Positions 1 through 64,000 of a DNA stretch of 64,000 bases are shown piece after piece (the stretch's first letter is position 1; each line of letters begins with the position of its first letter). The position numbers and the translations under genes were made by a program. A model generated the notes under the pieces. It had not been told where the DNA came from and did not search any database. It worked only from the letters and a program-made list of their open reading frames with translations. This DNA is from Bdellovibrio sp. (lineage in GTDB: Bacteria > Bdellovibrionota > Bdellovibrionia > Bdellovibrionales > Bdellovibrionaceae), in contig JAKFCY010000002.1 of assembly GCA_036676395.1 (NCBI GenBank), forward strand, positions 96,001 through 160,000, written 5' to 3'.

Positions 1-1
1 A

Positions 2-340
2 ATGGAAGTTAAAGGTCGTGACTTAGTGGCTGGGGCTCCGAAAACTATCGAGATCACAAGCACACAAATCAATGATGCTTTAATGGACCCATTAGCTGAG
101 GTTATCGACGCCGTTCGTACAGCCTTAGAAAAAACGCCACCTGAACTAGCTTCAGATATCGTGGATAATGGTATTGTTTTAACTGGCGGTGGAGCACTAT
201 TAGCTAACCTGGATATCTTAATCAGAGAAAGAACTGGACTACCAGTTTCTATCGCTGAAGACCCATTAACATGCGTTGTAATGGGGTCGGGTAAGGTCCT
301 AGACCAAATTGACCTACTCAGCCAGCTAACTATTGATTAA
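2..340 (+). CDS. mreB: Rod shape-determining protein MreB, C-terminal part (5' end outside window)
   Basis: [38 protein letters not shown] and [13 protein letters not shown] are hallmark MreB C-terminal motifs. No mreC/mreD follows. Confidence 0.96.
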
Positions 341-349
341 TATTGAAGA

Positions 350-1681
350 ATGCCGATTGAATCCTTCAAAAAACTTTGGGTAAGTTGCCACTTACTTTAT
401 CCGAATCCATCGCAAGCGCGCGATATTTTCGGTTTGATTGTTGAATCAGGCATTGATCATAAAAGTTCTGCTTATGGCCAAGTTTTTCAGGGCCTTCAAA
501 AATTATATAAAATTTATCGTCGTCGGATCCCGGTAAAATCGGGATCTAATAATTTTGAATTCACAATGACGCCAATGAATTATTGGAAGCGCGTCTTACA
601 AAAATGCAATAAAGACGAAACCTTTATCGTGATGGTGATTCTTTTAGAATTAGCTACGTTTAAAGATATTTCGCGCATGACTCGTATTGCTGAAAGCAAA
701 GTTAAATATTTATTTAATCAAAGTATTAAAAAAATGATTTCTTCGCCGGCCTTACGTTTCGAACAAAAAAAAGAAATTAAACTTAAAGAATACAACAGCC
801 ACGATATAACAGCTTTATTTGTTAGTGAATATTTGATTGAACACACCTTGGGTTTAACCGAAGGTTCTGTGGCTGAAAAAATGGAAGCTAAGCTTAAAGA
901 TAATAATCGCTATGCAGATTATCGTAGCGAAATTTTAAAATTTAAAGCCGAACTCGTTGATTTAACTGTCAGTCATCACTTTGATGAAGTGATGAAGATC
1001 TATGGTAATACAGCGCAGTTACAGAATTTAAAAAAATTAGAAGTTAAACAACAAAAAAGAATTTTTACAGGGCTCGTGTTTTTAATCATAATCGTCATCG
1101 GTTTGATTTTACGGCCATCATTTTTAAAAACTCCGATGAGCGAAATTAAAGCCACTAAAGTTGTTTTAGAAGAAATTGAAATTTCAAAAAAAGAGGCTCC
1201 TGAGGGCCAAGAAATATCAACTGCGGCAGCCACAACAAGTATGACAACCAGTGTTTCGATGCCTGTTGTGGTCAGCAACAAAGTGGCGGCCGTGATTTCG
1301 GCCCCAGTTGTAGCAAAAGCAAAACCAATCATTACCGCAGCCACCCAAAAGAATACGACGGCTTCGGCGCCGGGGAAAATGGTTGCGACGACCGGAGTCT
1401 ACCGCGGTACTATTACTGTGACAGATTTCGAACAGGTCACATCTATTATTCGTGACCGTGTTATTGCTGTCGGTGGTAAAAAAGCCGGCGAAGTTGAGTT
1501 AGGTTGGATTAAAAATCAGAACATTAGTTATTTTCATTTTATTTTTCCGACTGAAAAACGTGAAGAAATCGTAACTTTTATTCAGCAGTACGGAAATTTA
1601 AAATATAAATTTGAGCCCCATCCGCGAGTGCTGCCGCTAGGTCAAAGTCGTTTTATTATCGAGGTACGTAAAGGTGAGTAA
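350..1681 (+). CDS. Membrane-anchored hypothetical protein; probable degenerate ECF sigma / anti-sigma / DUF4349-like fusion
   Basis: 443-aa ORF. Region-4-like helix pattern (TFKDISRMTRIAESKVKYLFNQSIKKM), anti-sigma-like segment, one TM helix (IFTGLVFLIIIVIGLIL), Ala/Thr/Val-rich linker. Domain calls are by eye. Confidence 0.5.
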   Translation: MPIESFKKLWVSCHLLYPNPSQARDIFGLIVESGIDHKSSAYGQVFQGLQKLYKIYRRRIPVKSGSNNFEFTMTPMNYWKRVLQKCNKDETFIVMVILLELATFKDISRMTRIAESKVKYLFNQSIKKMISSPALRFEQKKEIKLKEYNSHDITALFVSEYLIEHTLGLTEGSVAEKMEAKLKDNNRYADYRSEILKFKAELVDLTVSHHFDEVMKIYGNTAQLQNLKKLEVKQQKRIFTGLVFLIIIVIGLILRPSFLKTPMSEIKATKVVLEEIEISKKEAPEGQEISTAAATTSMTTSVSMPVVVSNKVAAVISAPVVAKAKPIITAATQKNTTASAPGKMVATTGVYRGTITVTDFEQVTSIIRDRVIAVGGKKAGEVELGWIKNQNISYFHFIFPTEKREEIVTFIQQYGNLKYKFEPHPRVLPLGQSRFIIEVRKGE

Positions 1682-3614
1682 AAAGAAAACTTCAACTTTA
1701 GGTAAGAATTATCGCTCGTTAAGATCAATTTTAATTGTCTGGTTTACCTTGTTTTCGATTATTCCTTTATTGTTTGTTGGTTGGTATTCAGTTTTTAAAT
1801 TCGAAAAAGCCTTTGACCAGGAAGTTTCTCAGCGTTTACAGGGTAATGGCCGCGAAATAGAATCGATCTTGGCTGATTATTATCGCGCAGTGCAAACACA
1901 AAAAGACCGTTATGCGATTGACCCCCAGGTGGCGGCATCGCTGGCTATGGCCGACCGGGGCTCATTAAATAGTATTTCTATTGATTGGATTAGCCGAAGC
2001 CCGATTACAGCGCTGTCTTTTTATGACCGCGACGGGCGTTTGATCACCACTTCGTATCGTGATGATAAGAATCAGATTCGCCATTTTGAATTGACGGCCG
2101 AAAAGATTTTATTAAATGAAAAATATTTATCAAATTTAAAAGACAAAACAGACATTGGCTTTGTTGATGAATCAAAAACCAAGGTGTCATTAATTTTATT
2201 TTCAAAAGTGATGAATGCTAATGGTAAACACGTTGGTTATTTTGAACAAATCATAGAATTAAAAGAATCATTTTTAACGCGTGTTCGCTCGCGTTTAAAA
2301 ATCGAATCATTTTTAATTTCAGATAAAAAAGAAATGATCGCGGCATCACGTAATGAATTTCGTGGAATCAACTTAGTTGGCAGCAAAATTTCTGATGATA
2401 AGTTAGTTGATTATAATCTTTATAATCAAAATTACGGCTTTATTTTGTACCCCTTAAGCTGGGATAGATCAAAATTCTTTATCGGTCTTGGAACCTTAAA
2501 AAAAGATTCGCAAGCCATCTTAAAAAACGTAAACATCGCTTTCGTGACAGTCGTTTCAGTAGTTTCGGTGTTTCTGATTCTAACAATTTTAATCACTACG
2601 AACTGGTTCTTAAAACCGGTTGAACGTTTAATGAATGGATTTAAATCGTTTGATCGCAACGAACAGCTGACCCAGCTTCCGGTAAATAATAAAACCGAAA
2701 TTGGTCTGTTAACCGAAGCTTTCAATGAAATGAGTTATAAAGTATTTCAGGCGCGAATGGATTTGCGCAAAAAAATCAAAGAGCTTGAAAAAACAAATTC
2801 TGAACTTGTTGAAGCCCAAACCAAACTCGTTCATTCGGCGAAAATGACAAGCTTAGGTCAGCTTGTGGCCGGTGTTGCGCATGAATTAAATAACCCGATA
2901 GGCTTTATTTACAGTAATATGACACATTTAAAAGAATACACGGATAACCTGTTTAATGTGATTGATTCAGTTAAAGATCAAGACCCAGAAGTTCGTAAAA
3001 AAATCTCTGATATGGATTACGAATTCGTCAAATCAGATCTGCCTAGGTTAATTAAGTCTTGCCAAGACGGTGCACAAAGAACCCGTGATATCGTGATTGG
3101 TCTGCGCAACTTCTCGCGTTTAGAAGAGGCCCAGCTTAAAGAAATCGATATTCAGGAATCTTTAGACACCACGCTTGAAATTTTACAAAGTGAAATTAAA
3201 AACCGGATTGTCGTGCATAAACAGTATGAGCCTATCCCAAAAGTATTGTGTTTTGCTTCGCAAATTAACCAGGTTTTCATGAATATTTTAGCTAATGCCT
3301 TGCAGGCGATTAAAGATAACGGCGAAATCTGGATTACGACGATCCCGTTAAAAGCTGGCCCTGATCAAATCGGCAGAGTGCAAATTTCTGTGCAGGATTC
3401 TGGATCTGGAATGGACGCGCAAACTTTAGAAAAAATCTTTGAACCATTCTTCACGACCAAAGGTGTAGGGCAAGGCACGGGGTTGGGATTAAGTATTTCA
3501 TACGGAATTATCCAAAATCATGGCGGCGAGATTCAGGTGCGGTCACAAAAAGGGGTAGGCACTGAGTTCGTAATTATTATTCCGATCAACCCGCCAAAAA
3601 ATTTGCGCGTTTGA
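1674..3614 (+). CDS. Membrane sensor histidine kinase (periplasmic sensor, HAMP, HisKA, HATPase)
   Basis: Two TM helices, H-box GVAHELNNP, N-box QVFMNILANA, DSGSG, FEPFFTTK, GTGLGLS. Confidence 0.95.
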   Translation: MSKKKTSTLGKNYRSLRSILIVWFTLFSIIPLLFVGWYSVFKFEKAFDQEVSQRLQGNGREIESILADYYRAVQTQKDRYAIDPQVAASLAMADRGSLNSISIDWISRSPITALSFYDRDGRLITTSYRDDKNQIRHFELTAEKILLNEKYLSNLKDKTDIGFVDESKTKVSLILFSKVMNANGKHVGYFEQIIELKESFLTRVRSRLKIESFLISDKKEMIAASRNEFRGINLVGSKISDDKLVDYNLYNQNYGFILYPLSWDRSKFFIGLGTLKKDSQAILKNVNIAFVTVVSVVSVFLILTILITTNWFLKPVERLMNGFKSFDRNEQLTQLPVNNKTEIGLLTEAFNEMSYKVFQARMDLRKKIKELEKTNSELVEAQTKLVHSAKMTSLGQLVAGVAHELNNPIGFIYSNMTHLKEYTDNLFNVIDSVKDQDPEVRKKISDMDYEFVKSDLPRLIKSCQDGAQRTRDIVIGLRNFSRLEEAQLKEIDIQESLDTTLEILQSEIKNRIVVHKQYEPIPKVLCFASQINQVFMNILANALQAIKDNGEIWITTIPLKAGPDQIGRVQISVQDSGSGMDAQTLEKIFEPFFTTKGVGQGTGLGLSISYGIIQNHGGEIQVRSQKGVGTEFVIIIPINPPKNLRV

Positions 3615-3644
3615 TTCAAACTGAGACAGGCCGCTAAACTATTT

Positions 3645-3671
3645 TAAGTTCATCCGGGTTTATGCCGATAA
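3645..3671 (+). promoter_or_regulatory. Sigma-28 (FliA)-type promoter
   Basis: TAAG (3645-3648), exactly 15 nt, GCCGATAA (3664-3671), just upstream of the 3679 ORF. Confidence 0.75.
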
Positions 3672-3678
3672 GCTAGAC

Positions 3679-4239
3679 GTGCAAGGCATCAATAAATTTC
3701 TTAATTTAGTGATCATTTTAGGTTGTGTGGTAATCGGTTATTTTTTTTATCAAGCCAAAACTGAAAATGATAAATCAGTTCGAGCTCAGCAGCATTCTGC
3801 AGAGCAAAGTTCTGTGCGCCCTGCAATGGATCCGCAAGATTTAGCCAATAAATATCTGCAGCAAGCCCAGCAAAATTTAGCAGCTGATAAGATCAAGGCC
3901 GAGATCAACATTAAAAAAGCAATGATAGAATCTCAACAAGCACATAATCCAAAAGTCGTTGAAACCGATCCATCTAAGGTGCCAATTGATCAACAGATTT
4001 GGAAAGACCCAGTTGAGCAAAAGCCGCTTGATCAGCGCTATTCAGAACATTTAGCTCCTAAAAATGGTGAAATCGACAAACAAGAATACATTCGTCAATT
4101 TAAAGAAAATGCGCGCAAAAATGGTTACGAAATCACGGTGAACGACGATCTTGAAGTTACAAGCGTTACACCAATTCGTAAACCCCAAAATTCAAAAAAC
4201 GACTATGATTCAAATGGTTCGTCTGAATCAGAATACTAG
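3679..4239 (+). CDS. Hypothetical protein with N-terminal membrane anchor
   Basis: 186-aa ORF, N-terminal hydrophobic helix, Gln-rich soluble remainder. Confidence 0.75.
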   Translation: MQGINKFLNLVIILGCVVIGYFFYQAKTENDKSVRAQQHSAEQSSVRPAMDPQDLANKYLQQAQQNLAADKIKAEINIKKAMIESQQAHNPKVVETDPSKVPIDQQIWKDPVEQKPLDQRYSEHLAPKNGEIDKQEYIRQFKENARKNGYEITVNDDLEVTSVTPIRKPQNSKNDYDSNGSSESEY

Positions 4240-4260
4240 TTATCTGCTTTCAGCAGAATA

Positions 4261-4677
4261 CTAAAACAGTTTAGCATCACTAAAACTAAAATACTTATCC
4301 TGCGTGTAAATCATGTGATCTAGGATGGGAATTTCTAATAACTTTGCACATCGTAATAGTTTTTTTGTAATGCGAACATCTTCAAGCGATGGTTCAACGC
4401 TTTGGCTGGTGTGATTATGCGCAATAATCATCGCATAGCAGTTTGCATGCACAGCTTCGCGAAACAAATCGCGCGGATGAATCTTGCACGAATTCAGTGT
4501 TCCCTTGTGCACCATGACGGTTTTTATGAGTTCCATCTGATGTGTTAAGTACACACCCCAGAATTCTTCGGCATGGGGGTTAAAGTTAGGTCGTAGCAGT
4601 TCAAATACTTTTTGAGCATTATCGATAATCTGATTAGGTTTGGCGCTGAAATCGTTATCGGTGGGGATCTTAGTCAT
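4261..4677 (-). CDS. RadC-like JAB domain protein (stand-alone JAB domain)
   Basis: EEF..., GTLNSCKIHPRDLFREA, AHNHTS...PSLED, LDHMI match the RadC JAB motif. No N-terminal HhH part. Confidence 0.9.
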   Translation of the reverse strand: MTKIPTDNDFSAKPNQIIDNAQKVFELLRPNFNPHAEEFWGVYLTHQMELIKTVMVHKGTLNSCKIHPRDLFREAVHANCYAMIIAHNHTSQSVEPSLEDVRITKKLLRCAKLLEIPILDHMIYTQDKYFSFSDAKLF

Positions 4678-4688
4678 AATGGCTTTTT

Positions 4689-4704
4689 AGCAACATAACG
4701 ACCT
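4689..4704 (-). promoter_or_regulatory. Candidate sigma-54 promoter of the radC-like gene
   Basis: Minus strand AGGTCGTTATGTTGCT = GG-N10-GC; predicted start site falls almost at the ATG. Confidence 0.4.
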
Positions 4705-4805
4705 AAGTGAGGCAAATTATATTGTTTGTCGCACTTGATTATCGTCCGGAAGATCGCTTCTCGTTTTCATTCGGATCGTCTATGATTATTAGCAAGAGGT
4801 ACATC

Positions 4806-5396
4806 ATGAAAACTTTTGTTCTACTTGTTATTGTTTCTTTATCTATTTTATCGTGCGGTCCGAAAGCGTTTGTAAAAGGCACTTACGAAGATCCACAAAA
4901 AGAAAATCTTTTAAATGACCAATGGTCTGAAACAGACATGCAAGTCATGGTGAAAGAACTTGTGGCTTCAATGTTAGCTCATCCAGTGATTGCTAACGCA
5001 AAAACTCCACCGGTTGTGATGTTCACTAAGCTTAAAAACGATACGAGCGATCATATCGATACACAAAGCATTATCGACATGATGGCGGTTGAGCTTGGTA
5101 ACACAGGTAAAATCGTATTCGTAAATAAAGAAGCGCGTGATGACGTTGCAGACGAATATAACTATCAAAACTCGGGAATGGTTTCTGCTGAAACTAAAAA
5201 AGGGCCGGGCGGGCAAACTGGAGCAGATTACTTCATTGATGGACGTATCGCTTCGATCACTCAGCAAGTAGATAAAGATAAGACTGTGTATTACAAGCTT
5301 ACTTTGAGTTTAACGAATCTTCAAAAGAACACGAAGGTTTGGTCTAATCATAAAGAGATTCGTAAGAAGTTTAAGAAGAAAACTATTGGTTTATAA
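4806..5396 (+). CDS. lpoB: Penicillin-binding protein activator LpoB-like lipoprotein
   Basis: Lipobox LSC, KNDTSDHIDT, GADYFIDGRI, YYKLTLSLTN. Start moved to ATG 4806 behind an AGAGG RBS (ORF track gives 4707). Confidence 0.8.
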   Translation: MKTFVLLVIVSLSILSCGPKAFVKGTYEDPQKENLLNDQWSETDMQVMVKELVASMLAHPVIANAKTPPVVMFTKLKNDTSDHIDTQSIIDMMAVELGNTGKIVFVNKEARDDVADEYNYQNSGMVSAETKKGPGGQTGADYFIDGRIASITQQVDKDKTVYYKLTLSLTNLQKNTKVWSNHKEIRKKFKKKTIGL

Positions 5397-5406
5397 TTGA
5401 TCAAGA

Positions 5407-5437
5407 AGGCTCTGACTCAGTCAGGGCTTTTTTTTTT
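5407..5437 (+). terminator. Rho-independent terminator after lpoB
   Basis: GGCTCTGAC-TCA-GTCAGGGCT hairpin followed by a long T run. Confidence 0.8.
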
Positions 5438-5523
5438 ACCTTTAAATCACAGCATTTTATCTGATTTTTAGCGCAAGAAAGATAAAGCGAAGTGGGAACT
5501 TCGTAAGATTCAGTTTTAGTTAC

Positions 5524-5548
5524 AAAAAAGCCGGCTTTTGGCCGGCTT
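5524..5548 (-). terminator. Rho-independent terminator after the phaR-like gene
   Basis: AAGCCGGC / GCCGGCTT stem; A run on the + strand is a U tract on the minus strand. Confidence 0.75.
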
Positions 5549-5553
5549 AGTAA

Positions 5554-6126
5554 TTACTGATTAAAATTTTGATTGCTGCTAGTTGGAAGAGGAAGATTTG
5601 GTGTCTCTTCTTCTTGGCTCGAACCAGGAAGCACAGTCGCTTTTTCAGCTACAACTTTTGAAGTTGCGTCTGCCGTATTTAAACGGGCAGCTGAAGCTAC
5701 GCGGTTTTCCAAGTTTTGCTTAATATCATCAGTTGATGCTCTTTCAACATTTACAGTTACAGCAGCTTGTTTAGTCATGTAGTCGATTGGGAATGCGCCC
5801 AATTTAGCTAAATAACTAGAAATGCTTCCGTTACCATGTTGAATGATTTCGCGTAATGTGAAAAGCGGAGCGTACTGAGAAGCTTTTTTCTCTGATTCAA
5901 AAATGATCTGAGTTAAAGTTGCTGCAGTAATATCATTTTTCGACTTATTGTCGATAACCATCACTTCTTCGTTAGAGCGAATCATCTTCGCGATATCATC
6001 CAGCGTTACGTAACAGCTTTGTTTAGTGTCATAAAGCTTACGATTTTGATAGCGCTTGATAATCTTAACTTTTGCGCTTGGTTTTGTGTTCAAACTATCC
6101 ATTTGATTCATCACAACGGCCTCCAT
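5554..6126 (-). CDS. PhaR-like regulator (PHB accumulation regulatory DNA-binding domain)
   Basis: IIKRYQNRKLYDTKQSCYVTLDDIAKMIR...VIDNKSKNDITAATLTQII is the PHB_acc_N signature. Confidence 0.88.
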   Translation of the reverse strand: MEAVVMNQMDSLNTKPSAKVKIIKRYQNRKLYDTKQSCYVTLDDIAKMIRSNEEVMVIDNKSKNDITAATLTQIIFESEKKASQYAPLFTLREIIQHGNGSISSYLAKLGAFPIDYMTKQAAVTVNVERASTDDIKQNLENRVASAARLNTADATSKVVAEKATVLPGSSQEEETPNLPLPTSSNQNFNQ

Positions 6127-6226
6127 TTGCCCAGGCTAGTAACTTAATTTCAGACCTTAAAGAGCTAAACAAGATGAAGATTTCTAAAGCCTAAAACTGA
6201 AGCTTTTCGCCTATTTATTCGATGGC

Positions 6227-6255
6227 AAGTTAGCCCTGGCGCCACCCTATGTCAA
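6227..6255 (-). promoter_or_regulatory. Sigma-70-type promoter of the phaR-like gene
   Basis: Minus strand TTGACA-N17-TAACTT. Confidence 0.7.
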
Positions 6256-6535
6256 GTAAGTCGACGGTTTATATAAGTGAATAGGTTAAATGACGGAGTA
6301 TGCCTAAATGCCTTATAATTAAGGTCATTTTTACCCTACCCAAGATGAAATAAAACTTAGTCTTTTCAGACACTTAAGTATAAATAAAAAATGGTCTAGT
6401 TTTTTCTTAAATTTTTCTTAAAAGCCGTTGACTCAAATTTTGGGGTCTAGTTTTGCGAAATCATCACACATTCCAACGCTCTAGACTCGAGCATCTGAGC
6501 GGTTTCTGCCGATAAATCCCGTAATAGGAGTGTTC

Positions 6536-8359
6536 ATGAAAACTCTCAAAATTTCGGGCGTACTAAGTTTGTTTTTTATTACAGCGTGTGTTTCGACACC
6601 GTACCCCTACTATGACTCGTCGATGAATGATCATAACCGTGCACCAGCGTCACTGGGTGTTCCGCAGAGTGCGTCAGAGATTGATGAAAGCAGTGTTGAA
6701 AAACAAGCGCAGGCAGACTTTTTATTTTTAAAAGCAGATTTAGAATCTTCAGATGGCGAACAGGCGTCATCGATTGAATATTTAAAATCGGCAATTCAAA
6801 TTGATCCAGACTCTGTGGTTTTGATGCAGAAGCTTTCTGTCGAGTATTACAAAAAAGGGCAGGTCAGTGACGCGATCTATTGGATTTCAAAAGCTTTAGA
6901 TAAAGATCCAAAAAGAAAAGATAACCTTTTGCTTTATGGTTCGATGTTAATGGCCAAAAAAGAGTTCGATAAAGCTGAAGTGGCATATAGTAAAATAATC
7001 AAGAATTACCCTAATGATGCAGAAGCTTATTTGTACTTAGGCGCATTACACTCTGAGAAAAACGATTTCACAAAAGCACATAAGTATTTTAGCAAAGTGA
7101 TCACAATCGGCACTTATGAGCCAAAACATTTACCGTATTACTATCGTGCACGTTCAATTTTAGATTCTGGCAAAAAAGAATTATTTGGTTCGGCAAAAAA
7201 AGATTTAACTAAAGTATTTGAACAAAAACCGGATTTTTTAGAAGCGATTCAGATTTATTCAAGCATCGTTGAAAAAACCGAAGGCAAACAAGCGGTTTTT
7301 AAATTCTACATTGATTATCAAAAAAAATACGGTTCTGTGACTCGTTTAGCTGAAGTCTTATCGCAGTATTACATTGAAAAAGATCAATATGATAAAGCTT
7401 ACGAACAACTAGAGTTCATCGAAGCTAACACTGATGATCCAATTCAAGTTAAATTAAAAATGGCTTTAATCCTAATCGATAAAAAGAATTATGGTAAGGC
7501 GATGACTAAACTTGAAGAGCTAAATGTGGTTGTGCCCGAGTCAGATAAAGTGAAATTCTATTTATCTGCTGTTTATGAAGAACTAAAACAACCAGAAAAA
7601 GCTATTCAAAGTTATTTGTCGATTCAGCCTACAAGCAATCATTATGATGATGCTCGTGTGCGTGCTGCGTTTTTACTTAAAAATACACAACAATTAGATA
7701 AAGCTTTAAAAACAATGAAAGACGCTGTAGCCAATAAAAAAGAAAATTTACAGCTTCATTTTATGTTGGCGCAGATCCAAGAAGACAGTACTCAGTATAC
7801 TGACGCTGTTGTAACTTTAAAAAAAGCTGATGATCAGTTTCCAAAAAACACGCAAGTGCATTACTTTTTAGGAACATTATATGATCGTCTTGAGAAAAAA
7901 GATTTAATGCTTAAACATATGCGCCAAGCGGTAAGTTATGATGATAAAAATCATCAAGCTATGAATTACGTAGCGTATTCGATCACTGAAATGGGTGGCG
8001 ATTTAGCTGAAGCTGAACAATTAGCTTTAAAAGCCTATGCTTTACAAAAAGATGATGCATTTATTATCGATACTTTAGGTTGGGTGTATTACAAAAAAGG
8101 CGAATACGTAAAAGCTTTAAATTATATCGAAAAAGCACATGAGCTTTCACCAGATGTTGGTGTCATTGCTGAGCACTTGGGTGATGTGTACTTAAAACTT
8201 CAAAAAGATGATAAAGCCCGTAACGCTTATTTAAGAGCGCGTAAAGAAGAAAAAGACACAGCTCGTCTGAAAACTTTAGACGGAAAAATCACTTCGCTTG
8301 AACAATTGGATTCGTCTTCGAAACGTAGCCCAGCTTCGTCTGATACTTCTTACCCATAA
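6536..8359 (+). CDS. Tetratricopeptide-repeat lipoprotein
   Basis: Lipobox ITAC, many TPR helices, C-terminal AMNYVAYS and IDTLGWVYYKKG motifs. ATG 6536 follows AGGAG. Confidence 0.88.
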   Translation: MKTLKISGVLSLFFITACVSTPYPYYDSSMNDHNRAPASLGVPQSASEIDESSVEKQAQADFLFLKADLESSDGEQASSIEYLKSAIQIDPDSVVLMQKLSVEYYKKGQVSDAIYWISKALDKDPKRKDNLLLYGSMLMAKKEFDKAEVAYSKIIKNYPNDAEAYLYLGALHSEKNDFTKAHKYFSKVITIGTYEPKHLPYYYRARSILDSGKKELFGSAKKDLTKVFEQKPDFLEAIQIYSSIVEKTEGKQAVFKFYIDYQKKYGSVTRLAEVLSQYYIEKDQYDKAYEQLEFIEANTDDPIQVKLKMALILIDKKNYGKAMTKLEELNVVVPESDKVKFYLSAVYEELKQPEKAIQSYLSIQPTSNHYDDARVRAAFLLKNTQQLDKALKTMKDAVANKKENLQLHFMLAQIQEDSTQYTDAVVTLKKADDQFPKNTQVHYFLGTLYDRLEKKDLMLKHMRQAVSYDDKNHQAMNYVAYSITEMGGDLAEAEQLALKAYALQKDDAFIIDTLGWVYYKKGEYVKALNYIEKAHELSPDVGVIAEHLGDVYLKLQKDDKARNAYLRARKEEKDTARLKTLDGKITSLEQLDSSSKRSPASSDTSYP

Positions 8360-8864
8360 TATGACTTAATACATAGGCTGCAACGATAGCGTAATCAACG
8401 CTAAGGAGTTGCAGCAATAATGTCGCGATCAGAAAAAACACCGTTAGTTTAAAAAAATAAAATTTACGAACTTTAATTTGCTGAATATTTTCTAGAAATA
8501 TTGCGGTGATGTTTGCGTCTTTATTGTAATCCAGAAAAAATGAAATTCCGAATAACAAAACAGCAAAGGCCACGAGCAAATGCAATAACCCGGCAAAAAT
8601 TAAAAGAAATAAGTTTAGTTCTTTCAGATAAATATTTGAAAATGATGCCACGGCACCCAGAAAAAAGAACATGGGTAATAAAGTTAATGAGTGAATCAAA
8701 CAATCGATTTGCGATTTTTTGCTAAATTCGGTTTGCCACAGGTAAAGACCCATTTGTTGCCACAGGATAATCAATAATATTGATCCGCCGGGAATGTCGG
8801 CCAGCCACAACATAAGAAAACTCGCTGCGTATAAAGAATAATGTTTTAATTTTAATTCTCTCAT
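8289..8864 (-). CDS. Hypothetical multi-pass membrane protein
   Basis: 191-aa highly hydrophobic ORF filling the gap between two + strand genes; 3' end overlaps the TPR gene. Confidence 0.6.
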   Translation of the reverse strand: MRELKLKHYSLYAASFLMLWLADIPGGSILLIILWQQMGLYLWQTEFSKKSQIDCLIHSLTLLPMFFFLGAVASFSNIYLKELNLFLLIFAGLLHLLVAFAVLLFGISFFLDYNKDANITAIFLENIQQIKVRKFYFFKLTVFFLIATLLLQLLSVDYAIVAAYVLSHIMGKKYQTKLGYVSKTNPIVQAK

Positions 8865-8880
8865 CTACACTAGATAGTAT

Positions 8881-9531
8881 ATGCAAAAATATTCATTCAC
8901 AAATCTTGTTTTGATGTTCGCGGTTCTGATTAGCTTTTTTATGGCAGGTTGTGCGGGCACGCAAGAAAAGCCACAAGCCGGTGATATTAAGTATGTTGAA
9001 AGTAAGGCGCTTATCGAAGATAAGACAAAAAACTCTTCGAATTCGGCCTCGATTGATTTGTTCTATTTGCAAGATAATGTCATTCGCATGGAAGTGACCG
9101 CTCTTTTGGGTTACCGCCTTGGTAGCTTGGTTATGAATTCACAAAAAGTAGCTTACGCTCTTCATCCGCAAAAAGCATTTGTTGAAGGCCCTTTTGCTGC
9201 ACGCACGATGAAGCCGCTATTTCGCCAGGATTTAGACCCACGTTTGATTTGGGCCGTGGTGTTTGACCGCGATCTAAAAACCTTCGGCTTTAACTGCACT
9301 ACCGTCGCAAAAACACAGACTTGTCTAGGAAGTTCGGCCACTGAAGGGGTATCGGTCACGCTTCAACATATGGGCGAAAGCGAAACCGGGCCATTAAAGA
9401 AAATCACCATAGAAAACGCCAAGTTAAAGTTTGTTTGGCTCTATAAAGCGATTAAGAAACATAATAAGTCTTATAACGAGACCTTTGTCCTGAATAAGCC
9501 AGAAGAATATCGTCTAATCACTATAAAATAA
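8881..9531 (+). CDS. Lipoprotein, possibly LolA/LolB-fold (LolB/DUF4292-like)
   Basis: Lipobox MAGC; IRMEVTALLGYRLGSLVM resembles the LolB-type strand-turn pattern; lies downstream of a TPR lipoprotein gene. Confidence 0.55.
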   Translation: MQKYSFTNLVLMFAVLISFFMAGCAGTQEKPQAGDIKYVESKALIEDKTKNSSNSASIDLFYLQDNVIRMEVTALLGYRLGSLVMNSQKVAYALHPQKAFVEGPFAARTMKPLFRQDLDPRLIWAVVFDRDLKTFGFNCTTVAKTQTCLGSSATEGVSVTLQHMGESETGPLKKITIENAKLKFVWLYKAIKKHNKSYNETFVLNKPEEYRLITIK

Positions 9532-9625
9532 TTTTACTTCGCTAACCGAAATAACAACGGGCATAATCTAAGTAAGAAGCTCTCGCTTTTATCTCAAAGC
9601 GAGGCACTTATGGAGGAGAACCACT

Positions 9626-11704
9626 ATGTCGTCTTCTATTAATCTTCGCACCCTGGTTGAAAAGCATCAACAGGCCAGCAATAAGAAAACAGCCTCGCAT
9701 TGGACGGGTACTTTTAATGAGTATTTAGAGCTAGTGAAGAAAAATCCTAAGTTATCCAGAAACGCTTATCAGCGTATGTATGACATGATTATCGAAGCCG
9801 GTACTGAAGAGTACGTGGATTTCAAAAAACATGTTATTCGCTATAAATTTTTTGATGATAAACCAAATAACGGCAAAGACGCTATTTTTGGTTTAGATGT
9901 TCAGTTAATGAAATTCGTAAACATTCTTAAAGCGGCATCTTTAGGATACGGAACTGAAAAACGCGTGATCTTACTTCACGGACCAGTAGGTTCTGCAAAG
10001 TCTTCGATCTGCCGTGTACTAAAAAAAGGTTTAGAAGAATATTCGCACACAGACACGGGTGCGCTATTTACCTTTGAATGGGTGATTGAAGATGCGAAGC
10101 TTTCGCACTTACTTGGAAAAGACACAAAAGTTTTTCCAACGCCGATGAATGAAGAGCCTTTATGGTTAATTCCAGATGATATGCGCCAAACTGTGTGTGA
10201 TGAAATCAATCGTTCGCAAGACGGTGATTACCGTGTGAAAATCACGGGCGAATTATGCCCGCCTTCACGTTTTATCTTTAAACATTTAATGGATCACTAC
10301 GAAGGTGATCTGATGAAGGTTTTAAATCACGTGCGTGTAAAACGTATGTTTATCTCTGAAGCTGACCGCGTAGGTATTGGTACCTTTCAGCCGAAAGATG
10401 AAAAGAATCAGGATTCTACAGAATTAACCGGTGATATTAATTACCGTAAAATTGCTGAATACGGTTCAGATTCAGATCCACGTGCATTTAACTTTGATGG
10501 TGAGTTCAACGTTGCCAACCGCGGAATGATTGAATTCGTAGAAGTTCTGAAATTAGATGTGGCCTTTTTGTACGATTTATTAGGAGCTTCGCAAGAGCAT
10601 AGAATTAAACCCAAAAAATTCGCGCAAACGTATATCGATGAAGTTATTATTGGTCACACCAATGAACCAGAGTACAGAAGACTTCAAGATAATGAATTTA
10701 TGGAGGCCTTGCGTGATCGTACTGTTAAAGTCGACGTGCCGTATATCACTCGTTTAAAGCAAGAAGTGAATATCTATAAAAAAGATTTTAACTCGCAAAA
10801 ATTGCGGGGAATTTCCATTGCGCCACATACGATCGAAATGGCTGCAATGTGGGCGATTTTAACCCGCTTAGAAAAACCGAAAAAAGCAAACTTAACAAGA
10901 TTACAAAAACTAAAACTTTATAACGGTAAAACTTTAGCGAATTACACTGAAGATAACGTAAAAGAATTACGTAAAGAAACATTACGTGAAGGTTTAGACG
11001 GGATTTCTCCTCGATATATCCAGGATAAATTATCAAATGCACTTGTTATGGCCCAGCAGATGAATAAAGGTTCTGTGAATCCATTTATGGTGATGAATGA
11101 ATTAGAGAGCGGTTTAAAAAATCACTCGTTAATTTCAGATGAAGAGAAAAAAACAGAATACCGTGAATTACTTGGTGTTGTAAAACAAGAGTACGAAGAA
11201 ATCATTAAAGGTGAAGTTCAACGTGCGATCAGTGCGGATGACAGCGCATTACAACGTTTGTGTGCAAATTACATTGATAGTGTCAAAGCTTACACGCAAA
11301 AAGAAAAAGTTCGTAACCAGTTTACCGGACAGGATGATGATCCAGATGAAAGACTAATGCGCGCGATTGAGGAAAAAATCGAAATTCCTGAATCACGCAA
11401 AGATGACTTTCGTAGAGAGATCATGAACTACATCGGGGCCTTGTCATTAGATGGTAAAAAATTTAATTACAAAATGAACGAACGTCTTCATAAAGCTTTA
11501 GAATTAAAACTTTTCGAAGATCAAAAAGACAGTATCAAATTAACGTCTTTAGTAAGCTCAGTGACAGACAAAGACACGCAGGAAAAAATAGAAATCGTTA
11601 AATCCCGTCTGATTAAAGACTTTGGATACGACGAAATTTCTGCAACCGATGTTTTACATTACGTAGCCAGCATCTTCGCCCGCGGAGATGTGAAAAAGCA
11701 ATAA
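9626..11704 (+). CDS. prkA: PrkA/YeaG family AAA serine protein kinase
   Basis: Walker [48 protein letters not shown]. Confidence 0.95.
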
Positions 11705-11716
11705 AGGAAAGAAACC

Positions 11717-12826
11717 ATGCCCATTCGCGAGGACCAAAACCGATTTAAAAGTATAGTTAAAGGGCGGGTCCGTGACGATTTTAAAAAATATGTCACGAAT
11801 GGGGAGCTGATCGGCAAACGCGAAGACGAATTCGTAAAAATCCCGCTTCCGCGTATTGATATTCCTACTTTTCGTTATGGTCCTAAACAAGATCAACAAG
11901 GTGTTGGTCAAGGTGAAGGTGAAGGCGATCCGCAACAGGGTCAAGGCCAAGGCCAACCAGGCTCTGGCAAAGGTGAAGCCGGTGAAAATCCTGGCGAACA
12001 CATGCTTGAAGTTGAAATTTCTTTAGAAGAATTAGCCGAAATTTTAGGTGAAAAGTTACAGCTTCCACGTATTTTACCCAAAGGCACTGCGAATTTAGTG
12101 ACTGAAAAAACGCGTTACTCGGGCATTGCCCCAGTGGGGCCTGAAGGACTTCGAAAATTCAAACAAACTTATAAAAAAGCATTGTCCCGTTATATTTCTT
12201 CAGGAAATTATAACCCGGATGATCCGGTGATTATCCCGATTAGAAGTGATTACCAGTATCGCACGATGAAAAAAACGCAGAAACCGCATACGAAAGCTGT
12301 CGTGATCTACATGATGGACGTGTCGGGTTCAATGGGTGAGGAGCAAAAAGAGATCGTTAGATTGGAATCTTTTTGGATCAACACCTGGCTTAAAAAACAT
12401 TACAAGGGTTTAGATACCCGCTTTATCATTCACGATGCAGCGGCAAAAGAAGTTGATGAAAACACTTTTTTTAAAACCAGTGAATCAGGCGGCACGCTAA
12501 TTAGTTCGGCCTATAAACTTTGCCAACAAATTATCGATGCCGAATACCCAGCTGATGAATGGAATATTTATCCCTTTCACTTTTCAGATGGCGATAACTG
12601 GAGCGGCGAAGACACAAGATTATGTGTGCAGCTGATCAAAGAATATTTTCTACCTCGCGTGAATGTATTTTCTTACGGACAAGTTGAAAGTAAATACGGA
12701 AGTGGTCAGTTTTTAAAAGATCTGCAAAAAGAATTTGGCGATGATGACCAAGTTACTTTAAGCCAAATCGAATCACGCGATAAGATTTTAGATTCAATCA
12801 AAGATTTCTTAGGTAAAGGCAAATAG
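11717..12826 (+). CDS. YeaH/YhbH (DUF444) family protein
   Basis: Gly/Gln-rich linker, MMDVSGSM vWA motif, FHFSDGDNW; between prkA and spoVR. Confidence 0.93.
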
Positions 12827-12827
12827 T

Positions 12828-14351
12828 ATGGCAAATTTATCTCTTGAGTTAGAAGCAGAACGCAAAAAGATCAGCCAAGTCGCAAAAAATGTGGGTCTTG
12901 ATTGTTTTGAAACTATTTTTGAAATGGTTAACTTTGATCAGATCTCTCAATTTGCCAGCTATGGCGGTTTTCCCGTGCGTTATCCACACTGGCGCTTTGG
13001 TATGGAGTACGAACAACTTTCGAAATCTTATGAATATGGTTTATCTAAAATCTATGAAATGGTGATCAACACTGATCCTTGTTATGCCTACTTGATGGAA
13101 GGCAATTCCATGATGGATCAAAAACTTGTGATGGCGCACGTTTACGGGCACTGTGACTTTTTTAAAAATAATATTTGGTTTTCTAAAACAAATCGCAAAA
13201 TGATGGATCAAATGGCTAATCATGCCACCCGCATTCGTCAATACATAGATCGTCATGGTTATGAAGAGGTCGAAAAATTCATCGATCTTTGTTTAAGTTT
13301 AGAAAACTTAATTGATCGTTATTCGATCTTAAATGGTCCGACCCAGTTTACTGAGAAAAAACCGCAGGTGCGTGAATCTGATTTCGTGTTTCAGGTCGAA
13401 AAATCCTACATGAAAAATTACATCAATCCGCCAGATGTTGTGGCAGAGTTTAAAAAAGACCAAATGCAGAAGATGGCCGACAAGGCCCAGTTTCCAGCCG
13501 ACCCAGTTCGCGACATCTTAACATTTCTGATACATTATGCGCCACTTGAAGAGTGGCAGCAGGATGTTTTGTCGATCATTAAAGATGAATCTTACTATTT
13601 TGCTCCGCAAGGAATGACTAAAACCATGAACGAAGGCTGGGCGTCGTACTGGCATTCGCACATTATGACTAAGCATATTTTAAATGATTCAGAGATTGTC
13701 GATTTCGCCGATCATCACGCAGGAGCCATGTTTATGAAAATTGGCGGGTATAATCCGTACAAAGTAGGCATTGAACTGATGCGCGAAATAGAAGAAAGAT
13801 GGAATAAAGGAAAATTCGGTCGTGATTGGGAAGAGTGTGATGATGTTAATGAGCGTAAACACTGGGATAAAAAGTTAAATTTAGGGCTCGAGAAGATCTT
13901 TGAAGTTCGCAAGATTTATAATGACGTGACATTTATTGACGAGTTTTTAACAGAAGACTTTTGCATTCGAAACAAAATGTTCGTCTATAAAATGAATAAA
14001 GAAACCGGTCGTTTTGAAGTGGATACCCGTGACTTCAAGGCCATCAAGGCGCAGCTCTTGTTTCAATTAACGAATTTCGGACAGCCCATCATCAGAATAG
14101 AAAACGCGAATTTTGAAAATCGCGGCGAGCTTTTATTAAGACACGTTCATGAAGGTTTGGATCTACAGCCTAATTATATGGACGCCACAATGAAAAACTT
14201 AAACAAACTGTGGAAGCGTCCGGTAAATATGATTACGGTTATGGATAACGAGCCGCAGCTTTTCAGATTCGATGGTAAGGAATATACCAAACACAGCTTA
14301 ACAGAAAATAACAATTCTCAGGCTGAGCCGTCTCACAAAGATTCAGAATAG
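12828..14351 (+). CDS. SpoVR/YcgB family protein
   Basis: GFPVRYPHWRFG, YEMVINTDPCYAYL, AHVYGHCDFFKNN, TKTMNEGWASYWH, NPYKVG. Confidence 0.95.
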   Translation: MANLSLELEAERKKISQVAKNVGLDCFETIFEMVNFDQISQFASYGGFPVRYPHWRFGMEYEQLSKSYEYGLSKIYEMVINTDPCYAYLMEGNSMMDQKLVMAHVYGHCDFFKNNIWFSKTNRKMMDQMANHATRIRQYIDRHGYEEVEKFIDLCLSLENLIDRYSILNGPTQFTEKKPQVRESDFVFQVEKSYMKNYINPPDVVAEFKKDQMQKMADKAQFPADPVRDILTFLIHYAPLEEWQQDVLSIIKDESYYFAPQGMTKTMNEGWASYWHSHIMTKHILNDSEIVDFADHHAGAMFMKIGGYNPYKVGIELMREIEERWNKGKFGRDWEECDDVNERKHWDKKLNLGLEKIFEVRKIYNDVTFIDEFLTEDFCIRNKMFVYKMNKETGRFEVDTRDFKAIKAQLLFQLTNFGQPIIRIENANFENRGELLLRHVHEGLDLQPNYMDATMKNLNKLWKRPVNMITVMDNEPQLFRFDGKEYTKHSLTENNNSQAEPSHKDSE

Positions 14352-14445
14352 AACTTTACAATTCTTAACAGATCTTTGTTGTCTCACTTCGACTCGGAAA
14401 TGACGAATTTTCATTTTTTCGCATAGCTAATTTACAATTTAGTGT

Positions 14446-14859
14446 ATGATTTATCTATTGGGCGAGAGTCCTCTGGCGGAAATGGAACGTAATCTGAATA
14501 ATAAAAACCGCGTCTTAGTCTATAGCGATGATCCAAAAGATCAGGCGATAATGTCGGGTGACGGCGAAAGAAAAGCTTTCGAAGCCCAACAAAAAGCCCT
14601 CGTCGCTGAAAAGAAGTTTGTGATTGTTTTTCGAATCGAGAAGAACGGTCGCGGCGGCAAGACGGTGACGGTTTTAGATCAATTACCTGCGTACGATCCA
14701 TTCCTGAAAGAATTAACTAAAGAATTGAAAGCTAAGTGCGGCGTCGGTGGAATGCATTTCATCGAAAATGGAAAAGGCTGCATTGAGATTCAAGGCGACA
14801 AGCGGGATGCGATTAAAAAGATATTGGATGTCAAAACCATGAAGTACAAAGGGGCCTAA
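14446..14859 (+). CDS. Translation initiation factor SUI1 / YciH family protein (true start may be further downstream)
   Basis: EKNGRGGKTVTV, KELKAKCGVGG, IEIQGD. Confidence 0.9.
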   Translation: MIYLLGESPLAEMERNLNNKNRVLVYSDDPKDQAIMSGDGERKAFEAQQKALVAEKKFVIVFRIEKNGRGGKTVTVLDQLPAYDPFLKELTKELKAKCGVGGMHFIENGKGCIEIQGDKRDAIKKILDVKTMKYKGA

Positions 14860-14862
14860 TAA

Positions 14863-15570
14863 ATGAATAAAGTCGTCATCATTGATGATCTTGTTGATAG
14901 TTGCTCAGTGATCTCTGAAATTCTAAGTCCGTATTTTGAGTGTAAGACAACTTCTGAATCGTATTCAGCATTAGAGTTAATTTTAGAGTTCAAACCAAAT
15001 ATCGTTCTAATGGATTACCAAATGCCACGTTTAAACGGGGCCGAGTTATGCAAGAATTTAAAAGAGAACCCGCAAACTAAAGATATCCCGATTATTTTTA
15101 TGTCTGGTGTGGCCACAGAAGACGAGCGCGTTGAAACTTTAGAATTAGGTGGCGATGATTTTATTGCTAAACCTTTTCATCCTAAAGAATTAATTCTTCG
15201 CCTGAAAAAGCGTATTCATGGTTACACAGTTAAACAGCCCGTGGATAATGGGGTTGTGATCGCAAATATCAATGCGGCTACATTAACTGTGGGTAATTTA
15301 AGAATGAATTTAAATTCACGTTTAGTGTATGTGAATGAACGGGAAATTACGTTAACTCCAAAACAGTTCGAAATTTTAAAGCTGTTGATTGAAAATCAGA
15401 ACCATCTGGTATCCCGCAGCACGTTTATGGAAGAAGTCTGGGGCCATTTTGAAGTGACTCCGCGAAATGTGGATTCGCAGATTAATTACCTGAAAAAGAA
15501 AATCGAAGGATTTCAGGGAATTATCACTGCAGTTCCTAGTTTTGGTTACAGATTAGACCATAAAAATTAA
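14863..15570 (+). CDS. OmpR-family response regulator
   Basis: REC (IIDD, MDYQMP, KPF) plus winged helix (LTPKQFEIL, RNVDSQINYLKKK, SFGY). Confidence 0.93.
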   Translation: MNKVVIIDDLVDSCSVISEILSPYFECKTTSESYSALELILEFKPNIVLMDYQMPRLNGAELCKNLKENPQTKDIPIIFMSGVATEDERVETLELGGDDFIAKPFHPKELILRLKKRIHGYTVKQPVDNGVVIANINAATLTVGNLRMNLNSRLVYVNEREITLTPKQFEILKLLIENQNHLVSRSTFMEEVWGHFEVTPRNVDSQINYLKKKIEGFQGIITAVPSFGYRLDHKN

Positions 15571-15645
15571 AATTAGGTTCGGGGCGAAAATCTCCGAAGT
15601 GGATCAGGGATTGATCTTAGAGATAAAAGTTAGTTAAATGTAGCC

Positions 15646-16455
15646 ATGAAAACTACAAAACTAATTTTATTTACTCTTACTTTTATTATTCTCAGTTGTA
15701 AAACTAGCCCTGAATCTGCAGGGATTAGTGAAGAAGAAATCAATGCGGAAGCCGCCAAAGCCTACGCTCAAGTTAAATCCAAAGCAAAAATTTCAACAAA
15801 TCAAGAATGGACTGCGATGGTTAATCGCGTAGCTAAGCGTATCGCATTAGCTTCAGGTAAACCTTATAATTGGGAAGTGGTTCTTATCGATGACCCTCAG
15901 ATCAATGCTTGGTGTATGCCTGGCGGAAAGATGGCGGTTTACACCGGTATATTGCCAGTTGTAAAAACTGAAGCAGCCTTGGCCGCAGTTATGGGCCATG
16001 AAGTGGCGCATGCAACATTAAAACATGGGCTTGCACATTACGCTCGCGCGAAACAAAGCAATATGATTGGTGCTGTTGTTGGTGTCGGAACGATCTTAGC
16101 TGGCGAACTTCTTTGTAAAACTGATTCGTGTAAAAAGTGGGCGCAAATAGGCGGCGTGGCCGGTGGGTTTGCGGTCGCTTTCTTTGATATGAAATTTTCG
16201 CGTGAAGATGAATCTTCAGCAGATAAAGAAGGTCAAATATTCATGGCAGATGCCGGCTATGAACCAAGTGAATCAATTAAACTTTGGGAGCGTATGGGCG
16301 CGGCAGCTGGTGCGGGAAAACCCCCAGAAATTTTATCGACACATCCGTCTGATTCAACTCGTCGTGGTAATTTAACAAATTGGTTACCTGTGGCTCAAGC
16401 CAGATATCAAGCGGCTCCGCAAAAATTTGGTTTAGGCGCCACGATCGTTAAGTAG
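15646..16455 (+). CDS. M48 family metallopeptidase lipoprotein
   Basis: Lipobox LSC, NAWCMPGG, GHEVAH, FSREDESSAD, LSTHP. Confidence 0.93.
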   Translation: MKTTKLILFTLTFIILSCKTSPESAGISEEEINAEAAKAYAQVKSKAKISTNQEWTAMVNRVAKRIALASGKPYNWEVVLIDDPQINAWCMPGGKMAVYTGILPVVKTEAALAAVMGHEVAHATLKHGLAHYARAKQSNMIGAVVGVGTILAGELLCKTDSCKKWAQIGGVAGGFAVAFFDMKFSREDESSADKEGQIFMADAGYEPSESIKLWERMGAAAGAGKPPEILSTHPSDSTRRGNLTNWLPVAQARYQAAPQKFGLGATIVK

Positions 16456-16930
16456 ATTTTTTTTCGAGACGTTTTTCTTTAAAAAATTTTTTTAATAAAT
16501 GACTGCATTCATTTTGCATTAAGCCGCTTTCGGCAATGAAGCGGTGATTTAATTTTGCATGCGCTGATAAATTATCGAGTGAACCCATCGCTCCGGCTTT
16601 AGGATCATGGGTGGCAAATACGACTCGTTTAATTCGCGACTGAACAAGAGCGCCGGCGCACATAAAGCACGGTTCAAGAGTCACATACAAAGTGCAATCA
16701 ATCAGGCGCCAAGATTTTTTCGTCCGGCACGCACGATGAAGCGCTAAAAGTTCGGCGTGGCCAAGCACGGTATTTATGGTTTCGCGGGTGTTTGCAGCCT
16801 TGGCGATGACTTTGCCTTCGCCATCAACAATGACAGCGCCAATGGGAACTTCGCCATTTTTTTCAGCTTGTTGCGCTAATTTAAAGGCGATTTTCATGAA
16901 TTTATGGTCGGCTTGGGTAAATTGGTTCAT
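16448..16930 (-). CDS. tadA: tRNA adenosine(34) deaminase
   Basis: GEVPIGAV, HAE, LYVTLEPCFMCAGA, DPKAGA. Confidence 0.92.
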   Translation of the reverse strand: MNQFTQADHKFMKIAFKLAQQAEKNGEVPIGAVIVDGEGKVIAKAANTRETINTVLGHAELLALHRACRTKKSWRLIDCTLYVTLEPCFMCAGALVQSRIKRVVFATHDPKAGAMGSLDNLSAHAKLNHRFIAESGLMQNECSHLLKKFFKEKRLEKKST

Positions 16931-17073
16931 CTCTAAGCTCAGTCTTAGTATAAAACCCTGATTATTTTAACTAAATGGTCTTGCCGCGCTAAGTCATACA
17001 GTGTAAATAGACACCTCGGTTGTTAATAATCTTGTTTGCTTATAAGTCATATCGAGAGGCAGGTGAATTCCAA

Positions 17074-17280
17074 ATGGCATTAGTTAAAATCAGAGACGGT
17101 GAATCTTTTGAATCAGCATTCAGAAAATTTAAAAAGTCTTGTGAAAAAGCTGGTATCCTTTCAGAAGTTAAAAAACGCGAACACTTCGAAAAACCAAGCG
17201 TATCTGCTAAGAAAAAATCTATCGCTGCTCGCAAACGCGCTACGAAAAAAACTCGTGGTGGTTTCAGAGACCGCGACTAG
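17074..17280 (+). CDS. rpsU: 30S ribosomal protein S21
   Basis: [33 protein letters not shown]; heads the yqeY-dnaG-rpoD operon. Start set at ATG 17074. Confidence 0.97.
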
Positions 17281-17305
17281 TTTGTAAATTAAGTTTACAG
17301 CTTAT

Positions 17306-17347
17306 AGAGCTCTTAGGGATTAATTTCTTAAGAGCTCTTTTTATTTT
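17306..17347 (+). terminator. Intra-operon terminator after rpsU
   Basis: AGAGCTCTTA...TAAGAGCTCT inverted repeat followed by TTTTATTTT. Confidence 0.8.
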
Positions 17348-17375
17348 AAAAACATATTTCTCAAGGGAGTCGTCC

Positions 17376-17822
17376 ATGGAATTTAAAGACCAATTAATGG
17401 CTGATATCAAAGCCGCAATGATTGCTAAAGATTCAGTAAAATTAAACACACTTCGTTTTTTACACGCGGCGATCAAGCAAAAAGAAATTGATTCACGTCC
17501 AGAACCATTAACTGCTGACGATGTTATGGCTGTTCTAAAAAAATTAGTTAAACAACGTAAAGAATCTATCGAACAATTCGGTGTTGCAGGTCGTACTGAT
17601 TTAGTTGACCAAGAAACTGCTGAATTAAAAGTGATGGAAGTTTACTTGCCAGCGCAAATGTCTCGTGAACAAATTGAAAAAGTTGTTGCTGAAGTGATCG
17701 CTGAAACAGGCGCTACTACAGTTAAAGACATGGGCACAGTGATGAAAGCTGTTCAGGCAAAAACTGCTGGCACTGCAGACGGCAAAACAATTAGCGAAGT
17801 GATTAAGTCAAAACTGAACTAA
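17376..17822 (+). CDS. GatB/YqeY domain protein
   Basis: KQRKESIEQF...GRTDL...E...YLPAQMS, DMGTVMK. Confidence 0.93.
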   Translation: MEFKDQLMADIKAAMIAKDSVKLNTLRFLHAAIKQKEIDSRPEPLTADDVMAVLKKLVKQRKESIEQFGVAGRTDLVDQETAELKVMEVYLPAQMSREQIEKVVAEVIAETGATTVKDMGTVMKAVQAKTAGTADGKTISEVIKSKLN

Positions 17823-17823
17823 T

Positions 17824-19743
17824 TTGGGTTACAAGCAAGAATTCATCGAGAAGGTCATCGCCGCATCAAACCTTGTCGATATCATTTCACAGTACACAAC
17901 GCTAAAACCCACTGGCCGCGGGCATATGGGGCGCTGTCCTTTTCCTGATCATCAGGAGAAGACGGCATCTTTTTCTGTTAGCGAATTCAAAGGTGTTTAT
18001 CATTGTTTCGGTTGTAAAAAATCCGGCAATGTAACGACGTTCTTGCGTGATTTTAACGGCATGAGTTTTCCCGATTCAATTGCGTATTTAGCAGAACGTA
18101 ACGGAATTCCAATTACTGATGATGCCTTTGAGAATAATCGCCCGGATTATTCAAATGAAGATAAAGATCAGAAAAAAACTTTGTTGCGTGCAAATAAAAT
18201 TGCCGCTGATTTTTTTAAAGAAATGTTGAAACGTCAATCGACAGATTCACAAATTCGCCAATATGTTTTAAAAAGAAAATTAAATCCTGAAACGATTGAA
18301 GAATTTCAAATCGGTTATGCGCCGAATGAATGGGAAGCCTTAGGCCAACAGTTGAATCGCAGTTCGATTCCCGTAGAAGTAGCTGAAGAAGCACAGCTAG
18401 TGCGAAAACGTAAAGAAGGCCAAGGCTACTTCGATATGTTTCGTGACCGTCTAATGTTTCCGATTCATTCTCCGACTGGTGATGTGCTGGCCTTTGGTGG
18501 CCGTATCATCGAACAAGGTGAACCAAAATATTTAAATTCTCCTGAGACTCCGGTATTTCATAAAGGCAAAGTTCTTTATGGCTTAGCTCAAACCGCAAAA
18601 CATATTCGTTCAGACGATTTAGTTTTAGTGGTTGAAGGTTACATGGATTTAGTTTCAATTTACCAAGCGGGATTAAAAAATGTTGTCGCCACTATGGGAA
18701 CAGCATTAACCCCAGATCACGCTAAGCTTATTAAACGCTTAACAAATAATGTGGTTGTGCTTTTTGATGGTGATGACGCTGGTAAAATGGCCGCAGAACG
18801 CAGTCTTCCAATTCTGCTTTCTCAAGGATTATTTCCGCGCGGATTAACTTTAACTGAAGCCAAAGACCCCGATGAGTTTGTTATAAAATTTGGAACCGAA
18901 GCATTGAAAAAACAAATTGATTCAGCTCCTGATTTATTCAAAGTTGTTTTGAAATCGTGGATGAGTGACTACCGCGGTGAAGCTTCGGATAAAGTAAAAC
19001 TGGTCGATAAAATCAAACCTGTGTTTGATGCCATGGCTGACCAGCGTCTAAAAGGGCTCTATGCTGATGACCTTTGCCAGATTATGGGAGTCAATAAAGA
19101 CTGGCTTAGGAATTCTTTTCAGGGTAATACCGCAGGGCGCAACCAAGGTTATGGCCCTGCAGCGAGTACGAATTATCAAAAAAATTTAGTGACAGAAGAG
19201 CCGCAGCCTGTGCTTTCGGCAGAGGTAACTTCAGCGCAAATCGAAGAAAACCCGCAAATTAAAATTTCAGATGCCTCTAAAGTTGAGCTGATGTTATTGC
19301 AAAACACCCTCAAGAGTCGTGCCAATTTCGCTATTATGAGCGAGTTGCAAGAGCCTCTTTCATTCACGCAATTATTAAGCCAAATCAAACACTTAGGTGT
19401 AAAACAAATCCTCGAAATTGCCGAGCAAGATTATAGACAAGACGCAAATAAATTTGATAGGTTGGTCAGTCAGCTGATTGATAAAATTGATAAACCTGAG
19501 TTGCTTTTTCAAAACTCTAAACTCGACATCACCCAAATGGGTGAATTCGACGAAGAAAAAGAAAAAAAACTTATCGTGGATTTAATTTCTCGCATTCAGC
19601 AGGAGTTTATAAAAGATCAGGCAAAAAAATTATCGATAGACATTCGCTCAGACAAACTGAACCTGAATGATGAAGATAAACTTAGACAATTTTCTGAGTT
19701 GCAAAAAAGCCGTCTCGCCTTAAAAAGCGAATCTAAAAAATAA
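17824..19743 (+). CDS. dnaG: DNA primase
   Basis: Zn finger CPFPDHQEKTASF...CFGC, FRDRLMFPI, FGGR, KYLNSPET, TOPRIM VEGYMD and DGDDAG; TTG start. Confidence 0.97.
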   Translation: MGYKQEFIEKVIAASNLVDIISQYTTLKPTGRGHMGRCPFPDHQEKTASFSVSEFKGVYHCFGCKKSGNVTTFLRDFNGMSFPDSIAYLAERNGIPITDDAFENNRPDYSNEDKDQKKTLLRANKIAADFFKEMLKRQSTDSQIRQYVLKRKLNPETIEEFQIGYAPNEWEALGQQLNRSSIPVEVAEEAQLVRKRKEGQGYFDMFRDRLMFPIHSPTGDVLAFGGRIIEQGEPKYLNSPETPVFHKGKVLYGLAQTAKHIRSDDLVLVVEGYMDLVSIYQAGLKNVVATMGTALTPDHAKLIKRLTNNVVVLFDGDDAGKMAAERSLPILLSQGLFPRGLTLTEAKDPDEFVIKFGTEALKKQIDSAPDLFKVVLKSWMSDYRGEASDKVKLVDKIKPVFDAMADQRLKGLYADDLCQIMGVNKDWLRNSFQGNTAGRNQGYGPAASTNYQKNLVTEEPQPVLSAEVTSAQIEENPQIKISDASKVELMLLQNTLKSRANFAIMSELQEPLSFTQLLSQIKHLGVKQILEIAEQDYRQDANKFDRLVSQLIDKIDKPELLFQNSKLDITQMGEFDEEKEKKLIVDLISRIQQEFIKDQAKKLSIDIRSDKLNLNDEDKLRQFSELQKSRLALKSESKK

Positions 19744-19799
19744 ACTTAATGATTTTTGTTTTTTTAAATTTGATTTTTTTATTAGCCCCGTGAGGACAG

Positions 19800-21608
19800 A
19801 TGACGAATAACCCAGAAAAAAACGAAATCAAAACTTTGACTGCTGCTGAACAAGAAGTGTTGGCAAAAGAAGAAGTTCAAAAATTGCTTAAGATGGCTAA
19901 AGATAAAGGCCGCTTAACAATCGAAGAGATCAATGAATCTCTTCCGCAAGAAATTATTGCGGCTAGCGTATTAGATGCATTGATGCAGACGCTTGAAGCT
20001 AACGGTGTGGTTATTACAGAACATACTGAAGCCGCTCGTGAAGACGACAAAGACGAATTCCTGTCTAAAGTTGACGAAGAAGAAGAAGACGAAGAAGAAC
20101 TAAAAGAAGCCGAAGACGTAAAGGGTTCTGACCCAGTACGTTTATACTTACGTAAAATGGGATCTGTTTCATTACTTACACGTGAAGGTGAAGTTGAAAT
20201 TGCCCGTCGTATTGAAAAGGGTGAGCGCGAGATCGTTCGTGCGATGTTAATGTCTCCGTTAGGAACATTCGAGATCATCAATTTAGGTAAACGTTTAGAT
20301 CAAGGCCGTATCAAAGTTAAATCGATCTTTCGTGGTCTTGAAGATGAAGATACTCAGTACGACGAAAAAGAGTACATCGAAAAAATTCATCAATTAATCG
20401 GTATCGTTACAAAATACCAAAAAGACACAGAAAAAGCTTTCACCGCTTTACGCGATGAAAATATCAAACCTGATGTTAAAACTAAAATTTATGAAGAAAC
20501 TCGCGTAATCAACGAAGCGTTGATGGCGAATTTCGAATCAATCAATTTCAACCGTAAAACGATCAACCGCGTTGTTATTAAGTTTAAAAATTTAGTCAAC
20601 CGCATGGGCACTTTACGTCGTCGTATTAAAGACGGTATGGAAAAAACTTTCTCTAAAGACGTAGCGTCTTTAGTTGAACGTTTAAAAGTGATCGAGAATA
20701 ACGAAAAAGAATTAACTAAAACTACTCGTGACACTGGCTTAAGCTACGGTCGTTTCCGTACATACGCTATCCAGGCACAAGAAGCTGAAGTTCGTTTAAA
20801 ACGTCTTCATGAAGACACAGAAATGAACTTTCGCTGGATTCAAGAAACTTACACAGCAATTTGGAAAGGTGAGCGCGAAGCTGACCTTGCGAAATCTGAG
20901 TTAGTTGAAGCCAATCTTCGTCTAGTTGTTTCTATCGCTAAAAAATACACTAACAGAGGCTTACAATTCTTAGATTTAATCCAAGAAGGTAACATCGGTT
21001 TAATGAAAGCCGTTGATAAATTTGAATACCGTCGCGGTTACAAATTTTCGACTTATGCCACTTGGTGGATTCGTCAGGCGATCACGCGCGCCATTGCCGA
21101 TCAGGCCCGTACAATCCGTATTCCAGTTCATATGATCGAGACGATTAATAAACTTGTGCGTACACAACGTTTATTAATCCAAGAGTTAGGCCGTGAAGCG
21201 ACTCCTGAAGAAATCGCAGATCGTATGGATATGCCGGTAGATAAAGTTCGCAAAGTGTTAAAAATTGCGAAAGAGCCAATCAGCTTAGAAACTCCAGTGG
21301 GTGAAGAAGAAGATTCTCACTTAGGGGATTTTATCGAAGATAAAAAAGTGATCAATCCTGCAGAAGCGATTGTGAACTTAAACTTAGCTGAGCAAACTCG
21401 TCGTGTCTTATCAACATTAACTCCACGTGAAGAAAAAGTATTACGTATGCGTTTTGGTATCGGTGAAGAATCAGATCACACTCTTGAAGAGGTTGGTCAG
21501 GATTTCAACGTTACTCGTGAGCGTATCCGTCAGATTGAAGCAAAGGCGTTACGTAAATTACGTCACCCTTCTAGAAGCAATAAACTAAAAACGTTTGTTG
21601 ATAGCTAG
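19800..21608 (+). CDS. rpoD: RNA polymerase primary sigma factor
   Basis: [61 protein letters not shown]. Confidence 0.98.
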
Positions 21609-21650
21609 GTGCGGCCGGTCAGGCGCTAGAAAATCTAAATTAAGTTTACC

Positions 21651-21680
21651 AAATAGGAGATCATTGATCTCCTATTTTTT
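21651..21680 (+). terminator. Rho-independent terminator after rpoD
   Basis: AAATAGGAGATC-ATT-GATCTCCTATTT perfect stem followed by a T run. Confidence 0.85.
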
Positions 21681-21704
21681 TGTCCTGAATAGTCCCGAAA
21701 AAGC

Positions 21705-21720
21705 TGGGTGTGAAATTGCA
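21705..21720 (+). promoter_or_regulatory. Candidate sigma-54 promoter
   Basis: TGGGTGTGAAATTGCA = GG-N10-GC, upstream of GGAGA RBS and ATG 21749. Confidence 0.55.
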
Positions 21721-21748
21721 ATTCTTGTACGTTATGGAGAACAACACC

Positions 21749-21946
21749 ATGAAATACAAAGATATGATTTCTGAAGAAGATTTTTTTAATGCGCAAATTG
21801 CGCGGCGGTCTTCAAAGTCACCACAGAAAGATAGTCCGGGTGATTCTGCGGCCAATGCAAATGCTGAAGTGAGTTACGGCATTGAATACCAACCGGCAAA
21901 GCGAAAACGTAAAAAAGATATTCCGGCTTTTGATAATAAAGGCTAA
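21749..21946 (+). CDS. Small hypothetical protein (65 aa)
   Basis: GGAGA RBS before ATG 21749; stop abuts the next gene. Confidence 0.55.
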   Translation: MKYKDMISEEDFFNAQIARRSSKSPQKDSPGDSAANANAEVSYGIEYQPAKRKRKKDIPAFDNKG

Positions 21947-23095
21947 TTGCTTATCAAACATGAGCTTGTTAGGCTTTTAGCAGTGGAAATTTCGGCAATT
22001 CATGTCATCAATAACGATCAGCGAAACGCAAAATCTGTAAATTTTGGCCCGCATTTTTTAAATTTAAGCGGTAAAACGTATTTATACAGCAGTGTGCGGT
22101 TCGAAATCGGTGGCAATAATGATTCAATTCTATTTATTCATCTCAGTGATAAAGAATTGCTATACATCGCTTTAGATCGATCAATGAAAAAGCAACTGCT
22201 GGAAATTGAAACGATCAAATCTCAGTTGCTGCCTTTGTTTAAAGTCAGCGATAAAAACCTGCACATGGATTTAAGTTATATCGCTGTGATTATAGCGATT
22301 ATTGCTTCGATGATTTATTTTCGCGGGCCCATCGCCGGAGCCTTTGCGACGTTGATTCCGGTAAGTATAGAGAAAAAAATCGGCGATAAAGTATTTAAAA
22401 CTAGTGCTACTGACGAATTTAAAAGTGTTAACAATGCTGAACTTAAATTACAGGACTTGTTAAAGCGTATTAAAGGTTATGACCAGAAAAAAATCACAGT
22501 CCATATTTCATCAAAAAAAGAAATGAATGCTTACGCAACTATCGGCGGTCATTTATTTATTAACCGCGGGTTAATTGATGAACTTAAAAAACCAGAAGAT
22601 CTACTGGGCGTCATCGGGCATGAGATGATTCATGCTGAAAAACGGCATGTGATCAAAAGCATTTTTCAAGGCGCGGGATTATTTTTATTAATTCAGACAA
22701 TTTTGGGCGATGTTACTGGGTTAGCTGCGGTCTTGGCCGATAACGGCGATTCTTTATTACAATTATCGTATTCAAGAGACTTAGAAAAAGAAGCCGATCT
22801 TTTAGCGGTTAGAATGCTGTTGGATAGTCAGATAGATCCGACTGGCCTAAAGTCAGCATTGCAAGTTATCGAAGCTGATTACAATAAAACGCTTAAAGAA
22901 ACCGTCGGCGGTGGTGCGATTGAAAAAATTTTGAATCAAAGTTTTTTACGCTCACATCCGCAAACTGAGCAGCGGTGTCTAGATATTCAGAATCAAATTG
23001 ACGAGCTTCGTAAAACTCCTAAATATGAAAACGTTGAGTACATCAGTCTAGAGACAGAATGGACAGCTTTTAAAGCTGCAATGAAAGAGCTCTAG
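21947..23095 (+). CDS. M48 family membrane metallopeptidase
   Basis: NAYATIGG, GHEMIH, YSRDLEKEAD, LRSHP, one TM helix. TTG start is uncertain. Confidence 0.88.
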   Translation: MLIKHELVRLLAVEISAIHVINNDQRNAKSVNFGPHFLNLSGKTYLYSSVRFEIGGNNDSILFIHLSDKELLYIALDRSMKKQLLEIETIKSQLLPLFKVSDKNLHMDLSYIAVIIAIIASMIYFRGPIAGAFATLIPVSIEKKIGDKVFKTSATDEFKSVNNAELKLQDLLKRIKGYDQKKITVHISSKKEMNAYATIGGHLFINRGLIDELKKPEDLLGVIGHEMIHAEKRHVIKSIFQGAGLFLLIQTILGDVTGLAAVLADNGDSLLQLSYSRDLEKEADLLAVRMLLDSQIDPTGLKSALQVIEADYNKTLKETVGGGAIEKILNQSFLRSHPQTEQRCLDIQNQIDELRKTPKYENVEYISLETEWTAFKAAMKEL

Positions 23096-23112
23096 CCAGA
23101 AAGCAGGGGCTT

Positions 23113-23778
23113 ATGAATGTTAAAGAAGTCGGATCATCCGCTTTTCAAATCTTAGAGTGTGAATTAAATCCAAATGAAATGATCACGGTCGAATCCGGAG
23201 CCATGGCCAGCCAAGATATTGGCTTAATGCCGACAACAGTTATGAATGGAACATTCTGGCAAGCCCTTGTGCTAAAACTTTTAGGCGGCGAAAGTTTTTT
23301 TATCAATCACTTTCAAAATGTTTCAAGTAAAACTCAAAAAATTCATATCAGTCAAAGTACCCCCGGTGATATTCAAAGTCGCCAGTTAAACGGCGAAGAA
23401 ATCTTTATTGAGACAGGCTCGTTTATCGCGCGCACCGGAGATATTAAAATTAAAACTAAATGGGCCGGATTTAAAAATCTTATTGCCGGTGAAGGTTTAT
23501 TTAAACTTTCGTTTAAAGGGACCGGCACAATTTGGTATGGCTGTTATGGTGCCGTCGTCGAAAAAGAAATCAATGGTACATACATTGTTGATTCAGGACA
23601 TCTGTTGATGTGGCCCCCGACCGTTCAGCTAAAACTAAAACTTGCCGGTGGATTAATTGATAGTTTTCTAAGTAAAGAAGGCTTTGTCTTACAATTAGAG
23701 GGCCAGGGTAAAGTGCAGTTACAAACTCGAAGTGTTAAAGGCCTTGCGCAATGGTTAAATGCGCGTTTTTGGAGATAG
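23113..23778 (+). CDS. TIGR00266 / AIM24 family protein (1 of 3)
   Basis: ESGAMAS, GGESFFINHF, PGDI, GEGLF, VDSGHL, GKVQLQTR. Confidence 0.9.
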   Translation: MNVKEVGSSAFQILECELNPNEMITVESGAMASQDIGLMPTTVMNGTFWQALVLKLLGGESFFINHFQNVSSKTQKIHISQSTPGDIQSRQLNGEEIFIETGSFIARTGDIKIKTKWAGFKNLIAGEGLFKLSFKGTGTIWYGCYGAVVEKEINGTYIVDSGHLLMWPPTVQLKLKLAGGLIDSFLSKEGFVLQLEGQGKVQLQTRSVKGLAQWLNARFWR

Positions 23779-23780
23779 CC

Positions 23781-24458
23781 ATGAAATTTGAATTAAAATT
23801 CCAACCCTCATCAACGATTGCAATTTGTCACCTAGAGCCGCAAGAGACATTAGTTTCTGAAGGCGGAGCGATGATGGCTCTAAAAGGTGCGGTTTCAGTA
23901 AATACCACCACTCACCAAAAAGGTGGCGGCGGAGTATTATCTGGCGTTAAAAGGTTATTAACCGGTGAAAGCTTTTTTCTGAATCAGTACAAAGCCAGTC
24001 AACCAGCGCAAGTTTGGTTATGCGCTACTTTACCCGGTGATATGTTGGTAAAAAAATTGAACGGCGAAAATTTAGTGATCGCTGGCGGCGCTTTTGTTGC
24101 CTGTGATCATGACGTGCAAATTAATTTAGAATGGCAGGGTATGAAAAGTGTTTTTTCAGGAGAATCACTTTTTTGGATCAAGGCCAAAGGGCATGGCGAA
24201 CTTTTGTTAAATAGTTTTGGTTTTATTTACCCTGTGCAAGTAGACGGTGAATACATCGTCGATACCGGACACATCGTTGCGTTTGAAGAAACGCTGCAAT
24301 TTAATATTTCAAAAGCTTCAAAAAATTGGCTACAGGCTTTTATGAGCGGCGAAGGTTTTATTTGCAGATTTAGTGGTCAAGGTACTGTTTGGTGCCAGTC
24401 GCATAATCCAAGAAGTTATGGCCAAGAATTAACTCCTTATTTGAAAGCCCGTGGTTAA
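23781..24458 (+). CDS. TIGR00266 / AIM24 family protein (2 of 3)
   Basis: EGGAMMA, TGESFFLN, VDTGHIVAF, SGEGFICRFSGQG. Start set at ATG 23781 after GGAG. Confidence 0.9.
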   Translation: MKFELKFQPSSTIAICHLEPQETLVSEGGAMMALKGAVSVNTTTHQKGGGGVLSGVKRLLTGESFFLNQYKASQPAQVWLCATLPGDMLVKKLNGENLVIAGGAFVACDHDVQINLEWQGMKSVFSGESLFWIKAKGHGELLLNSFGFIYPVQVDGEYIVDTGHIVAFEETLQFNISKASKNWLQAFMSGEGFICRFSGQGTVWCQSHNPRSYGQELTPYLKARG

Positions 24459-24460
24459 TT

Positions 24461-25123
24461 ATGAAATTTAATATTGAACATAGACCGGATTTTTCGTGGT
24501 TAACTGTTTCGGTTCCTAAAGATAAAACATTGTTTGTTGAAGCCAGCGCTATGGCCAGTATGTCGACAAACATGCAGATGACAACCAAATTTAAAGGTGG
24601 TTTGCGCCGTTTTGTTTCAGGAGAATCACTTTTTTTATCTGAATTTAAAGCTAAGGCAATGGATGGCGAAGTAACAATAGCACCAGGACCGTTTGGTGAT
24701 ATTTCACATTTTGAATTAAAAGGTGAAACAGTATTTCTTTCTTCTAGTTCATATGTGGCTCACACCGAAGGTTTGGTTTATGAAACTAAATTTCAAAATG
24801 TCACAAAGGGATTATTCTCTGGCGCAGGTTGGTTTTTAGTTAAGATGTCGGGCGCAGGGCATGTTTGGTATAACGGCTATGGTGCCTTAACTGAAATCAA
24901 TGTCGAAGACGAAGTGTTGATTGATAATAATCACCTAGTCGCATTTACCACGGGCTTAGAATATGACATGGAAAAACTGGGTAATTATAAATCACTATTT
25001 TTCAGCGGTGAAGGTTTTGTCTGTCGGTTTCGCGGTAAAGGAAAAGTTTACGTGCAAACGAAGAAGCCTTCGGCCTTAGTAAGCTGGGCGCATATCTTTC
25101 GCCCAGTCAGAAAGAATAATTAG
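24461..25123 (+). CDS. TIGR00266 / AIM24 family protein (3 of 3)
   Basis: EASAMASM, SGESLF, IDNNHLVAF, SGEGFVCRFRGKG. Confidence 0.9.
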   Translation: MKFNIEHRPDFSWLTVSVPKDKTLFVEASAMASMSTNMQMTTKFKGGLRRFVSGESLFLSEFKAKAMDGEVTIAPGPFGDISHFELKGETVFLSSSSYVAHTEGLVYETKFQNVTKGLFSGAGWFLVKMSGAGHVWYNGYGALTEINVEDEVLIDNNHLVAFTTGLEYDMEKLGNYKSLFFSGEGFVCRFRGKGKVYVQTKKPSALVSWAHIFRPVRKNN

Positions 25124-25127
25124 AAAT

Positions 25128-25874
25128 TTATTTCATCAAACGGCGCAGAATAAAATAGTAGTGATGATACATTGGTTTGGCGCGGTTTGAATCACACATT
25201 AAAGAATGCTTAAGGCAAAATGATTCTGAAGTGATGGTTTCGTATTCATCACCAAGACCTAACATGTGACCGAATTCATGAGCGATAGTTGTCGCTGACC
25301 AATTACGACCCCAGTTCGTGTCATAAGGACCTCGGGTGTCATCCCATAAAATAACTGAGTAATGTGCTTCTTTTGGGTTTGCAACGACTTGAAATTGAAA
25401 ACGATATTTAAAATCTAACGGTACCTGATTGGCGTTCCAGATTTGTTCTGCTTCGGCGAATTTCTTTTTAAAATTTTCTAAGTCTTGTTCTTTAGGGTTA
25501 AGAAAATTTACTTTTACACGTAAAGTGACATCTGTTGAATTCGGTGTGTAGATCAAATCATAGTTATATTTTTTAGGAAAAAATTCGACGTAAGTGATTT
25601 TACCCTGAATGTTTGGCTTTAAATTAAAATGATTACCGCTTAAATGACTTGGCGTTGGGTAATTTTCATAAGTGTCTTTTAAGTGCACATTAAATGACTT
25701 AAAGGCATGGTCAGGTTGAGCTGAACGGTCTTTGGCCGGCATCACCAATTCATAAAGCCAACGGTACTTTTCGGGGTTAACAGATTCGATCGTCTGTTCT
25801 GGGGCAGAGTTGGCAAAAGCTGGATTAAGTAAAAAGGCGACAAATAATGCAAAAAATTTAAGTGAACTCGTCAT
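25128..25874 (-). CDS. Secreted zinc metallopeptidase (metzincin-like)
   Basis: Signal peptide, HEFGHMLGLGDEY (HExxHxxGxxD) and downstream SLM Met-turn. Confidence 0.8.
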   Translation of the reverse strand: MTSSLKFFALFVAFLLNPAFANSAPEQTIESVNPEKYRWLYELVMPAKDRSAQPDHAFKSFNVHLKDTYENYPTPSHLSGNHFNLKPNIQGKITYVEFFPKKYNYDLIYTPNSTDVTLRVKVNFLNPKEQDLENFKKKFAEAEQIWNANQVPLDFKYRFQFQVVANPKEAHYSVILWDDTRGPYDTNWGRNWSATTIAHEFGHMLGLGDEYETITSESFCLKHSLMCDSNRAKPMYHHYYFILRRLMK

Positions 25875-25932
25875 AGCTGCAAGTAAATCGCAAAAGAAGT
25901 GAGCCCTGCAAGCTTTTTATCAGCGTCGTGGA

Positions 25933-25961
25933 TTGATCTCCTATTGGTGTTTTGCTAGGCT
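25933..25961 (+). promoter_or_regulatory. Sigma-70-type promoter of the tRNA
   Basis: TTGATC-N17-TAGGCT with a TGn extension, about 30 bp upstream of the tRNA. Confidence 0.5.
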
Positions 25962-25991
25962 ATAACTATCGTTTTAATCAAACATTCCGGT

Positions 25992-26068
25992 GGGGGTGTA
26001 GCTTAGTTGGTTAAAGCAATCGGCTCATAACCGATGGATCCGGGGTTCAAGTCCCTGCGCCCCTACCA
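25992..26068 (+). tRNA. tRNA with CAT anticodon, non-initiator (elongator Met or lysidine-modified Ile2)
   Basis: Cloverleaf: acceptor GGGGGTG/CGCCCCT, D arm GCTT/AAGC, anticodon arm ATCGG-CTCATAA-CCGAT, T arm CGGGG-TTCAAGT-CCCTG, encoded CCA. Lacks the initiator C1:A72 mismatch and three G-C pairs. Confidence 0.95.
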
Positions 26069-26078
26069 AATTTCATCA

Positions 26079-26093
26079 GTCTCATTCTGAGAT
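26079..26093. repeat. Imperfect palindrome GTCTCA-N3-TGAGA(C/T); related copies at 3613-3627 and 34951-34965
   Basis: GTCTCA-TTC-TGAGAT here; GATTCA-AAC-TGAGAC and GTCTCA-TAA-TGGGAC elsewhere; all at gene boundaries or intergenic. Confidence 0.5.
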
Positions 26094-26188
26094 ACACGTC
26101 AACCAACTCGAAGATGTTACCAAAAATTGTTACATCGGATTTACTGATTAGGTCATCACCCATATAAACACCTTAGCCGTAAATAAAG

Positions 26189-26204
26189 CGGTACAAAAAT
26201 AGCA
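26189..26204 (+). promoter_or_regulatory. Candidate sigma-54 promoter of the 1400-aa gene
   Basis: CGGTACAAAAATAGCA = GG-N10-GC, about 50 bp before the ATG. Confidence 0.45.
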
Positions 26205-26252
26205 ACTCCATTGAGATAGGCCTAAATTATTGGGTCTTGGTTAGGTGGAAAT

Positions 26253-29200
26253 ATGACAAAGACATACATGACACGAGTTTTAGCGTTCTTATTCATTTTT
26301 ACGAATAACGCTGGTGTATTTGCGGCAAGCCGCCAAGAACCGACCTTAAAAAACGGCCTATCAAAGTATTTTACTCTGTCGCCTGAGATTATTGATGTTT
26401 TAACAGAACGCTACAATACAGTCGCTTCAAATATTCAAGATGGATCACCCAACATTCAAAATACAGACAAGCTGCTAACAGAAATATTAAACGGCGCAGA
26501 TCAACAGAAGATAAGTGATTTGGTGATGCCAATTCTAACAAATGGCTCGTTAGACCCTAAGGCATTAGAGACCCAAATTCCACAATTGATTCAAAGAATT
26601 TCGCAAAATTTACCGGCAGAACAAATCAACAGATTAAGGGATCCTCAATTTGCAGAAACGATTAAGCAACAGCTTATTCAAACTGTAACTAAAGCTTTAG
26701 AAGATAAAGGCTTCACTTTAAATCAAACTTCTGGAAAGTACGGACTGACTTTCAATGGGTTTGAAATTAAAGGAATGAAGTTTTCATTAAGTGCAGACCG
26801 TCGATTTATTATCATTGATAATTTTAAGATCACACGCGGAGACACGACGATTACCTCAGACCGTGTAACTATTGATAGATCTCAATTACAAAACGGAAAA
26901 GTCGCCACTTTAGATGCCGTTAATTTAAATGTAAAAAATAAAGACAATAATATCAGTTTTGGTTGGTCTCAGCTAAGTGCTGGGCGTGATTCTCAGTCAA
27001 AAGTTTCAAGTTTAAAAGTGGTTTCTTCTCAGATCAATATCACTGAAAACGGTATGACGAAGTTCGCAACCAAAAAAGGTCCTACGGGGCTTGAGGCTAT
27101 TCATACAAGTATCGAATTGCTGCCATCAAACGGTGTGAAGCTTAGTTTAAACACTGAAGTTGGGTTTGATTTTAATCGTAATCCTTTAGCTCCGCAAAAA
27201 GATCTTCGCGTTGAAACAATGGGTGGTTCATTATTGTCAGCCGAGTTGAATTTAAACTCTCAAGCAGCAAACGTGACTTACAAATTTCAAAACGAAAGTG
27301 ATTTGAAAGTTTTTGATCCCATTCGTGGTCAGAATGTTGTTTTGGCAGGAAATTCTGAAATTAAGGCCATTGAAAATAGATCAACAACAAACGGCCAAAC
27401 AATGACAATTGATTATGTACTTGAAACAGATCAAATACTGGTTGATAGCTACAAAAAAGGTGAAAAAATTGTTATTCAAGGTGCGAGCGTTAATATGCAA
27501 GACAACAAAATCGGTCAATTCACGCAAGGAAACGTAGCCATAGATTATGCCAGCAAAAAAAATAGTCTTAAAGAATATCAGATTTACAATGCTGTTTATC
27601 ACTTTAAAGAAGACGCGACATTAAAGACTGAAAATCTAAAAAGTGATAAAGCCATTTATATCAGCGATAAAGGCACAATCCAAATCGCCGGAAACATAGC
27701 TTTTCAACAAACCACAAACAAAAAAAATGGCGAAAATGCTTCTTATTTATCTGGTGATAAAGTGACTTATTACAAAGAAGATAAATGGACTTCAGTTTTT
27801 TACAATGTGGAAGCAACCACGACAAAATACGCCGATAAAAGTGAAAAAAGTTATTTGACAGCTCATAATGGCGTTCTTAATAGCAACGATACTCAGGTTA
27901 AATTAAACGGTCTTACTCATCTTGTTAAAGAGACGACTGATAATAAGCAAACAACGAAGTACAGCTTAGTCAACGAATCGGTACTAAGCGGCGAACAAGA
28001 TAAAAACGGTCATCGACAATTATTTTCTTTGGCTCATGCCGATATTCAATCTTTAGAAGCCAAAACTTCAAGCTCGAAAGCAACCCATTTTACATTAAAG
28101 GGTGATGATTTTTATTTTGAAGACCAAAGCAAAGGACAAACCATCACTTCAAAAAATATTTCAATTATTTCTAACAAAACAGAAACAACTGACGATACGA
28201 CAGAGAATTATGCGGTTGAATTGGGTGAAACTTTATTAAAAGATTTAAATAAAGGAAAAAACGATTACGTTTTAATTTCTTCAACGGTTTTATATGAAAA
28301 ATCGGCAAAGGCTCAGGAACAAAAAGGCAGTATCTTGGTTAAAGACTTAACCGGAGAAGTCGAAGGTTATAAACTTTCATTTAAAATTAATAAACCAGAA
28401 GATGCTTTGCAAGGAAAGACCGTAGATATTTATTTTAATAAAAGCAAACAGCTTGAGTACTATTCAATTAAGAATGAGCACGGGATTATCGCAGCCGAAA
28501 AAGATGGTAAAAAAATCGTTTGGACGGGCGGATCGATTGATGTTTACAAAGATGGTGAAGTGAAACTATCAAATATCACCGGAACAGAAATGATGGTTTC
28601 GGATGATAAATTTGCCGGACATATTAAAATCGGTCAAGCGTCGGCTTTAGAAACAGCTACCACTCAATCACTTAAAGCCGCGAATGTTTCAGTAGATGGA
28701 AAAAGCAATAAAGGTGAACTTGGAACAATTAGCTTTGGCGATCTTGAAATTTTAAAAGGATCTGGAATCCAAAACTTATCCGCAACGAAGTTTAGTGCAC
28801 TTTTAAGTAAGCTTGATTCGAAAGATAATCAAAGTGTGGCCATCACCAGCGACGGGATCGAAGCTGCTCAAGTCGATGGCGTTTCGCGTGGTATGACGAT
28901 TACGAATGGCGGAATCATTGGAACAGACAATAATAAAGGTCAAAACGTGAAACTTAACTTTTCGAATTTCGCCGGAAGCGAAAATATTGCGGATAAGTCA
29001 AAAGGCTTAACCATCGAACAAGCTAAAATCAGTTTCTCAGAACAATCATCGGCGCAGCAGCTGATCGGAGATCTTACTATCGGAAAAGTAGTTAGCTTTG
29101 CTAACAAAGAAAAAGACACTTCGATTATTGAAATCAGCGACATGAAGCTTTTAGTTGTCGATGCTAATAAAAATACCTCATTAAGCGGTAGTATTGGCTG

Positions 29201-30455
29201 GGCTAAAACATATCGTGATTCTGAAGTGAATTATCTTGAATTGAAAGATTTAAATCAAATCAAAGTCGACGATACGGCTAAGGCTCGCAGTTTACTTTTT
29301 AACGGAAAAAGAATTGCGCATTACAAAAACGAAAATGGCACTGATGTCGTGATCGTTGAACAAGCTCAAATTCAAGCGACAGATCCTAAAGGCACACTTC
29401 AAGTGGATGTAAAAGCTTTAGAATATTTTAGTAATAACAACACCGACTTAAAAGTCATTAAAGAAGCTGATATCAAGGGTCATGTTGTTTACGACGGGCA
29501 AAAAACTGATTTTCAATTGAATGCGAAAAACATTAAATTCGTTAATAATACCTCTACGGATGGTCAAACGACGGTTCGCTACTTCGGTATCGAGCCCACG
29601 GCTGACGACTCACATGTCGAATTAAAAATTGATCACAAGCCAATCACGATCGAATTAAAAGGAAAAAGTGTCGGCGTTCAATTGATCACCGATAAATCAA
29701 TGGCAAGATATACTTTTATCGGTCAATCAAATGGTGGCGACAAATTTAAAATTAAAGCTGGTCCACTCGAAATAAATGGTAAAAATAGAAACGGAAATTC
29801 GCAAGTTCTGTTGAACATGACGGCGATTGGTACTCAGCACCAAGTTTTACTAGAACAAGTGGCTGGTCTAACCAATGAAATGCCGCTTACGAAGAATTTA
29901 TCGTACAATAAAGAAGGTTTTTTAAAATTTCAAGTTTGGATCACAAAATCAACAGCGATCAAAGTGTCATACAGTGGTACGCTGCCAGGACAGGAATCTA
30001 GTAAATTCACTTACAATAATACTGCAAGCTCATTGATCTTATCAGTTGTTCGAAAAATGAAATCCGAAACAAGATACGGAATCGATTTCGGTCTTTTAGG
30101 TGCTTCAGCGGCCGAGATGACCGCAAACGATCGTTGTGCGATGAAACTGTACAATCAGTGTTTGGGTAATCGTATGTTGATCCCCATGACCGCATATGTG
30201 GGTATGAATCGCTGTAAAGTCAAAAACGGTAGAACAGTTTGTACAGATGTAGGCGCGACTTATGATCTAACAACTTCGATGATACAAGACGCCGCCAAAG
30301 ATGCTCCGGGTCGCATGCAGGGTCGAACGGCCGGGGGAGCGAATCTTGTATTAGGTACTTCTTTCGTAACCAAGGGCGGAGTCGCGAACACACTTAGCAT
30401 AACCGCGGGCGAGTTGAATGGATTTTTATATAAGCTTTATGTTCCGTTGAAGTAG
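26253..30455 (+). CDS. Large secreted beta-strand-rich hypothetical protein
   Basis: 1400-aa ORF, signal peptide (VFA-ASR), helical N-terminus, long run of amphipathic beta-strand patterns, four Cys near the C-terminus. Confidence 0.8.
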   Translation: MTKTYMTRVLAFLFIFTNNAGVFAASRQEPTLKNGLSKYFTLSPEIIDVLTERYNTVASNIQDGSPNIQNTDKLLTEILNGADQQKISDLVMPILTNGSLDPKALETQIPQLIQRISQNLPAEQINRLRDPQFAETIKQQLIQTVTKALEDKGFTLNQTSGKYGLTFNGFEIKGMKFSLSADRRFIIIDNFKITRGDTTITSDRVTIDRSQLQNGKVATLDAVNLNVKNKDNNISFGWSQLSAGRDSQSKVSSLKVVSSQINITENGMTKFATKKGPTGLEAIHTSIELLPSNGVKLSLNTEVGFDFNRNPLAPQKDLRVETMGGSLLSAELNLNSQAANVTYKFQNESDLKVFDPIRGQNVVLAGNSEIKAIENRSTTNGQTMTIDYVLETDQILVDSYKKGEKIVIQGASVNMQDNKIGQFTQGNVAIDYASKKNSLKEYQIYNAVYHFKEDATLKTENLKSDKAIYISDKGTIQIAGNIAFQQTTNKKNGENASYLSGDKVTYYKEDKWTSVFYNVEATTTKYADKSEKSYLTAHNGVLNSNDTQVKLNGLTHLVKETTDNKQTTKYSLVNESVLSGEQDKNGHRQLFSLAHADIQSLEAKTSSSKATHFTLKGDDFYFEDQSKGQTITSKNISIISNKTETTDDTTENYAVELGETLLKDLNKGKNDYVLISSTVLYEKSAKAQEQKGSILVKDLTGEVEGYKLSFKINKPEDALQGKTVDIYFNKSKQLEYYSIKNEHGIIAAEKDGKKIVWTGGSIDVYKDGEVKLSNITGTEMMVSDDKFAGHIKIGQASALETATTQSLKAANVSVDGKSNKGELGTISFGDLEILKGSGIQNLSATKFSALLSKLDSKDNQSVAITSDGIEAAQVDGVSRGMTITNGGIIGTDNNKGQNVKLNFSNFAGSENIADKSKGLTIEQAKISFSEQSSAQQLIGDLTIGKVVSFANKEKDTSIIEISDMKLLVVDANKNTSLSGSIGWAKTYRDSEVNYLELKDLNQIKVDDTAKARSLLFNGKRIAHYKNENGTDVVIVEQAQIQATDPKGTLQVDVKALEYFSNNNTDLKVIKEADIKGHVVYDGQKTDFQLNAKNIKFVNNTSTDGQTTVRYFGIEPTADDSHVELKIDHKPITIELKGKSVGVQLITDKSMARYTFIGQSNGGDKFKIKAGPLEINGKNRNGNSQVLLNMTAIGTQHQVLLEQVAGLTNEMPLTKNLSYNKEGFLKFQVWITKSTAIKVSYSGTLPGQESSKFTYNNTASSLILSVVRKMKSETRYGIDFGLLGASAAEMTANDRCAMKLYNQCLGNRMLIPMTAYVGMNRCKVKNGRTVCTDVGATYDLTTSMIQDAAKDAPGRMQGRTAGGANLVLGTSFVTKGGVANTLSITAGELNGFLYKLYVPLK

Positions 30456-30561
30456 GAGCCTGTAAATAAACCTGGCAGGCTAGCTTACATTTGTTGTAAG
30501 TCCAATTAAATATTAAGCCATCTGCCTACCATTTTTTAAATACGTAGTCTATACTTCTTAA

Positions 30562-32505
30562 ATGCTACATATCGATAACTTATTAGCAAAATCATACGCC
30601 GATAAAGACTATTCTGATCAGGTTCAGTGGTTGGTCAATATTTTTACGTGGCTAAGATTACCACGAGATGTTGAAAATTTAAAAATTACCCGAGAGCGCG
30701 TTTATTCAATTCGTATTAAGTATTTACTGTTTTTGTTATCACGCAATCCAGAATGGCAAAGAAATTTTGTTTCAACCGTAACTGCTATCATGCAGACGAT
30801 GTCATCAGTAAGTATCTTCACCGATGTAGGTATGTCTTTGAATTTCAGCTTTATTCAGGATTTCATTCGTCGTCTTGAAGAAAAAATTCTTCCGCAAAGT
30901 GCATTGACCGAAAACCTATCAAGCTTACTTTTGGAAGTTTTTCCGGATGAAGACGAAAGTCTTCTGGTTGATGGAATTGATGAAGAAGTTTTTGCAGCGT
31001 TATTGGCCTTGTTTCAAAATGAAGGGCGCTTAATTGGCCTTCTTAGAGATAATATTTTCTTATCTTTACATGTTCTGACGACTCAGTTGCTGTCGAATGC
31101 TTTTTCTGTTCAAAGAGAAATCGAAGGAGCTATCAAAGACAGTAAAGGCTTACCAGAAGCCAGACTACAGGAATTAGTATCGCAGAATAAAATTGAAGCT
31201 GTGCAGTCAGTGTTGCCAGAAATGTTTGCTTGCCTTGGTGCTAGTGAGAAGTTGCAGCAGCATTACTATAATTTAATGCAGGACAAAGGCATTAAAGTTG
31301 ACTGCGTTTTTCTTCTCGAATCTCAGAGACGAAGAATAGACAGGATCAGAATTTTATTGAATCTTCTCAATACGACCCAGCCGGTGGCTAAGTCAGTGCG
31401 GTTATTTATTTCGACACTGATTTTGGATATTCATCATCAAAAAAGTTTACGATCATTTTTTGCAGAGAATATGAATCTTTTAACTCAAAGAATTGTCAGT
31501 CGCAATTCTGACGTGGGTGAACATTACGTCACTACAACGTGGAGCGAGTTTAGAAGAATGTACAATTCAGCCGTAGGTGGCGGAGCTGTTACATCGGCTA
31601 CTGTGTTTTTAAAATTGGTTATTTCTTCAATCGGTATAGCGGGTTTTGCCAAGGGCTTGCTTGATAGTCTGAATTACTCTTTTAGTTTTCTTTTTATTCA
31701 AAGTCTTGGGTGCACACTGGCAACAAAACAACCTTCTGCTACGGCACCTTACTTAGCGCAGTCACTTAAACAATCGGTGTTAGAATCGCGAAAGGCTGTC
31801 ATTGCCATTCTGCGCACACAGTTTATCGCTGTTCTTGGAAATTTAACTTTGGTTTTTCCGATTTGTTTTTTTGTATCCTGGATTTTTATGTATTTTGGAA
31901 GCCCGATAATGTCGGTTTCAGAGGGCATGGCTGCCATAAGTTCTACAGATATTCTAGGGCCGTCTCCGATTTTTGCGATATTCACAGGTTTTCTTTTATT
32001 TATATCAAGTCTAATTGCTGGCTGGGTTGATAATTGGATGGCGATTCATAATGTTCCAGAAAGAGTGGCAAATCATCAAGGTATGCTTGGCTTTCTTGGA
32101 AAAGTCAGAACTAAAAAGTTTTCTTTAGTTCTTAAAAATAGTACAAACCCGTACGCAGCCAGTATCAGTCTTGGGTTTTTACTGGGTTTAGCGCCGCAGT
32201 TTATTAAATTTATGGGACTACCTTTAGAGGCACGGCACATCACTTTATCGACAGGTAATTTTGCAGCCGGCCTGCCGGTGGTGTTAGGTCAGCTTGAGGG
32301 GTTTGCGCTTGTGAACTCTATATCTGGCTTGTTATTGATCGGTATACTGAATATCGGTGTTAGCTTTGGATTGGCGCTTATGTTGGCGGCGATTTCGTCT
32401 AAAGTTAGAATCTCACTTTTGCTTAATTTACTTAAGTGGGCGGTAAAACTTATTATCATTAAGCCCTGGCTGTTAATCGTTCCCGAAAAGCCTGATGGGC
32501 AGTAG
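30562..32505 (+). CDS. Gcr-like multi-pass membrane protein (PF10136, annotated 'site-specific recombinase')
   Basis: GEHYVT, SAVGGG, LNYSFSF, TLATKQP, QFIAVLGN, LEARHITLSTG match this family; many TM helices. Confidence 0.85.
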   Translation: MLHIDNLLAKSYADKDYSDQVQWLVNIFTWLRLPRDVENLKITRERVYSIRIKYLLFLLSRNPEWQRNFVSTVTAIMQTMSSVSIFTDVGMSLNFSFIQDFIRRLEEKILPQSALTENLSSLLLEVFPDEDESLLVDGIDEEVFAALLALFQNEGRLIGLLRDNIFLSLHVLTTQLLSNAFSVQREIEGAIKDSKGLPEARLQELVSQNKIEAVQSVLPEMFACLGASEKLQQHYYNLMQDKGIKVDCVFLLESQRRRIDRIRILLNLLNTTQPVAKSVRLFISTLILDIHHQKSLRSFFAENMNLLTQRIVSRNSDVGEHYVTTTWSEFRRMYNSAVGGGAVTSATVFLKLVISSIGIAGFAKGLLDSLNYSFSFLFIQSLGCTLATKQPSATAPYLAQSLKQSVLESRKAVIAILRTQFIAVLGNLTLVFPICFFVSWIFMYFGSPIMSVSEGMAAISSTDILGPSPIFAIFTGFLLFISSLIAGWVDNWMAIHNVPERVANHQGMLGFLGKVRTKKFSLVLKNSTNPYAASISLGFLLGLAPQFIKFMGLPLEARHITLSTGNFAAGLPVVLGQLEGFALVNSISGLLLIGILNIGVSFGLALMLAAISSKVRISLLLNLLKWAVKLIIIKPWLLIVPEKPDGQ

Positions 32506-32526
32506 GTCTTCCTACAAACCAATTAT

Positions 32527-33033
32527 CTAAAGAACTTTATCTAAGATAAACAGGCCGCGCTTGAAATTGTTTTCGACGATTTTGATTTCAGCTTTTAAGT
32601 GGTATTGATTTATTTGCGAAGAATTTTTAATCAATTCAAGTAGGTTCATTTCGTCTCTGTGAGGACCAAGAATAAGACGGTCTGCGTTTAGAAAATTATT
32701 TTTTGCTAAACCATCTAATATTTTAAAAACAGTCGAGCCGCCGACGCCGGTAATACAAACGGTTCCGGTTACATTTAAATTGAGATCTTGTCCAGCAGCG
32801 CAAATGAAAGTGGCTTTCACTGCAGAATCAGCTTTAAAAACAGATTTATGAAATTGGATTTTTAGTCTTTCCATTATCTCGGGTACGCGATCGACAAAGT
32901 AAATATGGGTAAAGTTTGCATTTTTGTAGGCTGTTTTTCCGAGATAGCCATGATCGCAGCAGATATCCCAGACATCTTTTTCTGGAAGCAGATTTTCATA
33001 CACGGTTGTTAAGCGCTCGGACAGTTTAATCAT
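32527..33033 (-). CDS. trmK: tRNA (adenine22-N1)-methyltransferase TrmK-like protein
   Basis: KLSERL, WDICCDHGYLG, ITGVGG. Confidence 0.8.
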   Translation of the reverse strand: MIKLSERLTTVYENLLPEKDVWDICCDHGYLGKTAYKNANFTHIYFVDRVPEIMERLKIQFHKSVFKADSAVKATFICAAGQDLNLNVTGTVCITGVGGSTVFKILDGLAKNNFLNADRLILGPHRDEMNLLELIKNSSQINQYHLKAEIKIVENNFKRGLFILDKVL

Positions 33034-33073
33034 AGGATTTTGTTATCGTATTAGAGCGCGTTGTTATTGGCAA

Positions 33074-33592
33074 TCAAGACCTGAGGTAAGATTTGCCACT
33101 GCCTTGAAGAGCAGAAATTGGGCCTGCGCTTTCATGATCATCGAGATGATTAATAACAGCTTTAACTCCCGGAACGCGCTTTACGCACTGAACGAGTTTA
33201 TCAACTTCAGCACTAAGAATTGGACCACTTAAAGTTACTGCTCCATTATTTGCTTTCACCTTAACCGCTTTAGCATGGCGGATTTTTCGCCCAAACTCAG
33301 ATCTGACTCGATTGATAAGTGTTTCATCATCAGCATCTTTGTTTTCTGTCAGGTGGGTGGCCTGGGCGATGATTCCTTTACCTCGATTTTTTAAATCTCG
33401 ATAGAGTTTGCCTCCATAATAATTAGCTTGATTGGCTAAGTGTGTGCCCTTGTCGCGAACGAGGGATCTTCTATATCTTCCGCGAGAGGGATCTAAGAAA
33501 TACGCGCAGACTCCGCCCATGGCGAATCCGGCTAGAAGCCATGTCCAAGGTTTTACATTTAAAAATTTTGAGTTTTGTTTTTCTTGTTTCAT
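33074..33592 (-). CDS. BON domain membrane protein
   Basis: YFLDPSRGRYRRSLVRDK after a TM helix; BON motif DETLINRVRSE...GAVTLSG...VPGVKAVINHL. Confidence 0.88.
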   Translation of the reverse strand: MKQEKQNSKFLNVKPWTWLLAGFAMGGVCAYFLDPSRGRYRRSLVRDKGTHLANQANYYGGKLYRDLKNRGKGIIAQATHLTENKDADDETLINRVRSEFGRKIRHAKAVKVKANNGAVTLSGPILSAEVDKLVQCVKRVPGVKAVINHLDDHESAGPISALQGSGKSYLRS

Positions 33593-33669
33593 TGTTTGCT
33601 CTCACTAGAGGTTTCATCGTCAGTTTGGGTACGCTTACGATATTTATCGCAGCGTCATAAAATTCATAA

Positions 33670-33717
33670 AGCAGATGGCATGCCAAATTTAATTTTATTG
33701 GTGGTTTTAAAATTGCA
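33670..33717. promoter_or_regulatory. Back-to-back divergent sigma-54 promoters for the BON and csp3-like genes
   Basis: Minus strand TGGCATGCCATCTGCT (33685-33670) and plus strand TGGTTTTAAAATTGCA (33702-33717); both GG-N10-GC. Confidence 0.65.
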
Positions 33718-33761
33718 TAAATATTGTATTTTAATTTTTTAAAATTCTTAAGGAGGTTATT

Positions 33762-34157
33762 ATGCAAGCGCAAACAAACTTTGAGGCTCTAACGAAAAAT
33801 TTTGCAAAAACGTTTGGTGGATTCACTGAAGAAATTCAATCTTGCATTGATATTTGTCTTCTGTGTCACAAAGCATGCGAGGAAATTATTCCTTACTGTC
33901 TAGAAAAAGGCGGGTCACATGCGGAGCGCAAACATATCGAATTACTTTTGACCTGTTCAGATATATGTCGCACCTCTGCACACGCCATGATGTGGCATTC
34001 AGAATTTCACTCAAAGGTGTGTGAACTTTGTGCCAGTGTTTGCGCAAAATGCGCCGAAGATTGTGAAACGATGAGCGCAGATGAAGCCATGAGACTTTGT
34101 GCAGAAATATGTCGCGAGTGCGAACAAAGCTGCAGAAAAATGGCTACTAAACATTAG
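33762..34157 (+). CDS. Four-helix-bundle copper storage protein (Csp3/DUF326-like)
   Basis: 16 Cys in repeated CxxC/CxxxC patterns, no signal peptide, GGAGG RBS. Confidence 0.88.
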   Translation: MQAQTNFEALTKNFAKTFGGFTEEIQSCIDICLLCHKACEEIIPYCLEKGGSHAERKHIELLLTCSDICRTSAHAMMWHSEFHSKVCELCASVCAKCAEDCETMSADEAMRLCAEICRECEQSCRKMATKH

Positions 34158-34171
34158 GCGATCCGCTTAAT

Positions 34172-34873
34172 TTACGGATTTATTTTTCGCTCAGCAAAGT
34201 TAGCTAAAATATCAGAGTATTTATTTAACTCTAGAATTTCATCGTGGCTTCCACCTAGATCCGGGTGAAAAATTCGGGCTAATTTTTTCTTAGCTGTGCC
34301 TATGACTTCTGAATTTAGGCTATCTCTAAGTTCAAAGCCATTTTGTGAGAAATATTGTAAAGCTTTTTCAACTTCGCGTGGAAATTCGACTTCTTTAGGT
34401 TGTTCGCCTTTAAGTTTTTTATACTGATTTAGGCGCAGCTTTTGTTTTTGATATTGTATTTTGCGGTAAAGAGTTTGTTTTTCTTTGTAGGCTTCTTGGG
34501 CGGCTTCGCGTGCCTGTGATTGGGCGGTTGGTTTAGCTTTTTCTGCAGTTTTAGCAATAGCTTCGATTTTTTGTATTTCTGTTTTTTCTGCGAAAAAATC
34601 TGGATTTTTGAGTTCTGTAGCTAACAGCGCTGCCCAGATGTGTTTGCAGTATAAACCTTTTTTACCAGCAGGGCAGTTGCAATCAACAGTTAGCGTGTCA
34701 CTAGATACTGACTTTGTTTTTAAAACGACTTTTAACGGGGACGATACGCGAATAAAGACGATAACTTCAGTATCAGAGGGTTGGGCCACCGAGGTTTTGC
34801 CTTGGCTAAATAGAGTGCGGCCGCTTGAACGGACTTCGGGTTTAAAAAAATGCTCCCAAATTTGAACTGACAT
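34172..34873 (-). CDS. SWIM zinc finger + J-domain-like protein
   Basis: CNCPAGKKGLYCKHIWA (SWIM) and KKLARIFHPDLGG (HPD motif). Confidence 0.75.
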   Translation of the reverse strand: MSVQIWEHFFKPEVRSSGRTLFSQGKTSVAQPSDTEVIVFIRVSSPLKVVLKTKSVSSDTLTVDCNCPAGKKGLYCKHIWAALLATELKNPDFFAEKTEIQKIEAIAKTAEKAKPTAQSQAREAAQEAYKEKQTLYRKIQYQKQKLRLNQYKKLKGEQPKEVEFPREVEKALQYFSQNGFELRDSLNSEVIGTAKKKLARIFHPDLGGSHDEILELNKYSDILANFAERKINP

Positions 34874-35061
34874 GCCGGATACCTCTTAGGCAAAGATACA
34901 AAAAATTAGGCTTAAGAACAAGCTGTATGGCTAGAGCTTCGCTTTTCAGAGTCTCATAATGGGACGTGAACTTAGTAGTGTGACGAAAACTCCATCAAGA
35001 GTTTTAACAATATTACGATATCTGCATCATGATGTGTGACATTAATGCCGTATAGTTAAGT

Positions 35062-35691
35062 GTGCTCGTTAACTATCGCAAATCAGTTTGGTGTTCGTTT
35101 TTTATAGCAATGCTGCTGTGGTGTAACGATAGTGTTGCCAGACCACCTCAATTTTCAAATCCTATGGTTCACAGGTTTAATTACGGATTATTAGGTTTAT
35201 TTGGCCAAGGACAAATGGGAAATGCAAAGGCAAATTCGCCGTATCGAAATATGGATTTTACAACTTATCAAGCTTTTCTGGGGTTTAGAAGTTCTAATTA
35301 TAGATTTTCAGCTGCAGCTGAATACTCGTATGCAGCTCAGAAAACTAACGTGGAGGCCGTAGCCAACACGAATCTAACAGGACAAAGCTTCTCTTATGGT
35401 CCAAAAATCGAATATTATGATGGCAAAGAAAGCATTGGTTTTATCTACCGCCTAAGCAGTAACTTCAACTTGAACAAATTAGACGCGAATAATAATAAAC
35501 AGTATTACGCTTCAAAAACAGGAATTAATATCCAATACACCCGCCGTATAAAAAATAATTTAGGAATTGTTATAGATTATGCGCGTGAAGAGTACGGCAA
35601 AAGTTTACCCGATAAAATTAAATGGGACCGGATAAGTATTGGATTCATTTTTTCTAATTTTGATAAATATCCGTTTCCATTACCTAATTGA
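35062..35691 (+). CDS. Hypothetical exported protein, probable small outer-membrane beta-barrel
   Basis: Signal-like N-terminus and alternating aromatic/polar strands (GIVIDY, ISIGFIF). Confidence 0.6.
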   Translation: MLVNYRKSVWCSFFIAMLLWCNDSVARPPQFSNPMVHRFNYGLLGLFGQGQMGNAKANSPYRNMDFTTYQAFLGFRSSNYRFSAAAEYSYAAQKTNVEAVANTNLTGQSFSYGPKIEYYDGKESIGFIYRLSSNFNLNKLDANNNKQYYASKTGINIQYTRRIKNNLGIVIDYAREEYGKSLPDKIKWDRISIGFIFSNFDKYPFPLPN

Positions 35692-36532
35692 AATCTTCGT
35701 TGATATTGAATTTCAGGCGTTCAGCATTGCAGTGAAACTCAATTTCACACGAGCGCAATGCAATCGCGTTTGTTTGAAAAGGTGATTTTGCGCCATACAG
35801 TGAATCTCCAAGTATGGGCGCCTGCATATGCGATAGCTGCGATCTAATCTGGTGGGTGCGGCCAGTCAGTAAATTAATTTTGGCCCAGCTTAGATTGGGC
35901 GAAATTTCTTTTTGCTCTAAAATTTCTAATTCGCAAATCGCCCAGCCTTCAATTGCCGTGTCTGATAATTTTTTAGGGCTTCCGGGCGCTGGATTCATAT
36001 AATGTGTTAGCCGTGCTGCAAGCTTATTAGAGCTTTCGATTAAGGCCACGTATTTTTTACGAATGGTTCTTTCTTGCAGTTGAAGATTAAAACTTTTTGT
36101 AAACGATTGTTTTTTTGCATAGACGATTAAGCCCGAAGTTAAAGTATCAAGGCGATGGGTTACAAAAAGAGGAATTTTACGGGCAAGGCTTGTTTGGGTC
36201 AGCGAATTCTCAAGGGCATTATCGCTTGTCGGGTGGCTGGGGATACCTGAGGGTTTATTTAAGACTAAGCAAAAGTCATTTTCAAAAACGATTAAAGATT
36301 TCCAAAGGTAATTGCAATTGTATCTGCGCGGTTTCAAATGCACCCGCAAAGTCGATTTCTGAAAGACAAAGCCATCTTTGGTTTGTCGTTCGTTGTTCAC
36401 GTAAATAGCGCCAAGGTCGATCAGCTTTTTGAAATCTGCCGAGGTTACAGAATATTCGTCGTAAAGAATTTCGCTTAATAAATTTGTGTGTTGAACATCG
36501 AAATGTCTAACGCCGTCATCAGGGTTGCTCAT
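35684..36532 (-). CDS. RluA-family pseudouridine synthase
   Basis: LNKPSG, HRLDTLTSG, TGRTHQIR, PILGDSLYG. Confidence 0.93.
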   Translation of the reverse strand: MSNPDDGVRHFDVQHTNLLSEILYDEYSVTSADFKKLIDLGAIYVNNERQTKDGFVFQKSTLRVHLKPRRYNCNYLWKSLIVFENDFCLVLNKPSGIPSHPTSDNALENSLTQTSLARKIPLFVTHRLDTLTSGLIVYAKKQSFTKSFNLQLQERTIRKKYVALIESSNKLAARLTHYMNPAPGSPKKLSDTAIEGWAICELEILEQKEISPNLSWAKINLLTGRTHQIRSQLSHMQAPILGDSLYGAKSPFQTNAIALRSCEIEFHCNAERLKFNINEDFN

Positions 36533-36542
36533 TGATTAATAT

Positions 36543-36926
36543 TTAATTTTTAAAAATGCTTTTATCGTAATAATACTGTGGCTCGATATAAATATCGACG
36601 CAACATTCTTTAGAATACTGGACGCCGATTTCTTTATTATGAATTGTATCTTCGGGTTCTGGGTTGAACAGAACCATTTCAGATTCAAATTCAGGATTTG
36701 TGCAGTTTGGATCTAAAAAGGTAAAAAGCATAACCGGCACATTGCCAAGATCAGTCACTTCTTTGAAATAAAGCGGGCTATCAGTTTTTAATGTCAGATT
36801 TTCATCAAACGGAATATCATAAGCTACTGAATATTTGGTTTCAGCTTCTAATTCATCCCATGTAAGTACATCGGCTAAAACTGTCGTAGAAAATACAAAA
36901 CTAAAAAGCAGTATAATTTTATTCAT
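36543..36926 (-). CDS. Secreted hypothetical protein
   Basis: Signal peptide from MNKIILL (start set at 36926); acidic mature part. Confidence 0.65.
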   Translation of the reverse strand: MNKIILLFSFVFSTTVLADVLTWDELEAETKYSVAYDIPFDENLTLKTDSPLYFKEVTDLGNVPVMLFTFLDPNCTNPEFESEMVLFNPEPEDTIHNKEIGVQYSKECCVDIYIEPQYYYDKSIFKN

Positions 36927-36981
36927 ACAATGATCATAACCAAAGCTTAAATCTACATACAAGAATTTCTTTAGTGGCCTT

Positions 36982-36997
36982 TGGACTTAGTCTTGCT
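36982..36997 (+). promoter_or_regulatory. Candidate sigma-54 promoter of the DUF4142 gene
   Basis: TGGACTTAGTCTTGCT = GG-N10-GC, about 30 bp before the ATG. Confidence 0.55.
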
Positions 36998-37028
36998 GTA
37001 AGCTGAAAGAATTATTGAAGAGGTGTTT

Positions 37029-37604
37029 ATGAAATTAAAATACGTTATGGCGGCTTTGATCTCTGTTCTACTTATAGCGTCATGCCAAACGCCCCAAAAC
37101 AGCGACAGTGTTGTGAATGCAAAGATTGATTCGGTAAATACGGCACTTGAAAAAATCAGCCCTGCAAATACTAATTTTTTGATTTTAATGATTGATGCGC
37201 GGTTGATGAATCTTGCTACTGCTGAGCTTGCAGAAAAAAAGGGAACAACTAAGGCAATCAAAGATTACGGTCGTCAAATGCTTATGGATCAAGAAATTCT
37301 TATAGAAGAAATTCGCAGTTTAGCTCAAATGAATAGCGTGGCACTACCCAACGAAATCAGTGATGAAAAAAAAGCTCAACTGAATGAGCTCAGTAAATTA
37401 ACCGGGCGCAAATTTGATAAACGATTTCTGACGTTAAGTGCGCAAGATCATGAACGCGATATTAAAAGCTTTCGTGAAGTAAAAGCTAGCGCGGGCTATA
37501 CGAACGATCCTGCACTAGAAATTTATGCCAAAACACGGCTGCCAATGATCGAAGGGCATTTATCGCAAGTTCATAGATTGCTAAAAAAACGCAATTATAG
37601 ATAA
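37029..37604 (+). CDS. DUF4142 family lipoprotein (ferritin-like fold)
   Basis: Lipobox IASC; AELAEKK...IKDYGRQMLMD, GRKFDKRFL...DHERDI, LPMIEGHL. Confidence 0.85.
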   Translation: MKLKYVMAALISVLLIASCQTPQNSDSVVNAKIDSVNTALEKISPANTNFLILMIDARLMNLATAELAEKKGTTKAIKDYGRQMLMDQEILIEEIRSLAQMNSVALPNEISDEKKAQLNELSKLTGRKFDKRFLTLSAQDHERDIKSFREVKASAGYTNDPALEIYAKTRLPMIEGHLSQVHRLLKKRNYR

Positions 37605-37647
37605 ACTTATCTGTATTTAAATTTTTATTCGAATTTATGAGGAATTT

Positions 37648-39291
37648 ATGAAAATTGGGTTTTCAATTGTATTAGCGGCTTTAATTATATTTTCTTTCAT
37701 GTTCGCAGAAGCGGCAGACACGGCATGGAAAATTAAAAAAACCACCTGGTCTGAAACAGATGAAAAATTATATTCAGAATTTGTTAATTTGATCGGCCAA
37801 GCGGTTGAAAAAAATGAATGTAAATCCTTTCAAGAATGCATTCAGCATCCGAATAATCCTTATCGCGGCAGTGACTCAGAGCAATTAGATATTCACGTCG
37901 ACTGTGCGCGCTTATCTTACGCCTTACGTGCCTACTTCGCCTGGAAGAACGGTTTGCCTTTTTCGCACGTAAGCCAAGTTGTGCCGCGGGTTCCTTCTGA
38001 CAATGATGGTGATAATTTGCGGTATACGAAAAATGGAAACGTTGTATATAGGCGTTTAAGTGTACTGGCTTCAAAAAATAAATTGCCTGATGGGCCTAGC
38101 TATATCACGCAAACTTTAATGAAATCTGTTTACACGGCGGTGTTTCGCATCGAAGATGAAATTGAAAATCGCCCAGGCTATGAATCTGATTATTACCCTT
38201 CTGATATTTCGCGTGGTGCAATTCGCCCAGGCACTGCAATTTATGATCCTGCAGGGCATGTGGCTATTGTTTATAAAATTACTGATGACGGTAAAATCTA
38301 TTTTATCGATGCCCATCCTGATAACTCGTTAACATCAAGCATGTACGGAACAAAATACGTACGCAGCCGTCCGGCACAAGGCGCAGGATTTAAAAATTTC
38401 AGAAAGCAAGAACTTGTCGGTGCCAGCTTCGATACAGCCTTAGGATCTTATGTCGGTGGTAAAATTACAGTTAGTCCGGTCAGTGCCCACAAAGAATTTA
38501 GCATCGTGCAAAAGTACGGCACCGATAATACGCCTATTCCTAACTGGAAAGAAGGTCCGTTTATTTTAGCGGGCCTGAAAATGGATTATTATGATTATTT
38601 ACGGGCGAAAATGTCTAAAGGGGTGCTGCGTATTAATCCGGTTGAAGAAGTTAAAGCCATTACCCTAGATCTTTGTGCGTCTGCTTTAGATCGCGTTGAT
38701 TCGGTGCAAGTCGCGGTCTCTGAAAGAATTCATTTAAAAGAGCATCCAACAAGATTGCCTAATAATATTTATGGCACCAGCGGTGAATGGGAAACTTATT
38801 CGACACCATCACGTGATGCGCGTATTAAAATTTCGTTTAAAGAATTACGTGATAAAGTTGAAAGGATTTTTATCGCCTATCAAAAAGGCGATCCGCAAAT
38901 TGATTATAGTGGCGCTGATATCAAAGCGGATATGTTAAAATCTTATTTACAAAATGCTCAAGGGTGCAAAATCAAATACAGCAAATCAAATGGCATAGCT
39001 GTCGAACTAAGTTTAGAAACTATTCGCCAAAGATTATTTGCTTTAAGTTTTGATCCCTATCATTGCCCAGAATTACGTTGGGGCGCAAATACCGAACAAG
39101 AATATGCTGGCTGTAAAGACGGATCAACCAAACGCGAATGGTATAAGCGTGAAGTGTGGTTAAGAAACCAACTTGAACGAACATATGATGTACATATGGG
39201 TTTTACTTTAGACGAGCTGACGGGGCCAAAACCTGGCGCTGGCGTAGCTAATCCTCCAGACATAGATATCGTAAAATACCTTTCGAATTAA
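37648..39291 (+). CDS. Secreted hypothetical protein with an NlpC/P60-like Cys-His-Asp pattern
   Basis: Signal peptide; VDCARL, PGTAIYDPAGHVAIV, FIDAHPD. Confidence 0.6.
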   Translation: MKIGFSIVLAALIIFSFMFAEAADTAWKIKKTTWSETDEKLYSEFVNLIGQAVEKNECKSFQECIQHPNNPYRGSDSEQLDIHVDCARLSYALRAYFAWKNGLPFSHVSQVVPRVPSDNDGDNLRYTKNGNVVYRRLSVLASKNKLPDGPSYITQTLMKSVYTAVFRIEDEIENRPGYESDYYPSDISRGAIRPGTAIYDPAGHVAIVYKITDDGKIYFIDAHPDNSLTSSMYGTKYVRSRPAQGAGFKNFRKQELVGASFDTALGSYVGGKITVSPVSAHKEFSIVQKYGTDNTPIPNWKEGPFILAGLKMDYYDYLRAKMSKGVLRINPVEEVKAITLDLCASALDRVDSVQVAVSERIHLKEHPTRLPNNIYGTSGEWETYSTPSRDARIKISFKELRDKVERIFIAYQKGDPQIDYSGADIKADMLKSYLQNAQGCKIKYSKSNGIAVELSLETIRQRLFALSFDPYHCPELRWGANTEQEYAGCKDGSTKREWYKREVWLRNQLERTYDVHMGFTLDELTGPKPGAGVANPPDIDIVKYLSN

Positions 39292-39364
39292 GACCATAGT
39301 CTTATTTATTCGCTGTCTAAGGGGCTTTTGTATTATCTGAATCGTCGTTTGTTATGATAGTTCA

Positions 39365-40093
39365 ATGAACTTAGACGACTACCGACGAAAAAAAGATGAA
39401 CTTTTGGCCGAAGCCCCTAAATACAGAAATCTTTGCACCAAGTGCATTCAGCCTGATTTCGGTTGTTACTGTAAAAATATTCAGCCGATCGATTGTGCGA
39501 TCAACTTTGTTATTCTAATTCACCCAATTGAAGCTAAGCGCAGAATTGCTACCGGCAGAATGTCGCATCTTTGTCTTAAAGGATCACATCTGATCAAAGG
39601 GCAAAATTATTCTAACAATGAGCAAATTAATTCGCTGATTGCTGATCCCAAGTATCATTCAGTTATTTTATATCCGGGACAACAATCAACAAACCTATCG
39701 TTAATGTCAGCCACTGAACGCCAAGAGCAGTTTTTAGCGAATAAAAAATTACGCATATTTGTCATTGATGGAACATGGGCCACTGCGGGACGTATGGTGC
39801 ATCAAAGTGAAAACTTAAAACAGCTTCCGCGAATTAGTTTTGTTCCAACCAGCCCTTCAAATTTTAGAGTGCGAAAACAACCTGAATCTTATTGTTATTC
39901 AACGATCGAAGCGATTCACCACACAATTGATTTATTTGCGAATTTGCAAAATACAAAACCGCATGATCATCTGCTGGAAGTTTTTAACAGTATGGTTGAA
40001 AAACAGCTGAGTTTTATCAGTGAAGTGAAATTAAATTTACGTGAGGCCAGTTATCGCCGAGAAGGCCAATTAGCCCGCGTGAAAGTAAGCTAA
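39365..40093 (+). CDS. DTW-domain tRNA-uridine aminocarboxypropyltransferase (TapT-like)
   Basis: CxxC...CYC, IHPIE, ATGR, ILYP, IDGTWATA, STIEA. Confidence 0.9.
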   Translation: MNLDDYRRKKDELLAEAPKYRNLCTKCIQPDFGCYCKNIQPIDCAINFVILIHPIEAKRRIATGRMSHLCLKGSHLIKGQNYSNNEQINSLIADPKYHSVILYPGQQSTNLSLMSATERQEQFLANKKLRIFVIDGTWATAGRMVHQSENLKQLPRISFVPTSPSNFRVRKQPESYCYSTIEAIHHTIDLFANLQNTKPHDHLLEVFNSMVEKQLSFISEVKLNLREASYRREGQLARVKVS

Positions 40094-40314
40094 CTAAGGC
40101 TTATTTTAGGCTATAGATTTATTTAAAGGCCTGTGTTATTCTTGATCCATGAGCAATTAATCTCAAAGAAGATGAATATCTTCTTTATCTGCATTTTATT
40201 TCGTTAAAAAATCATTAAATTTTATTTCTATTTATTATTGGGAGTCTGCCATGAGCACAAACCTCTGCATCCGTTCAATCCGTTTGATCAATCCTCTTTA
40301 TCGCAGCAGGTTTT

Positions 40315-40614
40315 ATGAAGATAACTTTTATATTTATTTCTACATTTTTAACATGGGTCGCATTCGATCATAATCTATATCGCAGGCGTCGCGAAACGTA
40401 TTCACTAGATAGCGTTGAACTTTCTATATCTGAGGGCCAAGCAACGGCACCGCAAAAGAAAAAGGTGGCGCTTAAGCGCTTAGATGTGATGCCACCGCAT
40501 TTGCGTAAGCGTGCGGTCAAATTGCGTACTAAGTGCAGCTATCGCAGTACAAAATCGCGTGATTCTAGAGATTCTAACCAGCGCAGTATTCGGCGAAAGT
40601 TTAATAATATGTGA
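40315..40614 (+). CDS. Small basic hypothetical protein (uncertain)
   Basis: 99-aa ORF with hydrophobic N-terminus; no clear RBS or motif. Confidence 0.3.
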   Translation: MKITFIFISTFLTWVAFDHNLYRRRRETYSLDSVELSISEGQATAPQKKKVALKRLDVMPPHLRKRAVKLRTKCSYRSTKSRDSRDSNQRSIRRKFNNM

Positions 40615-41481
40615 TTAGTGCAGTGATCGTAAAGCTTTGGCGATTTCTCGGTGTAAGGCTAACTCTTGTGATTGTGTTTTTTTAATTAAAAATACAGGCT
40701 GTAGGCGCTCTTTTTGATTTACCGGAATGGTCAGTTCAATCAGACGATATTCGGGTAAAACTTTTTCATTATGTAAACGCGCAATAAATTCTGGCAAGTA
40801 AGCAACGGCGTGACCTTCGCGACAAAGCTCCATGGCTGATTCCATCATGGTTACACGATACTTAATATGGCGTTGAAATTTGTGTTCAGGCCAGCCATCA
40901 AGACCTAATACTTTTGAGGGCGTACCTTCGGATGGACTAAGCGGAACAACGAAAGGTAAATCATTGACTACAGTATTTTTAAATTTTTTTAAACCAAAAG
41001 CACCCATTTTAATTTTAGTGGCTTCGATAAAATCGATTCCAGCTTTAGGAATTGGTGTATAGGTAATGCCGACATCAACATGTCCATCACTGACAGCTTG
41101 TTCTAAACGGCCCGGGCCGTATTCATGCAATTCTAAAGATTCAAGTTCAGTATGCTTTGTTAATACCGACAAAAAATAAGTTGTAAAAACCTCAAATGAA
41201 CCGATGCGGGTAGGCGTTGTGGCCGTTCCTTGACGCATTTTTTCTGGCACTTGCGACCATGCAGCTAATAGAGGTGCTGTTTCAGTTTTAAAGATATGCC
41301 CTTGTTCGGTTAAACGCAGGCCGCGGCCTTCAGCTTCAATAAGCGAGACGCCGACCTCTTGTTCGAGAAGGCGAAGTGCTTTAGACAAGGCAGGCTGCGA
41401 GATATGTAAGATTTCAGAGGCTTTGACCAGTGAACCAGTTTCGGCAAAGGTGTGAAAATAACGAACTCGATCTATATCCAT
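40615..41481 (-). CDS. LysR family transcriptional regulator
   Basis: GSLVKASEILHISQPALSKALRLLEQEVG HTH; divergent from the P450 operon. Confidence 0.95.
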   Translation of the reverse strand: MDIDRVRYFHTFAETGSLVKASEILHISQPALSKALRLLEQEVGVSLIEAEGRGLRLTEQGHIFKTETAPLLAAWSQVPEKMRQGTATTPTRIGSFEVFTTYFLSVLTKHTELESLELHEYGPGRLEQAVSDGHVDVGITYTPIPKAGIDFIEATKIKMGAFGLKKFKNTVVNDLPFVVPLSPSEGTPSKVLGLDGWPEHKFQRHIKYRVTMMESAMELCREGHAVAYLPEFIARLHNEKVLPEYRLIELTIPVNQKERLQPVFLIKKTQSQELALHREIAKALRSLH

Positions 41482-41502
41482 AAGTTAATTATATATAACT
41501 TA
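41481..41502. promoter_or_regulatory. Probable LysR operator
   Basis: TAAGTTA-N8-TAACTTA inverted repeat abutting the lysR start codon in the 75-bp divergent intergenic region. Confidence 0.55.
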
Positions 41503-41556
41503 AACGAACTATTTTTCAAGTGTTTCCTGCGCTATCTATTAGCACTAGGAGATTGT

Positions 41557-42759
41557 ATGAAAAACTTCCAAAATTTAAGGGCTTTTATGAAGGCACCTCT
41601 GCATTTGATGACTGAACTTGAACAAGGTCAGAAATTTGTGCGTACCCGCTTAGGGCCGAAGAGTTTTGTTTTTGTGTATGATGCAGCTTATGCGCGTGAA
41701 ATTTTAGTTCAGGCAAGTCAGAAGTTTCCACAAAATCGTATGGTGTTTGATCGTATTCAGCCGTTAACGGGCCGCAAAGGTTTAGTGCAGATGGAAGGCG
41801 AAGAATCTAAAAACACGCGCATGCAGATGCGAACACTTTTCAGCAAAGCTCCACTGGCAGATGCACAAGCCATCACTGAAAAATACACGGATGATTTAAT
41901 CGCTGAACTTAAAAAGAACCCAGCCGTTGATATTGCACAAGCCATGCATAATTTAATTTTACGTACGGCTTTAAAAATATTTTTAGATGTGGATGATCCG
42001 AAAATGGCCAGTAACATTGGGCATATGTTTGTCGAGTTAAATGAACTATGTGGCCATCGTATGCGTGCATTGCTACCGGTTCCGTTATTTATTCCGACCA
42101 AACAAACATTACGCATAAAAAAATTACGTGCAGAAATCAGAAGTCAGATTCTAAATCATTTAGAAAAAAGAACTAAAACCATGCATGGGCAGTTAGTTGA
42201 TGTTTTTGCTGATGACCCTAATTTGTTAGATCACTGCATGACTTTTATCTTTGCAGGGCATGAAACTACGGCTTCATCACTGGCCTTTACATTCTTATTA
42301 TTGGCTAAATACCCTGAATACCAAAAACTGATTCAGCAAGATCCAAAAATGGCTACTTTAGTGTATAAAGAAAGTTTACGCCTGTATCCGCCGGCTTACA
42401 TGCTTGCTAGGCAAGCTAACGTCGATACAGATTTTGGCGATTTTAAAATTAAAAAATCAGAACAAGTTATTATTGCGCTGGCGAGCATTCAGCAAAGCGA
42501 AAAATACTTTCAAGAGGCTAAACAGTTTAAGCCAGAACGTTTTGAACAAAAGTTCGAACAACCCGCAGCGTTTTTTCCATTCGGTGCAGGTGGTAAATCC
42601 TGCATCGGTGAAAGGCTTGCATATGTTGAAGCTGATGTGGTGATTAATAAAATCTGCACTCAGTTCGTAATCACCGGCAGCGCAGAAAAAATTATAGCTG
42701 ATCCAATGATTACGTTAAATGCTCGTAGCGGTCAGACGTTGGTGTTCAATGTTAGATAG
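41557..42759 (+). CDS. Cytochrome P450
   Basis: I-helix AGHETT, ExxR (ESLR), PERF, heme motif FGAGGKSCIG. Start set at ATG 41557 after AGGAG. Confidence 0.96.
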   Translation: MKNFQNLRAFMKAPLHLMTELEQGQKFVRTRLGPKSFVFVYDAAYAREILVQASQKFPQNRMVFDRIQPLTGRKGLVQMEGEESKNTRMQMRTLFSKAPLADAQAITEKYTDDLIAELKKNPAVDIAQAMHNLILRTALKIFLDVDDPKMASNIGHMFVELNELCGHRMRALLPVPLFIPTKQTLRIKKLRAEIRSQILNHLEKRTKTMHGQLVDVFADDPNLLDHCMTFIFAGHETTASSLAFTFLLLAKYPEYQKLIQQDPKMATLVYKESLRLYPPAYMLARQANVDTDFGDFKIKKSEQVIIALASIQQSEKYFQEAKQFKPERFEQKFEQPAAFFPFGAGGKSCIGERLAYVEADVVINKICTQFVITGSAEKIIADPMITLNARSGQTLVFNVR

Positions 42760-43591
42760 TTTAATTGCAGATTTTCGTGAAATTTGTCCACACCGATCAA
42801 GTGCATTGTTTCGTGAATTTTTACCTGTGGGTTATCGCCTGACAACATTATCTTCAGTGCCACAGGAATACCGCGAAATCGTGATACAGGCTAAGATTCG
42901 TTTGGGTATGCTGATCACGCTTTATGATGATTTGGCAGATCATCCAGATTATTTGAACCCTGTGCTGTTAAAAAAATTATATCGCCTAAATTTAGACTCT
43001 GATTTTACGCTGACGTTATCAATCAGCAAAGAAAATAAAATTTATCAGTTAGCACGTAAACTTTTTTCTGAACTGCGTGATCTGTTATCAGGTTTGCCGA
43101 ATTACGAACAGTTAAAAGCTATTCTTGAATTTGATATTGAGCAGTTTTATTGCTGTAACCGGTTATCAAGTTTGGCTACCGAGACGCCTGGAATTTTAAA
43201 CCTGGCCGAATCGCAAACTTTGGGGCCGCATAATATGGGAATCATAGCTGCTGGCACGATTGATTTAATGTCGGTGACAGATTTAAACGTACGTGAAATT
43301 GCCATTTGCCGCGAAATTTTTATTTTAGGTCAGCGTATGGGTCGAATCAGTAATGTTGTTTACACTTTTGAACGTGAGCAGTTAGAAGGTGATCAGACTA
43401 ATGAAATTTTTGTGCAACAAAGATTATTCGGTGGAACTCATCAATCCATTAAGGCGCAGTTAATCCAAGAACTTCATGAGTGTAGCATAGCTATTAAAAA
43501 ATTCTGTGCGCCGGCATTTAGCGCTAATCAGTACGCCCAGGGTTTTCTGGAGTTGCATCAATTGCATGCCCGCTTAGAGAGTCAAATATGA
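42749..43591 (+). CDS. Class I terpene synthase / isoprenoid-synthase-fold protein
   Basis: DDxxD (YDDLAD) and NSE/DTE-like RISNVVYTFERE followed by GDQTN; helical; start overlaps the P450 3' end. Confidence 0.72.
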   Translation: MLDSLIADFREICPHRSSALFREFLPVGYRLTTLSSVPQEYREIVIQAKIRLGMLITLYDDLADHPDYLNPVLLKKLYRLNLDSDFTLTLSISKENKIYQLARKLFSELRDLLSGLPNYEQLKAILEFDIEQFYCCNRLSSLATETPGILNLAESQTLGPHNMGIIAAGTIDLMSVTDLNVREIAICREIFILGQRMGRISNVVYTFEREQLEGDQTNEIFVQQRLFGGTHQSIKAQLIQELHECSIAIKKFCAPAFSANQYAQGFLELHQLHARLESQI

Positions 43592-44829
43592 AGGCTGTGG
43601 TTATCGGTGGTGGTATTGCAGGGCTTGCAGCTGCGCGAGTGTTAGCCGCTCATTATACTTCAGTTGTGGTGTGCGAGAAGGATTCACGAATTGGATCAGC
43701 TGATATTCGCACCGGTGCACCCCAAGGGGCTCACCTACATGTATTATTAAAAAATGGCCAGACCATTTTGCGTGAGCTGATGCCGGATGTTTATGAGCAA
43801 ATTAAAAATGGCCGCTGTAAAACCATCGATTGGGCTCAAGATACAGTTTGGGAAAATAAATTCGGCCGATTACCGCGTTATCAATCGAAAGCTAAAACTT
43901 TTTCTTTTAGTCGTGGTCTATTAGAATCCAAACTATTTGCCAGTGTGAGTAAGCTTCAAAATGTTTCAGTTATATATTCGCAAGTTTTAGAATTTACAAA
44001 ATTTGCTGACAAAATTCATAGTGTTAAATTAGACAACGGACAAACCATTGAAGCCGATCTATTTGTCTTTGCCGCTGGTGCCCAGTCAATGTTATCCGGC
44101 CTATTAGGGCAGCCGTTAGTATATGAGATGACAGGAATAGATATAACCTACTATTCAGCGCGCTTTAAAACCGAAACGGTAAATTTGCCAGATTGTATGC
44201 AATATTATTATCAAGCAGATCCGGGTATTGAATCTATCGGTGGAGTGATTTCGCCCATTGAAAATAATCAAACTATTGCAACACTCATCGAATTTGGCCA
44301 AAAACCCGCGCGCATACTTGATCAGCCAGGATTTTTAGCCAAATCTATGCAATTGCCAAATTTAGATTTTTTTTGTTCAGTGATGAAAGCTGAAATGCAG
44401 GGGGCGGTACATTGTTTTCATAAAAAAACGATGTCTAGGATTACACCGGCAGCCTATAAAAGTTTACCAGATAATCTTATTCTGATCGGTGATTCGCTAC
44501 TTTCTCTAAATCCTGTTTTTGGGCAAGGAATGACGAGCGCTTTTTTGCAAATTCGTGAATTAAAAACTCAGCTTGAAAAGAAAAGGCATGTAAACACCAA
44601 ATCTTTTCATAAAAAGGTTTTGAAAATTACGCAGACAGCTTTTGCGATGTCAAAAGCGGGGTCAATGGATCATCGTCATTATATAAAGCGCTACTTAGAT
44701 GGGTTTTTACAATTAGCCAGCAAATCACAATTACACCACCGACGATTTTTACAAGTATTGCATTTAGAACGCGGGCCACTATCTTTATTTAGTGCGCAGG
44801 TAGCTATTAAGGCGATGAGGCGTTTATGA
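43588..44829 (+). CDS. FAD-dependent monooxygenase, LasC/MonCI epoxidase-like
   Basis: GGGIAG Rossmann motif, RTGAPQGAHLHVLL, GDSLLSLNPVFGQGMT; ATGA-coupled to the upstream gene. Confidence 0.82.
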   Translation: MKAVVIGGGIAGLAAARVLAAHYTSVVVCEKDSRIGSADIRTGAPQGAHLHVLLKNGQTILRELMPDVYEQIKNGRCKTIDWAQDTVWENKFGRLPRYQSKAKTFSFSRGLLESKLFASVSKLQNVSVIYSQVLEFTKFADKIHSVKLDNGQTIEADLFVFAAGAQSMLSGLLGQPLVYEMTGIDITYYSARFKTETVNLPDCMQYYYQADPGIESIGGVISPIENNQTIATLIEFGQKPARILDQPGFLAKSMQLPNLDFFCSVMKAEMQGAVHCFHKKTMSRITPAAYKSLPDNLILIGDSLLSLNPVFGQGMTSAFLQIRELKTQLEKKRHVNTKSFHKKVLKITQTAFAMSKAGSMDHRHYIKRYLDGFLQLASKSQLHHRRFLQVLHLERGPLSLFSAQVAIKAMRRL

Positions 44830-45524
44830 TTTACCTGCATCAGTATCCACAGGCTTGGGGATTATCGAGTTTAAGTCCATTTTGTATTAAGGTTGAAGCA
44901 TTTCTGCGACAAAGTAATTTGGAGTACGAAGTCATTGTCGAGCGTAATCCGCGTCGTGGGCCTAAGGGTAAAATGCCATTTATTGTGGATAAAGGTGTGA
45001 GTATCGCAGATTCTGGTTTTATTATTTCGTCATTGATTCGCAATTATAATTTAGACAGCTATTATCCATTTAATTCTGCACAAAAAGCCGCAGCTCATGC
45101 CTTTGAAAAGATGATTGAAGAAAATTTTTATTTTATATTGTTGTATGCACGTTGGGTCGATTCAGAAAGCCGGGTAAAAACTGTATCTGAATTTACAAAG
45201 CTATTTCCACCCATCATTGGGCCGCTTTTTTTAAAACTGATTCGTAAGAATTTAACCAAACAAGCTTACTTGCAGGGAATTGGCCGGCATACGGCTTCTG
45301 AGGTGTATATAAAAGCGGAACAAGATCTTCGGGCGATCAGTGATTATATCCAAAATGAAAATTATTTTCTGGGATCTGCGTGGTCACCCGTAGATGCCAG
45401 CCTGTTCGCTTTTTTAATTACTATCTTGCGCCAGCCCGTAGCGCCGCGCTTAAAAGAGCTGGTTGAACGATTCCCCAACTTAGTGGCTTACGCTGAGCGC
45501 GAAGCCCAGAGATTATCATTGTAG
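44826..45524 (+). CDS. Glutathione S-transferase, metaxin-like/FAX class
   Basis: SLSPFCIKVEAFLR, GPKGKMPFI, ADSGFII, QGIGRH, DLRAIS...YFLG...DASLFA; ATGA-coupled. Confidence 0.88.
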   Translation: MIYLHQYPQAWGLSSLSPFCIKVEAFLRQSNLEYEVIVERNPRRGPKGKMPFIVDKGVSIADSGFIISSLIRNYNLDSYYPFNSAQKAAAHAFEKMIEENFYFILLYARWVDSESRVKTVSEFTKLFPPIIGPLFLKLIRKNLTKQAYLQGIGRHTASEVYIKAEQDLRAISDYIQNENYFLGSAWSPVDASLFAFLITILRQPVAPRLKELVERFPNLVAYAEREAQRLSL

Positions 45525-45568
45525 CTTAGAATAGCTTGCGTAGAATTACCTTTGTTTGTGGAGGTCTT

Positions 45569-46201
45569 ATGATGTTAGTTATTGGTAATAAACGTTATTC
45601 GAGCTGGTCATTGCGCCCATGGGTGTTGATGAAACATTTTGATATCCCTTTCGAAGAAAAACTAATCGCCCTTGATCAGCCAGACACCGAACAAAAGATT
45701 TTAAAATATTCTCCCTCGAAAAAAGTGCCTGCTCTTGTTGATGTCGATATCACAGTATGGGAATCGATGGCCATTATGGAATACTTAAATGAAAAATACC
45801 CACAAAAACAAATGTGGCCAGCCGATACAAAAAAACGTGCCCTCGCACGTTCGGTGGCAAATGAAATGCATTCTGGTTTTTCAGCGATGCGAAATATAAT
45901 GTCGCATGATTTGCAAAAAACTGTTCCAGGATTCGATTATTCGGCGGCGCTGACTGATGTAAATCGCGTGATGGATATTTGGCGTGAATGTTTACAGCAA
46001 TCGGGTGGGCCTTTTTTATTTGGTTCATTTAGTATTGCCGATGCGATGTATGCGCCGGTAGTGAATCGTTTTATTACTTATGATGTGAAGGTTGATACAG
46101 ATTGCGCAAAGTACATTATAGCCATGCGTGAACTGCCAGCGCATAAAGCATGGATCGAGGCAGGATTAGCTGAAAAGCTAGTCGCGCCCCTGCATATTTA
46201 A
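45569..46201 (+). CDS. Glutathione S-transferase family protein
   Basis: IGNKRYSSWSLRPW, KVPAL, WESMAIMEYL, EMHSGF, FSIADAMYAPV. Start set at ATG 45569 after GGAGG. Confidence 0.92.
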   Translation: MMLVIGNKRYSSWSLRPWVLMKHFDIPFEEKLIALDQPDTEQKILKYSPSKKVPALVDVDITVWESMAIMEYLNEKYPQKQMWPADTKKRALARSVANEMHSGFSAMRNIMSHDLQKTVPGFDYSAALTDVNRVMDIWRECLQQSGGPFLFGSFSIADAMYAPVVNRFITYDVKVDTDCAKYIIAMRELPAHKAWIEAGLAEKLVAPLHI

Positions 46202-46731
46202 TTATCTTGGTCTTTATCTTGATCTTTATCCTGCGATTGATCTTGATCCTGATCTACACGGGGCGTGCCATTTAACGTGTTCACATATATGATTGCATCA
46301 ACGGCATCGCACGGTGCTGCCGATGCATATTGGCAATCTGAAATATTAAAGCGAAAAGCATCTGCCAGCTTTGTTTCGCGGTTTATGTGTAGAGTGATCG
46401 TGTTAAATAAATGCTCTTGGCCATTAATGGCCTGCATATTCTGGCGATCAGGACTAACTAAAGTAAATAACAATTTAAAATTTGAATAAAACTCCCAGTG
46501 CCCGGTCGCAGTTTCAAGTATTTGATCAACCGAAGCTAAAAGCTTTGTGCGTTCGCTGTATTCTGGATATACGTGTCCGATTTTAAAATCGATAACAGTT
46601 GAAGAATTGACGATTTGTTTAGTGGAAGTGGCTTCAACAATTCTTTCTGAAATAGGGCTATGTTCAAAGCGGCTTTGACTACATGAAAAAACTAAAGTTG
46701 CGCCAAGTGCAGTAAGTATCGATAGTTTCAT
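46198..46731 (-). CDS. Hypothetical lipoprotein with a C-terminal DQ/DK repeat
   Basis: Lipobox VFSC, GGAGG RBS, tail DQDQDQSQDKDQDKDQDN. Confidence 0.7.
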   Translation of the reverse strand: MKLSILTALGATLVFSCSQSRFEHSPISERIVEATSTKQIVNSSTVIDFKIGHVYPEYSERTKLLASVDQILETATGHWEFYSNFKLLFTLVSPDRQNMQAINGQEHLFNTITLHINRETKLADAFRFNISDCQYASAAPCDAVDAIIYVNTLNGTPRVDQDQDQSQDKDQDKDQDN

Positions 46732-46769
46732 AAATCCTCCTATGAATTATTTTGCATGAGAGGATTTAC

Positions 46770-46785
46770 AGCAACGCTTATGCCA
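46770..46785 (-). promoter_or_regulatory. Sigma-54 promoter of the lipoprotein gene
   Basis: Minus strand TGGCATAAGCGTTGCT, near consensus. Confidence 0.7.
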
Positions 46786-46811
46786 TGGGGTGATGGTCCC
46801 CGCGTTATAAA

Positions 46812-47300
46812 TTACTGAATTGCAATAATGTCGTACTCGAGTGTACGTGCAGGACTTTCAACGACAGCCACATCATCGACATGAAGCCCCAATAAACTTT
46901 CGCCAAGCGGTGAGCTACTTGCCACGACCTGGATATTAAGACCTTCAAATGCCACAGTCATTCCGCCGCCTTTAGGTACGAGAAAGATGTGTAGAGTTTT
47001 ATGACCGTGTGTAGCTTCAATGATCGCAGAAAGCTGAATAGAGTCATCTGAGGTGAGAGTTCTTAATTTCAAAAAATTATACATAGCAAAAATCTCTTCG
47101 ATTTCTGCTAAACGTTTTCCCTGGGCTCCGGCAAGGTAAGAAGCTTCGAGCCCGCGGGTATCGTATTCATTTTCTGGTTTTGATTCTTCGTGAGTCGCAT
47201 CTTCGTAGGTAGCTAAAGCAGCCGCTTTTAATATTTCAAAAGACTCTTGTAAGTCGGCTTTGATTTTTTGAACTAAGGCTGCTTTATCGATTTTTTTCAT
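46812..47300 (-). CDS. GreA/GreB-like protein
   Basis: ATHEESKPENEYDTRGLEASYLA and SSPLGESLLG. Confidence 0.8.
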   Translation of the reverse strand: MKKIDKAALVQKIKADLQESFEILKAAALATYEDATHEESKPENEYDTRGLEASYLAGAQGKRLAEIEEIFAMYNFLKLRTLTSDDSIQLSAIIEATHGHKTLHIFLVPKGGGMTVAFEGLNIQVVASSSPLGESLLGLHVDDVAVVESPARTLEYDIIAIQ

Positions 47301-47318
47301 AGGCCAATTAGACCATAT

Positions 47319-48758
47319 TTAAAAATTATTTTGTACCGCAAAAATTATTAATGATCCTTTTTGATCGGCACTGCTGGAATAACTGCCATTGTTGCCTTTC
47401 ATATTGAAAAGCTGTGTATGGTTTAGCTGTAACTTAAGGTTCTGTTTAGAGTAAAAATAATTCACCCCTACACTGGCTGCCGTGCTCGTTAGCTGGTTTG
47501 CAATATTTGGTTTAAGCGAATCGTAACGAGCGGCTAATTGCCACTGATCAGAAAGCTTGTAACCAGCATCAAGCATATAAGCCGTGCTTCGCACCGAACT
47601 GATATTACCATTAACATATTCTCCGCGCAGGCTAAGATGAGTATTTGCCCAACCTAAATTGACGCCATAGCGGTTTGGATCATAACAGATTGCATCTTTG
47701 CAAAGAGCAAATGCTCCAACAGAAAATCCCCAAGGAAGAGTGGCTTCGATTCGACCTGAATAATCTTTGCGATCATTTTTTTCATCCACATTCGGACCCT
47801 GGCCATTTGACATCACCATGGATGCTTTCATGCTTTCATATTTATACGTAAGCATTGCGCCCGGATCTCTGCGCTCGCCATAGGTTCTTGTTAGCAGTGA
47901 CCTTTCTGCAAACAAAAGATCAGTTGTCGGCTGCATACTTTCTGCAGTCGTCGGCAATTTGAACTGGCCCAGTGTAAGTTCGAGATCAGGTGCTAATTTA
48001 AAAGCAATACCCATATCTTGTAATATTTTATTATCACCAGTGGTGTTAATATCATTGATTGTGGTTTTTGTTGTTCCTGAAGTCACAACAGAAGTTGCAT
48101 TTGTTGACAGACCTTTGGCAAAGTCAGCCACTAAAAACCATCTTGTGTTTTCAGCACTTGAGCCAGTCAATTTAAATTCGGCTCGGCGCACGCGAAAATT
48201 TGTATCTGCGGCAACGGCTGATTTGGTTTGATCTTCTAAATACCAAAATTGAATTAAGGCGTTGTTTTTCCATGTCGGAACAAATGCAGGCTTTACTTCT
48301 ACTGGCACAGGCGGCGGGGGAGTTGCAACAATCTCTGATGCTGCCGAAACGACAGTAGTCGTTGAAACACTCACTGGTGCAGACACGACCGCGATGGCTA
48401 CTGGTTCGACTGATTTTTTTTCTTCTGCCGCGACTGCACGCTCAGTTTTTTTTTCAGAAAACTGAACTTCGCCTGCGACATCCCAAATCGAACTGTTTTT
48501 TCCGACAAAACGTTTTAAGCTTGTTTTGAAAACCCATTTTTCACTTTCAATTGTTGCAGTGGCTTTATCGCCGCTGCAATGAATTGTTGGTTTTTTATTG
48601 GGTGCTGTCATAGCGCAATTTTTTAAACTAAAATCAACACGTAAATTTTTACAGGAATCGCCGGTGGCATAAGCCACCGCACAATTTTTTTGTGGTTTAG
48701 CAGCTACGGGTAAAGCAATCGCTAAGCCTAAGAATGTTAAAGTGATTAGCGATTTCAT
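47319..48758 (-). CDS. Porin (phosphate-selective O/P-like) with an extra N-terminal domain
   Basis: FRVRRAEFKLTG, LGQFKLP, FAERS, RDPGAM, AARYD, GVNYF, C-terminal Phe; signal peptide. Confidence 0.8.
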   Translation of the reverse strand: MKSLITLTFLGLAIALPVAAKPQKNCAVAYATGDSCKNLRVDFSLKNCAMTAPNKKPTIHCSGDKATATIESEKWVFKTSLKRFVGKNSSIWDVAGEVQFSEKKTERAVAAEEKKSVEPVAIAVVSAPVSVSTTTVVSAASEIVATPPPPVPVEVKPAFVPTWKNNALIQFWYLEDQTKSAVAADTNFRVRRAEFKLTGSSAENTRWFLVADFAKGLSTNATSVVTSGTTKTTINDINTTGDNKILQDMGIAFKLAPDLELTLGQFKLPTTAESMQPTTDLLFAERSLLTRTYGERRDPGAMLTYKYESMKASMVMSNGQGPNVDEKNDRKDYSGRIEATLPWGFSVGAFALCKDAICYDPNRYGVNLGWANTHLSLRGEYVNGNISSVRSTAYMLDAGYKLSDQWQLAARYDSLKPNIANQLTSTAASVGVNYFYSKQNLKLQLNHTQLFNMKGNNGSYSSSADQKGSLIIFAVQNNF

Positions 48759-48761
48759 AGT

Positions 48762-50480
48762 TTAGTCATCACCGCTGACTTTTAAGTCATGATATGACGG
48801 TACATCTAGCTTGCTTTTTTTATGTTTAAAGCTAACTACTTTATTTGTTGAAGGCTTAAAATTTTCAGTCTTGCGAGGTGAATAACTTGCATGTGGCGGT
48901 GCTTGTGTACTTAAACCATAGACGATAATTTGCATCTCATTAACTAACGTTGTTAACGATTCAGATTGCGCAGCTAATTCAACCGAAGCTGATGCTGAGT
49001 TTTGTGAAATCGAAGCATTTTGTTGCGTTACAGTGTCCATTTGTGACATAGCTTTCGTGATTTCTTGAATTCCGATAGATTGTTCTTTTGAAGAGCTTGA
49101 AATCTCGATGACCATTGAACTTACATCGGCCGCTTCGGCAACGATTTGCTCTAAAATTTCACCACATTGAGTGGCGATCGTGTGACCACGCTCAACTTTT
49201 TCTTTACCGATTAAAATTAAACCCTCAACACGTTCTTTAGTTTGTACTACGATGTGATTTACTTTTTTGATACTTTCTTCAAGAGTGCTAGAAATTTCTT
49301 GGGCGGCGTTGCCGCTCATTTGTGCCAGATTTCCAACTTCTTCTGCAACCACAGAGAATCCTTTTCCGTGTTCACCAGCGCGCGCTGCTTCAACCGAAGC
49401 ATTGAATGATAATAATTTAGTTTGGAATACGATATCTTTGATGACCGTAGTTTTCGCACCAATATCCATAATGACACGAGTAATTTCAGCGATATTTTTA
49501 TTTGATTCTTCAACCGCGCTCATGATTTGGCTATTACTTTCATTGATATCTGAAATCGCTGTCATCATTTCACTAACAACGCTACGGCCTTTCTGGGCAA
49601 CTTGTTGACTAGTCACTGCTTTATCACGTGATTTTTCAGCGTTGTCTGAATTTTTCGAAACCATCGCCGACAATTCTTCAACCGCTGATGAAGTTTGTTG
49701 AACGGCAGCGGCTTGTTCAGATGAAGAGCTTGATAAGCTTTCACTTGAAGTCGCAATTTCAGTAGCTGCTGAATTTACCTGAGTTGCTCCGTCAACTAGA
49801 TTTTTAGAAACTGAAACTAGTTGGTTTGAAAGACTACGAGCAAATAAAATTCCCATCGTTAAAGATAAGATAAAGCCAAATCCGACTAGTGCCATTGCTA
49901 AAATCGACTGAGCTTTACTAGTTTCTTCTACATCTTTTTTCCATTTAGCAGCTTCAGCCTGATGAAATTTGAAAAGCACTCCGATTTTATCATAAAAATC
50001 GTTGCGAATTTTACTGAAATCACCACGGTATGAGTTAGCGAATTCCATGCGGTCTGCCGGAGAACCTGACATTAAAAGAGGGATAGATTCATCAACTTTC
50101 TTTATCATGCTCTGGTAGCTTTCTATGTAAGTATCATAGAGTTCTTTTTCTCCTTCGGTAAATTCGATGGCCTCATAAGCAGTTCTGGCTGTGGCAAATC
50201 TTTGTTTTTCTTCCTCAAGACGCGCAACTAATCTTTTTTGTTCTTTTTCGTCATTACCGGGCAAAGTCATTTGTGTTAATAAGCGCAAGACTGAAACACC
50301 AGAAAAGCGCATGGTTGCTAGGCTTACAGCGTTGGGAAAATTTACTTTTACGATGTGATTATAATGCTCACTTGTGATTTTGAGGGCGTTTATGCCAACA
50401 GCGCCAACAACTAGAAGTAGAATAGAACTTATCGCAGACATAGCGATTAGTTTTGTTTTCAGACCAAATTTTTGAAACAT
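48762..50480 (-). CDS. Methyl-accepting chemotaxis protein (4HB sensor)
   Basis: Two TM helices and hairpin tip QTKLLSFNASVEAARAGEHGKGFSVVAEEV. Confidence 0.95.
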   Translation of the reverse strand: MFQKFGLKTKLIAMSAISSILLLVVGAVGINALKITSEHYNHIVKVNFPNAVSLATMRFSGVSVLRLLTQMTLPGNDEKEQKRLVARLEEEKQRFATARTAYEAIEFTEGEKELYDTYIESYQSMIKKVDESIPLLMSGSPADRMEFANSYRGDFSKIRNDFYDKIGVLFKFHQAEAAKWKKDVEETSKAQSILAMALVGFGFILSLTMGILFARSLSNQLVSVSKNLVDGATQVNSAATEIATSSESLSSSSSEQAAAVQQTSSAVEELSAMVSKNSDNAEKSRDKAVTSQQVAQKGRSVVSEMMTAISDINESNSQIMSAVEESNKNIAEITRVIMDIGAKTTVIKDIVFQTKLLSFNASVEAARAGEHGKGFSVVAEEVGNLAQMSGNAAQEISSTLEESIKKVNHIVVQTKERVEGLILIGKEKVERGHTIATQCGEILEQIVAEAADVSSMVIEISSSSKEQSIGIQEITKAMSQMDTVTQQNASISQNSASASVELAAQSESLTTLVNEMQIIVYGLSTQAPPHASYSPRKTENFKPSTNKVVSFKHKKSKLDVPSYHDLKVSGDD

Positions 50481-50563
50481 ACGTGCTCCTTTAGAGTTTT
50501 CCTATTAGTATTAGTTATCGGTTAAAATTTTTGTTAAATAGTTAAGAGATTGTGAACCAGAGT

Positions 50564-50956
50564 CTAGGCGGTCTTATTAAAGGCCTCGACCATTTTGACT
50601 TGCAAGGTTTGCATACTAAACGGTTTGACCACATAGGCAGATACGCCGACAGTTAAAGCTTCTAACACCTGAGATTTTTCTGATTCAGCAGTCACTAACA
50701 TAAATGGTAATTTAGCAAAGCGGGTGTCCGTGCGAACTTTTTTTAATAAATCTAAACCTGATCCATTCGGCATATTCCAGTCTGAAATAACTAAACCATA
50801 GTCAGCATCAGGTGCGTTGATGGCTTCCCATCCCTTTACACCGTCTTCACTTTCAGTGATATTTTCAAAACCTAAGTCTTTTAAAGATTTAGCTACAATC
50901 TTTCGCATTGTTTTCATGTCATCGATAATAAGAATCTTAGTACTAGTACTGAACAT
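50564..50956 (-). CDS. cheY: Chemotaxis response regulator CheY
   Basis: ILIIDD, SDWNMP, MLVTAE, YVVKPF. Start set at 50956 after AGGAG. Confidence 0.9.
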   Translation of the reverse strand: MFSTSTKILIIDDMKTMRKIVAKSLKDLGFENITESEDGVKGWEAINAPDADYGLVISDWNMPNGSGLDLLKKVRTDTRFAKLPFMLVTAESEKSQVLEALTVGVSAYVVKPFSMQTLQVKMVEAFNKTA

Positions 50957-50975
50957 TGGTTCTCCTTTAAATACA

Positions 50976-51806
50976 TTATTTTTTTGGATCAAATGATATT
51001 TCGACTCGAAACATACCGAATTGTGTTTTGAACGGTAGCATGATCACTTTTTGGTATGTCGTCTGACGAATTTTAATTTTTTCGCCAGATAGAATTGTTG
51101 GCAGAGCCGACTCCAACTTAAAACCGCATTGTTCATTGAGTTTTGTTTTAGCGCTGCCATAAATAATATTTAATAATTCACCGGCAGCGTCTTCGATTTC
51201 TTCATTAATTTTATCAACGACTTCGCCAAACATTGCTTCATAGATTTTAAGAAATACAACCTCTGGGAATGCCAAAGTGATCGAGCCGTTAAATTGTTCA
51301 GTCGTTAAAGAAATGACTCCCGCAATTGAAATATCATCAGATCTGGATTTTTCGTCGATATGAATAAGCTGCGGCTTTTGCGCTTCGCATTTGGTGTTAG
51401 CCATTTGTTCGAGTGTTATCAATGTGGCTTCTAAAAATGGATTAATCATTTGCACATCAAGACCAGGTTTTTTTTGGCTTACTTTAGGCAGATAACTTTC
51501 TAGATCGGCACTTACATTTAAGGCGTCAGATATGCCTGCTAATTTGAATTGTTGGCCTAATTCTAAACTTAGATTATGACTTACAATTTGTTTTCCGGAT
51601 TTGCGCATATGTTGTGATACTGTTATCAGGGCACGGTATGTCGATTGTTTGCAATGAGTCGTCTTTTGAAAATTAAAGGCGTACAGTTCAATCGTCGTCA
51701 CGGCTAGCCAGTCTTTGGCATTAACTAATAATAGATCAGAAAATTCGCTATCCAGAGTTTCTGGAAGTTCGATAGTCATGACCGGACCATTTGTCAAAAT
51801 ATTCAT
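50976..51806 (-). CDS. cheX: CheX phosphatase with N-terminal STAS-like domain
   Basis: INPFLEAT, IAGVISL, DAAGELLNIIYG, LPTILSG; N-terminal ~100 aa resemble STAS. Confidence 0.82.
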   Translation of the reverse strand: MNILTNGPVMTIELPETLDSEFSDLLLVNAKDWLAVTTIELYAFNFQKTTHCKQSTYRALITVSQHMRKSGKQIVSHNLSLELGQQFKLAGISDALNVSADLESYLPKVSQKKPGLDVQMINPFLEATLITLEQMANTKCEAQKPQLIHIDEKSRSDDISIAGVISLTTEQFNGSITLAFPEVVFLKIYEAMFGEVVDKINEEIEDAAGELLNIIYGSAKTKLNEQCGFKLESALPTILSGEKIKIRQTTYQKVIMLPFKTQFGMFRVEISFDPKK

Positions 51807-51951
51807 TTTACATGCGCCTCGAAGGTTTCATAATTTTCAATAACACTTCGGTTACTATTTATTTATAGAATCAAAGATCTTTTCCTAAGTTGCTGAAAAC
51901 AGGGGTAAAATCTAAATTATTAAGAAATTGTGAACTTAAAATATTAAATGA

Positions 51952-53619
51952 ATGTTAAAGAAGGACTGGGGCTGTTTAACTTTTACGAAGACCCGTCGAT
52001 CAAGTACATATATGTATGACAATGAAATAAAAATTGGGTTTCTGGAAGAAGGCGAACAAGTCATTGAAGAAATGGAGACATTGCTTCTTGATCTTGAACA
52101 CACTGCTGATAAAAAAGAAACATTCGACGGTATTTTTCGCGCAGTTCACAATGTAAAAGGCAGCGCTAAGGCTGTCGGCTTTGATCAACTGGGTGCTTAC
52201 TGCCATGATTTAGAAACTTATCTATTAGTTTATAAAAACGGTGAAAAACCATTAACAAAAGATGTGATTAACTATTTGTTGAATTCACGTGATGTTATTG
52301 CTGCGGCTTTTGCGACCTATAAAAAAGATTTAAACGCTGTTTTTGATTTTAATGTCGGTTCTGACAACGATGAATGCAGCGATGAAGAAAATTCGCACAT
52401 TGAAATGAATACGACAGGGCTCGTTGTTGCTAAAAAAGCTACGAATAGCAATGACACTTCAGTGCGTGTAAATTTGCAACGTGTTGATAAATTAATTAAT
52501 GCAGTTGGTGAACTGGTGGTGCTGGATTCAGTCTTACGCCAACAATGTCTGAGCTCGATGGATCAAGCTATTTTAAAAACTGTTGAACAGGCCGGAAAAA
52601 TTATCAGAGAAGTTCAGGATTTATCTATGAGCTTGCGCATGGTGCCTGTGAAACCACTTGTGCAAAAATTGCAACGCATCAGCCGTGATACTTCATCATC
52701 TGTAGAGAAAAGTGTCGATTTTCGCGTTGTTGGGGAAGATATCGAAATTGATAAAACTATTCTAGATAGTATCAGTGATCCATTGGTTCATATTATCAGA
52801 AATGCAATTGATCACGGTATCGAAGCGCCCGAAGAACGTGTCGTACAGGGAAAACCCGCAGCCGGCTTTTTAGAATTAAGTTTTTCGCAAGAAGGTGGAA
52901 AACTGGTTTTGCGTATTAAAGATGATGGTAAAGGTTTAGATCAACAGCGCATCATCGCCAAAGCCATTGAAAAAGATATTATCACTAGTGGTGATAATAT
53001 GAATGAATCACAAATTTTTGAACTTATTTTTGCGCCTGGATTTTCTACCAAAGCGGCTGTAACAGAAGTTTCAGGTCGTGGCGTTGGTATGGATGTGGTT
53101 CGTACCAGTGTTGAATCATTAGGCGGGCAAATTGAAATCACTTCAGAATTACACAAAGGCACAGAGTTTACGATTGCGTTACCGTTAACGGTAGCCATTA
53201 TCGAAGGTATGGTGGTTAAAACCACTCAAGATAATTTTATTATTCCATTTACGCAAGTTACTGAAACCGTAAAAATCACTGATGAAAATTTAACAAAGGG
53301 TTCTGAATCAGGAACTTTATTAAACCTGCGCGGTCGCTATTTGCCAGTTTATTCATTACGTGAACTATTAGGTGATAAAAAAACTGATAAAAAAAATGGT
53401 ATTGGCATTATCGCCAAATCGGCACGAGTTAATTTTGTTGTCTTAGTTGATGATGTGGTTGGCCAGCAACAGATTGTTGTGAAGCAGTTAGGTGCAGAGC
53501 TTTCAGGGTTTAAACGTTTTATCGGAAGTGGTGTCTTGGGCGATGGCAAACCAGCTTTAATTTTAGATTTAGCCCAATTAGCAGATGAAGAATTAAAAAG
53601 AGTAAAGGATGTCGGATGA
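51952..53619 (+). CDS. cheA: Chemotaxis histidine kinase CheA (likely start 52012)
   Basis: FRAVHNVKG (Hpt), LVHIIRNAIDHGIE, DDGKG, FAPGFST, SGRGVGMDVV, C-terminal CheW domain. Confidence 0.96.
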   Translation: MLKKDWGCLTFTKTRRSSTYMYDNEIKIGFLEEGEQVIEEMETLLLDLEHTADKKETFDGIFRAVHNVKGSAKAVGFDQLGAYCHDLETYLLVYKNGEKPLTKDVINYLLNSRDVIAAAFATYKKDLNAVFDFNVGSDNDECSDEENSHIEMNTTGLVVAKKATNSNDTSVRVNLQRVDKLINAVGELVVLDSVLRQQCLSSMDQAILKTVEQAGKIIREVQDLSMSLRMVPVKPLVQKLQRISRDTSSSVEKSVDFRVVGEDIEIDKTILDSISDPLVHIIRNAIDHGIEAPEERVVQGKPAAGFLELSFSQEGGKLVLRIKDDGKGLDQQRIIAKAIEKDIITSGDNMNESQIFELIFAPGFSTKAAVTEVSGRGVGMDVVRTSVESLGGQIEITSELHKGTEFTIALPLTVAIIEGMVVKTTQDNFIIPFTQVTETVKITDENLTKGSESGTLLNLRGRYLPVYSLRELLGDKKTDKKNGIGIIAKSARVNFVVLVDDVVGQQQIVVKQLGAELSGFKRFIGSGVLGDGKPALILDLAQLADEELKRVKDVG

Positions 53620-54068
53620 AAATCACACAAAAGTTTTTAAGTTTTATAGTCGGAGCCGAAAGTTTTGCAGTCCCTTTGTTAAAGGTGCGCGAAGTAATCG
53701 GAATGCCAGAAGTTACTGCGATACCACAAGCCCCTGCACATGTGGTGGGAATCATTAATTTACGCGGGCAAATTATTACAATATTTGATCTGCGCTCGCG
53801 CTTGAATTCAAGCACGAAGGGTGAACAACCTACGGTCATTATTTGCGAAATGCCCTTTGGGCAAATGGGTATCATTGTTGATATGGTATCAAGCGTACTT
53901 TCAGCCGATTCAGAACAAATTTCTGAAGTTCCACCTGGATCGCGTGCGGCAAATCATGATTTTATCACTAGCATTTATTCAAATGAAGATGTGCTAATTT
54001 TAATGTTAGATGTTGAAAAAGTGATCGGCCGCGATATGAGAGTAGCTCAAGCAACGAGTGCCGCTTAA
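53616..54068 (+). CDS. cheW: Chemotaxis coupling protein CheW
   Basis: VREVI...IPQAPAHVVGIINLRGQII, GIIVD. Confidence 0.95.
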   Translation: MKITQKFLSFIVGAESFAVPLLKVREVIGMPEVTAIPQAPAHVVGIINLRGQIITIFDLRSRLNSSTKGEQPTVIICEMPFGQMGIIVDMVSSVLSADSEQISEVPPGSRAANHDFITSIYSNEDVLILMLDVEKVIGRDMRVAQATSAA

Positions 54069-55771
54069 TGAAAAATAACATGTCAGCGATCATGTCTTTA
54101 GCCTCAGAGGTTTCAGAGGTTTCTGGCGTTCAGCTGGGTGAAAAGCAGCAAGACATGGTGATTCAGCGTTTACGCCGGCGCATGACGTTGTTAGGCTTAA
54201 AATCAGAAGCTGAATATATCGATTATTACCGAAAAAACCGCACCGAAGAATTTCGCGAGCTGATTTCGTTGTTTACAACGCATCATACGTATTTTTTTCG
54301 CGAATTTAAACATTTTGAAATTTTGCGGCAGCACACTTTGCCGCAGTTGATTCCCTTAGTGCGCAAACGTGCTGATAAAACGATTCATTTATGGTCGGCA
54401 GCCTGTAGTCGCGGCCACGAAGTTTATTCGTTAGCTATTTTTTTAGAACAGTGTTTAAAAGATTTAGCACCAGATCTGAATTTTCGCCTGCATGGAACAG
54501 ATATCGACGCCATTTCAGTCGAATTTGCCAAAAATGGAGTATTCACTAAAAAAGAAGTGGATACTATTCCGCTGGCCTACCAGACCGGAACTTTTATTCG
54601 TGGTCGTGGTGAATATGCTGATTTTACCCGTGTACATCAGCGTTTACATGAACGCTGTTCATTTGACGTCGCTAATTTAGTTGATGTTAAAACTTGGCCT
54701 AAGCAAAACTTTGATATTATTTTTTGTCGCAATGTTTTTATTTATTTTTCGGCCAGCGATATGGAAAAAACCGCCCGAAATTTTCAAAAAAGATTAAACG
54801 ATAGTGGATATTTATTTTTAGGACTGACTGAAACTCTGAACGGGTTAGATGTAAAATTAAAAAATGCAGGGCCATCGGTTTATATGCAAGCTAAAGAAAA
54901 AGCTTCGCCATTAGCGTTGGTGCCAAATCAACCAGTCATGCAAGCTCAGCCGACAGTGCAAATCAAACAGCAACCTTTAATACGCAGGGTTTTATGCGTG
55001 GATGATTCACCCACGATTTTAAGTTTACTAAAACAAACCTTTACCCGTGCCGATGGATTTGAAGTGGCCGATACAGCAAATAATGGTAAAGAAGCTTTAG
55101 ATAAAATTGCAAAAAATAAATATGACCTGATTACTTTAGATATTCATATGCCGATTATGAACGGTTTAGAGTTTTTAAAAAATAGCCAAAATCTAAATCG
55201 CCCGCCGGTGATAGTGATTAGTTCAGTCGATAGACAAGAGCAATCATTAGCTTTAGAAGCCCTGCGTTTAGGAGCGAAAGACTATGTTGAAAAACCAAGT
55301 CTTAAAACTTTTGATGCAAGTCGTGAAGAGATTTTATTTAAAGCGCGCACACTGGCAGTGGATAATAAAGTCAGCGATTTTAACAATTCATTAGATAAAA
55401 CTTTTGGTGGAAAAGAAATAGCAGCCAATGCCTATGGTCAAATTGCAGTTTTACATACTCCGCTAGATTTAGCTCGCGCTAAAAACTATCAAGCCAGCTG
55501 TACCACTCCGGCTCTTAAAAATACATTGCTGGAATTTCAGGGATTTATGCTGCCATTTGAAATAAAATCCTGTGACGCTGTTGTCATCTTAAGTGAGTTT
55601 CCAGTGCATGTCTTAGAGCAGGTTAAAAAATTAGGTAAAAAAGTTTATTTATTAGAAGATGCCTATCGGCAGTTAAAACCTCAATTGATCAAAGATTTTG
55701 AGTTGTATCCACTGGCCAGTCTTAGTTACGCCGTAAGCCGGTTTGTAAGAGAGCAAAATGATAAAAAGTAA
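54068..55771 (+). CDS. cheR: CheR methyltransferase fused to a receiver domain
   Basis: TTHHTYFFRE, WSAACSRGHEVYS, GTDID, FDIIFCRNVFIYF; then REC (VDDS, LDIHMP, DYVEKP). Confidence 0.9.
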   Translation: MKNNMSAIMSLASEVSEVSGVQLGEKQQDMVIQRLRRRMTLLGLKSEAEYIDYYRKNRTEEFRELISLFTTHHTYFFREFKHFEILRQHTLPQLIPLVRKRADKTIHLWSAACSRGHEVYSLAIFLEQCLKDLAPDLNFRLHGTDIDAISVEFAKNGVFTKKEVDTIPLAYQTGTFIRGRGEYADFTRVHQRLHERCSFDVANLVDVKTWPKQNFDIIFCRNVFIYFSASDMEKTARNFQKRLNDSGYLFLGLTETLNGLDVKLKNAGPSVYMQAKEKASPLALVPNQPVMQAQPTVQIKQQPLIRRVLCVDDSPTILSLLKQTFTRADGFEVADTANNGKEALDKIAKNKYDLITLDIHMPIMNGLEFLKNSQNLNRPPVIVISSVDRQEQSLALEALRLGAKDYVEKPSLKTFDASREEILFKARTLAVDNKVSDFNNSLDKTFGGKEIAANAYGQIAVLHTPLDLARAKNYQASCTTPALKNTLLEFQGFMLPFEIKSCDAVVILSEFPVHVLEQVKKLGKKVYLLEDAYRQLKPQLIKDFELYPLASLSYAVSRFVREQNDKK

Positions 55772-56807
55772 AATCAGAACTTTGATTGTCGATGATTCTG
55801 TAACGATTCGAAAAGTGATTCGTCATTTATTAGAATCAGATGCGCGTTTTGAAGTTGTTGGTGAAGCTGCCACACCCAGTGAAGCACTTAAAGAAATCCG
55901 CTTGCGTAATATTGATTTAATCACGATGGATTTACATTTACCGCAAAAAACCGGTGCCGATCTTATTAAGGAATATATGGCGATTCGTCCGATTCCCACG
56001 GTAGTGATTAGTTCACTCAGACCCGAAGAATCACATTTAGTTTTAGAAAGTCTAGAAAATGGAGCTGTTGATTACATTCAAAAGCCCGATCAAAAAACAA
56101 TTCTAGCTAACCGGGTTGAAATATTAGATCGCTTATTTCAAGCTGCCCAAGCAAAGCTAGTGATTAATAATAAACACACAAAACAAGAATCGCTTTTGTC
56201 ACAGACTGGCAATGGACTTTTAGTTATCGGTGCCTCGACTGGTGGAACCGAAGCAATTAAAACTTTACTAGCCCAGTTGGGATCAAAAATTCCTCCAACG
56301 CTTATTGTGCAACATATCCCGCCCTTCTTCAGTGAAGCGTTTGCAACGCGCTTAAATAAACTTTTTCCTTTCGAGGTTAAAGAAGCCAAAAATGGGGATA
56401 AAGTTCAGGAAAACCGTGCGCTGATTGCTCCTGGTGGCATGCAGATGAAGCTGGCCAAAAAAGGCCAAGATTTTTTTGTCGTTATCGAAGATAGCCCTCC
56501 GGTGAATCGTCATAAACCTTCGGTAGATTTTTTATTTGATTCAGTTAAGCGTGAATATGCCGGCCCCAAAGTTGCGGTGTTACTTACGGGTATGGGTGCG
56601 GATGGTGCAGAAGGAATGTTGAAGCTCAGATCGGTAGGCACTTACACCATTGCGCAGGACGAACAAACTTGTGTTGTGTTCGGAATGCCGCGCGAAGCAA
56701 TTAAACGAAATGCTGCAATAAAGGTGTGTGGTCTGCATGAAATGGGAACCGCTATTCACAATGCTTTTACGAGTTTACTGAGTCCAAAAAAAGGCCAGGC
56801 AAGTTGA
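55758..56807 (+). CDS. cheB: Chemotaxis methylesterase CheB
   Basis: REC plus IGASTGG, VQHIP, HKPSVD, LTGMGADGA, VFGMP. Confidence 0.96.
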   Translation: MIKSKIRTLIVDDSVTIRKVIRHLLESDARFEVVGEAATPSEALKEIRLRNIDLITMDLHLPQKTGADLIKEYMAIRPIPTVVISSLRPEESHLVLESLENGAVDYIQKPDQKTILANRVEILDRLFQAAQAKLVINNKHTKQESLLSQTGNGLLVIGASTGGTEAIKTLLAQLGSKIPPTLIVQHIPPFFSEAFATRLNKLFPFEVKEAKNGDKVQENRALIAPGGMQMKLAKKGQDFFVVIEDSPPVNRHKPSVDFLFDSVKREYAGPKVAVLLTGMGADGAEGMLKLRSVGTYTIAQDEQTCVVFGMPREAIKRNAAIKVCGLHEMGTAIHNAFTSLLSPKKGQAS

Positions 56808-56840
56808 CCAAATTTAGAAAGCTTCACATAATTAGTCTCA

Positions 56841-57548
56841 ATGAATAAAAAAAAGCTTTTAATATTAGACGACGATATCAGAATCTGTGAAGTTTTAGCG
56901 CAAGGGTTAAGTGGTGAATTCGAAATCACAACAACTCATGATGCTGACATCGCCTATCGTATTATTACAAAAAATTCGCCAGATATTATATTACTCGATA
57001 TTCATTTAGGTACTGGCTGTGGTATCAGTCTGTGTAAAAAACTTAGAGCTAACCAGCTTATTAAAAATATTCCAATTTTGATTATGACTGGGCATGGAAC
57101 CACAGATAAAATGTTACAATCATTTGACGTCGGTGCTGATGATTACATTGAAAAGCCAGTTGATCTGGTCGTTATTAAAGCCAGATTGAATGCGCGCTTA
57201 AGACGGGTGCAAGAGCTTTCACACACAGGGGTGTGTTTTGGTAATTTAAAACTATACTCTGAGCGTTTTGAAATTGAGCTGGATGGTCGCTGTGAACGTT
57301 TAAGCGAAATAGAATTTAACATGCTTAAAATTTTTCTATCGAATCCTAATAAAAAAATATCACGTATGGATATTTTAAAAACAATTTGGGATGATACGCG
57401 CGTAGAAGAGCGCACGGTTGACGTGCACATCAGTTCGTTGCGCCGTAAATTAAAAGACTTCAATCATCATATTAAAGCTTTGTACGGCAGTGGTTATATT
57501 CTGCGCCCCAGCGAAAAAAAAAGCCTATTTAAATCTTTTGAAGCGTAG
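56841..57548 (+). CDS. OmpR-family response regulator
   Basis: LDDD, LLDIHL, GADDYIEKP, RTVDVHISSLRRKL, GSGY. Confidence 0.92.
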   Translation: MNKKKLLILDDDIRICEVLAQGLSGEFEITTTHDADIAYRIITKNSPDIILLDIHLGTGCGISLCKKLRANQLIKNIPILIMTGHGTTDKMLQSFDVGADDYIEKPVDLVVIKARLNARLRRVQELSHTGVCFGNLKLYSERFEIELDGRCERLSEIEFNMLKIFLSNPNKKISRMDILKTIWDDTRVEERTVDVHISSLRRKLKDFNHHIKALYGSGYILRPSEKKSLFKSFEA

Positions 57549-59399
57549 AGTAATTTCTGTGCCGTGATTAACTTTGGAATCTATGTGAACGGTTGCGCCA
57601 TAAACAGCTAAAAAATCGCGAACAATCAATAACCCATTACCAGTGCCTATTTCACCACTTGTTCCAACCTGGCTAACAATGGCATCTTCATCAAATAAGC
57701 GATCTAAAACTTGGTGTGGGATACCAATACCTTCATCTTTAATTTTAAGTTCGACGTCCGAATGATTTATTGCCACTGCGGTAATAATAATGGTTTTACC
57801 GTTGTGAGAAAATTTACAAGCATTGCTTATAAGATTTGAAAGTACCTGATGAGATAAGCTGGTTTTCTCGGCCAATACTAACAATTTTTCTTCAGGAAAG
57901 TTAATCTGCACAGTTAGATTTTTCTTTTTTATGTCGGACTGATACATTTCGACAACTTCGGTGATACATTTTTTAAGATCAACAGAGTTGATATTTAAAA
58001 AATGTTGGCCGCGCACTAGAAAATTATTTTTGGCATTTTCTATAATTTCTGCTTGTTCTTGAGTGGCATATAAAATGCGATCTATGTTTTTTTCAGCATT
58101 TTCAGATTTTGGATTTTCTTTTAAAATTTGCGCACTCGTTTTTACAAGTTGTGTGGTGTTAGATAAGTCGTGCGACAATGTGCGAAGTAAAGTTTTTACG
58201 ACTTTACCTTCTTCGCTTTGGGCCTGAGCAAAACCGACTTTTAAAGTTAACTTTTGTAATTTTTGAAAAATAACAATATTTAGAATCAGGCCTTCTAGCG
58301 TTCGACCTAATATCGCGTAATAACCAAAGAGCCAGAAACCTTGAATATGGCCAGCACGGTAAGCCGCCCAGATTAAGTTACAAACAATCGCTACACCCCA
58401 GGCAATAGCGACTGATTCAGCCCATAGACGTTTTTGGGCGATAAAATAAATTAACGTCGCACCGGTTAAAAGCATTGATAATGAGATTGCTGGTGATAGT
58501 GATTTCCAAACAAAAATTTTTGTTTCGGGAAAAAAACTTAAGAACACTAAAGCAACGATCACTGTTAAAAATACGGTATACACTTTATTCAGTACAGGAT
58601 GTCTTTTTGGTATTTCAAAGAAAACTCGCATAAAAAGTAAATCGAAAAAGACGGTCATAATCAAGACTGGAAAAAGTAAAGTCGTACCGGTAAATAGAAC
58701 AGTATCTGTGCGGTAAGCATCCCAAATACCTCTGTTAATTGTTATCGAAGCTAAAAGGTTAAGGTAGAAAAGGCCATAAATTAAAAAACTGGGTTCTTTT
58801 AATGAACTAAAAAAAATTAATGCCAAAAGTGCTACAACCAGATAAATGCCAGAGGATACTCCAATAAAATGCACTAAAAATACAGTCACTTTATTAAAAT
58901 AGGTTCTTTTCATGAAATAAAATTCATTATTGATGCCACTAGCTCCCGGAACTATCCGCAAATAATAAATACGGTTCTTGAATTGGCTTTTACTGACGGG
59001 AAAAGCATACTGCCGTGTAGGTGTGTGGCAGATTGCAGAATTTATTTCTACATCACACATTCCCCAATTTTCGACGCCCTTTTCGTGGCTAATATAACCT
59101 TGCATCGACAGTGCCGTTTCATTTGAACCAGTAAAAAGAACGGCATCTTGATTCCAAGAATCTAACTTTTCAGGAATTAAAATTTTTAACCAAATAGCGG
59201 TGGCTGTAGGCGGAATGGTTTTTTTGTTCGACGGCAAAAAATTTTGTTGAGTGATACTTTCAATGGTTTGGTCGCCCTTGATGTCTAAAAAGTATTGCAC
59301 ATTATCAATGCGAAAATAGCTGTCTGTAGAGATTTCTGCGAATAAAAAACTGCATACGGTAACAAGTAATGTCCAAAGCACCGGATAAAACCAACGCAT
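57525..59399 (-). CDS. 7TM-DISM-type sensor histidine kinase
   Basis: Extracellular domain (IWLKI), about 7 TM helices, SHDLSN, NLISNACKF, DEGIG, GTGNGL. Confidence 0.88.
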   Translation of the reverse strand: MRWFYPVLWTLLVTVCSFLFAEISTDSYFRIDNVQYFLDIKGDQTIESITQQNFLPSNKKTIPPTATAIWLKILIPEKLDSWNQDAVLFTGSNETALSMQGYISHEKGVENWGMCDVEINSAICHTPTRQYAFPVSKSQFKNRIYYLRIVPGASGINNEFYFMKRTYFNKVTVFLVHFIGVSSGIYLVVALLALIFFSSLKEPSFLIYGLFYLNLLASITINRGIWDAYRTDTVLFTGTTLLFPVLIMTVFFDLLFMRVFFEIPKRHPVLNKVYTVFLTVIVALVFLSFFPETKIFVWKSLSPAISLSMLLTGATLIYFIAQKRLWAESVAIAWGVAIVCNLIWAAYRAGHIQGFWLFGYYAILGRTLEGLILNIVIFQKLQKLTLKVGFAQAQSEEGKVVKTLLRTLSHDLSNTTQLVKTSAQILKENPKSENAEKNIDRILYATQEQAEIIENAKNNFLVRGQHFLNINSVDLKKCITEVVEMYQSDIKKKNLTVQINFPEEKLLVLAEKTSLSHQVLSNLISNACKFSHNGKTIIITAVAINHSDVELKIKDEGIGIPHQVLDRLFDEDAIVSQVGTSGEIGTGNGLLIVRDFLAVYGATVHIDSKVNHGTEITLRFKRFK

Positions 59400-60253
59400 T
59401 ACTTATCCTCGTTCTGGCTGTTGATCCCGAAAGATTGGCGCAGGATAGCCATGGAATCCATCGATTGTCGTATCTGTTTTTGGGTGATTTTTTTTTGTTG
59501 GTCGCTAAGAACCTGCATTAATTCACGCAAGCGGTAAGTTGTTTTGCTTAAAAGTTCACTGGCTTGTTGCGGTGATATTTTTTCATGTCGTAATAATTCT
59601 ATTAATAAATCCAAAGACTGCAAGGGCGTGTTTGTTAGATCACGTAAAGCTAAGGCAACTTCAGCAAAATCGCGAAGATTTTTTTCTTTAGCTTGCGATT
59701 CAATTAGTGTGGCATGTAATTTTAAAGTGCCTAACTTGTGGTGCAGTACTAAAAATGCAGCTAAGGCATAGCACATGGTGATCCAAGGCTCATATAGCCT
59801 TGGCACTTGCATGACTTCACGTGAAAGCACAAGCACTTGCAAAGGCGGAATGAATAAACATAAACCTAATGAAATGTAACCCACAAAATGCGGAAAAGGC
59901 GCAAGCATCGCAATAACAACGGCGGTGATTTTGTAAGTTTCGAAATAAGTGATCTGCAAATTTTTTTCTGCACTGATGTCAGCGGTTTCACTGCTTGGTA
60001 ATAAAGTGCAAATGATTATACACATCATCAGGATTGAAGAATATTTAACTGGCATGCGCGAATATTTATTTGAAATAAAAAATGTCAGCGCAGCGACAGC
60101 TAAGCTAAAATACCATAATGCCGTCACTGGTAAACCAGCATTAATACGAATAATCAGCGACAGCGGCAATATGCATAAGGCCACTATGGCGTAAGTACGC
60201 GTAGATCTTGAAGCTAATTGTTTATCATCAAGAGCAAATGGATTGTTTATCAT
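59399..60253 (-). CDS. Membrane protein with a degenerate HisKA-like helix and no ATPase domain
   Basis: Several TM helices then ALALRDLTNTPLQSL; coupled to neighbours by ATGA and TAATG overlaps. Confidence 0.65.
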   Translation of the reverse strand: MINNPFALDDKQLASRSTRTYAIVALCILPLSLIIRINAGLPVTALWYFSLAVAALTFFISNKYSRMPVKYSSILMMCIIICTLLPSSETADISAEKNLQITYFETYKITAVVIAMLAPFPHFVGYISLGLCLFIPPLQVLVLSREVMQVPRLYEPWITMCYALAAFLVLHHKLGTLKLHATLIESQAKEKNLRDFAEVALALRDLTNTPLQSLDLLIELLRHEKISPQQASELLSKTTYRLRELMQVLSDQQKKITQKQIRQSMDSMAILRQSFGINSQNEDK

Positions 60254-60615
60254 AAAGTGCCAATGATTTGTATTAAGTCTTGCGCTGGAACGGGTTTACG
60301 TAACACTTGGGCTTCATCAAAAATAAGAGCTTCGCGAGTCTCTTCTGAATCAGCAGTGTGCCCGGTCAGAAAATAAACTGGTTTATTATAACCTAAACTT
60401 CGCAGCCAGCGGTAAGCTTGAACGCCAGAAGGTTGATGGCTTCCAAGATTGATGTCTAAAAAAGCCATATCACTTTTAAGAATGTCGTCTTCTTTTGAAA
60501 ACATTTCATCAAAGCTTGAGGCCAAGATAACTTGACAGACACAGCTGGTTTCAGCAAAAACCTTCATAACTTCAAGAAGTTCTTGGCTATCATCCAAAAA
60601 GAATATGGTCTTCAT
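60250..60615 (-). CDS. Single-domain response regulator
   Basis: FLDDS, FLDINL, FLTGH, LRKP. Confidence 0.88.
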   Translation of the reverse strand: MKTIFFLDDSQELLEVMKVFAETSCVCQVILASSFDEMFSKEDDILKSDMAFLDINLGSHQPSGVQAYRWLRSLGYNKPVYFLTGHTADSEETREALIFDEAQVLRKPVPAQDLIQIIGTL

Positions 60616-60801
60616 TGTGAGCCCCTTCGAAGCAGGTATTTAAGCAATGGAACAACGTGATTGCAAACTATTGCAATCCATCTTTGAATTTGGGTCTTTT
60701 TTTTTGGGCGTGATTTGAATAATTTTAACTAAATTTTAACAGGATTTTTACAGCTAATTCGTGACTTTGGCATTCTGCTTTAGATAAGCTCAGAATTAAT
60801 C

Positions 60802-61860
60802 ATGAAAACAAAGATAATTTTATTTATTTTCTCATTATTCGCGGTTTCTGCGCTAGTCGCTAAAAGCCCGTCGCCGCTTCAGCAAATGGAACAAATTGCT
60901 TTTGCTCCAAAGACTGAAACAGATTCGCTATTACTTTATGCAGACGGTGAACTTCTTTTCGAACGTTATGAAAATGGTTACACCGCAGATAATAAACATA
61001 TCGCGTGGTCGACTTCGAAAAGTATTTCAAGCGCGATTATCGGTGCTTTGGTTTACCAAAAACATTTAGATATTCAAAAATCGATCTGTCATTATGTGCC
61101 TGCGGCCAAAGAATTTAAGCACTGCGATCTGCGTGCAACTGATTTTTTAAGCTGGTCATCAGGTCTAACCTGGAATGAAGCTTATGAAGACCCAAGTGGC
61201 GATCGTGAACAATCATCAGTGGCACAGCTTCTTTACGGCGATGCGATTGCTGACACCACGCAATTTATGATTTCTCATCCTTCAAAAAATACGGGTAAAA
61301 AAGAGTGGAACTATTCAACGGGTGATTCAACTTTTTTAATGGGTATTGCCAAAGCTGCGGTTCCTAAAGACGAACAACAAACTTTTCCGTGGAAGTATTT
61401 ATTTGATCCATTGGGAATAGACGTTACTTTCGGACAAGATCAATCCGGCACCTTTGGTGGGGGGTCTTCGATTTATATTCGCCCTCGTGATTTAGCAGTC
61501 ATTGGTGATTTGTATTTAAAACGTGGTTTATGGAACGGCAAACGTATTTTTTCTGAAGCGTGGGTTGATTACACCAATTCACGTCCTGAAACTTTTGATT
61601 TTTTTAACTCTGAAGAAATCACCTTTCATTCAAAGCGCAGTTGGTGGACCATTAATCCCAAGATAGCAGCAGCGAAAAAAATCCCAGACAGTCTGATTGC
61701 AAATGGTCACTGGGGGCAATATTTAGTGATTATACCATCATTAAATATGGTGCTTGTGCGAATGGGAAATAACCAAGCTATCGATTCTGATTTTGACTTA
61801 ATCGCTTTAATTGAAAAAGCCGTACGTGCTGTTGAACAACATCAAGGTGGTAAAAAATGA
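60802..61860 (+). CDS. Serine hydrolase, beta-lactamase class C / AmpC-like fold
   Basis: Signal peptide, SxxK (WSTSKS), WNYSTG, LFDPLG, GHWGQYLVIIP. Confidence 0.9.
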   Translation: MKTKIILFIFSLFAVSALVAKSPSPLQQMEQIAFAPKTETDSLLLYADGELLFERYENGYTADNKHIAWSTSKSISSAIIGALVYQKHLDIQKSICHYVPAAKEFKHCDLRATDFLSWSSGLTWNEAYEDPSGDREQSSVAQLLYGDAIADTTQFMISHPSKNTGKKEWNYSTGDSTFLMGIAKAAVPKDEQQTFPWKYLFDPLGIDVTFGQDQSGTFGGGSSIYIRPRDLAVIGDLYLKRGLWNGKRIFSEAWVDYTNSRPETFDFFNSEEITFHSKRSWWTINPKIAAAKKIPDSLIANGHWGQYLVIIPSLNMVLVRMGNNQAIDSDFDLIALIEKAVRAVEQHQGGKK

Positions 61861-62168
61861 AATTATTTTTAATTATGATCACGATGATATGTGCCGCTAC
61901 GGTCAATGCAGGCGTTCTTCCTTATAAAACCAAGCTTCCTTTTTTAGCCACACGTTACCGTGCCTTTCACACCTGCAATTGCCTGTACGTGATGAAAATG
62001 AACCAGACTTACTGCGAGAATTTCAGTAAAGTAGATCCGCCAATTTTTACTTTGGTTATTGATGCTGCCAATAAATCGGTGTCGTCGGGCATTTCGGGAA
62101 TGGATTTTAAACCCGCTGTGGCAAAATTTGTGAATGATCGCACAGGTTGCCACATCATTAACGATTAA
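61857..62168 (+). CDS. Small secreted Cys-containing partner of the serine hydrolase
   Basis: Signal peptide, CNCLYV...YC...GC pattern; ATGA overlap with the upstream gene. Confidence 0.7.
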   Translation: MKLFLIMITMICAATVNAGVLPYKTKLPFLATRYRAFHTCNCLYVMKMNQTYCENFSKVDPPIFTLVIDAANKSVSSGISGMDFKPAVAKFVNDRTGCHIIND

Positions 62169-62173
62169 TTGAC

Positions 62174-62189
62174 AGGCACCATTTTTGCG
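62174..62189 (+). promoter_or_regulatory. Sigma-54 promoter of the pfpI-like gene
   Basis: AGGCACCATTTTTGCG, near-consensus GGCAC-N5-TTGC. Confidence 0.72.
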
Positions 62190-62224
62190 ATAACTCCTGC
62201 TGAACTAGTTCATCAGGAGGACTT

Positions 62225-62824
62225 ATGCATCCCATCAGAGGAAAACGAATCGCTATTTTGGCAACAGATGGCGTTGAATTTTCAGAATTAACAAAACCCA
62301 AAGAATTTTTAGAAAACTACGAAGCTTTAACAGAAGTCATTTCTTTAAAAGCAGGTTCTATTAAATCATGGAAAGACAAAAACTGGGGCGAAGAAATTCC
62401 AGTCGATAACATCGTTACGCAAGTCGATGCTGAAGACTACGATGCCTTGTTATTGCCTGGTGGGGTAATGAATCCAGATAGCTTACGCATGAATGAAGCT
62501 GCGGTTCATTTTGTCAGTCAGTTTGTCGATACCGGAAAACCAATCGGAGCCATTTGTCATGGCCCATGGGTATTAGTTGAAACTAATATTTTAGAAGGCC
62601 GAGTTGTCACTTCGTGGCCATCGCTACAAACAGATTTATTAAATGCCGGAGCTAAATGGGTGGATCAAGAAGTAGTTTCTGATCAAGGATTAGTAACAAG
62701 CCGAAAACCCGCAGATATTCCGGCCTTCTGTAAGAAATTTATGGAAGAAATTGCTGAAGGCCCACATCGTCGCACCATTGGTGAGCTGTCACCAAAAGCA
62801 GAACACATGCAGAGAAATCATTAA
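62225..62824 (+). CDS. PfpI/DJ-1 (YhbO-like) type 1 glutamine amidotransferase-like protein
   Basis: DGVEFSEL, LLLPGGVMNPDSLR, AICHGPW, VTSRKPADIPAF. Confidence 0.93.
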   Translation: MHPIRGKRIAILATDGVEFSELTKPKEFLENYEALTEVISLKAGSIKSWKDKNWGEEIPVDNIVTQVDAEDYDALLLPGGVMNPDSLRMNEAAVHFVSQFVDTGKPIGAICHGPWVLVETNILEGRVVTSWPSLQTDLLNAGAKWVDQEVVSDQGLVTSRKPADIPAFCKKFMEEIAEGPHRRTIGELSPKAEHMQRNH

Positions 62825-64000
62825 CGATTGATTTGCATGATCATGATTCCAGGACCTGATTCAGGAGCTGGAATTGAATATGAGGCAGGAGATAAATCAG
62901 TTAATGCTCCAGTGCTTTTATTTACTGAAAATGCACTGATAGACGGTGAATCAAGTGTATTACAAGTGTAGGCATAATTTCCCGTAGTATCGATGCGTAT
63001 ATCATTAGGCCCGCCTGCAGTCGTAACTTCTGATGCTCGAGAAAGTCCGCCGGTGGATGGGTTGATTGAATAAACAATTACGCGCTTTCCATTAGGATCA
63101 GTGCGAGAAAAAGCTGTACCATAAAGAAATAGACCATCTGCAGAGACTGTTGAAGCAGAACCACCGTCGTCGGGAATCGTTGGAGATCCATTATCAATCG
63201 GAGCTTCGATCGGTGTAAGTGCTCCGGTAGTTTGGTTAATTTGCCAACCTGCTATTTTACCTTGAGCATATAAACCCATATATAACCATTGGCCATTTGG
63301 GTGAATGGAAATACCATCGCCACGGTTGTGTGTAATTCCACCACCGAGAGTGTTTCTAAATGGCGAACCTTCAACGACTGATAATGATCCGGTAGATTGA
63401 TCGACTGTGAATGCAACCACGCCGCTACTAACAGCATTTGAAGATCCCGCAGCTGCAAATAAAAAACGACCATCAGATGAGCCAACTAAGCCATTAATAC
63501 GAGCCGCACCAGAAGTTGAAAAAGGACTGCCTGTTAATCGTGTTAATGAACCATCGGTCCCAACGGCATATCCCGAAACATCATTTCCATAATAGTTCGA
63601 AACATATAAGTAAGATCCGCTAGGATGGGCGAATAATCCGTTAGGGCCTTTTAATCCTGTTGAATCAGAATTTACTACGGCGCCTGAGGTTAGACGACCT
63701 GTTAGCGGGTTAATTGAGAAGGTTGAAATTGTGCTCGAAGCAAAATCGGCTGCATATAAGTATTTATTATTAATACTCATGGCAACGCCGTAAGTTCCAT
63801 TACCGCCGGTAGTGAAAGGACTGCCAGACACAGAAAGTAAAGCGCCAGTCGTCGGATGTTGCGCGTATCCATAAACCTGGCCGGGAGAGTTTTGTACACC
63901 TAAATATAAAAAAGAAGCATAAGAAAATTGCACTGTTGTTGCTGAAACGCCCGCACCGATTGTGCTGTATTGATTATCGATATTTTTTACTGAAATATCG
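62821..64000 (-). CDS. Lactonase-type beta-propeller protein (5' end outside window)
   Basis: Repeated blades (HPSGSYLYVSN, DGRFLFAA, HPNGQWLY, GSPF); the frame stays open from 63933 to the window end (DISVKNIDNQYSTIGAGVSATTV). Confidence 0.85.
   Translation of the reverse strand, partial: DISVKNIDNQYSTIGAGVSATTVQFSYASFLYLGVQNSPGQVYGYAQHPTTGALLSVSGSPFTTGGNGTYGVAMSINNKYLYAADFASSTISTFSINPLTGRLTSGAVVNSDSTGLKGPNGLFAHPSGSYLYVSNYYGNDVSGYAVGTDGSLTRLTGSPFSTSGAARINGLVGSSDGRFLFAAAGSSNAVSSGVVAFTVDQSTGSLSVVEGSPFRNTLGGGITHNRGDGISIHPNGQWLYMGLYAQGKIAGWQINQTTGALTPIEAPIDNGSPTIPDDGGSASTVSADGLFLYGTAFSRTDPNGKRVIVYSINPSTGGLSRASEVTTAGGPNDIRIDTTGNYAYTCNTLDSPSISAFSVNKSTGALTDLSPASYSIPAPESGPGIMIMQINR

Follow-up and report, generated by a model that had tools for sequence, protein, structure and literature searches.

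The window analysed here is a 64,000-nucleotide stretch of a Bdellovibrio sp. genome, and contains an open reading frame (ORF) for a terpene-synthase-type protein (TS) among the following genes:

40615..41481, minus strand: divergent LysR-type regulator, 288 aa (Pfam HTH_1 6.3e-19, LysR_substrate 1.6e-9)
41557..42759, plus strand: cytochrome P450 (Pfam p450 2.1e-54), with the FxxGxxxCxG haem-Cys motif in its translation
42749..43591, plus strand: TS ORF, 280 aa, from ATG 42749 to the stop at 43591, with an alternative ATG at 42719
43588..44829, plus strand: FAD-dependent monooxygenase (FMO), 413 aa, its start overlapping the TS stop (ATGA)
44826..45524, plus strand: GST_N_4/GST_C_6 glutathione-transferase-fold protein (GST), 232 aa, its start overlapping the FMO stop (Pfam GST_N_4 1.8e-26, GST_C_6 4e-16)
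45536..46201, plus strand: second GST (YfcF-like), 221 aa (Pfam GST_N_2 2e-14, NCBIfam PRK15113 9e-24)

The P450, TS, flavin epoxidase and GST genes form a translationally coupled operon, in which each gene is linked to the next by overlapping stop and start codons, the P450 stop overlapping the TS start by 11 nt. The P450 was listed as an ORF from GTG 41452, and ATG 41557 is its likely start. Its best solved relatives were found to be CYP175A1 (1.6e-24) and the carotenoid hydroxylase LUT5, and pentalenene oxygenase and albaflavenone monooxygenase were matched below threshold in NCBIfam. The operon contains no gene for a ferredoxin or reductase that could partner the P450. The FMO is matched best, over residues 3-332, by the solved polyether epoxidases MonCI (1e-22) and Lsd18/LasC (3e-22), with Pfam matches to DAO and FAD_binding_3 and weak ones to Lycopene_cycl and SE; by these sequence relationships it is a probable olefin epoxidase. 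The GST aligns over residues 1-229 with residues 1-235 of the 238-residue IsoI model (NCBIfam NF049950) at 1.3e-37, its 129.7 bits lying below the 300-bit equivalog cut-off, and the one solved protein related to it is StyI, a styrene-oxide GST (9qd3, 2.5e-15).

This arrangement was observed to recur among 39 related loci. In 34 of them the gene immediately upstream of the TS is a P450; an FMO is found downstream of the TS in 17 and a divergent LysR homologue beside the operon in 26. Among the 17 type A loci with an FMO, the GST follows it in 15, and the other two end at contig ends. Linkage of the second GST is confined to the three closest loci (L001-L003), and this gene is therefore probably outside the conserved core. 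A sister clade shows a P450-TS-GFA arrangement (type B), with a GFA-family protein in 14 of the 16 type B loci. The operon type tracks the TS clade (type A, 98/95; type B, 97/92).

The TS ORF itself carries the following features, with helices taken from the structure prediction:

42926..42940, plus strand: Asp-rich motif D60-D-L-A-D64, at the C-terminal end of predicted helix 39-64
43229..43240, plus strand: H161-N162-M163-G164, at a predicted helix break (163/165) between helices 152-163 and 165-174
43352..43378, plus strand: NSE/DTE-type motif N202-x3-T206-x2-R209-E210 (NVVYTFERE), on predicted helix 181-213
43388..43405, plus strand: G214-D215-Q-T217-N-E219, a conserved loop after helix H, between helices 181-213 and 219-227

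An earlier, sequence-only reading had described the ORF as a divergent protein of class I terpene synthase fold, carrying DDLAD and NVVYTFERE motifs at the spacing of bacterial terpene cyclases. Both motifs lie where it had placed them, at 42926-42940 (D60-D64) and 43352-43378 (N202/T206/E210), and the 142 residues from D60 to N202 agree with the approximately 140 that separate the two motifs in bacterial class I terpene cyclases. The smaller details that it had pointed out were likewise recovered: an Arg ahead of the Asn motif (R199, three residues before N202, in GRISN), the GDQTN stretch after it (G214-D-Q-T-N-E219, at 43388-43405), a Val in place of the Asp that usually follows the Asn (N202-V), and the lack of a C-terminal WxxxxxRY motif, the C-terminal part of the ORF having no RY dipeptide at all. 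The H161-G164 break would correspond to the G1/G2 (G-helix) kink position of class I terpene synthases.

The motif pair by itself is no evidence for a terpene synthase. When the 2346 stop-to-stop frames with 200 aa or more in the same genome were scanned for DDxxD with N-x3-[ST]-x3-E 120-160 residues further on, two contained the pair, against a mean of 1.4 frames (range 0-5) in 20 residue shuffles, and as stand-alone evidence it was rejected as occurring at chance frequency. What lifts the assignment above chance is that the motif residues are conserved and that the predicted fold fits.

The AF2 model of the TS is all-alpha (pLDDT 95.1, pTM 0.93), and it superposes at full length on solved class I terpene synthases, bearing out the fold that had been proposed. 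In VIA-align the best match was selinadiene synthase 4okm (Z 21.6, rmsd 3.1 Å, 266 of 280 residues aligned), and the best 50 chains listed all have the class I terpene synthase fold (Z 21.6-16.6, over residues 1-280). Foldseek, for which a comparison with pentalenene synthase had been suggested, did match that enzyme (E 1e-4, TM 0.62); it gave 34 matches with E <= 1e-3, all of them terpene synthases among the matches listed, with TM scores of 0.62-0.68. The nearest clusters in the ESM Atlas include some named 'terpene synthase family protein'.

Sequence models recovered very little of this relationship, as the sequence-only reading had anticipated for standard HMMs. The only Pfam match was PF19086 (Terpene_syn_C_2) over residues 181-236, at 17.4 bits (E 0.0039) and thus below the gathering threshold of 23.7, and NCBIfam gave no match. 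None of 73 close homologues bears a functional name, and a precomputed terpene synthase Pfam domain is present on two. A search of PDB sequences with the single protein returned nothing significant (best E 0.11, to phage terminases, which is noise), nor did a search with the family profile (best E 0.45; Sat1646, E 2.4). PF00348 (polyprenyl_synt) was not matched in the TS protein at E <= 1. This lack of a polyprenyl_synt match and a second metal motif of the N-T-E type instead of a second DDxxD make an FPPS or ComQ identity disfavoured. Judged by the predicted structure, the TS is a real but divergent enzyme of the class I terpene synthase type, one overlooked by standard family models.

Conservation was counted over 231 aligned family members. 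The metal motifs are near-invariant: D60 and D61 are each kept in 225 sequences, D64 in 224, N202 and E210 in 226, T206 in 225 and R209 in 223. Outside them, N162 is kept in 210, M163 in 228, D215 and T/S217 each in 224, and R188 in all 231. Many of the invariant residues outside the metal motifs, among them K49, D129, Q132, E154, N162, D172, R188 and Q195, are polar or charged. Such a set is not usual in a carbocation cyclase and could reflect a polar co-substrate or another reaction. According to the predicted helices, K49/G53/I56-T57/D60/D64 on one motif helix and R188/Q195/R199/N202/T206/E210 on the other appear to be spaced with helical periodicity. This periodicity and the full-length superposition suggest, indirectly, that the two motifs may face one cavity. 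The protein contains no Trp.

Canonical bacterial cyclases have a diphosphate-sensor Arg approximately 46 residues upstream of the NSE motif and a C-terminal RY pair. The conserved basic residues of the TS family are R16, K49, R138, R188, R196, R199 and R209, and no conserved Arg/Lys column (at least 60% R+K) was found between positions 139 and 187 of the family alignment. An RY dipeptide within the last 80 aligned residues occurs in 25 of the 231 sequences and is absent from the protein in the window. R199, H273 and Y262 may serve as functional substitutes for the sensor Arg and the RY pair.

When grouped at 50% identity, the wider TS family forms at least 635 clusters, and one 19-residue signature is kept throughout. 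The TS domain is also found in natural fusions with DXS, PilZ, REC-PilZ and cNMP-binding domains, in which DDxxD and N-x3-T-x3-E are kept too. The DXS fusion (P0180; 915 aa, 13 cluster members) joins a full-length DXS to the TS domain, and the fused forms in Planctomycetota have signalling genes as neighbours. Existing annotations call the TS family 'hypothetical' and the DXS-TS fusion simply 'DXS'. A paralogue in Uabimicrobium (P0148) was found to have lost D60, D61, N202 and E210; non-catalytic copies therefore exist. Weaker matches to the family alignment in a Uabimicrobium genome are other divergent TS-like ORFs, which adjoin or are fused with methyltransferases.

What substrates could such an enzyme draw on? 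The genome encodes HMG-CoA reductase (E 4e-95), and the DXS N-terminal model gave only weak, partial transketolase-like matches (31.6 bits), so the organism is taken to use the mevalonate pathway, which makes DMAPP, GPP and FPP the candidate substrates. HMBPP or MEcPP, at which the DXS and RibB fusions hint, was rejected as a substrate for this mevalonate organism. Two polyprenyl synthases (PF00348) are encoded elsewhere than the TS. A search of the genome for PF00494 (squalene/phytoene synthase) gave no match, and a linkage to squalene or phytoene synthase was dropped on that account. Concerning thiols, gshA, GCS2 and gshB gave no match in this genome (99.3% complete), and in a gshB survey of 53 genomes of the same family, ATP-grasp matches, mostly weak, were found in 25.

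Taken as a whole, the data are best explained by a competent class I terpene synthase whose product is epoxidized, opened by a thiol and hydroxylated, a reading that we consider somewhat better than an even bet. Three Mg2+ ions would be clustered between D60 and D64 on one helix and N202, T206 and E210 on the helix opposite, and this cluster would bind the diphosphate of an allylic prenyl diphosphate; ionisation would give a carbocation, whose quenching would yield a terpene olefin or alcohol. A link to isoprenoid metabolism comes from the natural DXS fusions and from the polyprenyl synthases and HMG-CoA reductase of the genome. The MonCI/Lsd18-like FMO would then epoxidize a trisubstituted double bond of that product, the IsoI/StyI-like GST would open the epoxide with a thiol or isomerise it, and the P450 would add a hydroxyl, with the divergent LysR regulator presumably controlling the operon. 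This order of steps is suggested by family resemblance alone. The near-invariant, polar-rich signature, the lack of Trp and an epoxidase of a type that acts on linear polyenes suggest that a short substrate gives one fixed product of simple structure (acyclic or monocyclic), more than they suggest a polycyclic cyclase.

An unlikely alternative carries this simplicity further: the TS would be a 'valve' or signal synthase for hemiterpenes or other short chains, turning DMAPP, or a different short prenyl diphosphate, into a single small compound. Isoprene and prenol/methylbutenol are candidates, as are simple C10/C15 alcohols formed by hydrolysis. Such a compound would act as a regulated overflow or a volatile signal, and in the operon it would be epoxidized and then conjugated by the GST, as is the case for isoprene and styrene. 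That the same 19-residue signature is common to the P450-operon form and to the DXS-, PilZ-, REC-PilZ- and cNMP-fused forms can be argued to mean one reaction, rather than diversified cyclisation. Fusion to DXS places the domain at the entry of C5 precursor supply, the fused forms in Planctomycetota have signalling neighbours, and the only named relatives of the GST act on small epoxides (isoprene epoxide, styrene oxide). The protein is also short (280 aa) and free of Trp, and its charged invariants on pocket-facing helix faces could floor a shallow pocket. However, MonCI/Lsd18-type epoxidases are known for long linear polyenes and not for C5 olefins, the GST falls far below the IsoI equivalog cut-off, and it is hard to see why isoprene would be produced by a cell only to be conjugated. 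Sesqui- and diterpene synthases, moreover, head the structural matches, albeit with tied Z scores.

The polar core would fit a DabA-like prenyltransferase built on the terpene synthase fold, in which a polar acceptor bound in the pocket would catch the prenyl cation; amino acids, thiols (glutathione, cysteine) and other small metabolites are candidates. We regard this reading as decidedly improbable. K49, D129, Q132, E154, N162, D172, R188 and Q195 would line the putative pocket faces, the model matches the N-prenyltransferase DabA (6vkz) with Z 19.7, approximately 2 units from the best cyclase, and a thiol-handling enzyme adjoins the TS in both operon types (GST in type A; GFA, in 14 of 16, in type B). 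DabA did not stand out among approximately 50 cyclases in the structure search, however, and no conserved acceptor-supplying gene lies beside the TS. The genome also yielded no glutathione synthesis genes, and an olefin product explains the pairing of an epoxidase with an epoxide-type GST more simply. It is highly improbable that the protein is a chain-elongating, ComQ-like trans-prenyltransferase or a non-catalytic domain that binds prenyl diphosphates as a sensor or regulator. The alpha-helical isoprenoid-synthase fold is generally known to be common to FPPS-type enzymes, the fusions to DXS and signalling domains could suit a precursor-sensing domain, and P0148 shows that non-catalytic copies occur. 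Yet the TS lacks a PF00348 match while the two true polyprenyl synthases of the genome lie elsewhere, its second metal motif is N-T-E and not a second DDxxD, and no FPPS is among its best 50 structural matches, all of them class I terpene synthases or enzymes of the TS fold. Metal ligands that are near-invariant (224-226 of 231) would not be needed for mere binding.

The preferred reading of a competent class I terpene synthase in an oxidative operon concerns organisms in which such enzymes are essentially unexplored, namely Bdellovibrionota and other predatory bacteria. The family is large and sharply delimited, has the TS fold, is missed by curated models, and combines non-canonical residues on the diphosphate side with an unusually polar conserved core. 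Its contexts, a P450 with a polyether-type epoxidase and an epoxide-type GST, a P450 with GFA, and second-messenger domains, point to terpenoid chemistry undescribed in bacteria; they suggest oxygenated, possibly thiol-conjugated terpenoids as products and second-messenger control of a terpene synthase. No paper on the TS family, its operon, or the PilZ-TS and DXS-TS fusions was found in full-text literature searches, which lie outside most subscription journals, and prior work may for that reason exist.

A bolder version, to which we give only a small chance of holding in all its parts, would see in the whole family no collection of cyclases but a single enzyme that is given over to one small isoprenoid, for example a hemiterpene (isoprene, prenol) or an acyclic alcohol of simple structure, made as a regulated signal or precursor-overflow valve; that would be switched by c-di-GMP (PilZ), phosphorylation (REC) or cyclic nucleotides, or welded to DXS, in Planctomycetota and other phyla; and that would be wired to the epoxidase-GST module in the predatory or intracellular Bdellovibrionota, Ca. 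Uabimicrobium and Legionella norrlandica. Because the predator shows no glutathione synthesis genes, this module may run on prey-derived glutathione. If this version were true, the family could include the long-sought bacterial hemiterpene/isoprene synthase.

How does the TS compare with known systems? Selinadiene synthase (4okm), T-muurolol synthase (9hqd) and pentalenene synthase (1ps1/9c7k) share its full-length fold (Z 21.6, 21.3 and 17.2, respectively), and bacterial class I cyclases have the same DDxxD and N-x3-(S/T)-x3-E on the two expected helices, D and H, approximately 140 residues apart, whereas sequence identity to them is only 8-15%. Relative to 4okm, the TS is approximately 25 residues shorter at the N terminus, its model starting at 4okm residue 28. 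Unlike canonical cyclases, the TS family conserves neither an RY pair nor an Arg where the sensor usually lies; the TS has Val, not Asp, after the Asn, the extra invariant residues K49, D129, E154, N162-M163, D172, R188, Q195 and D215, and no Trp.

The short class I diterpene synthases Sat1646/Stt4548 (7e4n/7e4o, 7e4m) are of similar size (approximately 290 aa; structural Z 21.1) and are the only solved proteins touched by the family profile at the sequence level, at a non-significant E of 2.4. The stretch around the NSE motif of Sat1646 aligns with the TS as Q-R-x-x-R-x-S-N-x-x-x-(S/T)-x-E-R-(D/E)-x-x-x-G-D, corresponding to TS residues Q195-R196, R199, N202 and E210, and this pimaradiene synthase (7e4n) has N-D-x-x-S-x-x-x-E where the TS has N202-E210. 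Sat1646 and Stt4548 act on copalyl diphosphate from a class II partner; no class II cyclase partner was found in the TS operon or the flanks examined. DabA (6vkz), PhmA (8kih) and Orpheovirus TS (8jw3) have the same fold (Z 19.7, 19.2 and 18.9, respectively) and are precedents for TS-fold proteins that escape sequence models or use polar co-substrates. No specific sequence relation of the TS to these three was detected, and the TS family, unlike PhmA, keeps an intact N-T-E motif.

For the operon, the closest parallels are the catabolism of isoprene (IsoI) and styrene (StyI) together with MonCI/Lsd18, although MonCI exceeds the flavoenzyme of the operon by approximately 100 aa. The operon would follow the same route, from olefin through epoxide to thiol adduct, but here the module is coupled to a TS and a P450, so that the cell would produce the alkene itself instead of taking it up.

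The open reading frame of TS, the class I terpene-synthase-fold protein, lies on the + strand and ends at 43591, with candidate starts at ATG 42719 and ATG 42749. The latter, taken here, gives 280 aa and shares 11 nt with the end of the preceding P450 gene, whose stop codon is 42757-42759. Four cistrons are translationally coupled here, TS being the second.

Features of the window (coordinates; strand where given; description)
26253-30452; +; 1400-aa ORF, no Pfam match at E <= 1e-5
30562-32502; +; full-length 'SpecificRecomb' (PF10136, E 2e-143), following the 1400-aa ORF
40615-41481; -; LysR regulator, divergent to the operon
41557-42759; cytochrome P450 (Pfam 2.1e-54), first cistron
42749-43591; +; TS, second cistron
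42926-42940; +; D60-D-L-A-D64 in the TS translation
43352-43378; +; N202-V-V-Y-T206-F-E-R-E210 in the TS translation
43388-43405; +; G214-D-Q-T-N-E219, after the second motif
43588-44829; FAD monooxygenase, third cistron
44826-45524; GST_N_4/GST_C_6 protein, fourth cistron
45536-46201; second GST, 3' of the operon, linked in only the three closest loci
46198-46731; -; probable lipoprotein, 177 aa, with a C-terminal acidic D/Q/K repeat (DQDQDQSQDKDQDKDQDN), no Pfam match
48765-59399; complete chemotaxis cluster downstream of the operon (MCP, CheY-like REC, CheX, CheA, CheW, CheR-REC fusion, CheB), followed by an OmpR-type regulator and a 7TMR-DISM sensor kinase

The sequence-only reading had described both motifs, the Val after the Asn, a preceding Arg, the following GDQTN and no visible C-terminal WxxxxxRY, and the TS translation agrees with it on each; the Arg is R199, in the context GRISN, and no RY dipeptide was found in the C-terminal part. 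Of 2346 stop-to-stop frames of 200 aa or more in the window's own genome, 2 contain DDxxD followed 120-160 residues on by N-x3-[ST]-x3-E, and residue shuffles gave a mean of 1.4 (range 0-5). The bare motif pair by itself is not statistically remarkable, and the case for TS therefore rests on conservation and fold.

By the sequence-only reading, TS might escape standard HMMs, and it does: the only Pfam match is to PF19086 (Terpene_syn_C_2; E 0.0039, residues 181-236), at 17.4 bits versus a 23.7 cut-off, and the NCBIfam scan gave no match. A word-indexed search returned 73 homologues at E <= 1e-3; every source name given is 'hypothetical protein', and a precomputed terpene-synthase Pfam domain is present in two. 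An HMM built from a 34-sequence family alignment and run against 1.84 billion cluster representatives retrieved 635 proteins at E <= 1e-3, 378 of them at E <= 1e-30. A larger alignment of 231 sequences comprised TS, the 73-homologue set, the 150 best HMM representatives and profile-filtered members of fetched clusters. Residues kept in it are K49 (225), D60 (225), D61 (225), D64 (224), D129 (229), E154 (228), N162 (210), M163 (228), D172 (229), R188 (231), Q195 (227), R199 (205), N202 (226), T206 (225), R209 (223), E210 (226), D215 (224) and H273 (192), and this near-invariance holds down to about 30% identity. Across these sequences, conservation extends well past the two metal motifs. The family is accessory and single-copy. 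Sampling across the phylum found it in 22 of 401 genomes (that of the window included), and sampling across Planctomycetota in 4 of 301; within the genus of the window's genome, 4 of 13 further genomes carry it.

The AlphaFold2 model of TS, calculated on the 34-sequence alignment, contains twelve helices (mean pLDDT 95.1, pTM 0.93). Foldseek against the PDB gave 34 matches at E <= 1e-3, and all matches listed are terpene synthases, the best being pentalenene synthase (E 1e-4, TM 0.62) and T-muurolol synthase. Among 48,161 representative chains, the top VIA-align match was selinadiene synthase (4okm; Z 21.6, rmsd 3.1 Å over 266 residues, model 1-279 on chain 28-313). All of the 49 chains ranked behind it (Z 16.6 or higher) have the class I terpene-synthase fold suggested at the outset, among them the prenyltransferase DabA (Z 19.7), PhmA (19.2) and an Orpheovirus enzyme (18.9); these values are well above the caution level of about 13 for helical bundles. 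DDLAD was placed at the C-terminal end of predicted helix 39-64 and the N-T-E motif within predicted helix 181-213, while a break predicted between helices at 163/165 falls on the invariant N162-M163-G164. Conserved residues are spaced 3-4 or 7 apart on both motif helices (K49, G53, I56/T57, D60 and D64; R188, Q195, R199, N202, T206 and R209/E210), and would therefore lie on the face bearing the metal ligands.

In canonical bacterial cyclases, the NSE Asn is preceded by a diphosphate-sensor Arg at a distance of about 46 residues, and the C-terminal part carries an RY pair. The usual sensor Arg is not evident in the TS family, because the 231-sequence alignment has no column of at least 60% Arg/Lys between positions 139 and 187. 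Within their last 80 residues, only 25 of the 231 sequences contain RY, TS not among them. Candidate diphosphate-side substitutes are R199, R209, Y262 and H273. TS contains no Trp. In the solved pimaradiene synthase Sat1646, matched by the family profile at a non-significant E of 2.4, the equivalent stretch aligns with family Q195-R196-x-x-R199-x-x-N202 ... E210 ... G-D, and part of the 'extra' signature therefore has precedent.

The operon P450 has CYP175A1 and LUT5 as solved relatives, with sub-threshold NCBIfam matches to pentalenene oxygenase and albaflavenone monooxygenase. Among solved proteins, the FAD monooxygenase is significantly related only to the polyether epoxidases MonCI (1e-22) and Lsd18/LasC. 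The operon GST matches IsoI, an isoprene-epoxide GST, at 1.3e-37 yet with 129.7 bits against a 300-bit cut-off, and StyI, a styrene-oxide GST, at 2.5e-15. The flanks are unrelated (DTW-domain protein, lipoprotein, GreA-like protein, porin, chemotaxis cluster), and neither a ferredoxin nor a prenyl synthase was found among them.

Related loci were compared using one genome per species, giving 39 loci, or 38 independent of the window's own contig. A P450 lies directly upstream of TS in 34/39, a divergent LysR is present in 26/39, and a MonCI-like monooxygenase lies downstream in 17/39; a GST follows the latter in 15/17, the other two ending at contig boundaries. The window-like arrangement, type A (18 loci including one truncated), occurs in Bdellovibrionota, Legionella norrlandica, Ca. 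Uabimicrobium and a Myxococcales MAG. In type B (16 loci), a different P450 (about 30% identical to that of the window) precedes TS, which is followed in 14/16 by a protein of about 140 aa of the glutathione-dependent formaldehyde-activating (GFA, PF04828) family. With a GST in type A and a GFA-family protein in type B, a thiol-related enzyme therefore accompanies TS in both main types. In three loci (two Nitrospirales and L036), TS occurs with another FAD monooxygenase and without a P450. A maximum-likelihood tree was built from 49 rows (the 39 loci and 10 hand-picked fused or outlying forms). In it, the type A sequences of Bdellovibrionota make up one clade (16 rows, support 98/95) and type B another (16 rows, 97/92). 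The window LysR is 63-66% identical to type B LysR (L021, L023, L025, L027) but only 39-42% identical to that of most type A loci (L004-L012). These identities run opposite to the TS relationships, which suggests separate histories of regulator and operon. Tandem TS paralogues were found in two Uabimicrobium loci. In the Ca. Uabimicrobium genome G401 (L030/L044/L046), one such copy, P0148 (341 aa), has Y, E, R and S in place of D60, D61, N202 and E210, its neighbouring copy being intact, and is possibly a non-catalytic partner.

Many of the 150 best HMM representatives are longer, with a C-terminal TS domain. A Pfam scan of 35 long forms identified DXS-type domains in 10, PilZ in 8 (one REC-PilZ), a cyclic-nucleotide-binding domain in one and RibB in one, the last known from one 2.5-kb contig; in 13 no additional domain was recognised, and two show the TS domain alone. 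P0180 (915 aa) joins a complete DXS (DXP_synthase_N, Transket_pyr and Transketolase_C) to the TS domain; the 90% cluster it belongs to comprises 13 proteins from several contigs, which the source calls just 'DXS'. P0170, P0163, P0196 and P0171 also bear fusions. The 19-residue signature is intact in the fused forms, which constitute a separate long-branched clade (support 100/100). In two Planctomycetota genomes, the family gene adjoins large sensor kinases and response regulators. At L055 (G531:C14:4000-23000), a Transketolase_C-TS fusion (664 aa) is flanked by a FadL/TodX-type outer-membrane channel and a 1693-aa Ser/Thr-kinase-AAA-TPR-GAF-histidine-kinase protein, with a REC protein and a REC-HD_5 protein further on. 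More distant TS-like ORFs of G401 (L047:889-2757 and L048:949-2766) are linked to a class I SAM methyltransferase, either fused (622 aa) or as the next gene (320 aa then 281 aa), a pairing reminiscent of methylated-prenyl-diphosphate pathways.

The window's genome (completeness 99.3%) encodes an HMG-CoA reductase (E 4e-95) and two polyprenyl synthases, whose open frames span 291 and 326 aa; neither a real DXS match nor a squalene/phytoene synthase was found in it. Its isoprenoids therefore come from mevalonate, which rules out HMBPP or MEcPP as the TS substrate in this genome. Models for gshA (PF04262), GCS2 (PF04107) and gshB (PF02955) gave no match there, despite two GST-fold proteins in the window alone; as a speculation, prey might supply the thiol for the operon GST.

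The best-supported reading is that TS is a genuine Mg2+-dependent ionisation-type terpene synthase opening a short oxidative pathway. TS would perform the Mg2+-dependent ionisation, the epoxidase would act next and a GST-type epoxide opening would follow, the P450 contributing a hydroxyl. We are inclined towards a simple product from a short substrate, because conservation is family-wide, the invariant residues are polar, Trp is absent and the epoxidase is of the linear-polyene type. The DXS and other fusions link the family to the supply of isoprenoid precursors, and fusions also suggest second-messenger control of some members. A rival reading is a 'valve' or signal synthase making a hemiterpene or another short-chain product. 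Another rival, with DabA among the structural matches and terpene synthases ranked above it, is a DabA-like prenyltransferase acting onto a polar acceptor. A chain-elongating enzyme or a non-catalytic sensor is much less likely.

A full-text literature search, with most subscription journals outside its coverage, returned nothing on the family, its residues, operons or fusions, and earlier work is possible. Compared with known systems, the fold and catalytic principle of TS are already known. What is new is 1) the family itself, unnamed and below curated thresholds, 2) its non-canonical diphosphate-side residues and polar core, 3) its operon settings, which include either an epoxidase-GST pair or a protein of the GFA family, and 4) naturally occurring fusions with DXS and with domains for c-di-GMP, phosphorylation and cNMP input.
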